Source: a virus (lineage: Duplodnaviria > Caudoviricetes). From it: a stretch of 59,357 bases of DNA. The position numbers were made by a program, and so were the translations under genes. The notes beneath the pieces are model-generated. The model was not told the DNA's origin, searched no databases, and saw only the letters and a list, made by a program, of their open reading frames with translations. Position 1 is the first letter of the stretch. Each line of letters opens with the position of its first letter. Shown one piece after another: positions 1 through 59,357 of the stretch. The DNA lies in IMG/VR virus record IMGVR_UViG_3300028840_003776, positions 1-59,357 of that record; one strand, 5' to 3'.

Positions 1-144
1 CTTTATCATCTTTTTGTAAAATTGGATTGTCAAGTATTTTTTCACAAAGTGGAAATATTTCCTGCTGTATTGCATTCTCATATTGCTGACTAAGTCCGCC
101 CATTTCAACTGACCAGATTGGTTTTCCATCATCCCAATCTTTTA
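1..144. repeat. Terminal direct repeat, left copy (circular assembly overlap)
   Basis: 1-144 is identical to 59214-59357. Confidence 0.97.
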
Positions 145-174
145 GCATTTCTTTTGTTGTTTTATATTTCATAA

Positions 175-390
175 TTAATCCTCCAAAGTTTTATTTTTAA
201 GACTATTTTCAAATATTTTAAGCTCTTGTTTCTGCCGGAGCTTTTTAGTTACGTTAAAATCATGCCATAAAGCGTGGTGTTGTAGCATCCAAACTAAAGT
301 TTCTTTATCTACTTTTTTGGCATGTTTGCTGTTAATTCGGATCCAAAACTCATTAAATGATGCTGGTCTAGGTTTCATTAATGTTTTCAT
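175..390 (-). CDS. Hypothetical protein
   Basis: ORF with AAGGAGTAAAAACT-ATG ribosome-binding site. Confidence 0.6.
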   Translation of the reverse strand: MKTLMKPRPASFNEFWIRINSKHAKKVDKETLVWMLQHHALWHDFNVTKKLRQKQELKIFENSLKNKTLED

Positions 391-505
391 AGTTTTTACT
401 CCTTAATATAATATCAAGTATATAGCAAAACCAACAAATCCAAAAGATATTAATATTAGAACAATTCCTATTAGTATATCAATAATTGTTTTTGTTGTCA
501 TAACT

Positions 506-823
506 TTACTCCTTAATCTTTTTTATTAAATAAAAGAAAATAGGTTTTGTTTCCCAATCAATGTCTTTATTTTTATACATCTTCTTTAGAATCTCTTTAC
601 ACTCTTCTTTATCATATCCAGTGTCAATGTATGCAATATAATTATTAATATTATCTAAGACAATTATTCTTTTATCAATAATAATCCCTTTGCTATGTTC
701 TTTTTTCTTTAAGTTAATTTGTACTTTATCACCTACAGAAAATCTATCACTTAATCGCAATGTTGTAAATGCTTTACAATCAAGTTTATTATTCCAGTTA
801 TATGAAAAATTAAGTTCTAACAT
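506..823 (-). CDS. ASCH/PUA-like domain protein
   Basis: FTTLRL..F..GDKV pattern resembles ASCH N-terminus; strong RBS. Confidence 0.45.
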   Translation of the reverse strand: MLELNFSYNWNNKLDCKAFTTLRLSDRFSVGDKVQINLKKKEHSKGIIIDKRIIVLDNINNYIAYIDTGYDKEECKEILKKMYKNKDIDWETKPIFFYLIKKIKE

Positions 824-828
824 AGTTT

Positions 829-1137
829 TTACTCCTTTGTAAACTCTTCAAATAATTCAACTATCATATCTTCTAAAGGCTTTAGATGTTTTTTATATTC
901 TAAAACAACCCTAGGTGACCTTGTATTCCAAAAATCTGGATAAGGTGGCCTTGTATTCCAAAAAGATAATGTTATTTTTACTCGCTTTCTAAATTCATCA
1001 CTAGGCTTTTCTGGTTCTGGTTTATAGTCCTTGCATTTATTAAGGTCATATTCAATAGGCATCCATTCTCTTATTTTGCAATTAGAGAAGCCGCCTTTCC
1101 CCCAATATTGGCACTCTTTATTTATACAGTTATCCAT
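829..1137 (-). CDS. Cys-rich hypothetical protein (paralogue A)
   Basis: Shares MDNCINKxCxYW..SNC..YDLNKCKDY with 1140-1466. Confidence 0.7.
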   Translation of the reverse strand: MDNCINKECQYWGKGGFSNCKIREWMPIEYDLNKCKDYKPEPEKPSDEFRKRVKITLSFWNTRPPYPDFWNTRSPRVVLEYKKHLKPLEDMIVELFEEFTKE

Positions 1138-1139
1138 TA

Positions 1140-1466
1140 TTACTCCTTTGGTGGTATTTGTACTAGGATAAGTTCTTGTAGTTCTTCAAAAGTAAAATAA
1201 CTATCAATTCCTCCCAGCACGAAACAATATTTATTATCTCTATAAAGTACACATCTAGCCCAATAATTCCTGTCATCACGTTTCAACCATCCATTTATTA
1301 TATCTTTATGAGTATATTTAGGTTTCTTTTGTGTTGGCATATAGTCTTTACATTTATTAAGGTCATAATTTTCCCAATGATATACATCATAAGCATTTTT
1401 TACCAAACAGTTGCTTTTGCTATTGGTGTCCCAATATTTACATCCTTTATTTATACAGTTATCCAT
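1140..1466 (-). CDS. Cys-rich hypothetical protein (paralogue B)
   Basis: Same N-terminal module as 829-1137. Confidence 0.7.
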   Translation of the reverse strand: MDNCINKGCKYWDTNSKSNCLVKNAYDVYHWENYDLNKCKDYMPTQKKPKYTHKDIINGWLKRDDRNYWARCVLYRDNKYCFVLGGIDSYFTFEELQELILVQIPPKE

Positions 1467-1664
1467 TATTTACTCCTTAATTATGTTCTTTATATGAGCT
1501 TGTACAGATGAGTATTATTGATATAATGCCGAATAACATTATATAAAAATAACTCATCCAAAGTAATGTTTTAAATATTGTTTTGTTATATAAATAAAAT
1601 AACGTAAAAATTATTAATTGATATGGTATTATATATTTTAGTTTTTTATACATAGTTAAACTCT

Positions 1665-1874
1665 TTAATTATGTTTTTTTTTAGCATTCGCAGTCAATTG
1701 CTTTTCTAATCGTTTAGCATAATATGCTTTGGCATCTCTATCGGCTGCTTCCATTACATCGTCTATACAATTATCACATATACCACTAGAATCTATATTC
1801 CATAATTTATGACTACATTCTGTTTCTGTTATTGTTTCTCCGCAATAACAGCAAACGGTTTTCATTTTTGGCAT
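1665..1874 (-). CDS. Small zinc-finger-like protein
   Basis: CCYC...GICDNC; AGGAG RBS. Confidence 0.55.
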   Translation of the reverse strand: MPKMKTVCCYCGETITETECSHKLWNIDSSGICDNCIDDVMEAADRDAKAYYAKRLEKQLTANAKKKHN

Positions 1875-2024
1875 AACTAACTCCTTAAATTTTATGTTTT
1901 ATATTTTTCTTTGCCCAAGCAAAATATTTTATAAACAACTTTTGCTATAGACCATTCTTTTTTTTGTGCAATATTAAATACTAATTGCCTGTCCTCCTCA
2001 GTCAATTGTATGCAGTGCTTGCTT

Positions 2025-2303
2025 TTATTTACTTTCGGCTTCCTCCAGACTGATCCCTTTTTCCCGGTCATCTTGATCCTCCTCAATTTTATTCTTAATT
2101 TCATTTTCAATTTTTATCAAACATTCTTCAAAAGTTTTACCAGTAGCTATGTACGATTCATCTGATAGCTCTTTGCTCGCATATAGTCTGCATTCTGTAT
2201 AGACTTGTTCTTTATATTTTTTTTTATCAACTGCGACTGAAAAATAAACATAATTTGTCCCAGTTATTTTTTGCAATTTTTTCATTGCTTCTGATTGTTT
2301 CAT
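2025..2303 (-). CDS. Hypothetical protein
   Basis: ORF with AAGGAG RBS. Confidence 0.55.
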   Translation of the reverse strand: MKQSEAMKKLQKITGTNYVYFSVAVDKKKYKEQVYTECRLYASKELSDESYIATGKTFEECLIKIENEIKNKIEEDQDDREKGISLEEAESK

Positions 2304-2326
2304 AATTTACTCCTTGATTTTTTTTT

Positions 2327-2355
2327 AAAACACCTGTCCCCAGTAAGGAGACAGG
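2327..2355 (-). terminator. Probable intrinsic terminator after the DNA methyltransferase
   Basis: Minus-strand CCTGTCTCC-TTACT-GGGGACAGG stem-loop followed by TGTTTT. Confidence 0.55.
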
Positions 2356-2402
2356 CAGTATAAGATAGTTAAGAATTTTGCCTAAGAAAATAGGCTTGAT
2401 AA

Positions 2403-3056
2403 TTATATCATTAATAATTGCTCTGCTTCCCATGGTTGTCCCATATCAGAATTATTATGTAACCACTTAATTACCGGATCGCCCTGATAATTTTTTTCAA
2501 AATGAAACCAAGCAAATGAAGTTGCCCCTGTCGGCATTGGTCCGACTGGATGAAACTTAGCATTAAATAATGGACGTCTTACAAAAGCATAGCAAGTTTT
2601 TAATCGAAAATTATTACAGCCCTTTTCATACATTACATCATATCTTTCAACGCCATGCAAATAATCAAGTGGCCATATAAAACAAATATTTTTCTCTGCT
2701 GTATAACAAGCCATTTTAAAAAATTTAATTGACAATTTAAACGGCGGATTAGTAATAATATTATCATATGGCGGGAACCTGCCACTTAAAGCATCTGCTT
2801 CAGTAATATTTTCTGCTCTAGGCTTAATGTCGAATCCATCTACATTATCATAACCATATTCTTTTAATACTTTTATTATATCGCCAGCTCCAGCACAAGG
2901 CTCTAAAAATGTATCTAATTTATTGAATTTTAAATTATTTAAAAGATGTCTGGTTAAGGCGTGATATGTTGGGAAGAAATTGTCAGAATTATTTTGAATT
3001 GTATCCTGTGATTTAGCACGATAATTTTTACCTAATTGATCATACTTGGTTGACAT
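2403..3056 (-). CDS. DNA amino-methyltransferase (probably N6-adenine)
   Basis: SAM-binding LEPCAGAGDI and catalytic ITNPPF motifs. Confidence 0.85.
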   Translation of the reverse strand: MSTKYDQLGKNYRAKSQDTIQNNSDNFFPTYHALTRHLLNNLKFNKLDTFLEPCAGAGDIIKVLKEYGYDNVDGFDIKPRAENITEADALSGRFPPYDNIITNPPFKLSIKFFKMACYTAEKNICFIWPLDYLHGVERYDVMYEKGCNNFRLKTCYAFVRRPLFNAKFHPVGPMPTGATSFAWFHFEKNYQGDPVIKWLHNNSDMGQPWEAEQLLMI

Positions 3057-3126
3057 AAACTATCCTATACTTAGAACTATGAGGGAGGATTGCTCGAGAT
3101 CCTTCCCTCCATAGCCTCACATAATA

Positions 3127-3155
3127 ATTATATATTATTTTACTTAAAATGTCAA
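3127..3155 (-). promoter_or_regulatory. Sigma70-type promoter for the methyltransferase
   Basis: TTGACA-17 nt-TATAAT with A/T-rich upstream element. Confidence 0.85.
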
Positions 3156-3172
3156 TAAAAAAAATAAAATAT

Positions 3173-3661
3173 TTATTTAACATTTTTATTCCTATAATCA
3201 ATGCCAGAATACTCAATCGAATTAATCTCAATTTCTTCGACTGGTATACCTAATATTTGGGCATACAAGGCCAGAGCGGGGTTGTAGAACTTATCCCTAA
3301 ACGATAGCTCATCACAATTAGAAAAAGCTATGCTCCGACCATATACGCGGACTTTACCGGCAACTTTATAAACCTCGGTGAAACCAACTTCAAGTTTTAT
3401 CCAATCTACAAATTGTTCAATAGTTCTGAATTCGTAATCTTCGGGCAAATTATCGAAAACAAAATTTGTAATTGACCAAAATTTTTGATTAAGTTTTGCA
3501 TTTCTGCTAACTTTAGCTTTACAATCAATCACCCTATCCATAGGTAATTTCCGGATCGCGTCAAATTGATGCCTAAAAGCAGGAATCAAGCACGGCATAT
3601 CTACTACCGTGCCATCTCCCATTTTAAACTTAATATTTTTCCTCGCTAATAATATATCCAT
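3173..3661 (-). CDS. DUF1367/NinB-like recombination-associated protein
   Basis: RNAKLNQKFW and SIAFSNCDE..F motifs; recombination context. Confidence 0.6.
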   Translation of the reverse strand: MDILLARKNIKFKMGDGTVVDMPCLIPAFRHQFDAIRKLPMDRVIDCKAKVSRNAKLNQKFWSITNFVFDNLPEDYEFRTIEQFVDWIKLEVGFTEVYKVAGKVRVYGRSIAFSNCDELSFRDKFYNPALALYAQILGIPVEEIEINSIEYSGIDYRNKNVK

Positions 3662-4344
3662 TATCTTATCGCTAAACTTGCTTCCTCATAAATTTGAATT
3701 CCCGGAATCTCGACACCTGCCTTGACTACTGCATTTATTTTTTTTTCATCGATACACATATACTCTCTCGGTATCTGATTAATATCGACCAGTTTCCATT
3801 TCTTGATTTTTTTCACAGTGCTGGTTGCATTATCGCCTTTGACTGTTTGATCAACTTTAACATTAGTTGATTTTAAAATTGGAGGTGCTACAATTTTGTC
3901 TGGATTCGCTTCCTGTTTTGCTACTGCCTTTTCCATTTTCCGGCGGTTCTGTTCCTCGATTTTTTCACGTTCTTTTCGGGCAATTTCTTCCTGTTTATTA
4001 TGATAAGTTAACATTTTATTTTTGATTGTTTTCTCAATCTGACTCAATGCAGAAATTTTTTCCTTAAAAATACTATCAATTGCCTTCTTTGCATCCGCAT
4101 AAGGTGTACCGAAAAATTTACGCTTCTCTTCAATTTTTTTATTTGCAATTTTAATGTCCTTACAAAAATCGGCAGCATCAGTATATGATTGCTCATCTAT
4201 TACCGTTAAAGTATTTGCTTTCTCCTGATAAATTGAAAGGCCATTGTCTACAGTTTTTAATTCTTTCGACTTCTCGACCTCCTTAACTGTATATAAATGA
4301 CCGTCTTGTTTTTCTGTATCTTCAAATTGTATTATTGGTTTCAT
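3661..4344 (-). CDS. Coiled-coil phage recombination-module protein (Gp157-like)
   Basis: Long coiled coil plus C-terminal IPREYM.IDEKKI..VKAG.EIPGI. Confidence 0.5.
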   Translation of the reverse strand: MKPIIQFEDTEKQDGHLYTVKEVEKSKELKTVDNGLSIYQEKANTLTVIDEQSYTDAADFCKDIKIANKKIEEKRKFFGTPYADAKKAIDSIFKEKISALSQIEKTIKNKMLTYHNKQEEIARKEREKIEEQNRRKMEKAVAKQEANPDKIVAPPILKSTNVKVDQTVKGDNATSTVKKIKKWKLVDINQIPREYMCIDEKKINAVVKAGVEIPGIQIYEEASLAIR

Positions 4345-4601
4345 TATTATCTCCTAAAATTTTGTTGAATAAATAGCTCTTTTAATATCATTTCTATGAA
4401 CTAAACAAGCAGTGACACTAATTGTTAATATTTGAAAAAAAATGACATTCCTAAGAGCGTATTGTTTTCTATTTAATTTTTTATGTATCCTAGCATTTCT
4501 TTTTTTAGTGTATTTAAGATATGCCTTAATACAATCCGGATCGATTGTATTAGTATTTGCCATGACAAATGTAATTGTTAGTAATAATATAATTATTTTC
4601 T

Positions 4602-5207
4602 TCATGTGAACTCCCTATATAATGTTAGTGCATAGAAAAAATAATTTACATCTATGCTTTTGTCTGATTTAATTATAATTTGTTTTAATTTATTGTCATT
4701 TATTTGTAGTATCATACGTTTATTAATTTTAATTTTTAATTCTTTTTCTGCCAAACTTGTATAAGCTGCCAATTGCAACTCATGCTTTCTATTGATAATT
4801 GAACCTGTCTTATAGTCAATAATATAAATTTTGTCGTCTTTTAATTTTGCAATTAAATCAACTGTCCCTGCAAATTTTAGTTTCGAAAAAAAAGTTTTTT
4901 CAGCACAAATTATTTCTTTAACATTATCTTCGAACCATTTCTGACCAATTTTTATATCATCATACATCTCATTTTCTTTCATACTCTCTTCAATCAATCC
5001 GTTAAAAACTCCATCTGCAACTAACTTCATTGCCTTATGAAAAAAGGTTCCACGCTCTGCAGCTAGTTTAAACGCAGCATCCACATATTGATAACCTAAA
5101 TTCCGGCACATATTTTCAAAACCATAGTCATGAATTATGCTAAGAACTTTTGTCACTCGGTCATATTTAATTTTATTTTTAATATAATGCGTATTAGTGA
5201 TTTCCAT
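4602..5207 (-). CDS. PD-(D/E)XK exonuclease (RecE/YqaJ/Cas4-like)
   Basis: AAERGTFFH, FAGTVDL, IIDYKTG and ELQLAAY motifs. Confidence 0.85.
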   Translation of the reverse strand: MEITNTHYIKNKIKYDRVTKVLSIIHDYGFENMCRNLGYQYVDAAFKLAAERGTFFHKAMKLVADGVFNGLIEESMKENEMYDDIKIGQKWFEDNVKEIICAEKTFFSKLKFAGTVDLIAKLKDDKIYIIDYKTGSIINRKHELQLAAYTSLAEKELKIKINKRMILQINDNKLKQIIIKSDKSIDVNYFFYALTLYREFT

Positions 5208-5946
5208 TTTTAATTCCTAATTTTTGTTGTAATTTTTTAATGCCCCAAATTATTTGCTTATCTTCTAGGCCATCAATTTGACCACAAAATGTAGCAAGCT
5301 CCTGACTTGGTGTTTCAATTTCAGCACTCCGTTTATATAATTTCCTAAAATATTCAATCAATTTATCTCTACTCGGCGGAGGTTCAATTGTTTTTTCTTT
5401 CGTCTTTTTATAGTCCGGATCGCCCTGATCGTCTAAATCTTGTGTAAAAGAATCACTTAGTCCTAATCGAAGTACAGCGTCCGTCTGCGCTCGTTTCTGG
5501 CATATTTTGACACATTTATTAATATCTCCGGATACCTCTTGTATCGTGCAAGCTCCTCGTCCCTCAGACACGGTTTCTCCGGTTGTTTTCATTCTCAATT
5601 CACATTTAAGGATAATAACACCCTGATTTTTAATCTGCTCCGGAAGTTGATTAATTGTTAATGGATCTTCTGTAAAAACTGGCCTCAAGTTTAATAATGA
5701 AGCAAATTTCTCAGAACCTGATTTAAATAATGTTGGTTTTGACACAAATTTTTTACCTGATTTTTTTGATACAATTTCAATTTTGCCGTAGTCAACATTT
5801 TCTTTAAGCTCTGACTTTATAAATTTTTGTATCATATCCCTTTTTGATTTTTCGACTTTTAAAGCATTATCGAATTGCTTTTTACTATCCAATGCAAGTG
5901 AATCTTTTTTGACCTTGACCACTGCAGTTGTTTTTTTTCTTGACAT
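5194..5946 (-). CDS. Putative single-strand annealing protein
   Basis: KPTLFKSGSEK, GRGAC, KRAQTDAVL, SFTQD motifs; adjacent to exonuclease and SSB. Confidence 0.6.
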   Translation of the reverse strand: MSRKKTTAVVKVKKDSLALDSKKQFDNALKVEKSKRDMIQKFIKSELKENVDYGKIEIVSKKSGKKFVSKPTLFKSGSEKFASLLNLRPVFTEDPLTINQLPEQIKNQGVIILKCELRMKTTGETVSEGRGACTIQEVSGDINKCVKICQKRAQTDAVLRLGLSDSFTQDLDDQGDPDYKKTKEKTIEPPPSRDKLIEYFRKLYKRSAEIETPSQELATFCGQIDGLEDKQIIWGIKKLQQKLGIKNGNH

Positions 5947-5972
5947 AACTAACTCCTTAATATTATATAATT

Positions 5973-6001
5973 ATTATATAATGTATTTATTTTATTTACA
6001 A
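5973..6001 (-). promoter_or_regulatory. Sigma70-type promoter
   Basis: TTGTAA-17 nt-TATAAT followed by AAGGAG RBS. Confidence 0.75.
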
Positions 6002-6007
6002 ATTTTA

Positions 6008-6430
6008 TCATAATAAATTTTCTTTCTTAAAACTATAATGATTTTCATTACAGTAAATAATATGATCGAGAAAATTTATGCCTAATAATGAAGCACCTTT
6101 CAATACTTTTTTTGTAAAAACTATATCATCTTCACTCGGTTTAACATCTCCACTAGGATGGTTGTGTGCAATAATAAAAGAATCACCTCCAGTAATTAAT
6201 ACCTTCCTGAAAATTTGTGCGGGTTTCATCATTAAAGTATTGTATCCGCCTTTTGCAATTAAATGCTTTTCAATAATTTGATTTTTCGTGTCAAATATTA
6301 AAATATACATTTCCTCCGATATTGGATCAAAAGTATTTTTTAATGCATTGATCACATCCTTAGGGCATGATATATACTCACCTAATTTTTCTTTTAATTT
6401 AATAACTCGATATTCAATTTTCCAGTTCAT
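6008..6430 (-). CDS. radC: RadC-like JAB/MPN domain protein
   Basis: E...HNHPSGDVKPSEDD...LDHII JAB motif. Confidence 0.9.
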   Translation of the reverse strand: MNWKIEYRVIKLKEKLGEYISCPKDVINALKNTFDPISEEMYILIFDTKNQIIEKHLIAKGGYNTLMMKPAQIFRKVLITGGDSFIIAHNHPSGDVKPSEDDIVFTKKVLKGASLLGINFLDHIIYCNENHYSFKKENLL

Positions 6431-6765
6431 AATTTATTACCTCCATTCAAAAAATTAACTTCTTTTGCATTGATATAAGTATTTGATTTAGTTTCTCCCT
6501 CTGCAGTCTTCCAAATATCTTTACACAAATTTCCTGACACTAAAACCCGGGAGCCTTTTTTAAGATATTTGCTACAGGTTTCTCCCAATTTTCCCCACAT
6601 AGCAACATCGAAAAAATTTGCTTCATCTACTTTAGTGCCATCTTTTTTAGTATATTGTCGATTGCTGGCAATAACTAATTTGCATAATGTCTTATCTCCA
6701 ATTGTTTTTACTTCCGGATCCCTAACAAGGTTTCCTTCAAGTACTGTAAAATTAAAATTATTCAT
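6427..6765 (-). CDS. ssb: Single-stranded DNA-binding protein
   Basis: LEGNLVRDPE, FFDVAMWGKLGE, YLKKGSRVLVSG OB-fold motifs; no acidic tail. Confidence 0.92.
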   Translation of the reverse strand: MNNFNFTVLEGNLVRDPEVKTIGDKTLCKLVIASNRQYTKKDGTKVDEANFFDVAMWGKLGETCSKYLKKGSRVLVSGNLCKDIWKTAEGETKSNTYINAKEVNFLNGGNKL

Positions 6766-7627
6766 TGTTATCTCCTAAATATTTTTTTGTCTTGTTAGCA
6801 AGTCTAACAAACTTTTCATTATTTTTTTTTATCTCATCTCCATTTAAAATATTATAAATTTCACTTCGTGCTGGTTGAATTAAAAACGATAAAAAAACCT
6901 TCTCGCCATTTATTACTGCTGAAAAAGTTTTCTCACCATTACTACGCTTATGAATTTTAATTCCTGTAATTTTTCCACCTTTATATTGTTTTTTTAATGC
7001 ATCATAAATTTTAGCAATCATAATTAACCTCCTACATTAGATCGAAAATATAATCTGGTTCAAGCCCAAACATTTCCGCACAAATTTCTTCTGCAGCTCC
7101 AATATCGCCATCTTCCAAATAATCTCTTAGTATTATTTTTGCCTCTTCAATTTGTGCCTCTGCCTGCTCTGCTGTCATTTCATCACGCTCCATAAGAACT
7201 TTTTTAATTGATAACATAATTTTCCCCTTGTAAATAATATGTAAAATTTTTAGTTTCAAATTTTTTATTTTTTAAAAATTTTTGTCTAACATTTTTATAT
7301 CCCATATATTCTAATCCTTTTATGACATTATCCAAAAATTGTTTTTTAGTTATTCGAATATTTTTGGTTTTGCTTTTTACTGATACCATATATAATTTTT
7401 TATTCATAATTTACCTCTAATAATTTTATTTTAATTTGCCAATTACTAGGCCTTTAACTTTCTTCATAATAAGATTTTCAGTAAATAAAAATCCTTTTTG
7501 ATAACAATTTTCACAGCAGACCCTAAACCGTTGGTGTCTAAGCGTTTTCTCATCTGCATCTTTTTTCACATGTTCACAGATAATATAATCTGTTCGCCAG
7601 TCTTTATGTTTCATAGCAACCCCCTAT

Positions 7628-7978
7628 TTAATTATTATCTTGTAGTTTGATATTAAGAATATCAGCAATATCCTTTATGCTATACTCTGTTCCATCACTT
7701 CCAAAAATTACAGATTCATCGGGGTTGGTTGAGAATGGATTTTCTTTAACTTGTGCTAGAACATCTTCCCATTCCATAATATCATCATTGATGTCTGTAT
7801 AAGTTATAGCCTCAAGTCCATTATTGATTAGTATTGATATCTCTTTTTCTGTTAAATTCTTGTCAGAATAACGAAGATAATCTCTTGCTTCATCGATAAC
7901 TTGTTTTTTAACATCGCCTTTTGAAATAATTGTAATTTCACCACTACAACCGGTTAAGATAATCTGATATTTGTTCAT
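7628..7978 (-). CDS. Hypothetical early protein
   Basis: ORF with GGAG RBS in the early operon. Confidence 0.55.
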   Translation of the reverse strand: MNKYQIILTGCSGEITIISKGDVKKQVIDEARDYLRYSDKNLTEKEISILINNGLEAITYTDINDDIMEWEDVLAQVKENPFSTNPDESVIFGSDGTEYSIKDIADILNIKLQDNN

Positions 7979-7987
7979 AGTAAACTC

Positions 7988-8224
7988 CTATTGTAAATTT
8001 TCAAGTGTTTTTCTTTTTTCAAATAACATATCTAACATTTCTTTTTGTTTCTGAATTCTATCCCAAACTACTCGCATATCTTCTAAATAATGAAATGATT
8101 TTCTTTGTGCTTTTATTGCATATTCTGACATAAGACCTAAGTCAGAATTTAAATCAAATTTTCGACTTTTAATTTCTTCACTTATCTGATCCAAATTAAA
8201 TTGTATTCTTTCTTGTATATTCAT
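7988..8224 (-). CDS. Hypothetical protein, first gene of the early operon
   Basis: AAGGAG RBS directly downstream of a consensus promoter. Confidence 0.65.
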   Translation of the reverse strand: MNIQERIQFNLDQISEEIKSRKFDLNSDLGLMSEYAIKAQRKSFHYLEDMRVVWDRIQKQKEMLDMLFEKRKTLENLQ

Positions 8225-8251
8225 AATTAACTCCTTAATGTTTATATAATA

Positions 8252-8280
8252 ATTATATAATATAATTCTTATTTTGTCAA
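8252..8280 (-). promoter_or_regulatory. Strong sigma70-type early promoter
   Basis: TTGACA-17 nt-TATAAT with A/T-rich upstream element. Confidence 0.88.
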
Positions 8281-8465
8281 TAAAAAAAATAAAATAAATA
8301 AAAATATTAAAATAAGGCCGTTTTTTGGCTTTATTTGCACTGTTTTTTTTTAAATTTCTATTGTTTCCTCTATTAAATAAATCAATTTTTAAGAAACATG
8401 AATTTTTATTTTATGATATAATTACTGAACTTCTAATATGAATGTAAGGAATTTATTCCTTGGTG

Positions 8466-8510
8466 AGCCGTCTTGTTTCCTAACCCGGTTAGCAAGACGG
8501 CTATTTTTTT
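8466..8510. terminator. Hairpin/terminator at the end of the late operon
   Basis: AGCCGTCTTG...CAAGACGGCT 10-bp stem; the T-tract is on the + strand side. Confidence 0.6.
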
Positions 8511-8940
8511 ACTTACTGAAAATCAGAATTGCTACCGCAGTTAACACCGCACCAGTAGCAACACCGCCGAAAAAAGCAGTTCCGTTTTTTTGTTTACTAA
8601 TTTTTAAATTATTATTTGCAGTTCTTACCTTTTCTTTTTCTTCATCTAATATCGCTTGAGTTTCGAGCATGTCATCATTATATAGTGAGTTGTATGGGTG
8701 AGGCATAAACATATAATCAAAGATTGCTAATCTTGCTCGGACAATATCTTTTTTTTTAAAACACAAATGTCCTTTATAATTCACATATGGATCCGGGAGA
8801 AACTCCCAAGCGATTAACCAAGTATCAAGAAAATGATCCGTTTTGGATATTTCATTTGTTGAACTTTCTGCCTGCAAGCTTTTTAAACCTACGCAACTTA
8901 GCAATAGGACCATCAGACAATTTCTTATTAATAATTTCAT
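8509..8940 (-). CDS. Putative spanin (lipoprotein signal plus C-terminal TM helix)
   Basis: N-terminal LLLSC lipobox, C-terminal hydrophobic helix, last gene of the lysis cassette. Confidence 0.5.
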   Translation of the reverse strand: MKLLIRNCLMVLLLSCVGLKSLQAESSTNEISKTDHFLDTWLIAWEFLPDPYVNYKGHLCFKKKDIVRARLAIFDYMFMPHPYNSLYNDDMLETQAILDEEKEKVRTANNNLKISKQKNGTAFFGGVATGAVLTAVAILIFSK

Positions 8941-9082
8941 TCATTCTCCCCATTTGTGGAATAGTATTTTTAGATTTTTTTTTATTATTTTTTTCAACTT
9001 TTTTTTGTGCAATTTTCATCCCAATCCAAATTGAAATAGCTATTGCTGATATAATAAACCAAATCATTAAAAATATTTTCAT
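8852..9082 (-). CDS. Membrane-anchored lysis protein (i-spanin-like)
   Basis: N-terminal TM helix, basic tail, overlaps the downstream lipoprotein gene. Confidence 0.4.
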   Translation of the reverse strand: MKIFLMIWFIISAIAISIWIGMKIAQKKVEKNNKKKSKNTIPQMGRMNEIINKKLSDGPIAKLRRFKKLAGRKFNK

Positions 9083-9276
9083 TTGATTTCTAATTTAGTT
9101 TTTCTTTTCTGAGCCACATTGCCGACAATATACGTTGCCCATAATCCAGTAAGCGTCATTGCCAATGGTGATAGTTGACTCAACTCACTATCTTTAGCGC
9201 AAGCGATTATATAAATTGCATCAAATACTGTAATTAAAATTGCTCCGGCAAATTTACGTCCGCCTATTTTGTTCAT
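9079..9276 (-). CDS. Holin-like protein (2 TM)
   Basis: GGRKF N-terminus, two TM helices, YIVGNVAQK. Confidence 0.55.
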   Translation of the reverse strand: MNKIGGRKFAGAILITVFDAIYIIACAKDSELSQLSPLAMTLTGLWATYIVGNVAQKRKTKLEIK

Positions 9277-9292
9277 CTTATACTCCTTGATA

Positions 9293-9676
9293 TTATTTCC
9301 AAAGACTGCCTACTAATGCACCTAATGTCATAGGGAACAACCAGAAGTCAGCCATAATTTTATATAACTTACTTTTTTTCTTTCTAATCATTTCTATAAT
9401 AAACCAGATGCCTGAAATTGAGGCTAAAATAATAAAAATAATTATACTAGCTTTCGGAAGCAATAATTTATTCCATTCATACATTCCAAAGTGACCTATA
9501 AAAATTACTCCAATCATATAAGGGATTAAAGGTTTTTCTTTATACCATCTCCTGAAAATAGATGTAATAGTAACCCATCCAAGTTTTTTACCAGCTTTTT
9601 TATTTTGAATTATTACCGCTATTATATCATATATAACTATGATACCAAATACAATATAAATAAAATTTAATGTCAT
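9293..9676 (-). CDS. Multi-pass membrane protein in the lysis cassette
   Basis: 3-4 hydrophobic segments. Confidence 0.5.
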   Translation of the reverse strand: MTLNFIYIVFGIIVIYDIIAVIIQNKKAGKKLGWVTITSIFRRWYKEKPLIPYMIGVIFIGHFGMYEWNKLLLPKASIIIFIILASISGIWFIIEMIRKKKSKLYKIMADFWLFPMTLGALVGSLWK

Positions 9677-9912
9677 AATATATATTCCAGTATTTTAATT
9701 ACAACCAAAACAGTCGCAACTATCCCAGAACCACCAGCGACAAATTTAAATGCTTGCAATCCACCTTTGTGCCTCTCCCATTCTGCTTTCATCCCGGGAT
9801 TACCATTATTTCCAAATAACGCTTTGTGGACTTGCTCAACTAATACTTTTTGTTCTGTAACCATTCCAATTAACTCATCTATCTTTTCATCATCCTTTCT
9901 TCTTTCTGGCAT
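9673..9912 (-). CDS. Holin-like/membrane protein
   Basis: Coiled N-terminus, GNGNPG, C-terminal TM helix; next to endolysin. Confidence 0.45.
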   Translation of the reverse strand: MPERRKDDEKIDELIGMVTEQKVLVEQVHKALFGNNGNPGMKAEWERHKGGLQAFKFVAGGSGIVATVLVVIKILEYIL

Positions 9913-10322
9913 TATTGCTCCTCTGCTAATTCGAAGTGGGCGCCGTCATAAAATTTTTCTGTAGTAGAAAGATTATTATCCCAGTTCCCTCCCCAGATTA
10001 ATTTTATTTCTTTTTGCTGTGCGATACTAATTATAACGCCAGCTACAAAAGCCATCTGCATATAATCATTCCATCTAATATGAGGTTTTTTTTTGTTCCA
10101 TAACATCACATCAATTGCTTCAGAAGGTTTTTTATTATGCATTGATTCGGGAAAAGGTACCTTGCTATATCCATGTTCATAAGCATAATCCTGCTCAATT
10201 GCTCCCCTCTCTCCGGTAATAATACTAATATCAATTATTTTAATCGCTTCCCTCATTACCAATTGTATTTTTGGATGACAAGTTAATAATTTTTGTTCTG
10301 ATCGTTCTGAAAAATAATACAT
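9912..10322 (-). CDS. Endolysin, M15 family L-Ala-D-Glu peptidase
   Basis: FSERS..L..CHP, G.R...EQ, SMHN...AID, WGGNW, D..HFEL motifs. Confidence 0.88.
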   Translation of the reverse strand: MYYFSERSEQKLLTCHPKIQLVMREAIKIIDISIITGERGAIEQDYAYEHGYSKVPFPESMHNKKPSEAIDVMLWNKKKPHIRWNDYMQMAFVAGVIISIAQQKEIKLIWGGNWDNNLSTTEKFYDGAHFELAEEQ

Positions 10323-10331
10323 AATAATTCC

Positions 10332-11066
10332 TCAGCTATTAATTACTTGATCTCTCAATCCACCACGCTCATCTCGCCTATCATCAAAATTAGTTTTAGC
10401 ATAGTCATAATATTTTAGATTATCAATATAACAGTCATTAGGTGATCCGGTGGTATTCGCATAAGAAATAGCAAATTCACTTATTGAAGCTCCTTGCATA
10501 TCTTCATAAGTTATACTCCCTCCGGTGCTATTGGTAGAAAATGAACTCATTAACACACCATCAAAATACAAACTAATTACATCATCTGCATTAGCAATTG
10601 CCCCACTCCCTCCGGTTGCGTCCCAAACTACAGCACAATGAATAACTTGATCTGCTGAAGTAAAACCAGCATTGGCAGCTGTTACACCTAAATCAAGTCT
10701 TTTAGTAGCATTTACAAAAAAATTAGATATAAATTGACTGCCTGAAATTGAGTATAAAAATCTACAACTCGGAGGATGACTCGCATTAACTGTAGTTCCC
10801 CAAAAAGCTGCAGTGCCTTGAATGCCTGCATTATCTGCCATTTTTATATAGCATTCGATACAGCCTTGATCAAGGTCTATTGCCTGTACATAGTCAGCAC
10901 CTTCAAAGTTCGTATCATTCCTATAACCGTTTCCAAATTCTACGGCTGCATACTCATTAGTGCCACCCCCGGTAAATGTTCCAGCAACACCAAGCACACT
11001 TGTCCCAACTTGTCCTGCTGAACCTAAACGATTAAATAAAGTAGGCGGTTGGGTTAAATTACTCAT
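10332..11066 (-). CDS. LamG/concanavalin-A-like tail or receptor-binding protein
   Basis: GCIECY, HCAVVWD, LYFDGV, YIDNLKYY LamG pattern. Confidence 0.7.
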   Translation of the reverse strand: MSNLTQPPTLFNRLGSAGQVGTSVLGVAGTFTGGGTNEYAAVEFGNGYRNDTNFEGADYVQAIDLDQGCIECYIKMADNAGIQGTAAFWGTTVNASHPPSCRFLYSISGSQFISNFFVNATKRLDLGVTAANAGFTSADQVIHCAVVWDATGGSGAIANADDVISLYFDGVLMSSFSTNSTGGSITYEDMQGASISEFAISYANTTGSPNDCYIDNLKYYDYAKTNFDDRRDERGGLRDQVINS

Positions 11067-11301
11067 GATATAGCAAGAGCTTTAATGTCTGCCTCAAGTT
11101 GTGTAATTTCAGAATTTTTTGTAGCAATTTGATTATTATAATTGGTTTGAGCATCTACAATTGACTGCTGTAATGGTGCAATTTCATCGGCCATTGCCTG
11201 TTGTAAATCTTCAATCTCTAATCTTTTTTTATCAATCTGAGCCTTTTTAGTTGCCCATGTTTCTACTACTGAACTTAATGCCATCATTAATCTCCTTAAT
11301 T

Positions 11302-11859
11302 TTATTCTAATATCTCAATTGTAACATCTGCAGCCGGAGTTGTCGCGGTTACAGCATCACAATCTATTACCAACCAACCACCCGCAGCTAATGAAGTTGT
11401 ACTTAAACTTGTACTTTCCCCGGTATGAGCTGCAGCTGCCAAACTCGGTAATGAACTAAAAATACTGGTTGCAGAATCCGGATCGGTTGCGTGGTAATTA
11501 ACATCATAAGTATTATTGCCTGATCCGGTTCCCGGGGTCCCTGCTCCAAGCCTTACTTTCGCCACTGTCATTGCATAAGGTACTCGTATTTTTCTTAATC
11601 CTGTTCCTGTATAAGCATTTCCAGCCAAAACTATCTGAAGCGACCTACTGCTAGTCCCTCCAACGTCATCTTTGTTAAATTTAACTAATGCCTGTGAACT
11701 ATCGCCTTTTTCTGCGAGAAGCCAATCTCCTGTCTCCGGAGTACCCTCTGAAAGACCTGCAACTTGCCCGGTACCCTGTTTGTCAAAAGCCCGAGTAGAT
11801 AAAGTATTTATATCTGTACTGCTATTAATATCACTACTTGTTTTAGTACCTAAAATCAT
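11302..11859 (-). CDS. Minor tail/virion protein
   Basis: Ser/Thr/Gly-rich beta-type sequence in the tail-tip region. Confidence 0.5.
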   Translation of the reverse strand: MILGTKTSSDINSSTDINTLSTRAFDKQGTGQVAGLSEGTPETGDWLLAEKGDSSQALVKFNKDDVGGTSSRSLQIVLAGNAYTGTGLRKIRVPYAMTVAKVRLGAGTPGTGSGNNTYDVNYHATDPDSATSIFSSLPSLAAAAHTGESTSLSTTSLAAGGWLVIDCDAVTATTPAADVTIEILE

Positions 11860-12149
11860 TTTTAAATCTCCTGTACGCTAATTGATTTAATATTTATATT
11901 CTTACTGTCACCATCTCTAAAATCATAATCAGTTACTTCTTTCATTCCTTCACTTGTACCAAAATTATCAACTTTGTTTAAATCAGTATCTTCAAACTCC
12001 ATAATAATATGGCCTTTGCCATTCCCATCACTATATACAGTCCTGCTTTTCATTTTCATCCCTGAAGGTAGCTTAGCAGTATAAGCTTTTAAAATATCTG
12101 CTCCATTAGTAGGGTCAATATTTTCAATAACTAAAGTTTTTATTGCCAT

Positions 12150-12854
12150 TTAAGCCTCGACATACCTTGCTAACCAGTCCATTTCAGCATTGGCTATTGC
12201 ATTGTCATCCCATAGCATAAACATTTGGAATTCGCCTTTCCAAGGTTCAAAACTTCCAGTGCTATTACCAATAGCAAAATCATTTATAGTATCTGTATTT
12301 GCAGTTAATCCACTAGCAGAGCCAAGGTTTGTACCTCCCGCCCTAAGTTTCATTATATCGTTACCAACATTCCAGGTTGCACAAAATCTAAACCAATTTG
12401 TATTAGAATAAGTCCCATCGATATTTACATAAGCTCCACCAGAATTTCGTCTTTGTATTCTAAAAGTATTATTTGATGTAGTTCTGTATATTCTTAATCC
12501 AAAATTCCCATCACTAAAGACCCAGAAGCAATGATGATTAGCTCCATCTGTCCACGTACCACTTGCTATCTTAACCGTAGCAGTAACACTCCCTAAATCA
12601 ACATCAACTCTCCCTTCCAGTGAAGCATCAGCATCTATACAATAATCATTCTGAGTTGCGTCCTGAGATACCCAGTTAAATCCTCCATTCCTAGTAGATG
12701 ATTTTGACCTGCCCGTTGCATTACCCCATGTTTGATTATCTTGATTACCTCTTCTGTAATCTGTGGCAGTACCGCCATTTGAAAAATCATCACAAGGCAA
12801 TAATATTGCTTGGTCGGTTACTTCAATTCTTCTAAGGATTTGTATTATATTCAT
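12150..12854 (-). CDS. LamG-like tail protein
   Basis: GSVTATVK, WFRFCATWN, AIGN...WKGEFQMFMLWD. Confidence 0.6.
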   Translation of the reverse strand: MNIIQILRRIEVTDQAILLPCDDFSNGGTATDYRRGNQDNQTWGNATGRSKSSTRNGGFNWVSQDATQNDYCIDADASLEGRVDVDLGSVTATVKIASGTWTDGANHHCFWVFSDGNFGLRIYRTTSNNTFRIQRRNSGGAYVNIDGTYSNTNWFRFCATWNVGNDIMKLRAGGTNLGSASGLTANTDTINDFAIGNSTGSFEPWKGEFQMFMLWDDNAIANAEMDWLARYVEA

Positions 12855-12865
12855 TTTATCCTTGC

Positions 12866-15250
12866 CTATTTTATGTCATAATCCAACGCGAAAATATCGT
12901 AATTAGTACCATCCCAATCCATTTTTATTGAATCTGTTTCATTAGGATCAGAATTGGTCGTATTAAGAGTAAATCCTCCTCCACTACGAACAGTTGCAGG
13001 AAGAGTGGCTGCATGTCCACCAGTGCCATCTTGAATTAATTTTAGACGCATAGTCCCAACTTTACCTGTAGGAGCAGTAAAAGTGAAAGTACAATCATCA
13101 GTCATTGTGACTTTTTGATAATTACCATTATTCCAATCTATTGTTTTAGAAGAACCAGAATTGCTATTATCATACTCAGCATCACATCCCATAAATTTAT
13201 TACAGATAAAACTGTCGCTTGAAATAACATCACCTTTAGTTGCATTAGAAGTTGATTCCAAAGTTAAATCATCTCCAGAATCAGTACCGCCTTTTAAAGT
13301 TTGTCCTCCTGAACGTCCAGCTAGTAATCCATATTGAGTATGATCATCATTACTTAATCCAGACAATGAACCATGTGCTGCTGTTCCTGCTCCGGGTATT
13401 AATTCAGAGGTTCTCCAGTCTACATAGTCATTGCCATCAGAATTAGTTCTTACTCTTGCTCGTACTGCACTTCCTGTATAACTATCGCTAGTTTGAAATA
13501 GGACAGTTCCTAAAGGTCTGATTTCTGGTGTTGGTAATCCGGCAGTAAGTAAATTATTAATTTCAGTATTTGCCCCTGTCCTTGCAGCTACAATGTTAGC
13601 ATAAATAGCCTGACCCATTATAGCAATAATAGGAGTATCTTTTTCTGTTGTCATAAAAATATGACATAATACGAAATCATTATTGCTAACTACAGCAGTA
13701 CTCCAAGTGCCCGCAGTGTCAAGATTGTAAACTAATCTTCCAGTTGAACCAACTCCTGTGTCATTATCAGTAAGAACAGAATAACCAGCCTTTACAATCT
13801 TTCTCCAATTACTTGTGCCGTCACGATAAAAAACTGGAAAACCCGTTGTACTTGTTACTGCTGAAATACTTATAAACAAATCTTCATCTGATACACTGCC
13901 TAAATCAGAACCAAATTGAGCAGAAGCATTATCCGGCGTTCCATTATCAGCATCAAAGGTATTAAGAGCAAGTCCGGTTGTATATCTAAGACCTTCGTGG
14001 AAATGTTCATAGGCATGAGTGACACCATCCATTGTAATGCCGTGTCTTTCTTCCCCGATATAAATTCCTTTAGAATTAGTATTATCCCAATATATAACGC
14101 TCACAATGCATTTAGTTCTTATAACAGCAGATATGTCTGCATTAGAAGGATTGACTGCTTCAGTTAAAGCGCCATCATCGTCATAATAAACATAATGAAG
14201 TCCTTCTGTTGGTGCTATTTGAAAAGTATCACCAGTTGTTACGTGTCTAATGCTTTTCACCCAAAAAGCAAAATTAGCTCCTGTAGGCTGAATTGATAAT
14301 GTTCTAGTTCCATCTGTAAAAGTTAATGTAGAAAGAGATCGATCTTCAATCCCTCCCGGCTCACTTCTTTTTATATTTTCAAGTGCTTCATGTAGATTAG
14401 CCGTGCCATTAACTGTTTTAGTTCCACTTATCGCAGTAGTAACTACATTCATTATAGTTCCTGTGCCACAATTAAGGGCGGCACTACAATTAAGATTGCC
14501 AATAACCGCTTCAATCATTGCATTAGAGCCAATTGTGAGCAATCCTGTTCCTGACCCTGCATCAGAAACTTCATTTGCAAAAACTATAATATTGCTATTA
14601 GCACCAGCACCAATAGCTGTTCCTGTTCCTGAAATATAAATATAATTACATTTTAAATAAACATTTTGAGTACTAGTCGAACCAATACCAAATCCATTAT
14701 CTAATGATAATGCTTGACCATTTGCTTCAATTGTTCCACTTGTACATACAATCCCTATTGCTGAACCAGTTACAGTTAATACAGAGAATACAATTGATGC
14801 TGATTTGCTTCCGGTACTTTTAGTAATTGCAGTTCCTGAATTAGCTAAAAATACCCTAGCTGTAATATTAGAATCATCTGCTATAGTATGATTTCCAACT
14901 AAAGTAGCATTTGAAGCAACTACGCTCACAAATGAAGGAACAGCAATGTTCTCTGTGTATTGCCCACCATCAAAACATACAATGGAAATCCCATTAGTAG
15001 CAGAAGGCGTGTCTCCACTGGCTGCCGTTATAGCTTTTCCAAAAGTCAAGAAAGCAGTATTAATAGTTTTTCCTGAATTAGTATCATTGCCATGTTTGCC
15101 TACATAATAAATCTGAACATTTTGAGTTTCTCCATTATTAGTTGTCTGCAGTTTTCCAGTAGAATCAACTTCTAATGGTATGATCGCACCTGATGCAGTT
15201 CGACCATGTGCTAAAAATATTTTTGGTATAAAATCTAAAGGTTCTGCCAT
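12866..15250 (-). CDS. Tail fibre/spike with beta-helix-like region
   Basis: YYVGKHGNDTNSG motif, G/S/T/I-rich repeats, HGSLSGLSNDDHTQY, C-terminal IDWNNGNYQKVT..FTFTAP domain. Confidence 0.75.
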   Translation of the reverse strand: MAEPLDFIPKIFLAHGRTASGAIIPLEVDSTGKLQTTNNGETQNVQIYYVGKHGNDTNSGKTINTAFLTFGKAITAASGDTPSATNGISIVCFDGGQYTENIAVPSFVSVVASNATLVGNHTIADDSNITARVFLANSGTAITKSTGSKSASIVFSVLTVTGSAIGIVCTSGTIEANGQALSLDNGFGIGSTSTQNVYLKCNYIYISGTGTAIGAGANSNIIVFANEVSDAGSGTGLLTIGSNAMIEAVIGNLNCSAALNCGTGTIMNVVTTAISGTKTVNGTANLHEALENIKRSEPGGIEDRSLSTLTFTDGTRTLSIQPTGANFAFWVKSIRHVTTGDTFQIAPTEGLHYVYYDDDGALTEAVNPSNADISAVIRTKCIVSVIYWDNTNSKGIYIGEERHGITMDGVTHAYEHFHEGLRYTTGLALNTFDADNGTPDNASAQFGSDLGSVSDEDLFISISAVTSTTGFPVFYRDGTSNWRKIVKAGYSVLTDNDTGVGSTGRLVYNLDTAGTWSTAVVSNNDFVLCHIFMTTEKDTPIIAIMGQAIYANIVAARTGANTEINNLLTAGLPTPEIRPLGTVLFQTSDSYTGSAVRARVRTNSDGNDYVDWRTSELIPGAGTAAHGSLSGLSNDDHTQYGLLAGRSGGQTLKGGTDSGDDLTLESTSNATKGDVISSDSFICNKFMGCDAEYDNSNSGSSKTIDWNNGNYQKVTMTDDCTFTFTAPTGKVGTMRLKLIQDGTGGHAATLPATVRSGGGFTLNTTNSDPNETDSIKMDWDGTNYDIFALDYDIK

Positions 15251-15678
15251 TTTATTCTCCTTTTAATAAATTATTTTCCCATCAGTATTACATTTTATAA
15301 TATACAAATTCCCTGTCTCTGTATCTTTCCCGGCAATCATAACTCTTTCAGGAATATAATTTAATTCATTACCTCCAGTAGTTAATAATACTGTGCGATT
15401 CTCACCGTTCTCGTCCTGACCATTTATTAAGACGTCTTTTATTTCTTGACCAACTTCTTCAGCCATTTTAATGTCCTCATAAAATCATTTTTAATTATCA
15501 TAGGCAAAGAAATGTTATTTATCCTTGTGCCTAAAACCGCATGTCCCTCAAGTAAAATATCTTGAGTGCTTCTTACCTGATCGATTTTGTGAATTATTTC
15601 TTGAATATTTTCTTCACATTGACAACCAGATTTTTTTTCTTTTACAGATTTAACTAGTCTTTTTGTTCTTGATGCCAT

Positions 15679-16002
15679 TTAAAACCCCCAAGCAAGTATT
15701 TTATAGTTAATAGCTCCACCTGAACTATTAGTTAATGTAATACTTTCAATCTCAATTTTATCAATTACTTTTTCGCTATCCCCTATCACGCTGAAATTAG
15801 CTCCGCCATTAATTGATACTAATAAATCTCTACCTGTCGTATCATTTGTAATTTCTACTGAAGTAATAGTATCAAGTGAACTAAGATCAATTGAAATACT
15901 ATTTCCATCATTTAATGAAGCTTCTGCAGGATGATAATTGTTAGCATTAAATCTAACATCATATCCTTCTACCTTAAGTTGTGCAATTGATTTTTTTGCC
16001 AT
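15679..16002 (-). CDS. Small virion structural protein
   Basis: Position and beta-rich composition. Confidence 0.45.
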   Translation of the reverse strand: MAKKSIAQLKVEGYDVRFNANNYHPAEASLNDGNSISIDLSSLDTITSVEITNDTTGRDLLVSINGGANFSVIGDSEKVIDKIEIESITLTNSSGGAINYKILAWGF

Positions 16003-16020
16003 AATTGTTTTCTCCTAGAA

Positions 16021-17604
16021 TTAAAAATCTAATCCTAATATATTTAATGGTATAATATTATCTATTAATGAAGTAGCCAGATTATTATATAATGCTTGAT
16101 CAACGATTCCAGCACTGCCAGCATCGCCATTAGCACCATCACCACTGCCGGGGCCAGATGAAGAACCAGCAGAACCACCAGCCCCACCAGCAGCTTGGGC
16201 AGTGCCATTATTTGTATATGATAATGATCTAATCAATAATAAACCACCTGCGCCACCGCCACCACCGCCACCTGATTTGTTAGCCGTAGATCCTCCAGAT
16301 GCATCTCCACCAGCTCCGCCAACTCCCCCATCACATGAGACAGTTACACCAGAGTCAATTGTTATATCATTATTAGAAATTAACATCATAATACCACCAG
16401 CATTACCACCAGCTCCGCCACCACCACGGCGTAAATCAACAACAGTACCATCTGCACCATCACCACCAACTCCCCCATTATTTTTAAAATCTGCTTGGAA
16501 AGTCATATTATAAGCTAAAATAAATATAGCTGGATTATTAGTCACATTTTGTGCCCCTCCAGCTCCATCATTGTCAGCACCAGCACCAGCAATTAAACCA
16601 TCTCCACCATCACCACCAGCAGCAAACATTGAAGCACCGCCACCGCCACCGCCACCTGAATTTTCCTGACCAGCACCTACACCGGCAGTTGCACCAACAC
16701 CACCATAACCAACAGAATAACTCATATGATCTGTTGTCACTAATCCTGCAACCCCTCCAGCGCCACCATTCTGATTAACTCCATTACTGCCATTATTTGC
16801 ATTACTATTAGTGATACTTAATGAGTCTGGTATTGATAAAGCCCCTGAATTTGCGACATAAAAATTTCCTATACATTTTATTATTATGTATCCTCTATTA
16901 ATAACATAAAAACCACTAGAGCTTGTACAATCAATAGTTAATGTGTTATCAATAATTAAATTATTAAAATTATATTTACCTTGATTTAATGTAGTTGCTT
17001 GTTTAATATAATAATTAGGTAAATAATTATCTTCTTTAAGGGTATAAGCATCTCCTACAATTCCTGTATCATCTACATAAATACATCCAAGAGACATTCG
17101 AGTTGTCGCTATACTTGGAAAAATCGGATCAGTAGTAGTATCATCAGTCTCAGAACCAGTAACAATTATTATAGTACTATCACTTTGAGCTGCAATTACA
17201 TCCACTCTATGTTTATTCGCAGCAGCAGCAGAAATAACTCCAGAAGTAGCAGCACTCCATTTTATATCTATACCATTTACTTTTGCTTCCCCCGCTGTAA
17301 CTTCAATTAGATTAGCAGAATTTTTAGATACAACACCACCATATTTTAAATAATTTTTTCTTCCCGGGAATAATGTTTCTTGACCTGAACCAATACTATC
17401 TAGTCGTTCTTTTAAACTTATATGGTATGGCCTTGCTGCAGTTGTTTCCGCATTAGTTGTCCCGATACTTACGGCAGCTAAATCATCTATAACTTCATTA
17501 ATTTTATTAGTTAAATTTGTATAATTATCATCTAATGGAATCGAGTCTGCATCTTCTTGGATACCAATAGGTATTATATCTGCACTGGTTAATTTGCTCG
17601 CCAT
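16021..17604 (-). CDS. Glycine-rich tail fibre protein
   Basis: Multiple GGGGG/GGAGG tracts in the C-terminal half; tail-tip context. Confidence 0.7.
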   Translation of the reverse strand: MASKLTSADIIPIGIQEDADSIPLDDNYTNLTNKINEVIDDLAAVSIGTTNAETTAARPYHISLKERLDSIGSGQETLFPGRKNYLKYGGVVSKNSANLIEVTAGEAKVNGIDIKWSAATSGVISAAAANKHRVDVIAAQSDSTIIIVTGSETDDTTTDPIFPSIATTRMSLGCIYVDDTGIVGDAYTLKEDNYLPNYYIKQATTLNQGKYNFNNLIIDNTLTIDCTSSSGFYVINRGYIIIKCIGNFYVANSGALSIPDSLSITNSNANNGSNGVNQNGGAGGVAGLVTTDHMSYSVGYGGVGATAGVGAGQENSGGGGGGGASMFAAGGDGGDGLIAGAGADNDGAGGAQNVTNNPAIFILAYNMTFQADFKNNGGVGGDGADGTVVDLRRGGGGAGGNAGGIMMLISNNDITIDSGVTVSCDGGVGGAGGDASGGSTANKSGGGGGGGAGGLLLIRSLSYTNNGTAQAAGGAGGSAGSSSGPGSGDGANGDAGSAGIVDQALYNNLATSLIDNIIPLNILGLDF

Positions 17605-17612
17605 ATCATCTC

Positions 17613-19655
17613 CTAATTAAAATCTACGTTTCTTTTATAAGTTGTTTGAGCTAAAATTTCAGCCCGAGTTACTCCGATCCGGTATTTAGAATCATAAAAA
17701 ATACCAGTATCAAATTGCCAAGCAGGAGCTGTTCCAAAATAATCTCTGTTCCAAACTATAGCACCTTGATCGGTAAATTTTCTACCTGTATCAAGTAACT
17801 CAAATTGAGTTTTTTTACTTACTTCACTCTGTATAATATGCTCAATGCTAATAATCTGGAAAATAGAATCATCAAATAAATCTTCTGATACCCACAATGA
17901 TTGATCGTTTATTTCTTCCAATGGATGTAAATAAGAAGTTAATACTTTGACATTAAAATCCGGAGTTCCGAATTCATCTCGTTTTGCTTCAGACGCTGCC
18001 TTTGCCTCTGTCATTGATTTTAATAATTTATTTTCTACCTGAAATCTCCGGCCATTATTATTTTCCATATTTGTAACATTAACAGCCTCACCATAATAAT
18101 CAGGAACAGTGCTTGAGAACTCATTACCTTTTACTGTTATGGTTAAACTTCCTGTTCCGGTTAAAGTAAAAATAGCCTTCTTATTGCTGTCATCAAACTC
18201 GACATTAGTTATAGTGAGTCCACCTCCACCAACCGAGTCCGTTGGAGTTTCCCAGTATTTTGCTATAGCATCATTTGCCCAAGATATTTCGTGATCTCCT
18301 GCGGTATAAAAAGTATTACTTCCTAAAATAATTGTTTCATCTAAAACCTGTTTAGAACTAAAAAAAGTTATTCTTTGTATCTGCTTGTCACTTTGATTGC
18401 CTTGATCAGCTGTTAAATAATTCTTAAAATTAAGAACTGTATCGGTTAAGTAAGATGTCCCTCTTAAAGTTACAAATAATACATTCTCATCACTAATATA
18501 CATACGGTAAGTTGCGCCAATTATATCGTTTATATCTTCAAAGATTTCTGATACATCAACTTGGTCACCATATCCATCAGTTAAATTTCTGGCTCCGAAA
18601 CTTGATAAGTCAGCTATTGAAGATGCAGTGTAACTAATATTTGCTTGATCGCATACTTCTTTTATAACATCATCCAAATAAGAACCGTTTACGCTTTGTA
18701 GATTTATTTTTGTTTCTAATGCTCTTTTCCAAGCATTCCTGCCAGTGACATTTGTTACACTAATTTTAGCTCCCGGGCGATCTCTAAAATCCGGATCGTC
18801 AAGAAAAAAACTGCCTAATAAAATCCATTCTACATACGATTGTAAACTTAAACTTGCAGTTGTAGTCACATCTTCTGCCCAAGTTATACCGTCATAAATT
18901 ACAGCAATTTGTATAACTGCTGAACGCTCTACATTAATTGTAAATGTATCGCTCCCACCTGTTGTATATCCGGCCAATGTCCAAGATGCTGAGGTTTTAC
19001 TAAACTCCATTTCTTCCTGCTCAATACCTGTGCGATAATAAACCGCATGGCCTATGGATGCACAATTAACAGTAAAACTATTCCATCTTTCTATATGAGA
19101 AAAACTTCGATCAATAGTAGCGACAAAATAACCAGCTGGTGTATATGTGCCGCTATCATAGGTACTAGCATCATAATATAAAGCAAATAAATCTTGAAAA
19201 TAATCATCACTATTGCCATCAGAATTACTTTCATCAAGTATAATAGACCCTCCACTTTCTGTAGTATAAAAAGTATGAGCAGAAGTCATATCAAAATTAA
19301 CCGTCTGAACCGTACTTGATAATTCCTCTAATCTCTTTCCATCATAAAATTTAAATACTCGATCACGTACAAATATGCCAGACAGTCCTGAAGCAGTATT
19401 TTTAGGACTATAAACTCCATTTTTATTAATAACACTAAATTGGGCATCAGCAGCAGCAGGATTATAATTAGTATTTGCATATATAGGCGGTTTCCCACGC
19501 TTTGTTATAGTTATAGGGTATTTTGCATCATTAAAATTTTGTTCTACGCTATTATCGTCAATATACGTCACTCTGGTAAAACTATGGCCTTGACTAGCTT
19601 TTAAACCTAGTTTAATTAGGGATGTTCTTCTTGCTGTAGATGCTGACTTTGCCAT
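17613..19655 (-). CDS. Tail tip/hub protein
   Basis: 680 aa, two genes downstream of the tape measure gene. Confidence 0.6.
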   Translation of the reverse strand: MAKSASTARRTSLIKLGLKASQGHSFTRVTYIDDNSVEQNFNDAKYPITITKRGKPPIYANTNYNPAAADAQFSVINKNGVYSPKNTASGLSGIFVRDRVFKFYDGKRLEELSSTVQTVNFDMTSAHTFYTTESGGSIILDESNSDGNSDDYFQDLFALYYDASTYDSGTYTPAGYFVATIDRSFSHIERWNSFTVNCASIGHAVYYRTGIEQEEMEFSKTSASWTLAGYTTGGSDTFTINVERSAVIQIAVIYDGITWAEDVTTTASLSLQSYVEWILLGSFFLDDPDFRDRPGAKISVTNVTGRNAWKRALETKINLQSVNGSYLDDVIKEVCDQANISYTASSIADLSSFGARNLTDGYGDQVDVSEIFEDINDIIGATYRMYISDENVLFVTLRGTSYLTDTVLNFKNYLTADQGNQSDKQIQRITFFSSKQVLDETIILGSNTFYTAGDHEISWANDAIAKYWETPTDSVGGGGLTITNVEFDDSNKKAIFTLTGTGSLTITVKGNEFSSTVPDYYGEAVNVTNMENNNGRRFQVENKLLKSMTEAKAASEAKRDEFGTPDFNVKVLTSYLHPLEEINDQSLWVSEDLFDDSIFQIISIEHIIQSEVSKKTQFELLDTGRKFTDQGAIVWNRDYFGTAPAWQFDTGIFYDSKYRIGVTRAEILAQTTYKRNVDFN

Positions 19656-20065
19656 TATAATAAATTCACACTTTGTATAGTTAATAAAAATTCATAAATA
19701 ATTGGTTGTCCTTTTGTTTGACTTACATTTTTAGCGTGAAGACTAATTTTAAAATTATTACTTTGACTCACACTAGAATCATTTGACAATAAAGAAGGGG
19801 CGGTTGCATAAGTAATATAATAATCATTTGATTGATCAGTATATAAATTATGAAAACTAATATACTTACTTTGTGTAAGATTCATTTGATAAGTTTTATT
19901 AAATCTTTTGCCCGGTCTAATCTGTTGCTTAATTCTGCCTCCGGCACTCTCTTCGACTCCTCTAAGTATTGAGTAAAAAGGTTGAGTTTGACCTGTGTCT
20001 GTAGCCTCAGAACTATCAAATGTTACACTATTGCCAGCGGTTGAATTAATTGTAAATTGTGCCAT
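19655..20065 (-). CDS. Distal tail protein
   Basis: Immediately downstream of tape measure; typical size. Confidence 0.5.
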   Translation of the reverse strand: MAQFTINSTAGNSVTFDSSEATDTGQTQPFYSILRGVEESAGGRIKQQIRPGKRFNKTYQMNLTQSKYISFHNLYTDQSNDYYITYATAPSLLSNDSSVSQSNNFKISLHAKNVSQTKGQPIIYEFLLTIQSVNLL

Positions 20066-22272
20066 TATTGAAAATCTCCTCCAACTGCTAACCTCTTGTC
20101 AACCATACTATTAAAGTCGCCATCTCCTTGAACATTAACATTATCAATGTTGACTTGTCTTGACATATTTTGATTATTATTGATATTTGTATTAGCAATG
20201 CTTGAGGCATTACCACCTAATAATCCCGCAGTTTCTAAAGCATTAAATAAATTCCTACTTTGTCCAGCATTAAATACATTCTCATTATTACTTAAGCGAG
20301 CATTTAAACCATCGTTTGAATTTGTAACCCCGGGAGTAATCCCTGTATTCCCGCCAGTTGCAAAAGAAGGTATTGCTGGCAATGGTTTGGCTGCAATGGC
20401 TGCTGCCTGTATTCCGCCTTGTATTCCTGCAGCAATTGAAGCTGCTATTCCGGCAGGAGATGGAGGAGGTCCAAATATTGCAAAACCTTTCATAATAGCT
20501 TTAGCAGTATTTATACCTACATCAATTACACCAGCTATTTTATCAGCTACTGCGGTTGCTCTTTGAAATTTAGCTTTCTTTTTTGCTGCTTGTTTCTCAT
20601 CTTTAACATTACGATCGACTAAACTTGATTGTAAACTAGTTAAGGCAGATGCTGTATTGCCAATAAAATTAGAATAAAAAGAAAACCCTTCAAGTGTCTG
20701 CTTTAAAGCATCTAATCTTTTTTTAAGTAATACTTCTTCAAGTTGTTTTTGAAACTCTGTTCTGGCAAAATCAATAGCCTTTATTTGTTCATCTGTTAAT
20801 TTATACTGTTCTAAGTATTGATTTAATTTTTCAATTCTATTTTGCAGTTTTTCTTCATCAGTCATAAACTGATCTGCTTTTGTTAATGCCTCAATTTCTT
20901 TAATTTGATCAACAGTTAATTGTCTTAATTTGACAGTTTCTTCTTGTAAATTTTTCCTAGAATCGAGTATGGCAGCATTTTTTTCATTTTCAGTATTTAC
21001 TGCTTCTTCAGCTGCACCTTTTGCTATTCCTTGTATATTTTTTGTAGTTTTTTTAACTATATTAAAAGCATCTACAATACCACCAGCTAACGCCGTTTTA
21101 TATATATTACCTAAATCTTTTGCATTATCTTTAAAAGCACCACCAAGTTTTTTTAACCCATCAACCGCTACATTTTTTGCTTCTTTAAATCTTCTCTGGA
21201 AAACTAAATTTAAAACATCACCTAATGTAGAAACACTTTTAATAGTATCTACAATAGTATCGCCTAAATTTTTCCAAAACTTAATAACATCTGGAATTAA
21301 TGTAAAAGGTCTAATGAATTGCTTTAAAGCTGTTACACCTAATTTTAATATTCCAACTATAACTTCAATTGTTATTTTAAATGCCTTCCAACCTTTACTA
21401 GCTCTATCGATTTCTCTAAAATCATCTGCAATTTCTTTTAGTGGTTTTAGAAATTCATTTAATTTAATGACAACTTTTGTAGCAATAGGAATAAAAATAG
21501 TGCCTAATGATACTAATAAATCGTCTATTCTGGCCTGAAAAATTCTAAGTTGGTTAGCTAAATTTTGTTGAGTTCTGGCAAAATCTCCGACTGCTTTACC
21601 ACTTTGTTTCAATGCTAAATCAAGAGTGATATATGCTTTAGCTTGATTTAATGCTTCACCAGTTAAATTTTGCTGACCTCGTAAAAATAATTCTGTTTGA
21701 ATATCTGCTTCTCGTATAGCAATACCATAAGTTTTAAGACTTTCTCTTTCACCTAATAATGCCTTTGTTAATGCTGCACTTACTGCCTCTGCACCACCTT
21801 GGGCATTAGTAAATGATGCTAAATCAACACTTAATTGATTTACTCTTTTTGAAACATCAAGAGCTGCCTTATCCGTAAACCCAAATCCAGTTAATAAATC
21901 ACCTGTAGCTCCAAGTAATTCTTTTGCTTTTACTACACTTAAACCAAAGCTATCAGCGAGTTCTTTTGCAGTTTTATTTGCTTCTTTACTTACACCTGCG
22001 AAAACAGTATTAAATTTAGATATAGTTTCTTGGGCATCAGATGCTTTTTTGATTAATTTAACGAAACCTTGAACTACTACTCCAGTTATTACAGCTGCAA
22101 CTGCAGCATATCCAACTTTTAAACTTTTAAATAAACTGGTTTGTGCCTTTGCAGCTTCTTTACTTTTCTTCTTGGTATTATCTATACCCTTTTCGAGTTT
22201 CTTAACTGACTTTACCGCACCAGTTTCATCTACTTCAATTTCAAGAACTAGTTGTTGTTTTAGATCTGGCAT
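20065..22272 (-). CDS. Tape measure protein
   Basis: Ala/Lys-rich helical protein with ETISKFNTVF, DLASFTN, GERESLKTYGI, GDFART and C-terminal FATGG. Confidence 0.92.
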   Translation of the reverse strand: MPDLKQQLVLEIEVDETGAVKSVKKLEKGIDNTKKKSKEAAKAQTSLFKSLKVGYAAVAAVITGVVVQGFVKLIKKASDAQETISKFNTVFAGVSKEANKTAKELADSFGLSVVKAKELLGATGDLLTGFGFTDKAALDVSKRVNQLSVDLASFTNAQGGAEAVSAALTKALLGERESLKTYGIAIREADIQTELFLRGQQNLTGEALNQAKAYITLDLALKQSGKAVGDFARTQQNLANQLRIFQARIDDLLVSLGTIFIPIATKVVIKLNEFLKPLKEIADDFREIDRASKGWKAFKITIEVIVGILKLGVTALKQFIRPFTLIPDVIKFWKNLGDTIVDTIKSVSTLGDVLNLVFQRRFKEAKNVAVDGLKKLGGAFKDNAKDLGNIYKTALAGGIVDAFNIVKKTTKNIQGIAKGAAEEAVNTENEKNAAILDSRKNLQEETVKLRQLTVDQIKEIEALTKADQFMTDEEKLQNRIEKLNQYLEQYKLTDEQIKAIDFARTEFQKQLEEVLLKKRLDALKQTLEGFSFYSNFIGNTASALTSLQSSLVDRNVKDEKQAAKKKAKFQRATAVADKIAGVIDVGINTAKAIMKGFAIFGPPPSPAGIAASIAAGIQGGIQAAAIAAKPLPAIPSFATGGNTGITPGVTNSNDGLNARLSNNENVFNAGQSRNLFNALETAGLLGGNASSIANTNINNNQNMSRQVNIDNVNVQGDGDFNSMVDKRLAVGGDFQ

Positions 22273-22581
22273 TTGAAATTACTCCAGCAAGATTTTTGCT
22301 GCTTTTTTTAAAGTCAGCAAGCATTTTAGAATTATAATCTTGAGCTTTTTGGTGTTCATATCTTCTTATAATATCCAAACTACATCTTAGATGTTTTAGT
22401 TGTTTGAGTTGCCTTGCAATGCTAGTTCTTGCATTTTTTTTGTAACTCGTGCTGAACCCTCCGCCAACTTTTTTTTGTAAGTATCCCAGTTGAAAGAGTT
22501 GCTCAATACGCTCAGAGATCCCGGGTTCGTACCCGCTAAAGTTATATTCATAATCTTGAATAAATCTAAAGTTTTTTTTTT
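22241..22581 (-). CDS. Frameshifted tail assembly chaperone extension (gpGT-like)
   Basis: The -1 frame opens right after a TAA at the A10 run (22572-22581) and stays open about 110 codons to TGA at 22241. Confidence 0.8.
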
Positions 22582-23076
22582 AAGGCCGTCAAAATTGAAC
22601 AGCCACAAATAGCAAAAAATTGTCAATGTATCAATTGGTCTCATAAGTTTTTGATATTTTCTCCAAGAAATCCATCTTGATATTAATCTTAATTTTTTTA
22701 AATTATAATAAAACTCATATCTAACAGAAATATCTTCAAATAAATATGATAAAGTTTTACTTTTTTTCTTAACATCTTCAGGTTCTTTGACGCTTAAGAT
22801 ATCATTCATAAAATTATTTAATTTTTCTATGATTTTTTTTTGATCAATTTCCTGCTTTTCATTAACGAACCTATTGGCATAATAGTTAATAAATTTATCC
22901 CTCATAGGACAAAGTATATAATAATAATCATACTCACTAACCATTGTTATTTTGATGGAAGATATGCCCGGTATTTTTATTATTGCACAGGGCATATCTT
23001 TCTCATCATTTGCTATCTCTAGATCAGTTAATGCCTGATATGCTTTATCTAAACTATCATACTTTTTTGTTGGCAT
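22396..23076 (-). CDS. Tail assembly chaperone (gpG-like)
   Basis: Between tail tube and tape measure; contains an A10 slippery run. Confidence 0.75.
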   Translation of the reverse strand: MPTKKYDSLDKAYQALTDLEIANDEKDMPCAIIKIPGISSIKITMVSEYDYYYILCPMRDKFINYYANRFVNEKQEIDQKKIIEKLNNFMNDILSVKEPEDVKKKSKTLSYLFEDISVRYEFYYNLKKLRLISRWISWRKYQKLMRPIDTLTIFCYLWLFNFDGLKKKTLDLFKIMNITLAGTNPGSLSVLSNSFNWDTYKKKLAEGSARVTKKMQELALQGNSNN

Positions 23077-23079
23077 AAC

Positions 23080-23601
23080 TTAAGGCTCAATATAAATGCT
23101 AGGCAATGTCGCTGGTACATCAATATCAGGAAGTGCCTGAATATTGTTTGGCTGCACTACATGTCCTTCACCAGGAGCCATTTCAGAAGAATCAATATTT
23201 TTTGCTTTAGGTGCTGTTATCCTGATAATTTTAGCGTCATCATTATAACAGGAGTCAAACCAAAAAGCATATTCCTGAACTGTCCCATCAAAGGTAAGGG
23301 TATTACCATCTGAACTAATTGAACCACCATGGGTTAATTGTAAAATGGGAATAGTAGTTTCTTGGATACTGAAAGCAGCCCGAAAATCAAATCTTTGCTG
23401 ATCTTGCCGTACAGTATATAAAATTCCACTACACTCATTGTAACTTTCAGCAGCAACAAATTCTTTATTAAAAGAAAATGTCATTGCTGGTAGAGTATGG
23501 AATGAAGGATTAGCTGGAATGCCCTCTCCTACACTTGCTACTCTAACTGAAAAAGGGTTAAATAAGTATCGACTTATATTCCTTTCGCTAATTGCTGGCA
23601 T
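23080..23601 (-). CDS. Major tail tube protein
   Basis: Position upstream of the chaperone, size, beta-rich, GGAGG RBS. Confidence 0.65.
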   Translation of the reverse strand: MPAISERNISRYLFNPFSVRVASVGEGIPANPSFHTLPAMTFSFNKEFVAAESYNECSGILYTVRQDQQRFDFRAAFSIQETTIPILQLTHGGSISSDGNTLTFDGTVQEYAFWFDSCYNDDAKIIRITAPKAKNIDSSEMAPGEGHVVQPNNIQALPDIDVPATLPSIYIEP

Positions 23602-23613
23602 AATTTTCCTCCG

Positions 23614-24270
23614 TTAGTACGGCATCGCATATTCAAATATGGTCAACGCCGAATTTTTATTGCAATTAAAAATATTGCTTGTATCTTTAATCCTATCAAA
23701 CTCTCCTATCATTCCAGAGAGTCTATCATAATGAGAATCTAAATGATTCTGCTCATAATATTTTTTACCGTGTCCAACATGGTCGCCATAAAAATGGCTT
23801 TGTTTTTTGCCATTGACCATTTCGGTTTTAAAATCAAATCCAATCAAATATATTTTTTTAAAATTCATAATTCGTTTGGCTATAATAATGCCTTTTAATC
23901 CGGTATTATCATTGTCCTTAATCACTTCTTTTAAACTTAAATCTGAATCAGTGTAACCGTAATACTCGCCTTTGTAATTTAATCCTTTGCTATAATAAGT
24001 ACTTCGAAAACAAATTATATTTTTAACTTGAAGCAATTCACCTTTGGCACTCATCTCTTTTAAAGGATCAATAAAACAGCAATCTCGGTATACTAAATAA
24101 TCAATTATTACATCTTTTGGCTTTGCATCATTAATACAAAAAATAATCATATCTTTTGGCAATTGACTAAAATCAAATCTACTTACAGACATTCCCCCGC
24201 CTATAATTAGACATCGTTTGCCTTTGCCTTTATCTTTTAACATTCTTACGCTAAACATTAGGCACCACAC
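23614..24270 (-). CDS. Glycosyltransferase-like protein (Maf/DUF115/sialyltransferase-type Rossmann fold)
   Basis: CLIIGGGMS, IFCIND, NTG..GI, IYLIGFD, HFY and IFNCN motifs. Confidence 0.65.
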   Translation of the reverse strand: MWCLMFSVRMLKDKGKGKRCLIIGGGMSVSRFDFSQLPKDMIIFCINDAKPKDVIIDYLVYRDCCFIDPLKEMSAKGELLQVKNIICFRSTYYSKGLNYKGEYYGYTDSDLSLKEVIKDNDNTGLKGIIIAKRIMNFKKIYLIGFDFKTEMVNGKKQSHFYGDHVGHGKKYYEQNHLDSHYDRLSGMIGEFDRIKDTSNIFNCNKNSALTIFEYAMPY

Positions 24271-24725
24271 GTTAAAGTCTGATTGACTATTTCATTAAAG
24301 CCCATTTGTATAACTGCAGTATGAGCAGGGTTCTGTACGTAAACAGTATTAGCAACAGTTGTAAGTAATGGAGCTTGAGGCAATGTCACTCCGGGCAAAC
24401 CAAGAGGATTTTTTGAGGCACCAAATCCATTCAAAATAGTTTCAATATTTGTCTCAAATTGTTTACTGGATTCTGCAGTAGTTTGAATAGAATAATAACC
24501 TGTAATATTGAATAACCAAGTTATATTTTTATCTTCTGCATTGACTTGATGCTGAGGAGTATTTTGTAAAGAAATCATCCAAGTATCAACCCGCCCATTT
24601 TTTCTAAATAACGAATAAATAGTCTGCCAATCATCTGTCCATACTACATAGTCAAGGACATTATTAATATCAGTTAATGTTTCTAATTTAGACTTAATAC
24701 CGGATCGAATAGTTGCTAAACTCAT
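24258..24725 (-). CDS. Tail terminator-like protein
   Basis: MSLATIRSGIKSKLET N-terminus; synteny. Confidence 0.55.
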   Translation of the reverse strand: MSLATIRSGIKSKLETLTDINNVLDYVVWTDDWQTIYSLFRKNGRVDTWMISLQNTPQHQVNAEDKNITWLFNITGYYSIQTTAESSKQFETNIETILNGFGASKNPLGLPGVTLPQAPLLTTVANTVYVQNPAHTAVIQMGFNEIVNQTLTCGA

Positions 24726-25234
24726 GTCATAAGTCCTACTGCCAAGCGTCTATTTAAAATACCTGCTTCAAGTCGTAATCTTTTTTGCGATCTCTTAATA
24801 CCTCTACTAAAGAATGGATTAGCTTTTCGTTTTCTTCTTTTCATAGAACGGCCAAGTAAAAATGCTGCTTGCCTAACTGTTATTCTCGGATAACGTCTTT
24901 TTAAATTAGCAAGATATCTTTGTCCTTTTTTGCTTAACCTAATCCATTGGATCAATGGTGTGGTTGGGGGGAATTTCCCTGCCCGCCTTCCAGCTTCAAT
25001 TACAGGGGCATAATTAACAGTAGGAAACACTCTGCCGACATTATTAGCCACAGATGTCCCAATTTGTCGTAATCTTCCTGTATGACCAACTGGAGCAGCA
25101 AAAACAATATTTGTTCTTGCTACCTCAACCATTATATTAAGACTACGAGTTGCTTCTTTATTGAATAAAGCTTGAGCTTGTTTGGAATCAAATAAGGGAA
25201 TGTCTGGAATATTCCACTTAAACTTAACAGTCAT
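24722..25234 (-). CDS. HK97 gp10-like neck/tail completion protein
   Basis: APVGHTGRLR, YAPVIEAG, ANPFF motifs. Confidence 0.75.
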   Translation of the reverse strand: MTVKFKWNIPDIPLFDSKQAQALFNKEATRSLNIMVEVARTNIVFAAPVGHTGRLRQIGTSVANNVGRVFPTVNYAPVIEAGRRAGKFPPTTPLIQWIRLSKKGQRYLANLKRRYPRITVRQAAFLLGRSMKRRKRKANPFFSRGIKRSQKRLRLEAGILNRRLAVGLMT

Positions 25235-25905
25235 TATTGATCAGTCCTATTCCAGTATGACCAATCTACAAAAGGAATATTATCCCAAGTACTGGTTAAA
25301 TCGGGTTTAATTGTTTGATGATATTTTTTCTTCCAACTATTTGATTTTGTTTGAAATTCCGCTACCCTATCTTTGTACTCAACTATGTCTACATTAGGTA
25401 AATTTGCGTTCGCTTTTTGTGCATAATAAGTTGATAACATTTGACACATAACACTTGTAGCCAAATAAGATAATCCAACCAAATCAGCTTCATCAATATT
25501 ACTAGCTCCTGAACTCTGAAAAGAATGCCTGCCAGTAAATTTAATATAAAAAGTTTCTCCGGTTGCCGGGTTCACTGTGCCAAATCTAAGCTGTTTACCT
25601 GTAGGGCGTAAGTCAATATGCCAATATCTTTGCCTAATAATTTCCTTTGGTACTCGATTCACCGGATATTCGATTTCAGCTATAACAGAAAACCCCTCAT
25701 CCCAAGCAGTAGGCAAATTATAAAAAGGCGCATCACCACCAACTCCGGTGTAAGATTCTAAAATATAAAAAGGTCTTATTCTTGAATATTCTTGAACTGC
25801 TTTTTTGCAAGCATTTTCTCTTTCTGTAGTTGTTAAGATTATAGTATCATCGAACTGAAGATTCTCATTAGCTTCATCTAAAAGTTGCGTTAAAGTTAGT
25901 CCCAT
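25234..25905 (-). CDS. Head-tail adaptor protein
   Basis: Directly downstream of capsid gene; size and synteny. Confidence 0.55.
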   Translation of the reverse strand: MGLTLTQLLDEANENLQFDDTIILTTTERENACKKAVQEYSRIRPFYILESYTGVGGDAPFYNLPTAWDEGFSVIAEIEYPVNRVPKEIIRQRYWHIDLRPTGKQLRFGTVNPATGETFYIKFTGRHSFQSSGASNIDEADLVGLSYLATSVMCQMLSTYYAQKANANLPNVDIVEYKDRVAEFQTKSNSWKKKYHQTIKPDLTSTWDNIPFVDWSYWNRTDQ

Positions 25906-25923
25906 AATTTATTCTATTGTTTA

Positions 25924-25947
25924 AGCCGAGGGATTGCTCCCCCGGCT
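25924..25947 (-). terminator. Stem-loop after the capsid gene (terminator/stabiliser)
   Basis: AGCCGGGGGA-GCAA-TCCCTCGGCT with GNRA tetraloop; weak U-tail. Confidence 0.65.
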
Positions 25948-25973
25948 AAACAAATTATAGAAGTTTTATATGA

Positions 25974-28673
<2,700 letters not shown>

Positions 28674-28792
28674 ATATTATCCGCCCTCGCTGGCTACTGA
28701 CTTTCGCTCAATGGCTAATAGCCTTGGCTCACGAAATTTTTTGATTTCTCTACTTACATTCCCAAACGGTAATTGTTTTCGATACTAATAAT

Positions 28793-28821
28793 ATTATACT
28801 CGATATTTCTCTGAATTTCAA
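28793..28821 (-). promoter_or_regulatory. Sigma70-type promoter for the capsid/tail operon
   Basis: TTGAAA-17 nt-TATAAT. Confidence 0.75.
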
Positions 28822-29014
28822 GTTTTTACAATTTTTCTTTCAAACTTCATTTGGTTCCTGAAGACCATATAAATCAATCTCTACTAGTTTCTTATCTGTT
28901 TTTTCAGTCTTTCCCATATGGAGACTGTTTTTTGAAGTTGATTTAATAATATATTCTTTCTCGTGAAATTTAATTACTATAGGCAATGTTTCTTTATTTA
29001 CTGTAATAATGCTT

Positions 29015-30058
29015 TTAGGTTTCATCCAATATCCTTTTTGGAGTTATGTTTTCTTTTGATAATGTACCTAAATCAGAAAAATCTTTTGGATTAACTATAA
29101 CAGTTGTACAGCCACAATTAACAACCTCTCCAACAGGGAGAGCCGGATCAAGAGGATAATCTGCCGGATTTCCATTAACTGAAAATTGCTCATTTAATCC
29201 TATTGGTTTTGCCTTTGTGGTGTTTTCTACGGATATATGAGCACCTCTGGCTCCCGGTTTATGTAAATTAATCCATATTCTTTTAGCTTGAGGATTTACC
29301 GCTGCTATTTCTTTTGTTCTTAATTGTCTTGAAAAACTGGCTGCTCTATTCATTTCAGTCATTGCAATTCTCTGCGCCCGGGCAAAAGACATCATTGATC
29401 CCTTTTCAAGTTGCTTATTAATTTTAGTAAGTTTTTTTTCATATTGTGTTTTACTAATTCTGCCTGCATCAAAATCTTGCTGCAATGTAGCCTTCTGTTT
29501 ATTTAAAAATTTAATTCTTTCAGATGTGTTACCAAAATTATCACGTATTCTTTTAGCTACCACCATTGTTCCTTCGCCATTTACAAGTCCAGTTGTTATT
29601 TCGGCTTTTACTATTTTAGATAAATCAACCGAAAAAACATTAGTAAATACAGTTGTAAGAGGTTCCAAAATTGCCAGTATATCTTCTGTTAAAACTGGAT
29701 TTAAAGGAGCCGTCAATCCAATTGTAGCTATTTCTTTATTCATTGAAGCAACACTAAAATCAATTAATGCATCTTGACTAGCTAAAACTGAATCTGTATA
29801 AGTAGGGGCAAATGAATTAATAATGCCTTGAACTTGGCCTAAAATATTGTTTAAATTAGATAATTGCCAATCTGATAAACTGTATGTTCTTATCCGGGTT
29901 AAGATATCATTTTCAACACTTTTAAGTGTAGGTAATACTTTTGTGCGCCATTCTTTTGCTGAAATTTTTTCCCGGCGGTCAAGATACGCTCGAACCTGCC
30001 GAGCAAGTGCCGGATTAGCTGCCAGTAACCTTGTTATCTTTCTTTTTAGATTTAGCAT
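29015..30058 (-). CDS. Head morphogenesis protein (SPP1 gp7/Mu gpF-like)
   Basis: RAQRIAMTEMNRA, R..H, YPLDP.LP..EVVNCGC motifs. Confidence 0.85.
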   Translation of the reverse strand: MLNLKRKITRLLAANPALARQVRAYLDRREKISAKEWRTKVLPTLKSVENDILTRIRTYSLSDWQLSNLNNILGQVQGIINSFAPTYTDSVLASQDALIDFSVASMNKEIATIGLTAPLNPVLTEDILAILEPLTTVFTNVFSVDLSKIVKAEITTGLVNGEGTMVVAKRIRDNFGNTSERIKFLNKQKATLQQDFDAGRISKTQYEKKLTKINKQLEKGSMMSFARAQRIAMTEMNRAASFSRQLRTKEIAAVNPQAKRIWINLHKPGARGAHISVENTTKAKPIGLNEQFSVNGNPADYPLDPALPVGEVVNCGCTTVIVNPKDFSDLGTLSKENITPKRILDET

Positions 30059-30299
30059 TCTTTTTAGATATTTTAGTTACATCTAAAGGCAATTGAGCTT
30101 CAAAATGTGTTCTTGGATACATTTTATTTTCGAACTCTTTTATTATTCCACAATGATTACACTTATGTATATAATAAAATACGCCTCTCTTTATAGCAGC
30201 CTCTCTCCTTTTTTGGGTAAAAATCAAATGTCCTTTTTTGCACTCATCACAAAAATAATTGATAAGATAAATATCTGCTTGCTGTTTAATCTCAGGCAT
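30015..30299 (-). CDS. Zinc-ribbon protein
   Basis: CDEC..G and HKCNHCG...YP. Confidence 0.55.
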   Translation of the reverse strand: MPEIKQQADIYLINYFCDECKKGHLIFTQKRREAAIKRGVFYYIHKCNHCGIIKEFENKMYPRTHFEAQLPLDVTKISKKNAKSKKKDNKVTGS

Positions 30300-30449
30300 T
30301 TTTTTTTGTCCTCCACTTAAAGCCCTTAATAAGAAAATCTTCTGTTATATATCTCATTTGATGTTTGCCGCATCTTTTACAAGTTTTTGAATTAATGAGT
30401 GGAATATTCCTATATTCCCACTTATGTCCAAATAATAAACATAAAATTT

Positions 30450-31802
30450 TCATTTTCTTTTATTTTTTGTTTTTTGATTATATGCAGTAAGAAATTTATG
30501 AGCTGCAGCCATTGTCTTTTCATTCAGTGTTTCATCTTCAGTAACATCAATCTCAACACCAAGCTGACTTGTGATTAAGTTTAATATTTGTTTCGCTTCC
30601 TCATTTTCAACTAAACCAGCAGCCTGCAATGTCATAACTGACTTAGAAAATCTTTCTAATGCTTCTGCTAAATCTGAAGCCTTATCCGGATCAGGTTCAC
30701 TTACTGATATTGTAAATTTTTGATCGATCTCAGAAGACAACATTCCTTTTTGTACAGCCTGCCATAATACATATTTAAACTGTTCATTAAAAATATTTTT
30801 AACATAATTTTTTCGAGCTTTCACATTCTTAAAAAAAGGAATTGACATTACTTTTGCAGTAGCCAAATTGGTTTGCTCACCTATACCATAATACCATTCA
30901 GGCATTCCAGATCCGGCGATAACTTGGCTCTTAATAAGATTATTTAATTCTTTTATATCAGAGCCATTAAGATTAGGTGCTTCGGCTTTCCAAGTTTCTT
31001 TTTCATTGTGAACTCTGGTCGAACCTGGCCGAGGAGGATTCTGTGCAATTTGCTGCTCTTTTCTTTTTAAGTCGCCAAAATCTCCGCCCTGAATAGTTAT
31101 GTCCCATATAAATGATAATAACAATCCTGACCTTTTAGCATTTGCATAAAGATTTTTATCATAAAGTTTTAACCAATCACGCCAGAAATACATATCACTT
31201 AGACCACGAGTTTGAAAAGCAGTTTTATTGATTGGAAAATAAAATATATCTCCAACATATTGACCGCCTACTGGAGACTCAACCCATTCAATAACCTTTA
31301 ATGGTTTATCTATATGATTGAATTTTATTGCAGTTACTCCCTCATCTGTTCCACGTTCTTTATATAATTTTTGAATATGACCGGGATATAGATTAGTCAT
31401 TTTAACTTTTCCGGCAAACTGTGTAACTTCTGGCCATAAAATCATTTCACCCATAAGGGATAGCGTCTTAATTCTCATTTGATAATTAGTTTCCCAGTTA
31501 TTAATAGGGTGCTTCCAATAATTATCAAGTATTTTTTGAACTTCCTCATCTTCTGCAGAATATTGGAAATCATCTCCAGTTACAAAGTCATTAAAAGTTT
31601 CTGTAAATCGATAAGCTAAAGGATTGTTTAGCCATAACTTCTGCATATCTTCGATCATTGTAACCGAATCAATTGGATTAAGGCTGTCTATATTTGTTTG
31701 ACCTAAAGGATAAAAACCAAACATATCAATTCTTTCTCGATTTAAAATATCTTGAGTTGCAGAAGCGATTATACGATTAAAATCATTAGCTGTTACTGGC
31801 AT
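30450..31802 (-). CDS. Portal protein
   Basis: 450 aa, NPLA, GE, RGLSD, AGSGMPEWYYG..TNLATA; upstream of the gp7-like gene. Confidence 0.85.
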   Translation of the reverse strand: MPVTANDFNRIIASATQDILNRERIDMFGFYPLGQTNIDSLNPIDSVTMIEDMQKLWLNNPLAYRFTETFNDFVTGDDFQYSAEDEEVQKILDNYWKHPINNWETNYQMRIKTLSLMGEMILWPEVTQFAGKVKMTNLYPGHIQKLYKERGTDEGVTAIKFNHIDKPLKVIEWVESPVGGQYVGDIFYFPINKTAFQTRGLSDMYFWRDWLKLYDKNLYANAKRSGLLLSFIWDITIQGGDFGDLKRKEQQIAQNPPRPGSTRVHNEKETWKAEAPNLNGSDIKELNNLIKSQVIAGSGMPEWYYGIGEQTNLATAKVMSIPFFKNVKARKNYVKNIFNEQFKYVLWQAVQKGMLSSEIDQKFTISVSEPDPDKASDLAEALERFSKSVMTLQAAGLVENEEAKQILNLITSQLGVEIDVTEDETLNEKTMAAAHKFLTAYNQKTKNKRK

Positions 31803-31826
31803 TAGAACCTCCCGTTTACTTCTGAC

Positions 31827-32384
31827 TTATTTTTTCATTGACATTCCAATAGCAAAAATCATAATCAAAGAATAGTAAATCAATGTCTTTGTGTCAATAA
31901 TTTTATAAATATTATAATGCGATAAAAAGATTATATTGAAAAGAAGCCAGAAAAGTAATAAATAATTTTTAGTTATATTAAATGAATTTAACATATTCTT
32001 GAGTTTAATTATAATCCTTTTTATGTCATTTTTCAAGAGCTGTAATTTAGTAATCTGTAAGAAGTTTTTACAATTTTTCTTTCTATTTACTGCCTTACAT
32101 TTGCGATAAATAGGTTGCCTATCATCCTTTAAAACACTTCCACACTCTTCGCAGTAAACTAAATCTCCCTGAGTAATTATACTTTCATTGCCTATATGAT
32201 TTTTTTCGGAAGATATTGAATACCCGCATATATCCCGACCATCTTCACTTTCTTTGCCAATTTGAATTATTTCCTGACTAAATGGAATATAAAACTGGCA
32301 TTCTTTACAATAAATTTTTTTATCTCGTTGTGCTCGTGCCACTATTTGCCTCCGATAATATATTAAAAAATTCTTGCTCCGCAT
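31827..32384 (-). CDS. Cys-rich protein with C-terminal TM helices
   Basis: YCKECQFY, YCEECG, two hydrophobic helices; start uncertain. Confidence 0.45.
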   Translation of the reverse strand: MRSKNFLIYYRRQIVARAQRDKKIYCKECQFYIPFSQEIIQIGKESEDGRDICGYSISSEKNHIGNESIITQGDLVYCEECGSVLKDDRQPIYRKCKAVNRKKNCKNFLQITKLQLLKNDIKRIIIKLKNMLNSFNITKNYLLLFWLLFNIIFLSHYNIYKIIDTKTLIYYSLIMIFAIGMSMKK

Positions 32385-32955
32385 TTATCATTTTCTTTTC
32401 ATCTGTTTTATATTTGAAATCTTTTAAGAACTTTATTATTTTTTTGCCTATATCAATTTGATCATTCTTTTTGTCAATGTTTTTATTAAGACTATCAATT
32501 TGAGCATCTAATGTCTGATGAAAAATATTAAAATCTTTTTTAGAACTTATTCTTTTTTTTACAATTTTGAGCATTCGTTGTTTGCTTTTAAGGCCATCAA
32601 TTTCTTTTTTAAAATTTCTCTCTTGCCTTTGTATTGTCTCTGCCATTACCTTAAAAATATTAGCATACAAGTATTGATCATCTTTCCTTAAAGCATCTAT
32701 AGTTTGATAGAATAAACCGATTAAAATATCATTGAATAAATTTTTAGTATTATCTTTTGCCCTACCATGTGTATCGTAATATTCTTTAGATTCAGGATTG
32801 CTGATTATTGCATAGGCTTCGCTAATATCAGCAAATTTTTTCATATCACCACCTTTATCCGGATGATTTTCTTTTGCCAATTTGCGATAAGCAGATTTAA
32901 TTTCCTGCTGAGTAGCATTTTTATTAAGACCTAATATTCTATAAATATCAGTCAA
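32320..32955 (-). CDS. J-domain (DnaJ-type) co-chaperone
   Basis: IYRILG..KNAT..EIKSAYRKLAKENHPDKGGD...ISEAY..YD; HPD motif intact; TTG start with GAGGGG RBS. Confidence 0.92.
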   Translation of the reverse strand: MTDIYRILGLNKNATQQEIKSAYRKLAKENHPDKGGDMKKFADISEAYAIISNPESKEYYDTHGRAKDNTKNLFNDILIGLFYQTIDALRKDDQYLYANIFKVMAETIQRQERNFKKEIDGLKSKQRMLKIVKKRISSKKDFNIFHQTLDAQIDSLNKNIDKKNDQIDIGKKIIKFLKDFKYKTDEKKMINAEQEFFNILSEANSGTSTTR

Positions 32956-33003
32956 TTGAATTATATCCCCTCACTTATTTTATATATCTTCCTTTAAATC
33001 AAA

Positions 33004-33153
33004 GGTGGAGCTACCAAGGATTTGCACCTTGGATAATAGACTTTAAGAAGTTATCAACTTCTCAGAGTCGCCTTTGGCTACTATATTAAACCCTGATTAA
33101 AAGGTTTATGTCTATCTACACTCAACAGAGTCTACCTTTTCCTCCATAGCTCC
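33004..33153 (-). ncRNA. tRNA-like RNA with expanded central domain
   Basis: Acceptor stem GGAGCTA/TAGCTCC followed by ACC, Leu-type D arm, T arm CCAAGG-TGCAAAT-CCTTGG, ~95 nt central region with three hairpins. Confidence 0.7.
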
Positions 33154-33159
33154 ATAAAA

Positions 33160-33765
33160 AAGGCCTCGGTCAGACCCTATTGTTATCTACCCGATGCAAA
33201 TGCATCCTGCCGAATAAGATAGATAAACCAAACGGATGGCACAAATTTTCAATAGTTATACCATCCGCTCATTTCCATTCAAGGAGAACAAAAATCCTTA
33301 AATCAGTGGGACGGCGGATTAAATATGCAAACACAACCGTCCCATATTAGTTAAACCAATGCTTACTTGACTACTGATATCATCTTTCAGCGTTTTTCGG
33401 CAATTACAATTCCTTAGAGGAGTTCCGGATTGCTACTCCTAATCTACTGCATACTACCGTCCACTACTTTTATTTTGCGCTTAGTGGTCATGCGACTTGT
33501 TTATAAACCAAAGCAGTCAATACCGGTCTGTACAGGTTGGGGATAGACATGACCAGAGATATTGACTGCATTTTTATATATGCTTGAAATAAGCCAAAAC
33601 AGCCAGCACCGGCCTTCATCAACAGAACGGAATACCGGGGAATGGCTGGCTGTAAAATATTTGAAGTTAGTTATTGTTACCATGAAAAGGAAACCAAAAG
33701 GGTAGTTAGCATAAGACTAAAAACACTAACTACCCACGACATTATTTACCTTTAGGAGGATTTTA
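33160..33765 (-). ncRNA. Structured non-coding hairpin array
   Basis: At least seven inverted-repeat stems and five copies of a TTGGYTT motif; no credible ORF. Confidence 0.6.
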
Positions 33766-33769
33766 ATAT

Positions 33770-34201
33770 CTATTCTACGCAGACCTTTGAGATCCAACCT
33801 AACTTGGTTTTATACCAAACAATATTTTTATCTATAATTTTAATAGCTGCTCCGCCTTTTACTGTGCCATCAAGTGTATCTTCTGCCTTTCGAGGTTCAG
33901 TTCTTAAGGCTGCTCCTTGATGTAGTACAACGCCATCACCAACATATTTAGAATACATCCATCCTTTATCGCCTACACGGGTTGAAGTACTTTTCTTATC
34001 TTTACCTTTTATGACTTCGATATAAATATAATCAGCCCATGCTTCGAGAACTTCCAGTTCCGTACCGGGTTTCGCAGAATCGATAATCTCAGATTTTGCA
34101 CTATGATTTTTTCGAACATTTGCCCATTCTTTAATTGTAATAGTCTCAGCTGCAAAAATTACTGATACCATAATTAATGTTAACATTAAAAGTTTTTTCA
34201 T
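33770..34201 (-). CDS. Secreted SH3b-domain protein
   Basis: Signal peptide (..VIFA), ANVRKNHS..SEII, GWMYSKYV, LRTEP, WYKTKLGWIS. Confidence 0.75.
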   Translation of the reverse strand: MKKLLMLTLIMVSVIFAAETITIKEWANVRKNHSAKSEIIDSAKPGTELEVLEAWADYIYIEVIKGKDKKSTSTRVGDKGWMYSKYVGDGVVLHQGAALRTEPRKAEDTLDGTVKGGAAIKIIDKNIVWYKTKLGWISKVCVE

Positions 34202-34229
34202 TTATTAATCTCCTAAATTATTTTTACTT

Positions 34230-34258
34230 ATTATATAATACTTACATACTGATGTCAA
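34230..34258 (-). promoter_or_regulatory. Sigma70-type promoter for the SH3/ncRNA/J-domain insert
   Basis: TTGACA-17 nt-TATAAT immediately after the terL stop. Confidence 0.85.
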
Positions 34259-35752
34259 TTAATATCGATCATCATCCAATAAATAATCAATATTATTAGT
34301 ACCAAAGGATTCTTGTATAATAGGTCCACTCCCTGATAATTCAGTCAATGCCCATACCAAAGCGTCAAGCCTGTTAGGTGATCTTCCTTGACCTGCATAT
34401 GTAGTTAATTCTTCCTCTAATTTATAAAAATTTCCTACGTGATGTACTAATCCCTGAGAATACAAGGCAGCAATTGGTTCAGCCCTTATTAATTTTCCTC
34501 TTGAAGCATTTACATCTTTATAAAAAACCTTCTCCCCGCTTGGTACAGTTCTAATTGTTCTTTCAACCATTGCACCACCATAATTTTTTTCTGCAACCAT
34601 TACATTACATTTATATTTTTCATAATTCTCTACTGCTTTTTTCGCCCATTGCTCAGGGGAGCCGTTTAAAGTTGCATCTTCAAGAACATAATAATGCTCC
34701 TCTTTTCTCGCACAAACCAAGATACCTATTGCATCAGCGGTACTGTCTTCTGCTCCATCATCTCCGGAAGGATCTACGCCAATTACTATCTCAGTCACAT
34801 CTTTTGGCAATTCCATCACTCGATATTTATCGATAATATCCTCATCCCATAAAGCACCTTCGATTTTATATTTTTCCGGATCTTGCATATATTGACACCA
34901 GTAAGTCCTTTTATGGCTCATTAATGATTGCCTATGTTCTTCGGAATGTTTAGCTATCCAAAGCCAACCGTTAGGTAAATTGTGTTTAATTGGGATACCA
35001 AATTTATATTCAGGGTTATATTCTTGGTCACGATCAATAAATACAGGAAGATTTAAGTGATGCCATTTTTCACCGCTTCCGCCCCTCAATAAATACCCTG
35101 TTAAGTCGTTTTTATGTATTCTTTGGTGTATCACAATTATTGGCACATTTTCATTTGCTAATCGTGACTTAATAGTTTCATTAAATCGATTATTTACCTT
35201 CTTTCTCTCTTCATAAAGAGCATCGTCTGGCTTAACCGGGTCGTCAATAATTAATGCTCCGCTAAATCCCTTATCCATGTGACCAGCTCTGAAACCTGTT
35301 ACCTGCCCTCCTGCAGAAGTTGCATATACCCCACCTCCCTGTAAAGTCCACCATTTTTTCTTAGAATCTGAATCTTCCTTAATTTCGATGTTCCACATCG
35401 CTTTATATATGCCTGATTTAATGATATTCCTTGCTACAGAAGAGTTTTCGAGGGCAAGGCTATCAGAATACGATAAATGCAGGAAACGTGCCTTAGCGTT
35501 CAAGGATAAGCCTCGTGCTATAAAATTTATAACAGCCAGCTCAGTTTTCGTATATCCGGGAGGAACGTTGATAATTAATCGCTTAATATCGCCATTTATA
35601 ACCCTTTCTAATGTATCTTGTATTAACTTATGATGGGGCGATATAATCATTTTACTGCTATATCTCTGTTTAAAGAAATAACGGGCAAAATAAAGGCCGT
35701 CAATTTCACATTCTAACTTTCTGACAGCATTCATTTCTTCAACAGTCGTCAT
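34259..35752 (-). CDS. terL: Terminase large subunit
   Basis: Walker A NVPPGYTKT, Walker B LIIDDP, YMQDP, nuclease IGVDPSG, EKNYGG, SPNRLDALVWA. Confidence 0.95.
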   Translation of the reverse strand: MTTVEEMNAVRKLECEIDGLYFARYFFKQRYSSKMIISPHHKLIQDTLERVINGDIKRLIINVPPGYTKTELAVINFIARGLSLNAKARFLHLSYSDSLALENSSVARNIIKSGIYKAMWNIEIKEDSDSKKKWWTLQGGGVYATSAGGQVTGFRAGHMDKGFSGALIIDDPVKPDDALYEERKKVNNRFNETIKSRLANENVPIIVIHQRIHKNDLTGYLLRGGSGEKWHHLNLPVFIDRDQEYNPEYKFGIPIKHNLPNGWLWIAKHSEEHRQSLMSHKRTYWCQYMQDPEKYKIEGALWDEDIIDKYRVMELPKDVTEIVIGVDPSGDDGAEDSTADAIGILVCARKEEHYYVLEDATLNGSPEQWAKKAVENYEKYKCNVMVAEKNYGGAMVERTIRTVPSGEKVFYKDVNASRGKLIRAEPIAALYSQGLVHHVGNFYKLEEELTTYAGQGRSPNRLDALVWALTELSGSGPIIQESFGTNNIDYLLDDDRY

Positions 35753-36242
35753 GTTTAATCATCTCCTCCCTTATCCTCATATAATCATCTTTATTAATAT
35801 TGCACACTACTGAGGCAACTTTAGCTTCAATATTCGTTACAAATGAATGATTAAATTTCCCGATCAATTCGATATATTCTTTTCTCGTTTTAAAATCAAC
35901 TTGATTTTCTTTGTGATACTCATACCTCTCATTTCCGTATTTATTATTACCGATCTTCTCCTGATGCACTTTAGTCACAAAAGCGTTAGTGCCTTCATGG
36001 AGTTTCTTTGCTATATACTCTTCAGTTAATCCGGCCTTTTCAAGGGCTAATTGAAGCGAATTTCGTGGTTTCCCGTGGACTTTACGATATAAATCACCTG
36101 ATTGAACAGTTGCTTCAGCATACCCAGCCTGCCTGCCTGCATCGGCTATTGTCATTGTGGGATTCTTTGCAAGGAGGTCGAAGAATTTGGCCTCTCTTGG
36201 GGTCAATTTCCGCTTCTTCTTTTCTTTATTGAATAATGCCAT
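35739..36242 (-). CDS. terS: Terminase small subunit
   Basis: LTPREAKF..A.RQAGYA HTH; overlaps the terL start. Confidence 0.8.
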   Translation of the reverse strand: MALFNKEKKKRKLTPREAKFFDLLAKNPTMTIADAGRQAGYAEATVQSGDLYRKVHGKPRNSLQLALEKAGLTEEYIAKKLHEGTNAFVTKVHQEKIGNNKYGNERYEYHKENQVDFKTRKEYIELIGKFNHSFVTNIEAKVASVVCNINKDDYMRIREEMIKHDDC

Positions 36243-36245
36243 AAA

Positions 36246-36848
36246 TTAAATCTGTGTAAATTTACATGACTTATACTGCTCACATATTTCTTTTATCTTA
36301 GGTACCATTTTCCAATCTTTTTTATCAACTGTTATAGCGATTTTAATTATATTATCGTCCTTATCAGATCCGGCACCTGTGTCTTTGAATTGTTTCCAGT
36401 CAAAATTCATAAGTGCAATCTGCCTATCAAGCTCTTCCTGTGAATAAGGCATAGTTACTTCAAGGTCTTTTATATCAATTTCTTTCTGTAAATCAGATAT
36501 AATCTCAGCTAATTTTATATTGTCAGTCTCAAATTTAGTCTCATTTGTCTCAATAGCAATTCTTTTAGCCTGCAGCTCTGAAATCTCCCCGAAGTCATAC
36601 GCCATTACTTTGGCCATATTGAGCTTATTAAATACATCAAGCCTATGGTTTCCGTTTAATACTTCCCATTCATATTTGCCTTTTATTCTTCTGATAAGGA
36701 TATTTTCGACCTGACCGTTCTTTTTTATCTGATTAAGGAGCTTTTGGGACAGTTCCTCATTTTCTGTCTTATAATTCCAAGCAGCTTTTTTTAAAAATTT
36801 AATCTCTATTTCTTTCCATTCTCCCATACGATTCCTCTCTTTGTCCAT
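36246..36848 (-). CDS. ParB/Srx N-terminal domain protein
   Basis: WNYK, IKKNGQVENILIR, VLNGNHRL; true start probably MGEWKE. Confidence 0.85.
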   Translation of the reverse strand: MDKERNRMGEWKEIEIKFLKKAAWNYKTENEELSQKLLNQIKKNGQVENILIRRIKGKYEWEVLNGNHRLDVFNKLNMAKVMAYDFGEISELQAKRIAIETNETKFETDNIKLAEIISDLQKEIDIKDLEVTMPYSQEELDRQIALMNFDWKQFKDTGAGSDKDDNIIKIAITVDKKDWKMVPKIKEICEQYKSCKFTQI

Positions 36849-37654
36849 AAGTCGGTATAATACTTTTCCATCAATGAAAATTGTTCTGCGCTATAAATTG
36901 CTGTATAACCCTCAAAATTACCCTGTAAGCTAACCTGTTTTAATAACTTAACTGGCAGCCTCCTCACAACAGCTTCTTTATCTACATGGGTTGCGATTCG
37001 TTTTAATCTACCATTCTTGAACTCGAATACTTGTCCGAATCTCTCCGAAGATACCCAGCTTGAGCTATCAGAGGAGAAAAAAGGGTACTTATTGAACATA
37101 TCATCCTTTGTTACGCCCAAAGCGTGTACTTTGACCTTATCTATCTGCTTCGTATCAAGCAAGTATCTAAAAAATCCATTCAGATAATTTTTATACCTTA
37201 CATCATCTGAAGTCTTAAAATTTGCCGTCCAAGATATCGCTATATAAGGATATATATCAATAAAGGCTTGGATTTGCTGCAGACTCATTTTATCAGATAC
37301 GATTCCTATAGTCGGTATACCTTCTGAGGTTAATGCTTTAAAATTATCTAATTGTTCTTCATAAGTGCCTTGATCAAGGGTGAAAAAATAACTACAAGAA
37401 TCAATATTCGCTTTACAAAAGTCTATATATTTATCCAAGGGCAATATTTCATCCTTCTGCCTTGCAGTAAATACTCCGCTATCAATAACAATTTTTTTAT
37501 TTATTTTACTACATAAGTCCTTAATGATACTAAATCTATCACTCTGCTTTGACTTAATATAATAATATGAGATTAAAATATCATTCTTTACTTTAGTATT
37601 TTTGAGCAAAAATTCAGTTCTTTTATCTAGATTTGTTGCCAGAAATATCTTCAT
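36806..37654 (-). CDS. dpdA: tRNA-guanine transglycosylase-like DNA base-exchange enzyme (DpdA-like)
   Basis: IDSGVFT, FTLD, VHALG and SSDSSSW TGT-fold motifs; deazaguanine pathway context. Confidence 0.75.
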   Translation of the reverse strand: MKIFLATNLDKRTEFLLKNTKVKNDILISYYYIKSKQSDRFSIIKDLCSKINKKIVIDSGVFTARQKDEILPLDKYIDFCKANIDSCSYFFTLDQGTYEEQLDNFKALTSEGIPTIGIVSDKMSLQQIQAFIDIYPYIAISWTANFKTSDDVRYKNYLNGFFRYLLDTKQIDKVKVHALGVTKDDMFNKYPFFSSDSSSWVSSERFGQVFEFKNGRLKRIATHVDKEAVVRRLPVKLLKQVSLQGNFEGYTAIYSAEQFSLMEKYYTDLWTKRGIVWENGKK

Positions 37655-38403
37655 ACTGAATTATACTCCTGAAGTACTGAATTGCTTAATCTTAATAACC
37701 TTAATGTCCTTGAAACTAATTCTTTAGTCGTCTTTTGCAGGTTATAAGTTTTCTTCTGCGTATCTAAATGAAAAGCTAATGCCTTGCTGGCCATATAAAC
37801 CTTTTTATCGTTTTCTTTTAAAATTTGCCCTGCGATCCAATCTTCCCCTAATGTAGTTTCTTTCTCTACTTCAGGGAATATATCAATATCTAATTTCTTT
37901 TTATTAAATAAAGTGTTACCTAAATCAAGATGTATCCTTTCAAGTGAAAAATCAGTCTCATATATTGCAAAAGGATTATTGCTTTTTTCTTTTGTCGGCT
38001 CAATCGAATAATCTTTATAACTATGTCTGTTAGAAACATCGACTTTACAACCTACAACCGCAGCACATCTCCTGTACTTAATTGTTTTCACTAATTGATA
38101 TAGGCAAACAGGCATATAATATACATCACTATTTAAAAACCAAATATAATCTGACTCAACACTAATCATTTGTCTGTACATATTAACCATACCAGTGTCT
38201 TTGTCAATTCTTATCTCAACCTTAATAAAGTTTGCTCTAAGTAAGGCGATCACTTGTTCAAAATAAAATTCAGAAATATTTAATATATTTCCCTGTACAA
38301 AAATAACTACTTTTTTAGGTTTTAATATCTGCCCTGCAAGTGAAGATAGAGTAAGTAAGGTTTCTGCCCCTACCGATCGCAATCCGACTACTGCTGTTGC
38401 CAT
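37651..38403 (-). CDS. GT-A fold glycosyltransferase (GT2-like)
   Basis: YIWFLNSDV (degenerate DxD), GEDW, AFHL. Confidence 0.65.
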   Translation of the reverse strand: MATAVVGLRSVGAETLLTLSSLAGQILKPKKVVIFVQGNILNISEFYFEQVIALLRANFIKVEIRIDKDTGMVNMYRQMISVESDYIWFLNSDVYYMPVCLYQLVKTIKYRRCAAVVGCKVDVSNRHSYKDYSIEPTKEKSNNPFAIYETDFSLERIHLDLGNTLFNKKKLDIDIFPEVEKETTLGEDWIAGQILKENDKKVYMASKALAFHLDTQKKTYNLQKTTKELVSRTLRLLRLSNSVLQEYNSV

Positions 38404-39470
38404 TAAATTAGCCCCATTAATTGTAAATATCGCTCAACTGACTTATCATAATACTCAGGAATTTTTAATAATTCTTTATCGAAAATAGAGTGCCTATCAA
38501 TAACCTCAGCTGCACTTTCTGCACTTCTTGGCTCATATAAATACTCTGCTGGTAAGTATTCAGGGAAACTACGATACTTTGGGTAAATAGGAATGCAATG
38601 ATAAGTCAAACTTTCAAGTAATGTCCAACTAAGCCAATCTTGGTAAGCTGTATTTAACTGATACTTTGACTTCATCAATTCATTGTAGTATTGTTTTTTT
38701 GTAAGACCGGTTTTAATTGTGATAATACCTTTCTTTTCCGCAGCTTTAAATTCCTTAACAATAATTGGCCTATTTGATCGCAATTCCTTAGCAGAGGTCG
38801 TAATAACAAATTCATACCTAGATTTAAGCATTTCTGCGATTCTAAGCACTAGCATAGGATTTTTCTCGGAGTCTAATCTTGATGTATATATAATTTGATT
38901 TTTCTTTGCTGAGACGTTCCTAGGGGCAAATTTGAGCAACTCCTGAAGATTATAGGGCAATCCTCCGAAAAATACGTTTTTTAGACCAGCTTCTGTACAT
39001 AAGTCGATTAAATACTCACTTGTACAAAAAACGCCTGACATATAATTAGATTGACCTATTTCGTAATGCCTCATCCAATTTTTCATTTTATATGTAAAGT
39101 CATACTTGTCAACTGACTGGGCATGGAGCATTGCATAAATTTTGATACTAATCCCCAGTTGACTACATATATAAGGAATTGCCTCAATGCCGGGTGTCCA
39201 AAAATCATCAAGGTATAATATATCCCCATCTTTAATTTTTCCTGACTTAATCAATTTAACTACTTTTGCAATCTGAGTCAGCGAATAATAACTCCGATTA
39301 TAACAATCTAATACTTGACCATTTCTAATATCTTTCCCTAATGACTCTCCCTCTACTCTCATAAACTTAATTTTATATTTTTTGAGCTTACTTTCAAACC
39401 ATCCATTTTTTGAACTTAATAATATAGTGTACCGCTCCTTATAAGGCTCCAAAGGCAAATAAACTAACAT
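38403..39470 (-). CDS. GT-B fold glycosyltransferase
   Basis: DFWTPG, LHAQSVD, SRLDSEKNP, LLES...P..RSFPE. Confidence 0.8.
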   Translation of the reverse strand: MLVYLPLEPYKERYTILLSSKNGWFESKLKKYKIKFMRVEGESLGKDIRNGQVLDCYNRSYYSLTQIAKVVKLIKSGKIKDGDILYLDDFWTPGIEAIPYICSQLGISIKIYAMLHAQSVDKYDFTYKMKNWMRHYEIGQSNYMSGVFCTSEYLIDLCTEAGLKNVFFGGLPYNLQELLKFAPRNVSAKKNQIIYTSRLDSEKNPMLVLRIAEMLKSRYEFVITTSAKELRSNRPIIVKEFKAAEKKGIITIKTGLTKKQYYNELMKSKYQLNTAYQDWLSWTLLESLTYHCIPIYPKYRSFPEYLPAEYLYEPRSAESAAEVIDRHSIFDKELLKIPEYYDKSVERYLQLMGLI

Positions 39471-39772
39471 ACTTCTGCTCCATTTTCATTATCTTCAAGT
39501 ACTGAGCAATAAGATAGTCTAAATTTATTAAACAAATTACTTGCAATCAATTCACAACTTGCTGTATCCCAAGAATTACTTTTTAAATATTCAAGTATTT
39601 TTCTCTTCAAACTTATTATCTCAATCTGTCTCTCTGTATGCTCAACTTTTTTCTTACAAGTAATATAAAATATATGTCTATGAGGATATTTCAAATACTC
39701 TACTTCAGGCAAATTGCATTCTGGCCATCTATGTATAGCCTCAAATTGTAACTTCACTATAATATTGATCAT
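39464..39772 (-). CDS. QueD-like T-fold paralogue (DpdL-like)
   Basis: EAIHRWP, LKYPHRHIF (LxxxHRHxF), SCELIA, EDNENGA. Confidence 0.7.
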   Translation of the reverse strand: MINIIVKLQFEAIHRWPECNLPEVEYLKYPHRHIFYITCKKKVEHTERQIEIISLKRKILEYLKSNSWDTASCELIASNLFNKFRLSYCSVLEDNENGAEVC

Positions 39773-40647
39773 TTTACTAATCCTATGAACTCTGTCCTTG
39801 CTTCTTTCTTTTCAAGGAATACGCCCTTTAAGCTAGATGTTACCATTTTACTTTTTTGTTTTTCTACACCTCTTGAAGTCATACAAAAATGCTGAGCCTC
39901 AAGGATACATCCAGCTCCTTTGGCATTAAGCGATTCCATTATAAAACATGTAATTTGCTCCCCGATTCTTTCTTGAATTTGGAGGCGACGAGAAAACACC
40001 TCAAGCAAACGGGCAAGTTTTGATACTCCGAGTACTTTGTCTTTCGGAATATATGCAATATGAGCCTTCCCAAAAAACGGTAACATATGATGTTCACAAG
40101 TAGAATAAAATTCAATATCCTTAAGCAACACCATTTGATTATATGTTTCCTTATCGAAAACTTTAAGTAATTTTTTAGGGTCTTCATTGTATCCTCCATA
40201 TAATTTTTGCCAAGATTTTCTTACTCTCTCAGGCGTTTCTTTTAAACCTTCTCGATTAGGATTTTCTCCGATAAATTCAATCTGCCTAATAACTGTATCT
40301 TCAATATCGTTTTCTTTTTCCCAAGGGAATTTTATCCAACCCTCAATCTTTTCTGCATAATACGTGACTTCATTTTCTTTGTTATTCTTTACTAATAAAA
40401 CTGCTTTATCATTATCATAGTTAGACAAAGTTTTACCGCTATCAATAATATCATCAACTATTAAACTATGTGACTTTAAATAATTGGATATAGGAATCTG
40501 TAGAATATTACTTAATACAACTGCTACAGGATAACCTCCCATTGGAACAGGCCATATCTCAGAATATTTTTTACCTGAGTCAATTATAGTACCTGCTAAT
40601 TTTACTGTATGGAGATCAATTTCTGTATTTGTAAGCTTAACTTGCAT
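39769..40647 (-). CDS. folE: Phosphoribosyltransferase-GTP cyclohydrolase I fusion
   Basis: N-terminal VPMGG, LIVDDIIDSGKT, WIKFPWE; C-terminal REGLKETPERV, STCEHHMLPF, RRLQIQE, HFCMTSRGV. Confidence 0.93.
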   Translation of the reverse strand: MQVKLTNTEIDLHTVKLAGTIIDSGKKYSEIWPVPMGGYPVAVVLSNILQIPISNYLKSHSLIVDDIIDSGKTLSNYDNDKAVLLVKNNKENEVTYYAEKIEGWIKFPWEKENDIEDTVIRQIEFIGENPNREGLKETPERVRKSWQKLYGGYNEDPKKLLKVFDKETYNQMVLLKDIEFYSTCEHHMLPFFGKAHIAYIPKDKVLGVSKLARLLEVFSRRLQIQERIGEQITCFIMESLNAKGAGCILEAQHFCMTSRGVEKQKSKMVTSSLKGVFLEKKEARTEFIGLVK

Positions 40648-41180
40648 TCTGGATACTCCTTAATTATCCTAACACATTTATCTATATATTCTTTTTTATT
40701 GCTTTCTGGTTGAAGATAAATATCAAAAGCATACTTAAAAGAATCCATTATTCTATCTATGTTAAATTTTTCTCCAACTATATACTTAACTTCATTTGTA
40801 AAAAAAGGATAATAAGAATAATCATTTTCTTTTTTCGGCGAACAGGTTATCCAGTCGGCTATTATTTTTTGTGTTCCATTAGTTTCAACTTGTACATAAT
40901 AACCTCTTTCTTTTAATTTAAGAATAAATTGATTTATATTAGGCACAATTCCCGGCTCGCCTCCAGTTAATACAATATGAGAATATTGCTCATATTTTTT
41001 AATTTCTTTTATAATATCGCCAAATGTCATTAATTTGAAAGTTTGATGTTTAGTATCACAAAAAGGACAACTTAAATTGCAGCCTGAAAATCTTATAAAG
41101 ATTACTGCTTGACCAGTATAAAATCCTTCCCCTTGGATTGATATGAAAATTTCATTAATTTTATAATTCATAGATCGCAA
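40602..41180 (-). CDS. queE: 7-carboxy-7-deazaguanine synthase (radical SAM)
   Basis: EIFISIQGEG, RFSGCNLSCPFCDT, LTGGEP, VETNGT, CSPK, LSLQIQK. Confidence 0.93.
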   Translation of the reverse strand: MRSMNYKINEIFISIQGEGFYTGQAVIFIRFSGCNLSCPFCDTKHQTFKLMTFGDIIKEIKKYEQYSHIVLTGGEPGIVPNINQFILKLKERGYYVQVETNGTQKIIADWITCSPKKENDYSYYPFFTNEVKYIVGEKFNIDRIMDSFKYAFDIYLQPESNKKEYIDKCVRIIKEYPECKLSLQIQKLISIQ

Positions 41181-41511
41181 TATTCTTTGGTGTTTCTGCT
41201 ACTGAAATTTTAATATTTTGTACTTTAAATTTATCTTTTAATTCATTCGCCCAGTACCATGCTAAATGTTCTGCTGTAGGATTTGATTTTAATTCCTTTG
41301 GTAGCTTGTCATTTAAATAACAATGATCAAATTGATTAAAATATTTTTTAATTTCACTAAAATCAATTATCATGCCATTACAGATTGTTTTATCATTTTT
41401 GATTTCTATATCAATTTCCCATCTATGACCATGTAAATTATTACACTTGCTTTCGTATGGTAGCTCTAATTTATGAGCAGAATCTATTGAAACATGAGTT
41501 TTAATTATCAT
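41161..41511 (-). CDS. queD: 6-carboxytetrahydropterin synthase
   Basis: SAHKL, CNNLHGH, GMIIDF, DHCYLND, PTAE, ETP. Confidence 0.93.
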   Translation of the reverse strand: MIIKTHVSIDSAHKLELPYESKCNNLHGHRWEIDIEIKNDKTICNGMIIDFSEIKKYFNQFDHCYLNDKLPKELKSNPTAEHLAWYWANELKDKFKVQNIKISVAETPKNIAIYEL

Positions 41512-42137
41512 TCTGGTATCCTTAAACTTATTGGTTCAAAAAATTTTATAGGTTCAGCACGTTCTACTTTATCTGCTAAACTTTTATAAGTCGATAACAA
41601 CCTGTCCTTTTGCGGATGATTTTGCCAATTTGATTCTCTTTTTTTAAATGGAATTAAATCAAATTTAAATCCAAGGAAATTATATAAGCGATTTAAATCT
41701 ATTTTGCTTAAAGTCTCATACTTAATTGCCACAAAAGGAAATCGCTGAGGTTTATACCACATATCAAAATTTTCCTCTAACCTCAATGTATCTTTATCAT
41801 AAATTTTATGATGTTCCAATATATCTGCATTGTGATATTTATAAAATGCTTCCCAAGGAGAATAAATTTGGTGTACATTTTTATGAACTTTATAATCAAA
41901 TTTTTCCAAAGCACTGACTATAATATTCATAGGACATCCGAACATATATACTATTTTCATATAAGGTGCTATATTTGGGGGTGGAAAATCATGAGTTTTA
42001 TAAAGAGTATTTTTATTAAAATTAATATCTCCGAAATTATAAAAACTATGAAAGTTAGAATAATTTTTTATAACGCTATTGCAGAACCACCAAGAACCGC
42101 ATCTGCCTAAACTTGCATGTATTAAAGCATTTTCCAT
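41508..42137 (-). CDS. Sulfotransferase-like protein
   Basis: ASLGRCGS 5'-PSB-like loop, KTHD, IKYETL, NFLG. Confidence 0.55.
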   Translation of the reverse strand: MENALIHASLGRCGSWWFCNSVIKNYSNFHSFYNFGDINFNKNTLYKTHDFPPPNIAPYMKIVYMFGCPMNIIVSALEKFDYKVHKNVHQIYSPWEAFYKYHNADILEHHKIYDKDTLRLEENFDMWYKPQRFPFVAIKYETLSKIDLNRLYNFLGFKFDLIPFKKRESNWQNHPQKDRLLSTYKSLADKVERAEPIKFFEPISLRIPE

Positions 42138-42829
42138 TAATTTTCTCCATATTTATTACTTATCACTTCACTCAATCTTTTTGAAAATTCATCTGCTCCA
42201 GCTTTTTTGCCTGTCATAAATCCTTCATTTCTTCCTGCATGCCAACCTCTCTCATATCCTAATGTATACATATCACCTTTGATAGCATTTAATTTTTCAG
42301 TCCATTTTGAATGATTAGTTTTTCTTAAAATCAAATACCAAAGTCTGTAAATAAAATTAATCGGGATTGGTGCTATTTCGCTTCCCAAATAACTAGGAGA
42401 AGGCCCTATAAGACCATACCAAAAAGGCATACATTCTCCTTGTCTAATTGTTTTAACCATATAACCCCTCGAATTTATATATTTTAACTCCATTTTCAAA
42501 ATGAATATAAGAATATTCTTTCTTACCATGACCGCAGCAGGCAGCAGTTACGCCCGGCAAATGTCCAAGACAAGCATCTTCTCCATTTTTATTTGGCTCT
42601 TTTCCGCATTTAAAACATCTTCTCTCTTTACCGCCAAATTCAGGAGTTGGTTCCCAGTCATCTTCAAATAACCATTTGTCATTTACATATACGATTGGAT
42701 ACCCTCTATGAAAAGCACGAGCTGAAATTTTATATTTTTTAGCATTTTTTAATTTTATTAAAGATTTTTTCATAAAACCTAATGTAGTAATTACACTTAT
42801 CATTATGGTAGTTAAAAAAAAAATTATAA

Positions 42830-43507
42830 TCATTTTTTATCCTCCAGCATTTTTAAAAATAAATCGCTGGTTGAAGTCACTCCATAATAATTGCTGGCTT
42901 CAGCACATAATTCTTTAACTTTAACATAATCTTCCCGGGTATATTCAAGAATGATTTTTGCTAATTTAGTACTTGCTGCCCGAGAAGGTCGGGGATCGGC
43001 CTTTGGATTATCTTCTTTAATCTCTTTCGCTGCCAATTCCTGATCCATTTTTTTTGCTATATGACTAATATCAATATTCATTGTCTCCTGAATATTAGTT
43101 ATATTATCCTGCAAGTTAGGAAAAATTTCCTTTAATTCTGCATGAAGTTTTTTGTCATCAATATCGTTTGATTTTAAAGAATTATCAATTACCCGTAATC
43201 TTTTTTGCTTATCTTCTGGCAAATCTGAACAGTCATCAACTTCAATAGTCATATCTTTATTAATTTGCATGAGGGCAGACCATCTGGAATGACCATATAC
43301 AATTATATTGTCTGAACCAATACCGATTTTTTGTCTATATCCAAACTCTTCAATTGATCGCTTAATTTTTTCTATTTGTTCCTCAGAATGGATCACATAA
43401 TTTTTCTCATATGGGACTAAGTCACATACTTTTATTTCTTTAGTTTTTCCGTGTTTAATTTCTTTCATAATTATCTCCCGTAATTTTTTTAATAATTTTT
43501 TAATCAT
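42830..43507 (-). CDS. ParB/Srx N-terminal domain protein
   Basis: LVPYEKN...H..EQI..SIEEFG, IVYGHSRW.A, LRVIDN. Confidence 0.85.
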   Translation of the reverse strand: MIKKLLKKLREIIMKEIKHGKTKEIKVCDLVPYEKNYVIHSEEQIEKIKRSIEEFGYRQKIGIGSDNIIVYGHSRWSALMQINKDMTIEVDDCSDLPEDKQKRLRVIDNSLKSNDIDDKKLHAELKEIFPNLQDNITNIQETMNIDISHIAKKMDQELAAKEIKEDNPKADPRPSRAASTKLAKIILEYTREDYVKVKELCAEASNYYGVTSTSDLFLKMLEDKK

Positions 43508-45629
43508 TTATTCCCCATCTTTGTCACTCATTTCAACCATTGCTTTATCAAAAGATTTTTTATCTACTCTTAATACAAATTCAAAATCATTTATATAAAA
43601 AGCATAAAATTTATCAAAAGATACTTTTACGCCAATTCTATATTCATCTATAGTTTTTTTATCAATATCTAATTTAATCATTTTGGCAAACATCCTTGAC
43701 ATTCTGGCGTGTCCTTAAACCTGCTTTCATTACAAATTCCTTCTACCATTTTTTTACTTCTTACATATTCTTTAGGATTAAAGCATATATTCCAAATCAA
43801 TCTTGATAAAAGATTTTGAGGTGCAGCAAAATCTCCGGTTGCAGCAACATATATTTTAATTGCCTTATCCATAAGCATAATATCTTTTTCTGATATTTTA
43901 AACTTCATTTTTAACTTCCTTATATTTTTTTAAAAGCCAATCAATTCCATTTTCAAATTTTTCAAAACTTTCTGATTCTCGGAATTCATGCCCAACATGG
44001 TTAGGGACAATATTATATCCAAAATAAAAATCAATAGGGCCATCCCATAGAGATTGAATTTTAAAATTGATTTCAGTTTTCCTGTGCAACTTATCTATTT
44101 CTTTTAGTTTATTTTTATTAAAAATAGAATTAATTTCTTTATTTAATGCTTTTATTTTTTTTTTAACATTTTTAGTTACCTCTGTATTATGCAGTGTTTT
44201 TAAAATTTTTTTACTAGGAATATCTGGAATTTTAATTTTCTTAATATCTTTAGAATTTAACTTTTTAACCATCTAAGTCCTCATAGCTGAAATTAAAATT
44301 TTCGTGAGCAATAATTTCTCGACCGTCATCAAATAATATTCTACGAGTTCTTTCTTCATTTTCATCTCGATAGGTAATCTTTTTAACTCTGCCTTCCCAG
44401 ACTCTGCCTGAAGAATTGCTTTTTAATTTAATATATTTACCTTCCAATGATTTAGTTACTTGATTTATTCCCGGCATTTTTTTCCTCCTCATATTTATAC
44501 CAAAGCTTATCTAATATTGGCTTAAGTGTTGGGACACCTATTACCGCATTCATACTATTTTTAGTTAAACAGTGAGAGCACTCATACCACCATCCTTTAG
44601 TTTCTATATCTCCCTCTTTCTCAATTAATTCATTTAAATCCTGTTTCCATTTTTCAAAAGGTATCCCAAAATCTTTTGTATAAGTATCTAAGTCAAACAT
44701 TATTTTTTTTGCTCCTCTACTTTAAAATGTTTTATTGATTTTAGCATATCATAAGGCACTACAATGACTTTATTTTCTTTAAATATTTTTTGCAAACTAT
44801 CATTTATATTATCTATAACTGATCTATGATAATCCCTTCCTAATTCAAAAAGCAAAACTTCTCCGGGTTCTACTTTAATTTTTGCGACTTGTTTAATATC
44901 AATTTCCATTACTTCCCCTTTTTAATTCTCCAGCATTTAAAATGTAAATGCGGTTGCTCAATTATCTCCATTCCTACAAAGTCAGGTTTAAATATATCTC
45001 TAAGTTCATTTTCAATTTCAAATTTAGCATCATGGATATTTCTTTTGCAAGTCCTCACTCCTCCCCAACTAACGCACTCATGCCATATCCCATAATAAAA
45101 AGAATCGTCTTTTATGATTTTATATTTCTCTCCCACTGCTACAATTTCAGCATTATTATAAAGATGACAAATATTGCAATCAGCCATTTGTATACTCCAA
45201 TCGTAATTTTTTATTATACTCTACAAACCATTTTCTTAGATCATCTAACCATTGGTCTTTAGTTAAAAATTGTTCTCCTTCAAGATTACGCCAGTATTTT
45301 GGATCATTACTTAATTCTTCTGGTGTCTTAATATTGCTTTTTCCTTTCATCTTAAATTAAATATTATTTTTTTTTAAATATAACATATGAATTAAATCCA
45401 ATTTTTGTATATACAGCATCATTAGTCATTGGATCATTTTTAAATTTATATTTTCCTTCTGGTATAATAGCCCCTAAGTCAGTTTTTATAATGCGATAAA
45501 TTTTATAAGTGTCCGACCAACTATCAGTAACAATATGATGATCAATATTTTTAATAATTCCTTTATATTGATATTGTTTTTGAGAACAACTATATAAAAA
45601 TAATATTAATATTAATAAAATATACTTTT

Positions 45630-46376
45630 TCAAATTATACTCCCTAATTGTTCGCTATATTTAAATATATTACTAAAAACATTTTTCCCTCGTAAAATCA
45701 GCGGCATTGTCATATTACGAATATTATCAGCATATTGAGAATGATTCATCCCTATTGCTATGGTATTGGTTTTAAAAAAAGGTTCTATAGGAGAGTTCTG
45801 CCACCAGACGTTTTGCTGAAAAGGAAATTGAATTGGCAAAAATATTTCCGGATCAACGAATCTCATATGCTTAGGGTTTTCATAGTGCATTTGACCAACC
45901 ATATGTTCACCAAACCAGACGCCTTGATGTCTCGGGTAATGAGTTTGATTAGGTGCAGCTCGTAATTGTTTATTAATCCAATCAAGACATATTCTCAAAA
46001 ATTCACTGCCTTGATTAGCAAAAAAATAACCGTTTAATATTCTACCTGTCCTTCGCCATCTCATACAAATAATATCTGCTTCTTGAAGATTTTCAAAAGT
46101 TGAATTCATATCTTTTAACATTACCGTATCTGCATCCATCCAGCAACCGCCGTACTTATAAAGTAAAGCGACTCTTAATACGTCAATACGCTGAGATATT
46201 GGCCGTAAGTTTGCCCAATTATCAGCAAGGTCTACACCTTTAATATAATCTCTGACATTGCCTTGAGTAATAAAATGACTTTCAACACCACATCGTTTCT
46301 CAATTGATTTTAAGCAGTAATTAATATAAGGGTATCGAGTCCCTTCCCAGTAATAAAAAATCTTTTTAGGTATCAT
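45630..46376 (-). CDS. Glycosyltransferase, GT32/OCH1-like
   Basis: IPKKIFYYW, DVLRVALLYKYGGCWMDAD. Confidence 0.88.
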   Translation of the reverse strand: MIPKKIFYYWEGTRYPYINYCLKSIEKRCGVESHFITQGNVRDYIKGVDLADNWANLRPISQRIDVLRVALLYKYGGCWMDADTVMLKDMNSTFENLQEADIICMRWRRTGRILNGYFFANQGSEFLRICLDWINKQLRAAPNQTHYPRHQGVWFGEHMVGQMHYENPKHMRFVDPEIFLPIQFPFQQNVWWQNSPIEPFFKTNTIAIGMNHSQYADNIRNMTMPLILRGKNVFSNIFKYSEQLGSII

Positions 46377-47503
46377 ATCAATTTAACATTCATAGGATCA
46401 GATTCAATTGTATTTTTGTATAAATCAATCCAACTATAACTTGTACACCGAATGCAATTATTAACATTTTTATTAATTTCTTTTAGCATTGCAATGTGTT
46501 CTGCTCCTCCCCATTTACGCCTAATTGCCTCAAGCCCTTCGTCAATAAAATTACCTAGATTCATATTAGGTTTATAAACAGACCATCTACGATCTGGACA
46601 GGGTGCAACCATGCCATTTGCCATCCAAGTTGAACCAAGAGGAGTTGTCATACATCTTTCAATTACTCGCTTTTTAAAATCAGGAGTAAACTTTTCACGA
46701 ATACCATATACATTAAACTCACGTTCTCTTTCTAATCGTAGACCTAATTTAATTTGTTTCTCGACTTCTTCAACATCAATTTTTTTTGATTCTTCTTCGG
46801 GCAATTCACAAGGTCTTATTTGAAAATGCCTTACCCCGATTTTACTTGCTAATTCAATACCAGAATAAATCGCCTTATAATTATATGGTGCAATTAAATA
46901 CTTGTATCCTATATCGTGATTAAGGTTATATTCTTTACAATAGTCATACATATATTTAATATTATTTATTATTTTATCAAAGGTGCCTTTAGGGGTATTA
47001 GAAAATGCCTGATGAGATTCAGAATCCCCGGCATTAATTGACCAACCAGACCAGACACAAGTTCTTGCTACCTCTTCAAGTAGATGTTTATTAAAATATG
47101 CTCCATTGCTTACGAAACCTACTTCAATATTCCATCTGTTACAAAGTCGTAAAAAATCAATTAAATCCCTATGAGGATACATTACCGGATCGCTGTGATG
47201 CCCGGCAAGGCAAATTGACTTCACTCCCCATTTATTATAGAACTCTGGGATTTGAAATAAAATATCTCTCGGGATATATGCTTCCTCGCTTTGATCTTCA
47301 AGATTACTCATACAAGGTTTACAATTAAATCCTTTGCCGCATAATTTTTTGTCCTGAGTACCTTGACAAATATCAAGAGCAATATTAACCGGGGGAGCAA
47401 AATTTCCAGTTTTAATTTTTTTCATTCTCTCATACCAACAAAGTACTTTAAATTTTTGAAAAGGGCCATACTCATCAGTTAATATATTTGTATTTTCGCT
47501 CAT
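46373..47503 (-). CDS. Radical SAM/SPASM protein
   Basis: C-x5-C-x2-C cluster, VSNG, SINAG, C-terminal C..P..NG.V.PC, LGN, CIRC. Confidence 0.8.
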   Translation of the reverse strand: MSENTNILTDEYGPFQKFKVLCWYERMKKIKTGNFAPPVNIALDICQGTQDKKLCGKGFNCKPCMSNLEDQSEEAYIPRDILFQIPEFYNKWGVKSICLAGHHSDPVMYPHRDLIDFLRLCNRWNIEVGFVSNGAYFNKHLLEEVARTCVWSGWSINAGDSESHQAFSNTPKGTFDKIINNIKYMYDYCKEYNLNHDIGYKYLIAPYNYKAIYSGIELASKIGVRHFQIRPCELPEEESKKIDVEEVEKQIKLGLRLEREREFNVYGIREKFTPDFKKRVIERCMTTPLGSTWMANGMVAPCPDRRWSVYKPNMNLGNFIDEGLEAIRRKWGGAEHIAMLKEINKNVNNCIRCTSYSWIDLYKNTIESDPMNVKLI

Positions 47504-48153
47504 TTTACTACCACCACCTTAACACCGCTTTCAAAAAACACTTGTTCAAACTCTATATCATATTCTTTGCATATCTGCATATGAGCTAAGCTTTCTCCGA
47601 TTGTATATTCTTTTGCACCTTCCCATTGAGGATGAGTGAAGTCTCCCCAATCATCATATCTGATAACAGTACCTTTTACTAATAATTTTTGATTAACCAT
47701 ATATTCTAAAACTTGAAAAGCAGATTTATATATATCAACATCAATTGATACAAATAAAGCAGGTTTAAATTGTTTTTCTTTTGCCAGTTCCGGAGTTAAT
47801 GTATTTTCATAAAATCCTTTTACAAATTCAATTGGCCTATCAGTTAAATCTTTTACCAAATTAATTAAATAAGGCACAACTTCATCTTCTTTTTTACCAA
47901 GCAAACTTTGAGCATTAAAAGCACCTTTATGCCAAATATCAGGCCGGAATAAACCTTTTGTCTCTTCTGGCAATCCTTCGAAAGAATCAAAACCAAAATA
48001 CCTATCATACTGAATAAGATTTTTTGTAAAGCCCCTTAATATCTGCCCAGTACCACCCCCGGTGCAAACTCCGAATTCATAAATATCTCTATCCATAGAA
48101 TCAATATTTTTTTTCTGGATATAATCAATTATTGCGTCCATTCCTATTAACAT
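47500..48153 (-). CDS. TylF/MycF-like sugar O-methyltransferase
   Basis: EFGV..G, GFDSFEGLP, KGFYENTL, IDVDIYKS, YDDW. Confidence 0.85.
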   Translation of the reverse strand: MLIGMDAIIDYIQKKNIDSMDRDIYEFGVCTGGGTGQILRGFTKNLIQYDRYFGFDSFEGLPEETKGLFRPDIWHKGAFNAQSLLGKKEDEVVPYLINLVKDLTDRPIEFVKGFYENTLTPELAKEKQFKPALFVSIDVDIYKSAFQVLEYMVNQKLLVKGTVIRYDDWGDFTHPQWEGAKEYTIGESLAHMQICKEYDIEFEQVFFESGVKVVVVK

Positions 48154-48162
48154 TTTTTACTC

Positions 48163-48834
48163 CTACCTAATTATATATTCGTTATCCTCATCTATCTCAA
48201 CTTTAAGGCAATTAACAATACCGTATAAAGGAGAATCAGGGAATTCTTCAAGCTCAAATTTATTATGAGCGATTAATAAATATTTACAATCAAAAAATCG
48301 ATGCTCTGAAGCATACTCAAGGGAACCGAAACCACTTTCACTTATCCCCCAAGTTGATATAAACATGTCAGGATAATGATTAATATTTCCAAGGAAGGGT
48401 AGAGCCACAAGATTAATACCTTGATATATTGGATGCTTAGGACTTGTGATAACATTAACTTTAATTTTTTTTGAAGCAAAATATCTTGCTTGTAAATAAG
48501 TCATTATTGGAATATCGACCATGATATAAGTATTAATATTTTGATACTTTCTTTTAATTATTTCAGCCATACGGCCAAGGCCACCGCCCCATTCAATTAC
48601 CATTTTTGATTTCTGGAAACCTTCACTAAGCATATTATAATTTTTAATATGCTGTAAATATTTTTTAGTATTAGCAACCATCTCAAATGTATCACCAATT
48701 ATAATAGTTTCGTGTAATATCTTTAAAGCTTTCTCTAAAGCCTTAGAACGTTTTTTCCAAAATGGAGTAAGTAATTTTGGATCGAATTTTTTATTTAAGT
48801 ATGTGAAAAGTTTCATACTATTTGTTTGACCCAT
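48163..48834 (-). CDS. Putative sugar O-methyltransferase
   Basis: VIEWGGGLGRMA, YIMVDIP, FISTWGISE. Confidence 0.7.
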   Translation of the reverse strand: MGQTNSMKLFTYLNKKFDPKLLTPFWKKRSKALEKALKILHETIIIGDTFEMVANTKKYLQHIKNYNMLSEGFQKSKMVIEWGGGLGRMAEIIKRKYQNINTYIMVDIPIMTYLQARYFASKKIKVNVITSPKHPIYQGINLVALPFLGNINHYPDMFISTWGISESGFGSLEYASEHRFFDCKYLLIAHNKFELEEFPDSPLYGIVNCLKVEIDEDNEYIIR

Positions 48835-49376
48835 GATCCATCTTCATATCTTTTATCATAACCGCCTAATTCTTTTTCAATTACATCACTTACAACTAAA
48901 TCTCCAACATCGTGACCACATATGAAACCATCAGTTTTAATTTTATTTTTCCAGTGTGATAAGTCATAAGTGACACCTTCCCGAGTGTGATCGCCATCTA
49001 TATAAATTGCATCAACTTTATCTTGAAAAGAATCATAAAATTCCTTACTAGTGCATTTAAACATTCTGACATTTGGGTAAGGCATTAGTCTTTTAGTTGC
49101 TATTTTTTCAGCTTGAATTAAATTGTCTTTTGTTTCTTGAGTTTTCAAATATCCGTCTGCATAAGGATCGATAGTTATAACTTCTCTGCAAGTCAACGCA
49201 AATAATACTGCTGTCACCCCTTCATAGGTTCCTATTTGGATTACTCTGAATTCAGGAGAAAAATTTTCTTTAATCAACTGATATAATCCTCTGGAAAAAT
49301 TACCTTCCTCATTTGCGTGATCTGCCATTCGAGGCATATTAATTATTATTTCTATTTTTTTATTTATCATTTTCAA
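48813..49376 (-). CDS. Class I SAM methyltransferase (Methyltransf_24-like)
   Basis: IGTYEG, IDPY, IYIDGDHT, GFICGHD. Confidence 0.85.
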   Translation of the reverse strand: MKMINKKIEIIINMPRMADHANEEGNFSRGLYQLIKENFSPEFRVIQIGTYEGVTAVLFALTCREVITIDPYADGYLKTQETKDNLIQAEKIATKRLMPYPNVRMFKCTSKEFYDSFQDKVDAIYIDGDHTREGVTYDLSHWKNKIKTDGFICGHDVGDLVVSDVIEKELGGYDKRYEDGSWVKQIV

Positions 49377-50214
49377 ATTGTCTGAAGAAATTATAATAGA
49401 TATAATCTTCTACACTCCCATATAATTTGCTAGCTACCTCAAAATTTTCTTTAACTGAAGCCATCATATTATTATATAGCTCTTCATTAAGACCATCAAG
49501 TATTTTTTCTAATTGATCAATCTCTCGCCATAAAATCATTCCCTTAGCATTAAAGTATTGTTTTATGAAACCATTATTCCACATAATAGGAATTGTGCCA
49601 GTTAAAAAGCAATCAAGCAATTTGTCAGTCCAATAATCTTCAATAATTTCATTCTCAATTACAATAGCAAATCGATGTTCTTTGAATGGTTCCAGTTGAT
49701 AGTCATAATATTTGTAAGCTCTGCCATATATGGAATTTATTTTATCTTTATATTTGGCAATTACTTGATGCCTTAATCTATGCCCAACTGTCCAATCTTT
49801 TTTGCTTGCGATAATTTGAACATTTTTTTTCTTAGAATAAATTTTCCAATCCTTTGCATAAATATAAGAACCGCCCGGTGTCCACCAAATTACTTTCCAA
49901 TTATTTAATTTAAATCGTTGAGAATATTTGTGATCAAAACAAAATATATAATCAAATTTAGAACCATATTTAATTAATAAATCCTCATAACCATATTTAT
50001 GAATTGAAGCTGGCTCTAATGGCCATGCTACTTTAATAGCACCATTAAATTTTGGATCATTAACTTTCTCATAACATCTTTCTGTGAAACAAATTATTTT
50101 ACATCTCTCTGGAGTATCCCTGATCCATTCAATTTTTTTTGGAGGTTCGTATCCAGTATAATGACTAGGATTTTTTATATGTTCAAATTCTAAATCAACT
50201 AAACCTATTTTCAT
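49360..50214 (-). CDS. GT10 fucosyltransferase-like protein
   Basis: EP, GHRLR, FAIVIEN...YWTDKLLDCF..GTIPI. Confidence 0.8.
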   Translation of the reverse strand: MKIGLVDLEFEHIKNPSHYTGYEPPKKIEWIRDTPERCKIICFTERCYEKVNDPKFNGAIKVAWPLEPASIHKYGYEDLLIKYGSKFDYIFCFDHKYSQRFKLNNWKVIWWTPGGSYIYAKDWKIYSKKKNVQIIASKKDWTVGHRLRHQVIAKYKDKINSIYGRAYKYYDYQLEPFKEHRFAIVIENEIIEDYWTDKLLDCFLTGTIPIMWNNGFIKQYFNAKGMILWREIDQLEKILDGLNEELYNNMMASVKENFEVASKLYGSVEDYIYYNFFRQFENDK

Positions 50215-51059
50215 CTTTGCTCGCTTTCAAACTGATATTTCCAATGGACATGTGCCTGCCGTGGTTTAAGTTCATATATTTTTTTCTTACTGATTCGATT
50301 AAAATCAAGCCATAACTGATTTATTTCTTCAATAGTCTGACCAGTGCCTTTCATGTTTGGATTATCATTTTGTCCAGTAGTATTAGCCATTAATGAAATT
50401 AATTTAGGTCGTTTAAATGAAACCATCCAAGGCTTGGTCATGTCTCTGTTAGTGTTCAATGCATTTTCTAATTCATAAGGATTATTAAATTCTTTATCTT
50501 TAAGCATTTTAAGTAACCATCTTTTTTTATAAATATTAGAATCGTAAGGCTGAGGATAACCATACGCTGTCCTCCTATCGCACTCAGTCCAATTCCAAGA
50601 GATAAAATTTGATGACTCCCAATATTTAAACGGTGGAGGAATAACTTCTAGCTTGGCAGGCAGACAATAATTAATATAACAACCCATCCTCAATGAAAAT
50701 GCTACATGGTCTTCCGGTAAATTAAATTTTTTAGTAGAATAAATTTCAAAATCAACTCGATCAATAAATACATTATCATCTGAATTCATTAAAATATATT
50801 CTGTTTTTGATTCCCTGATTAATTTTAATAAATCTTCCTTGTAGTTTTTTTCTTCGCACTCAATCAGATAATCTTGACCAATATCAATATTAAAATATTT
50901 TGAAAAAAATTTATCATACCCTTTTTTATAAAAATCATTATCCGCACGCCATAAAATTTTTGTCTGCTCACATTTCTGAAAATGATCATCTGTTGAGCTA
51001 ACCAATAAATCTAATTGAGCTGCCCGATTATAACTAGATATTATTTGCGTTACTTTCAT
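50211..51059 (-). CDS. GT-A fold glycosyltransferase
   Basis: SSYNRAAQLDLL, ILMNSDDNVF, FSLRMG, YGYP; start moved to ATG 51059. Confidence 0.65.
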   Translation of the reverse strand: MKVTQIISSYNRAAQLDLLVSSTDDHFQKCEQTKILWRADNDFYKKGYDKFFSKYFNIDIGQDYLIECEEKNYKEDLLKLIRESKTEYILMNSDDNVFIDRVDFEIYSTKKFNLPEDHVAFSLRMGCYINYCLPAKLEVIPPPFKYWESSNFISWNWTECDRRTAYGYPQPYDSNIYKKRWLLKMLKDKEFNNPYELENALNTNRDMTKPWMVSFKRPKLISLMANTTGQNDNPNMKGTGQTIEEINQLWLDFNRISKKKIYELKPRQAHVHWKYQFESEQR

Positions 51060-51069
51060 TTTATATTCC

Positions 51070-51726
51070 CTAGAAAGGATTCCTATTCCATTTCTTTTTA
51101 AAATATTCGTGGTTATCTTCCCATCTAAAATCAGGAGTTCGCCACACTTCATTATTTAAATGCACTACTTCAACTTTTTTATAAACTCCAGTTTTACAAC
51201 CGGGAAAAGTCGTGCATACTGCCATTATAAAATCCGCATCCTCTGCAACTGCCTTTTTATAATTAACATCAAAAGGAATGTTCCTTGGTACAGTCGGATC
51301 GGTTCTAACTGCCTCCCAAGTATTTCTTGAAAAGACGATACAGGCAGAAGGCAAAATAAAATTAGGATTGATCCATAAATCATCTGTACATTGAGTAATT
51401 GATCCGGCATAAGAAATCATCGTACCGGGCGTTAAATTTTTAGTCATTAGTCTGGCCGATACGACTTTTAAATAATTATCTTTCTTTAAGGGTTCAATTA
51501 AATCAAATGCCCAGTTTTTAGGGAAGCGGGTAATATCGTCATCTATCATTACCACATACTCGCCTTTTGATTTTTGTAAAGCAGCATTTCTGTTTAAAGC
51601 TGCAGATTGATTTTCGCTTTGTATTATAATTTCGTAATCTCCTCCGAGAAGACTATTATCAATATCCTTAATCTGTTGTAATAATTGATTTCCTGGTCTT
51701 AATGTTGGTATGCAAATGCTTATCAT
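51070..51726 (-). CDS. GT2 glycosyltransferase
   Basis: ISICIPT, RNAAL, VMIDDD, FD..Y....EDADF. Confidence 0.88.
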   Translation of the reverse strand: MISICIPTLRPGNQLLQQIKDIDNSLLGGDYEIIIQSENQSAALNRNAALQKSKGEYVVMIDDDITRFPKNWAFDLIEPLKKDNYLKVVSARLMTKNLTPGTMISYAGSITQCTDDLWINPNFILPSACIVFSRNTWEAVRTDPTVPRNIPFDVNYKKAVAEDADFIMAVCTTFPGCKTGVYKKVEVVHLNNEVWRTPDFRWEDNHEYFKKKWNRNPF

Positions 51727-52008
51727 TTCTCCCTCCCTTTTCTAAAAATTGTTTTAACTTAACATAAGTAGTTTGTAAATTAGCATAATCCACTGTAAGT
51801 TTTATTACTTCTTCAATAAGTTTTTTCTTACTAAATTTTTGTAATTTAAATCTATAATCATTAATGTGAGCTTGGACGTCCATTGTAATTCTCAATAGTT
51901 TTTATAACCTGCTTTTCATAAAAAAGTTTATAATTTATCTTAGGATAAAATTTTAAACTTAAAATCATAAATGCTATACTAATCATTATAATAAAAAAAA
52001 TAAATATT

Positions 52009-52791
52009 TTATTTTTCATCACTGCTCATATACTCCCTTATTCTATTATCATTCAATATTAATTGATTGTTTAATAATATAACATTTTTCTCTTGCTGTC
52101 GCCGATCAAAATTTGTCTTATCAACTTCTCGCTCGTGGAAAAGATGTTCCCAAGCATCATAAAAGTATACTTTTTTTAAAATACCGTGTGCCATCATTTT
52201 GCTTGATGTGATCGAGAGCATCGAATCCTCTCCTCCCCAACCTAGAAAATTTTCATTATAGAGTTTATCTAATTTTAAAATATTCATATATTTTTCTAAG
52301 GTATCTTTCCTGATGGAAATATTGCCAACAAAGCGGTTCATTTTGTTTTCTCGTATACTTTTATTATTTTTCCCCAATAATTTTATATTATCCCATTTTA
52401 ACATCTTTTCAAAAAAATACTCAGTAGATTCTTTAGTTAATTTTTCTCCTGATAATACAATCCATTCAGCGTTGCTTTTTTCAATCATATCAAATAAGTC
52501 AGGATTCATTACTAAATCAGCATCCCACTGTATAAAATAATCATAATTTTGATCCATTTTAGAAATAGCCTTATTCAGATATTTTGATTTATTGAATAAT
52601 TTATCTCTATCTTCAATGTATCCTGATACAATATTTAAATTTTTAAAACCACTTGCATTATATTCTTGATTGCACATTGTATAAACATTAACATCGTGCT
52701 TTTGATCTCTGTTCGCAATATTAATATAAAATAAATTTCTGATTAAATATTTATATCTATCTTTACAAGTAATGACTATATTAAATTTCAT
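52009..52791 (-). CDS. GT2/GT7 galactosyltransferase-like protein
   Basis: FNKSKYLN, WDAD, NENFLGWGGED, HLFH. Confidence 0.85.
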   Translation of the reverse strand: MKFNIVITCKDRYKYLIRNLFYINIANRDQKHDVNVYTMCNQEYNASGFKNLNIVSGYIEDRDKLFNKSKYLNKAISKMDQNYDYFIQWDADLVMNPDLFDMIEKSNAEWIVLSGEKLTKESTEYFFEKMLKWDNIKLLGKNNKSIRENKMNRFVGNISIRKDTLEKYMNILKLDKLYNENFLGWGGEDSMLSITSSKMMAHGILKKVYFYDAWEHLFHEREVDKTNFDRRQQEKNVILLNNQLILNDNRIREYMSSDEK

Positions 52792-53039
52792 TGCTCCTCC
52801 GGTTTTTTAATTGTATAACATTCTACGCCTTGATCATCATTGCCGACATTTTCACACATTCCATTCTCGCATTCTTTGCAGTTCGCATCTTTTTTTAAAT
52901 AGGCTGGTTGACAATCCATTATATTATCACAACATGGAGCCATATTATTTATTCCACATCCACAAGGAACATCTGAGCAACAAAGCCCATCATAATTATT
53001 TTTTTCTAAATATTCTTTTATGATTTCAATTACTGTCAT
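52788..53039 (-). CDS. Small Cys-rich protein
   Basis: YDGLCC...CGC....APCC...DCQPAY. Confidence 0.55.
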   Translation of the reverse strand: MTVIEIIKEYLEKNNYDGLCCSDVPCGCGINNMAPCCDNIMDCQPAYLKKDANCKECENGMCENVGNDDQGVECYTIKKPEEQ

Positions 53040-53832
53040 TGTATTTATCCCATATACTTTTTAATGTCTTATTTTGAGAATAACAATTATCCCATGGTTT
53101 ATGCATACCGTGAAAATGATATAATTTGCATTTCTTATAATCACTATGAATGCAAGGCGGATGAGCTTTAAAGTTATCAGTTATACAATTTGCCGGAGCG
53201 CACCAAGTATCATCTAGTTGAAAAATATCATTATAACAGACCACATTGAGCGCAATTTGATCAGCTGTTTTATACTTAATAATAAAATCAATTAATTTTT
53301 TTGTAATTTCTTTTTGACGCCATTTCTTTAAATCAATTACCGCCTGACCAGAGTTGTAATTTGTATTATTAATATCGCAGTCGTAATTTATAAATGCTTC
53401 AGTTTCATCTACGTGACCTTGATAAAATATTGTCTTTCTAATTGAATCACCAAACTGACTTCTCACTAACCCGATCATTTTATCGCCTAAATCAATGTCC
53501 CATAATTCTTTTATATCAGCATTTAAGAGGCAATCAGGTTCTAAATAAATACATCGATCAATTTCAGGTATTTTGTCAGCAATTAACCAGCGAAAAAACA
53601 TTGCCTTACTTTTTACTTTGTCCCTTTTAAAATCTTTGATTTCAGGAATATCTACATTTGTGATTACTTTAAAACCTCTTTGACCATATTCGGCTAAATA
53701 ATAAGAATTAAAATTCCTTCCAGTTAAAATATAAATTTGAATTTGCTCTTTAGTCCAAGCTTTTATTGAGTTGATGCAATTATAAATTTTATCGCCTAAT
53801 TTAGTATCAATACAAAAAACTATATTAATCAT
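53026..53832 (-). CDS. GT8 glycosyltransferase
   Basis: INIVFCID, R..I..IP...RCIYLEPD, YNSG..VIDLKKWR, DQIALN, HFHG..KPW. Confidence 0.85.
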   Translation of the reverse strand: MINIVFCIDTKLGDKIYNCINSIKAWTKEQIQIYILTGRNFNSYYLAEYGQRGFKVITNVDIPEIKDFKRDKVKSKAMFFRWLIADKIPEIDRCIYLEPDCLLNADIKELWDIDLGDKMIGLVRSQFGDSIRKTIFYQGHVDETEAFINYDCDINNTNYNSGQAVIDLKKWRQKEITKKLIDFIIKYKTADQIALNVVCYNDIFQLDDTWCAPANCITDNFKAHPPCIHSDYKKCKLYHFHGMHKPWDNCYSQNKTLKSIWDKYNDSN

Positions 53833-54010
53833 TGACCTGCATAATTTGTAAAGTTATTTTATTGTCGCTATATATCTCTAATAATTTCCTTATAAGCCAA
53901 CTAAGAGATGATAAATTGTCTTTTTTTAATTTCTTTTTAACTTTTTCAATTATCTTTTTATCAAGACAAACTGAATATCTATTATGTGTTAAATTTTCTT
54001 TCGTTTTCAT
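53825..54010 (-). CDS. Ribbon-helix-helix DNA-binding protein
   Basis: RYSVCLD...SLSWLIRKLLE pattern. Confidence 0.55.
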   Translation of the reverse strand: MKTKENLTHNRYSVCLDKKIIEKVKKKLKKDNLSSLSWLIRKLLEIYSDNKITLQIMQVND

Positions 54011-54015
54011 TTCTT

Positions 54016-54044
54016 ATTATATAATTATTAAATACTAATGTCAA
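54016..54044 (-). promoter_or_regulatory. Sigma70-type promoter heading the glycan operon
   Basis: TTGACA-17 nt-TATAAT; the -10 box ends 5 nt before the ATG. Confidence 0.8.
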
Positions 54045-54424
54045 TTGCCATTGAAATATTTTTGTAAAAATAATCTATACTCCTGATTATATCCCTGCCT
54101 AATATAAGTGATCGGCCATATCGCCCTAAATGCTAATTCAGGGTATTTTCTCATTCTTGACTCCATTCTTTCCGCTCTATATGTACTAATGTTTCCATAT
54201 GACCTATGAGTTGTACAGTTGCAAGTATTGTGCATTAGGCAAGTATTAAAAACAGAATGAATAAATAACGGATAGCATCTTATTGCCCATTTTTCTTTAT
54301 GCAACCTGTGCTGAATATCGATTTTATTTCCGGAGATATCTAATTCCCTTCCGCAAGCAGGACAAATATTATTTTGCTTATTGTAATGAAATAAATAAAT
54401 TTCTCTATAATTTAACATTTTCAT
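54041..54424 (-). CDS. HNH-like protein
   Basis: CPACG, QH, N..L.H..CN. Confidence 0.5.
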   Translation of the reverse strand: MKMLNYREIYLFHYNKQNNICPACGRELDISGNKIDIQHRLHKEKWAIRCYPLFIHSVFNTCLMHNTCNCTTHRSYGNISTYRAERMESRMRKYPELAFRAIWPITYIRQGYNQEYRLFLQKYFNGN

Positions 54425-54697
54425 ATTTTCTATAATTACCCGGCAATGACCAATCTTTTTTATTATTCCTATTTATTAATTTTTTTTCTTTCTCAACTTT
54501 GTCTTTATAAATTTTAATTTTTTCTTTGCATAAAATTAAATACTCAATCAACTCGGGATTATCTAAATTTTTTTTTTTGCAGCTTTCAGGAATCCCGGGA
54601 ATTATTTTTTGTCGAAGATAACTAAAAAATGCTGTAGTACTAACATCCATAAATTCATATTTAAAATATAATGCTACATCAGTTTTGTATAACACAC

Positions 54698-55258
54698 TTA
54701 CTCCTGAATATAATATTTAAATGCCTTTTTTAAATAATTAGTTCTCCACTCGTGCTTATGTTTGAACTTCCCTGTATAGCCGCCGAATCGTGAAACAGCC
54801 TGAGTATAACAGCCATTGGCTTCATCTCTATAATCTTTTAAAACCTTTCCACCAACTTCGGTATTAACTCCGATATATTTTAATACATTTATTATGTTAG
54901 TCCCTTTATGTTTTTTTAATAATTTTTTATACCTTCCATTGCGTGCTTTGTAAACCTTGTCTTTATGGAAATCAACATTTACTTGATATAATCCAAAACA
55001 AGTATTATTAAAATTTATTGCCTTCCAATCAAACTCACTTTCTGCTTCGCAAATGCCGACAAAAAGTTTTATAGGATGATTATATTTATAAGCATTTATT
55101 CTTATACATTTTGCAATTCTTTTTTTATGTGGAACATCATACTTATTAATTATTGATTCAATAAAAATTAAGTCGTGATCAATTTTACTTTTTAAATTTA
55201 ATTCGTCTCGATAAGCAAAAGCAGTAAATACAATTAATAATATTATTAATTTTTTCAT
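54698..55258 (-). CDS. Lytic transglycosylase (SLT-like) with signal sequence
   Basis: AESEFD..A, GLYQV, N..VG..VL motifs. Confidence 0.75.
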   Translation of the reverse strand: MKKLIILLIVFTAFAYRDELNLKSKIDHDLIFIESIINKYDVPHKKRIAKCIRINAYKYNHPIKLFVGICEAESEFDWKAINFNNTCFGLYQVNVDFHKDKVYKARNGRYKKLLKKHKGTNIINVLKYIGVNTEVGGKVLKDYRDEANGCYTQAVSRFGGYTGKFKHKHEWRTNYLKKAFKYYIQE

Positions 55259-55486
55259 TCGTTTCTCCTGCCCTGAAGTATACTCGATTAAGTTTATTTT
55301 TTCAAGATCATCAATTGTTCTTTAGTTTTAATGCACCAAGGATGATAAAAAAATTTTTCGCCGTCTTTTGTTTGATTGGAAACCATTTCTCTGACCTGAT
55401 TCCCCTCATGATTTATATACATTCCAATCTCACTTTCGCAAAAATCGCAGACAGTAATTTCTTGACCACATCGTTTGCAAATTTTT

Positions 55487-55978
55487 TTAACCATTTGATT
55501 CTCTCCTTAAAATCCTATAAAAATCAATTGGTATATTAAAAATATCCTTATGACAATTATAGGCTAATTTATTATTTATAAAAAATTCTTTCTTTAAACT
55601 TTTCTCTCCGGCATCTAACATTGAAATTATTTTATCAATTAAAATAAAATGGACTTGTTTAATTTTGTTAGGCAACCAAGTATAAATTGCAATTAAACCA
55701 AAGGAACCAATTCGGCTATTTACATCAACTAAATTTTCAATCTGATGTTCTGCTATACTGCTCAGACTAAATGATCTATAATCATTTTTTAATTTCATAT
55801 ACTTACCTTCAATAGCAATACAGAACCCTGCATCTTCTACAGCAAAAATATCGTAAGGCTTTTCCGTCATAAAGCGATTGTCTCCACCCGGTATTCCAGA
55901 GTCGGGGATTTTATTACAATGCCAATCAATATTTCGAAAACTTCGTACAAGTATCGAATTAAAATTAGTCTCTCTCAT
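55487..55978 (-). CDS. recU: RecU-like Holliday junction resolvase
   Basis: KIPD, PYD, AIEGK, I.EHQIENL. Confidence 0.7.
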   Translation of the reverse strand: MRETNFNSILVRSFRNIDWHCNKIPDSGIPGGDNRFMTEKPYDIFAVEDAGFCIAIEGKYMKLKNDYRSFSLSSIAEHQIENLVDVNSRIGSFGLIAIYTWLPNKIKQVHFILIDKIISMLDAGEKSLKKEFFINNKLAYNCHKDIFNIPIDFYRILRRESNG

Positions 55979-56241
55979 TATTTATCCTCATTTGGTGATT
56001 CTGGTAGTGGCATCCAGTGGGTTACCTCATAATCATCATCCCATTCTGGGGCAAAACATGTTATATCACCATAACAATTTGCCCATACCCATCCTGACGT
56101 CTCATTTCCATTTTCATCAATAGCGCCATCTATATATTGATATTCAAAAACCATAATTTCATTATTTGTACACTGTGGAGTAATTCCAAAAACTATTTGA
56201 TTTTCTTCAGGCAATCTATCTTTTACACTTATCCATTCCAT
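55978..56241 (-). CDS. DUF551 family protein
   Basis: WISVKDRLPE...VTHWMPLPE.P. Confidence 0.9.
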   Translation of the reverse strand: MEWISVKDRLPEENQIVFGITPQCTNNEIMVFEYQYIDGAIDENGNETSGWVWANCYGDITCFAPEWDDDYEVTHWMPLPESPNEDK

Positions 56242-57249
56242 TATTTACTCTCCTTAGATATCTCAATATCAACTAACTTTTGAAATTCAGGCATTATATT
56301 TAATTCTATTCCAGTAAAGTAATCATCAACAACGCATTTAATAATTTTGTTTTCATCATTCAGCAAACATTCAATATATTGTCCTTTGAAATGAATACCT
56401 ATAATTCTATGCATCATTTATCCTCCTTTAATGCTTCTCTGGCTTTTTTACCAATATCGTTATCAATAACACTATACCCATAACCAGTATCATTTATATA
56501 ATAATCCTTTTTACTATAAAACTCTAAGGCTTCTTTCATTTTTCTATTTTCTTTTTCAAGTTCTGCTATGCGTTCTCTCATTGCCTCTATATTGCTTTTA
56601 GTTTCTCCCAAAACAACGCCTAGCTCTATTAGTTTTTTATTTATTAAATTCATCATTTATCCTCCTTTGACCTCAAACATAATATTCCAGGTAAACAGAT
56701 TGCATACATTTGACAATCTAATATCTGTAGCTTCACTATTACTGCTGCCTAATTCTTTACACTTATAATACCTTTTATCATGATAATCAAATACAATTAA
56801 ATTAATACAGTTCTTACATCTGCTACTGTCAATAGCCTTCCTGTAATTATTTTTAGCCTTAAATAACTGGCAATAACCTTTCTTAGGTGGTTCTTTTTTA
56901 ACTTCATTACCCCAGAAATCAATTTCCATCATTTAATCCTTATTATTAGATTTTGATTGTCTAATCATTATAACCATCATTAAAACACCTATTATAATTA
57001 TTATAATTAAATTTGGTAAATTCATAATAATCTATCTCCCTCGCTTTCTTTTCTTTTTTAACTTCTCTTCATTGTACTGTTTTAATCGATCGTGATCAAT
57101 ATTTGCATCCCTCTGCTTACTAAGTTCCTCTTCTTTTTCTTCTATCTCGCATAGACCGCAATATTCTTTACCACAAATTATTAGCTTTCTAATTTTATGC
57201 TTCGAGCAAATTTCTTTTGATTGCTGAAAAATCCCTTTTTTTAATCCCA

Positions 57250-57723
57250 TTATTTAAATCCTAATTGGTTCATTATATTTGTTGAGTTATCATTTACAAG
57301 CTGTCTATAATCGTTTCTTTTGTGTATATCAAATGTTTCAATAAAAATTTTTCGCATCTCATTTAAGGTATATTCTGATTCTGTAAACCGAAGCTTATTT
57401 AAACCACCTGCAGACTTCAATGCTAATTTTGTATTTTGATTTAAATTATCATAACCCTGCCCGCCATCTTTTGCAACTCTAACTACTTTATCCCACTCAA
57501 TAACTGCAGCTTCTTTATTTGATGATTCCAGTTCGTCGAGTATCATTTTAATTTCAAAAAAACCATCTTTTTTTAAAACGGCATTAAATGCTTTAGCCAA
57601 TTGTTTTATCTCATAATTTTTTAATACCTCGCACCAAGTTGATACTACGAATTTATCAGGTGTCTTATTTTTAAGTGCAAAAAGTTTTTTCACCATTTCT
57701 TTAACTTGAATTATTTTTTCCAT
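57250..57723 (-). CDS. Replication accessory protein (helicase loader/inhibitor-like)
   Basis: Follows the initiator; W..V, GG..L, R..F..F pattern. Confidence 0.5.
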   Translation of the reverse strand: MEKIIQVKEMVKKLFALKNKTPDKFVVSTWCEVLKNYEIKQLAKAFNAVLKKDGFFEIKMILDELESSNKEAAVIEWDKVVRVAKDGGQGYDNLNQNTKLALKSAGGLNKLRFTESEYTLNEMRKIFIETFDIHKRNDYRQLVNDNSTNIMNQLGFK

Positions 57724-57724
57724 A

Positions 57725-58393
57725 CTAAAAATCCCATTTACTTTTCGGTTCTGCTTTTAAAGGAAATAAACCTTGCCAGCCATTTTCGATACTTTGTTTA
57801 ATCATTTTAATAGCTGCATCTGAACCAACTTTTTCTAATTTTGATAATTGAGCTATTGCAGTTGTTGGAGTTATTTTCTTTTTAATCTCTTTTCTGAATT
57901 GAGCCCAAATTTCCCAAGTTTCTTTAAATTCTGGTGTATCTAATACAGTAGGGAATAAAATCTCTTTATTACATGTATTATTCTTTGTATTATTACATGT
58001 ATTATTCTCTTTCGAATTTTCTTGATACCCTATGCGAATTTTCTTGATACCCTGTTCGAATTTATTTGATACCCTATCAAGTTTATTTGATACCTCTTTA
58101 GAATAAAAAACAGTCATTTTAATGATTCTTTTTGAAATTTCTTTACCTTTTCTCTCATATGTTATTTTGATAAAACCTTTTTTTTCAATACTTTTTATAA
58201 TCTGACTGCATCTCTGTTTGGTGATTGCAAAAAAATCAGCGAAATATTGGTTGCTTGCCCAACATCCTTCTTTATTATTTAGACTATCAATTTCCACTAA
58301 AAATATTTTTTCAAGTATTGTTAATTCTTTAGTTAACCATAATTTAGCAGGTATCCATATACCTTTAAATTGTCTTTTTTGATTTTCTTTCAA
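57725..58393 (-). CDS. Replication initiator (lambda O-like, N-terminal HTH)
   Basis: FKGIWIP, CWASNQYFA..F, I..L..KGFI; C-terminal SIENGWQGLF; internal iterons. Confidence 0.85.
   Translation of the reverse strand: MKENQKRQFKGIWIPAKLWLTKELTILEKIFLVEIDSLNNKEGCWASNQYFADFFAITKQRCSQIIKSIEKKGFIKITYERKGKEISKRIIKMTVFYSKEVSNKLDRVSNKFEQGIKKIRIGYQENSKENNTCNNTKNNTCNKEILFPTVLDTPEFKETWEIWAQFRKEIKKKITPTTAIAQLSKLEKVGSDAAIKMIKQSIENGWQGLFPLKAEPKSKWDF
58013..58097. repeat. Four iterons, putative replication origin
   Basis: TTGATACC cores at 58022, 58044, 58066 and 58087 (21-22 bp period) next to an AT-rich duplication at 57966-58007. Confidence 0.85.
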
Positions 58394-58482
58394 TGATTTC
58401 CTCCCATTATTTTTTTGCCCTTCACTATATTGATGATTGAGGGCGATCCGGCCGGAACGCCCTCAATACAGGAAGGAAACTA

Positions 58483-58511
58483 ATTATATAATGATTATTA
58501 TTTTTTCGCAA
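58483..58511 (-). promoter_or_regulatory. Sigma70-type promoter for the replication operon
   Basis: TTGCGA-17 nt-TATAAT. Confidence 0.7.
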
Positions 58512-58521
58512 ATTTCACTTA

Positions 58522-58869
58522 TTACTCTATATCCAACGTGTCTGAAGCAGTCGCAATTACATATGCTCCGGAACTTGTAGACGATTTTTTAAGATCATCA
58601 TTAACATAAATTGAAACAGTTACGCTGCCACTTGTCCCTTGATTCTGTGCTGATATATATAAAAACCAGTCCTTAAAATCATTATATGTATAAGTAACTG
58701 GTAATGGCACATTACTAAATTGCTCTGTGCCTCCGGTCGAATTATTGAGAGTTACGTCAACTGTGCTGGCTGTTCCTGTTATTTTATATTCAACATTATA
58801 AATTTCCGGCTCAAAAAAGTTTGAACAGGAAAAGAAAAATAATGGTATTAATATAAATAATGTTTTCAT
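58522..58869 (-). CDS. Lipoprotein with Ig-like/MmpS-like domain
   Basis: FFFSC lipobox; VEYKITGTA..V.VT, LYISAQN..GSVTVSIYVN. Confidence 0.65.
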   Translation of the reverse strand: MKTLFILIPLFFFSCSNFFEPEIYNVEYKITGTASTVDVTLNNSTGGTEQFSNVPLPVTYTYNDFKDWFLYISAQNQGTSGSVTVSIYVNDDLKKSSTSSGAYVIATASDTLDIE

Positions 58870-59025
58870 TTCAACCTCCTTTTCTTCTTAGTAGGAACTA
58901 TGATTTTATACCCATCTAATGTTATAGGTTCTATTTTAGGTTTGGGAAATATAAAAGTAATATTTTTCCCTACTTCTATTTTCATTGGTTTACTAAAATC
59001 CCATTCAATAATATAATCTCCCATT

Positions 59026-59357
59026 TTAATCCTCCTTATATACTTGTATTAATCTATCTTTAGGGGCTTTTTTCATCATATGATCATAACCATATTTAGC
59101 AAACTGCCAAGCTAAAGTCTTTATAGCTCCTGCCATTGCACCACTCAAGCCTTTTCCCTTTGACTGTTTCAATAAAATTTTATCATACCCTTTATTCCAC
59201 CATTCATTAATTTCTTTATCATCTTTTTGTAAAATTGGATTGTCAAGTATTTTTTCACAAAGTGGAAATATTTCCTGCTGTATTGCATTCTCATATTGCT
59301 GACTAAGTCCGCCCATTTCAACTGACCAGATTGGTTTTCCATCATCCCAATCTTTTA
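59026..59357 (-). CDS. Hypothetical protein spanning the circular junction (true start at position 172)
   Basis: Reads MKYKTTKEMLKDWDDGKPIWSVEMGGLSQQ from ATG 172 with a GGAGG RBS, through the terminal repeat. Confidence 0.75.
   Translation of the reverse strand, partial: KDWDDGKPIWSVEMGGLSQQYENAIQQEIFPLCEKILDNPILQKDDKEINEWWNKGYDKILLKQSKGKGLSGAMAGAIKTLAWQFAKYGYDHMMKKAPKDRLIQVYKED
59214..59357. repeat. Terminal direct repeat, right copy
   Basis: Identical to 1-144. Confidence 0.97.

Follow-up and report, generated by a model that had tools for sequence, protein, structure and literature searches.

Paralogous hairpins with a shared UUUGGYUU tail in an AT-rich marine phage: a possible zone of tandem, terminator-like 3'-end elements

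Why should a phage keep several hundred nucleotides free of open reading frames between two of its genes and fill them with hairpins, several of which are followed by the same short motif? The locus that raises this question lies in the 59,357-bp IMG/VR virus record IMGVR_UViG_3300028840_003776, which carries terminal repeats and which, taken at its full length, we call the window. Its G+C content runs from ~0.27 to 0.40, and the minus strand carries nearly every ORF of 100 aa or more. Read along that strand, a probable small terminase gene (35739-36242) is followed by terL (34259-35752; PHROG 38, E 2.5e-90) and, directly 3' of the terL stop, by a sigma-70-type promoter, TTGACA-17-TATAAT (34230..34258), that matches the consensus at 12/12 positions. 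Next come the gene for an SH3_3-domain protein of 143 aa that carries a signal peptide at its N terminus (33770..34201; Pfam SH3_3, E 2.2e-12), the gap under study, and the gene for a 211-aa J-domain protein that forms the downstream border of the gap (32320..32955; Pfam DnaJ, E 1.7e-19). A gene for a 185-aa cysteine-rich membrane zinc-ribbon protein, the portal gene (30450-31802) and a MuF-like head protein gene complete the series, all of it on the minus strand. The window holds only four 12/12 promoters, every one on that strand, and the promoter behind terL is among them; a transcript carrying the SH3 gene and the array likely starts there. The SH3 gene has the ribosome-binding site TAGGAG, and its features mark it as a moron-like cargo gene with a product predicted to be secreted. 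Because the closest terL relatives that we found pass from terL to the next large gene, we regard the SH3 gene, the gap and the J-domain gene together as an inserted cargo island. The phage has strong Shine-Dalgarno sites and consensus -35/-10 promoters.

The gap itself spans 814 nt (32956-33769); it is free of ORFs, as the initial annotation had stated, but longer than the ~600 nt given there. Its G+C content of 0.38 is the top value among the 24 gaps listed (the others range from 0.21 to 0.37). The longest minus-strand ORF within it encodes 60 aa (33501-33683) and runs across hairpins B and C described below; tblastn against 50,697 phage records gave no match for it, and we reject a protein-coding or decayed gene as its content.

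To describe what the gap does contain, we compared each stem, folded as minus-strand RNA, with 200 dinucleotide shuffles. Module A (33688..33737), 34 nt past the stop codon of the SH3 gene, has a stem at 33700-33735 of 10 bp, or 13 with G-U pairs, a loop of 10-16 nt and the tail UUUUGGUUU at 33691-33699; no shuffle folds as well (z -5.24, 0/200). Module B (33589..33653) combines a 9-bp outer stem and an inner CCGG stem with a 20-22-nt loop and the tail UUUUGGCUUAU (stem 33599-33653; z -2.46, 6/200 shuffles as good), and module C (33503..33569) an outer stem of 10 bp, 12 with U-G pairs, and a 6-bp inner stem with a 22-nt loop and the tail UUUGGUUUAU (stem 33513-33569; z -4.45, 0/200). Segment D (33345..33504) is a weakly structured spacer of 160 nt (z -1.11, 24/200) with a tail-like AUUGGUUUAA at 33352-33361 that no stem of at least 6 bp abuts, and is possibly a decayed module. 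Beyond it, module F (33297..33344) has an 8-bp stem (33307-33344), a 22-nt loop and a degenerate tail, ACUGAUUUAA (z -3.45, 1/200), while module E (33223..33268) has a stem of 7 bp, or up to 14-15 with G-U pairs, around a loop of 11-21 nt, and again the tail UUUGGUUUAU (stem 33233-33267; z -5.40, 0/200). The 5' arm of hairpin G (33183..33226) overlaps the tail of module E; this hairpin contains an inner GAUGC/GCAUC stem and is followed by no U-rich tail (z -3.86, 1/200). All of these elements are read from the minus strand.

Six of the eight stems first proposed for the locus thus fold markedly better than their shuffles (z -2.5 to -5.4), whereas the remaining two, at 33461-33487 (z -0.87, 37/200) and 33418-33440 (z -0.50, 59/200), are no better than chance; the four long terminal loops are there, at 20-22 nt in B, C, F and E. 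Of the ten perfect stems in the window that reach 8 bp and contain four or more G:C pairs, four fall in 33307-33735, and six of the 25 most stable 100-nt segments of the genome fall in 33008-33657. The array is genuine: it does not code for protein, and it is rich in structure on the strand that is transcribed.

The motif that recurs beside these hairpins is, as a string, only somewhat frequent: TTTGGTTT has 12 copies on the two strands of the window against a shuffle mean of 7.0, and 6/100 shuffles reach 12. Three of the 12 lie inside the 600-nt array, together with TTTGGCTT at 33591-33598 and a weaker ATTGGTTT at 33353-33360, as the initial annotation had noticed. Its placement is another matter. 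Taking an abutting stem to be one of at least 7 bp with at least three G:C pairs, we find such a stem at 4/15 TTTGGYTT sites in the window, all four of them in the array (A, B, C and E, the same four abutting copies that had been reported), against 4/156 sites in 189 other phage and prophage loci (1,822,458 bases). All other motif sites in the window were folded, and none has an abutting G+C-rich stem. The association of stem and tail is therefore real, and local to the array. In A, B, C and E the tails begin 0-1 nt past a stem with a G+C-rich base, open with 3-4 U and hold 5-6 U in their first 8 nt; the stems have 7-13 bp with 5-6 G:C pairs. Module tops measure 16-37 nt, and the tail consensus, YUUUGGYUUAU, is single-stranded in the minimum-free-energy folds. 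Aligned with one another, the tails read TTTTGGTTTCC in module A, TTTTGGCTTAT in B, CTTTGGTTTAT in C, CATTGGTTTAA in segment D, GTTTGGTTTAT in module E and ACTGATTTAAG in F, so that GG or GA is present in 6/6 versions: the tails are nearly invariant, and the loops have drifted.

Repeated units in a non-coding region of a phage bring to mind CRISPR arrays, the solitary repeats of RNA anti-CRISPRs and ToxI-type arrays. The likeness ends there, since the array lacks near-identical direct repeats and periodicity, its variable part lies inside the loop rather than between repeats, and no cas or toxin gene is near. Tandem Repeats Finder returned 0 rows for the gap, and apart from the 10-12-nt tails its direct repeats amount to weak families of two copies. 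A CRISPR array would show evenly spaced, near-identical direct repeats of 24-48 nt; none are there, and that reading is rejected, as it had been from the start. Two further candidates were set aside on reading the sequence. Integron attC sites are rejected since the conserved motif lies outside the stem and the R'/R'' cores are unmatched, and the tail is not a sigma-54 or sigma-70 promoter, having no -12 or -10 element at the right distance.

How are the modules related to one another? The stems had been called sequence-unrelated, a description that does not survive alignment: B and C, and likewise E and F, are by their sequences diverged paralogues of one module, and module A is probably a paralogue of the same module too. 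The 3' halves of B and C, aligned with MAFFT, match at 20/26 positions, and all six differences are transitions. In the register fixed by the tail, 5/9 outer pairs of B and C are identical and 4/9 are changed on both sides, with none broken; between E and F 5/8 pairs are the same and 3/8 changed on both sides, and between A and E 4/7 are the same, 1/7 changed on one side and 2/7 on both. Loop identity is 8/20 positions for B and C and 13/21 for E and F. When E, F, B and C are aligned together, 36/36 cells pair, and both partners have changed in 7/9 pairs. Covariation scores 1.11, compared with 0.46 for shuffles, none of which reaches that value (0/500), and sliding the partner columns drops pairing to 25-58%. 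Module A was omitted from the pair count because MAFFT gave no common structural register for all five modules. The full pairing arises partly by construction, since the units were picked as hairpins; what is informative is that the columns are shared and that the tail is nearly invariant. Trained on E, F, B and C, a covariance model (R1) found module A as its best match in the window beyond the training units and their reverse complements (16.3 bits, E 0.45), and gave 0 matches at E<=1 in 100 other loci (1,117,389 bases). At the level of DNA, quasi-palindrome correction could also mimic compensatory change.

This last point bears on whether the locus works as RNA at all. The hairpins might instead be a feature of the DNA: they could mark where gene cassettes came and went, time and again, at a hot spot of recombination, much as in T4-type phages with their promoter-stem-loop cassettes, or they could function on single-stranded DNA, and in both cases the tail would be recombination microhomology. 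The locus is indeed an insertion relative to the closest terL relatives (L002, L083 and L084; 64-67% terL identity), which have no gap after terL; the sole direct repeats in the gap are the tails, 10-12 nt long; and template switching can keep inverted repeats perfect without selection on RNA. But the tails are not promoter-like, with no -10 at the right distance and no minus-strand promoter of at least 9/12 in the gap, every module is oriented with transcription, and the G-U extensions of several stems pair only in minus-strand RNA. The folds point the same way in energy, the 606-nt stretch reaching -181 kcal/mol as minus-strand RNA (0/20 shuffles as good) and -148 kcal/mol as plus-strand RNA, though the z-scores are alike (-3.65 and -3.75); since these do not decide the strand, it is the gene orientation and the G-U-extended stems that favour the minus strand. 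We consider an explanation at the DNA level improbable.

We return to RNA. For an intrinsic terminator one looks for a G+C-rich stem followed by a U-rich tract on the transcribed strand, and A, B, C and E have both. They depart from the pattern in two other respects, a short loop of 3-8 nt and an unbroken U-run, as their tops measure 16-37 nt and GG splits the U-run; a terminator scan with a loop limit of 8 accordingly lists only a site at 33160-33178 and the inner hairpin of module B. The former (33160..33178, minus strand) is a canonical intrinsic-terminator-like site, with a 7-pair stem, a 5-nt loop and UUUUUU (z -1.93 when folded alone). The claim that the hairpins are not simple terminators was too strong, since G+C-closed stems with UUU(U)GGYUU tails are terminator-like and module A comes shortly after the stop codon of a gene with a perfect promoter of its own. 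On the minus strand the array contains no sigma-70-like promoter scoring 9/12 or better, so the modules are probably co-transcribed, and only from upstream. Another gene of this phage with a 12/12 promoter (2403-3056) ends in a hairpin and a U-run, from which it follows that promoter-gene-terminator cassettes exist here. Given the terminator-like form of stem and tail, and the position of module A after a gene with a consensus promoter, we read the array as a zone of termination or 3'-end formation.

The RNA that such a zone would yield depends also on the tail. One study (PMC5222698) gives RN|WUU as the core consensus of RNase E and quotes GA|UUU as the RNase E site of ArcZ. Measured against this core, the tails offer UGG|UUU in A, C, D and E, UGA|UUU in F and UGG|CUU, with C at +1, in B; all six versions have R at -2 and UU at +2/+3, although the motif is one of low information. 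This fit makes it plausible that the tails act as a processing signal, as the initial annotation had suggested and as the better conservation of the tail than of stems and loops would also allow; cleavage itself is a prediction from the sequence.

We tentatively favour, at a little less than even confidence, the reading that the modules are tandem, leaky, intrinsic-terminator-like 3'-end elements whose tails also fit RN|WUU. On this reading the array is an extended 3' untranslated region belonging to a cargo ('moron') transcription unit, in a marine phage that is AT-rich and an orphan. Module A, probably the terminator of the SH3 gene, would stop most transcripts from the perfect promoter before that gene; B, C and E would be back-up copies that catch read-through, and the canonical terminator at 33160-33178 would close the unit. 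In this way the array could insulate the genes for portal and head proteins against a promoter that is strong and probably constitutive. Any RNA that did read through, including a long late transcript if there is one, might be cut in the exposed tails at UGG|UUUA, a site in line with the RN|WUU core, and the hairpins would protect the new 3' ends, leaving hairpin-capped RNAs of ~50-100 nt; this step assumes that the host has RNase E. What the sequence shows is the hairpins, the link of stem to tail, the paralogy with pairing kept, the promoter and the lack of promoters inside the array; from these we infer transcription, termination and cleavage, and any function of the RNA products.

Several features sit awkwardly with termination. 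The tops of 16-37 nt are far longer than the 3-8-nt loops of textbook intrinsic terminators, the conserved GG that interrupts the U-run is unexplained by termination alone, F and G have sound stems but lack a U-rich tail, and five or six elements in a row exceed the apparent need for insulation. The two clear canonical terminators that the phage does possess (33160-33178 and ~2330-2357) combine a 5-nt loop with a continuous U-run, which shows that the modules are not simply the local style of terminator.

Some of the same features would be expected if the array were a polycistronic small-RNA cassette, as the initial annotation proposed. RNase E, or else some phage- or host-encoded protein for which UUUGGYUUAU serves as a handle, would sever a single precursor at the conserved tail, and the 20-22-nt loops, different in each hairpin, would act as antisense seeds, guides or decoys against host RNAs or defence proteins. 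The tail is conserved more strictly than termination needs (GG/GA 6/6) and fits RN|WUU; two-sided changes keep the stems while the loops diverge; stems without a terminator-like tail are retained in F and G; the cargo island around the array has a very strong promoter; and a canonical terminator of its own at the end of the array suggests that transcription through it is intended. The proposal fares less well where the loops themselves are concerned. Loop 13-mers match the phage four times against 4.35 in shuffles, and when loop duplex energies were computed against 108 phage start regions, a fraction of 0.10-0.97 of shuffled loops did as well, so that the initial suggestion of guides or antisense elements has found no footing within the phage: complementarity is no better than chance by k-mers or by duplex energy. 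Equal loop lengths, inherited by duplication, are no evidence for a measured 'guide'. The neighbouring genes encode SH3, J-domain and membrane zinc-ribbon proteins and no recognisable RNA-binding protein, and no second example came to light, either among the matches listed in 80 IMG/VR loci with two similarly spaced tails or with the module model in 1.1 Mb. On balance we hold a small-RNA cassette to be unlikely. Its most specific form, a previously undescribed kind of phage cassette whose hairpins carry a conserved 3' handle, UUUGGYUUAU, that a nuclease or binding protein recognises, whose freely diversifying 20-22-nt loops each address a different host RNA or defence factor, and whose partner is possibly a tRNA-like, RNase P-processed RNA (element X, below), seems to us quite unlikely.

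A strong promoter driving repeated modules with one shared single-stranded motif could also produce a sponge, that is, an RNA that titrates an RNA-binding factor as CsrB and RsmZ titrate CsrA. Candidates would be Hfq, ProQ and RNase E, which recognise terminator hairpins with U tails, and the hairpin-plus-U-tail layout of the modules is like the binding modules of Hfq and ProQ. The array shares with CsrB, RsmY and RsmZ a set of sequence-divergent hairpins with one short common motif; in those RNAs the motif is GGA and lies in loops, whereas here it is UUUGGYUU and lies in the linkers. GGA is not enriched (14 occurrences against 11.2 expected, with 21% of shuffles reaching 14), only 1/14 falls in a module loop, and no csrB or rsm family matches in Rfam. 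Moreover, efficient termination at A would leave only one module per transcript. Little credence, less than to a DNA-level feature, can be given to a sponge for protein or RNase.

Downstream of the canonical terminator-like site lies a further structured element, which we call element X (33004..33153, minus strand): a closed multi-helix RNA of 150 nt in which an 8-bp terminal stem surrounds four hairpins. It folds to -51.6 kcal/mol (z -4.75, 0/200 shuffles as good), and its 3' end resembles a T-arm and acceptor strand followed by ACC. ARAGORN found 0 tRNA or tmRNA genes, with relaxed settings yielding only implausible calls with introns of 250-300 nt; no Rfam tRNA or tmRNA model matches element X at E<=10 (191 nt scanned), and the 23-nt string that makes up its T-arm and acceptor has 0 matches in species genomes. 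A loose acceptor-plus-T-arm pattern has 1.45 occurrences per random genome. With element X included, the whole block might be a single large ornate RNA of ~0.8 kb, a new counterpart of GOLLD or ROOL. An untranslated, hairpin-dense block of 814 nt with elevated G+C in a phage from an aquatic metagenome would suit such an RNA, as would a domain with a tRNA-like end, GOLLD loci often lying next to or around tRNAs. Yet neither GOLLD, ROOL nor any other family matches in Rfam, the predicted long-range pairs have negligible ensemble frequency, segment D is unstructured, and the block is split by the terminator-like site. We regard one large RNA as the least probable of the readings weighed here.

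The searches for known families and relatives leave the locus on its own. Rfam release 15 gave 0 matches at gathering score across the whole window, in keeping with the initial remark that the family was not recognised; at E<=10 there were only chance-level matches (10-22 bits against thresholds of 42-55), and sub-scans gave nothing relevant for the element X region and none at E<=10 for segment D. By blastn the gap has no match in 50,697 phage records or 72,556 plasmids. Relatives of terL number 307 in IMG/VR, 158 in metagenome contigs and 28 in species genomes, the last being proteobacterial prophages at 50-61% identity, and terL points loosely to Proteobacteria as the host group. For the portal, J-domain and SH3 proteins there is no close relative in IMG/VR, nor for the portal in species genomes, and the searches of IMG/VR, metagenome contigs and species genomes yielded no homologous region and no relative with the array. 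A pattern for the B/C family had one match in IMG/VR, which lies inside an ORF in the opposite sense and was judged to be chance. A two-tail pattern found at least 115 stretches in IMG/VR; in the 80 loci examined there were 93 matches, and 3/93 (in two loci) have a stem of 7 bp or more at each of the two tails; these are without exception repeated or AT-rich sequence and unlike the array.

Set beside known systems, the array, whose paralogous hairpin-tail modules are real and statistically robust, most likely represents tandem intrinsic terminators of an unusual kind, joined with processing sites. With intrinsic or tandem fail-safe terminators and the layout of phage morons it shares a G+C-closed stem and then a U-rich tail on the transcribed strand, a first unit placed after the stop of a gene with a strong promoter, and several units in a row. 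It differs from tandem terminators in its 16-37-nt tops, its U-run broken by GG, its five or six copies and its two tail-less stems, and termination at the array is a prediction. Small RNAs that RNase E frees from longer transcripts, among them sRNAs from 3' UTRs and the matured ArcZ and RprA (PMC5222698), offer a second parallel: the single-stranded tails of the array fit RN|WUU, F has the GA|UUU of ArcZ, and the tails stand beside protective hairpins in a long 3' UTR. There RNase E generates the 5' end of an sRNA with one terminator at its far end, whereas in the array a putative site recurs on the 3' side of every hairpin. Large phages also have clusters of stable RNAs, such as the T4 tRNA region with its species 1 and 2 RNAs. 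The array resembles these in carrying small structured RNAs head to tail, probably on one precursor, and in the tRNA-like end of element X; it differs in having no tRNA gene and in that its modules are simple hairpins.

If the modules are only back-up terminators, the locus is an example of a phage insulating its late genes from a strongly expressed cargo gene, and of how terminator hairpins can duplicate and drift with their pairing kept. Should the conserved GG-bearing tail instead serve as a handle for recognition, with specificity residing in the loops, phages would have a new means of encoding several small RNAs per unit, one worth seeking in other AT-rich marine phages. On either reading, the five paralogous hairpins form a compact, testable set with which to ask which sequence features 3' of a stem lead to termination, to read-through or to cleavage.

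The search of sequencing runs listed no RNA run with the array sequence, and in the four runs compared at 80% likeness neither variants nor diverged relatives appeared. Another contig, of 21.8 kb, has two short AT-rich matches; they consist of a ribosome-binding site and an A/T run and were treated as uninformative. The identical contig is present in two DNA runs, one from a sediment metagenome and one from a seawater metagenome, which are possibly the phage DNA's own source.

Just outside the hairpin array, folding reveals a closed multi-helix RNA domain of 150 nt (element X, 33004–33153, minus strand), whose termini are joined by an 8-bp pairing and which starts 6 nt past the U-run of the array-closing terminator at 33160–33178. 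None of 200 shuffles folded as well as this domain, which has a fold energy of -51.6 kcal/mol (z -4.75). Its 3′ end is T-arm-like, a 7-nt loop (TGCAAAT) capping a 6-bp stem (CCAAGG/CCTTGG), and what follows this hairpin reads in the sequence like an acceptor strand and ACC; a T-arm/acceptor pattern this loose occurs 1.45 times per random genome, common enough by chance. Element X went unrecognised by ARAGORN and by the Rfam models for tRNA and tmRNA. Within the array, one hairpin, module C (AUGUCUAUC; loop at 33529–33550, minus strand), has a loop whose first 9 nt are the perfect complement of an element X stem strand, GAUAGACAU (33108–33116, minus strand). In 814 nt, chance alone should produce roughly one 9-mer complementarity of this kind, so this match is probably a coincidence.

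Elsewhere in the genome, the most stable 100-nt window (-45 kcal/mol) falls at 16100–16600 on the minus strand and arises from runs of GGTGGC/GGTGGT repeats. These lie within a 527-aa ORF (16021–17604) and reflect a glycine-rich repeat protein rather than an RNA element. Two further strong G+C-rich inverted repeats, each of 10 bp with 6 G:C pairs, were also found: one (58436–58467) is a short distance upstream of the O-like replication-initiator gene (57725–58393), and the other (8466–8502), which precedes a plus-strand T-run, looks like a terminator in the opposite orientation.

Sigma-70 consensus promoters with a perfect 12/12 match (TTGACA-17-TATAAT) number four in the window, all on the coding (minus) strand. 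They precede (promoter coordinates in parentheses) the SH3-domain gene upstream of the array (34258–34230), the next ORF of 100 aa or longer downstream on that strand at 7628–7978 (8280–8252), a 217-aa ORF at 2403–3056 (3155–3127) and a family-8 glycosyltransferase gene at 53026–53832 (54044–54016). The 2403–3056 unit ends in a canonical hairpin and U-run at about 2330–2357. The four units look like self-contained cargo cassettes.

Three minus-strand genes belong to the 7-deazaguanine pathway, encoding a queuine tRNA-ribosyltransferase-like (DpdA-like) protein (36806–37654), a GTP cyclohydrolase with an additional N-terminal part (39769–40647) and a QueE-like radical SAM protein (40602–41180). 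Two ParB-like genes adjoin them (36246–36848 and 42830–43507, minus strand). This gene set points to modification of the phage DNA. Glycosyltransferase-like genes, also on the minus strand, occur at 37651–39470, 45630–47503, 49360–50214 and 53026–53832 (families 2, 1, 10 and 8, and Caps_synth); this unusually rich set is accompanied by a radical SAM gene and methyltransferases, and together they could serve host surface modification or DNA hypermodification.

Between terL and portal, a J-domain gene is followed, with a 65-nt overlap, by a gene whose cysteine-rich product is predicted to have two membrane helices (31827–32955 for the pair, minus strand), an odd pairing for this interval. The C-terminal half of the J-domain protein is lysine-rich.
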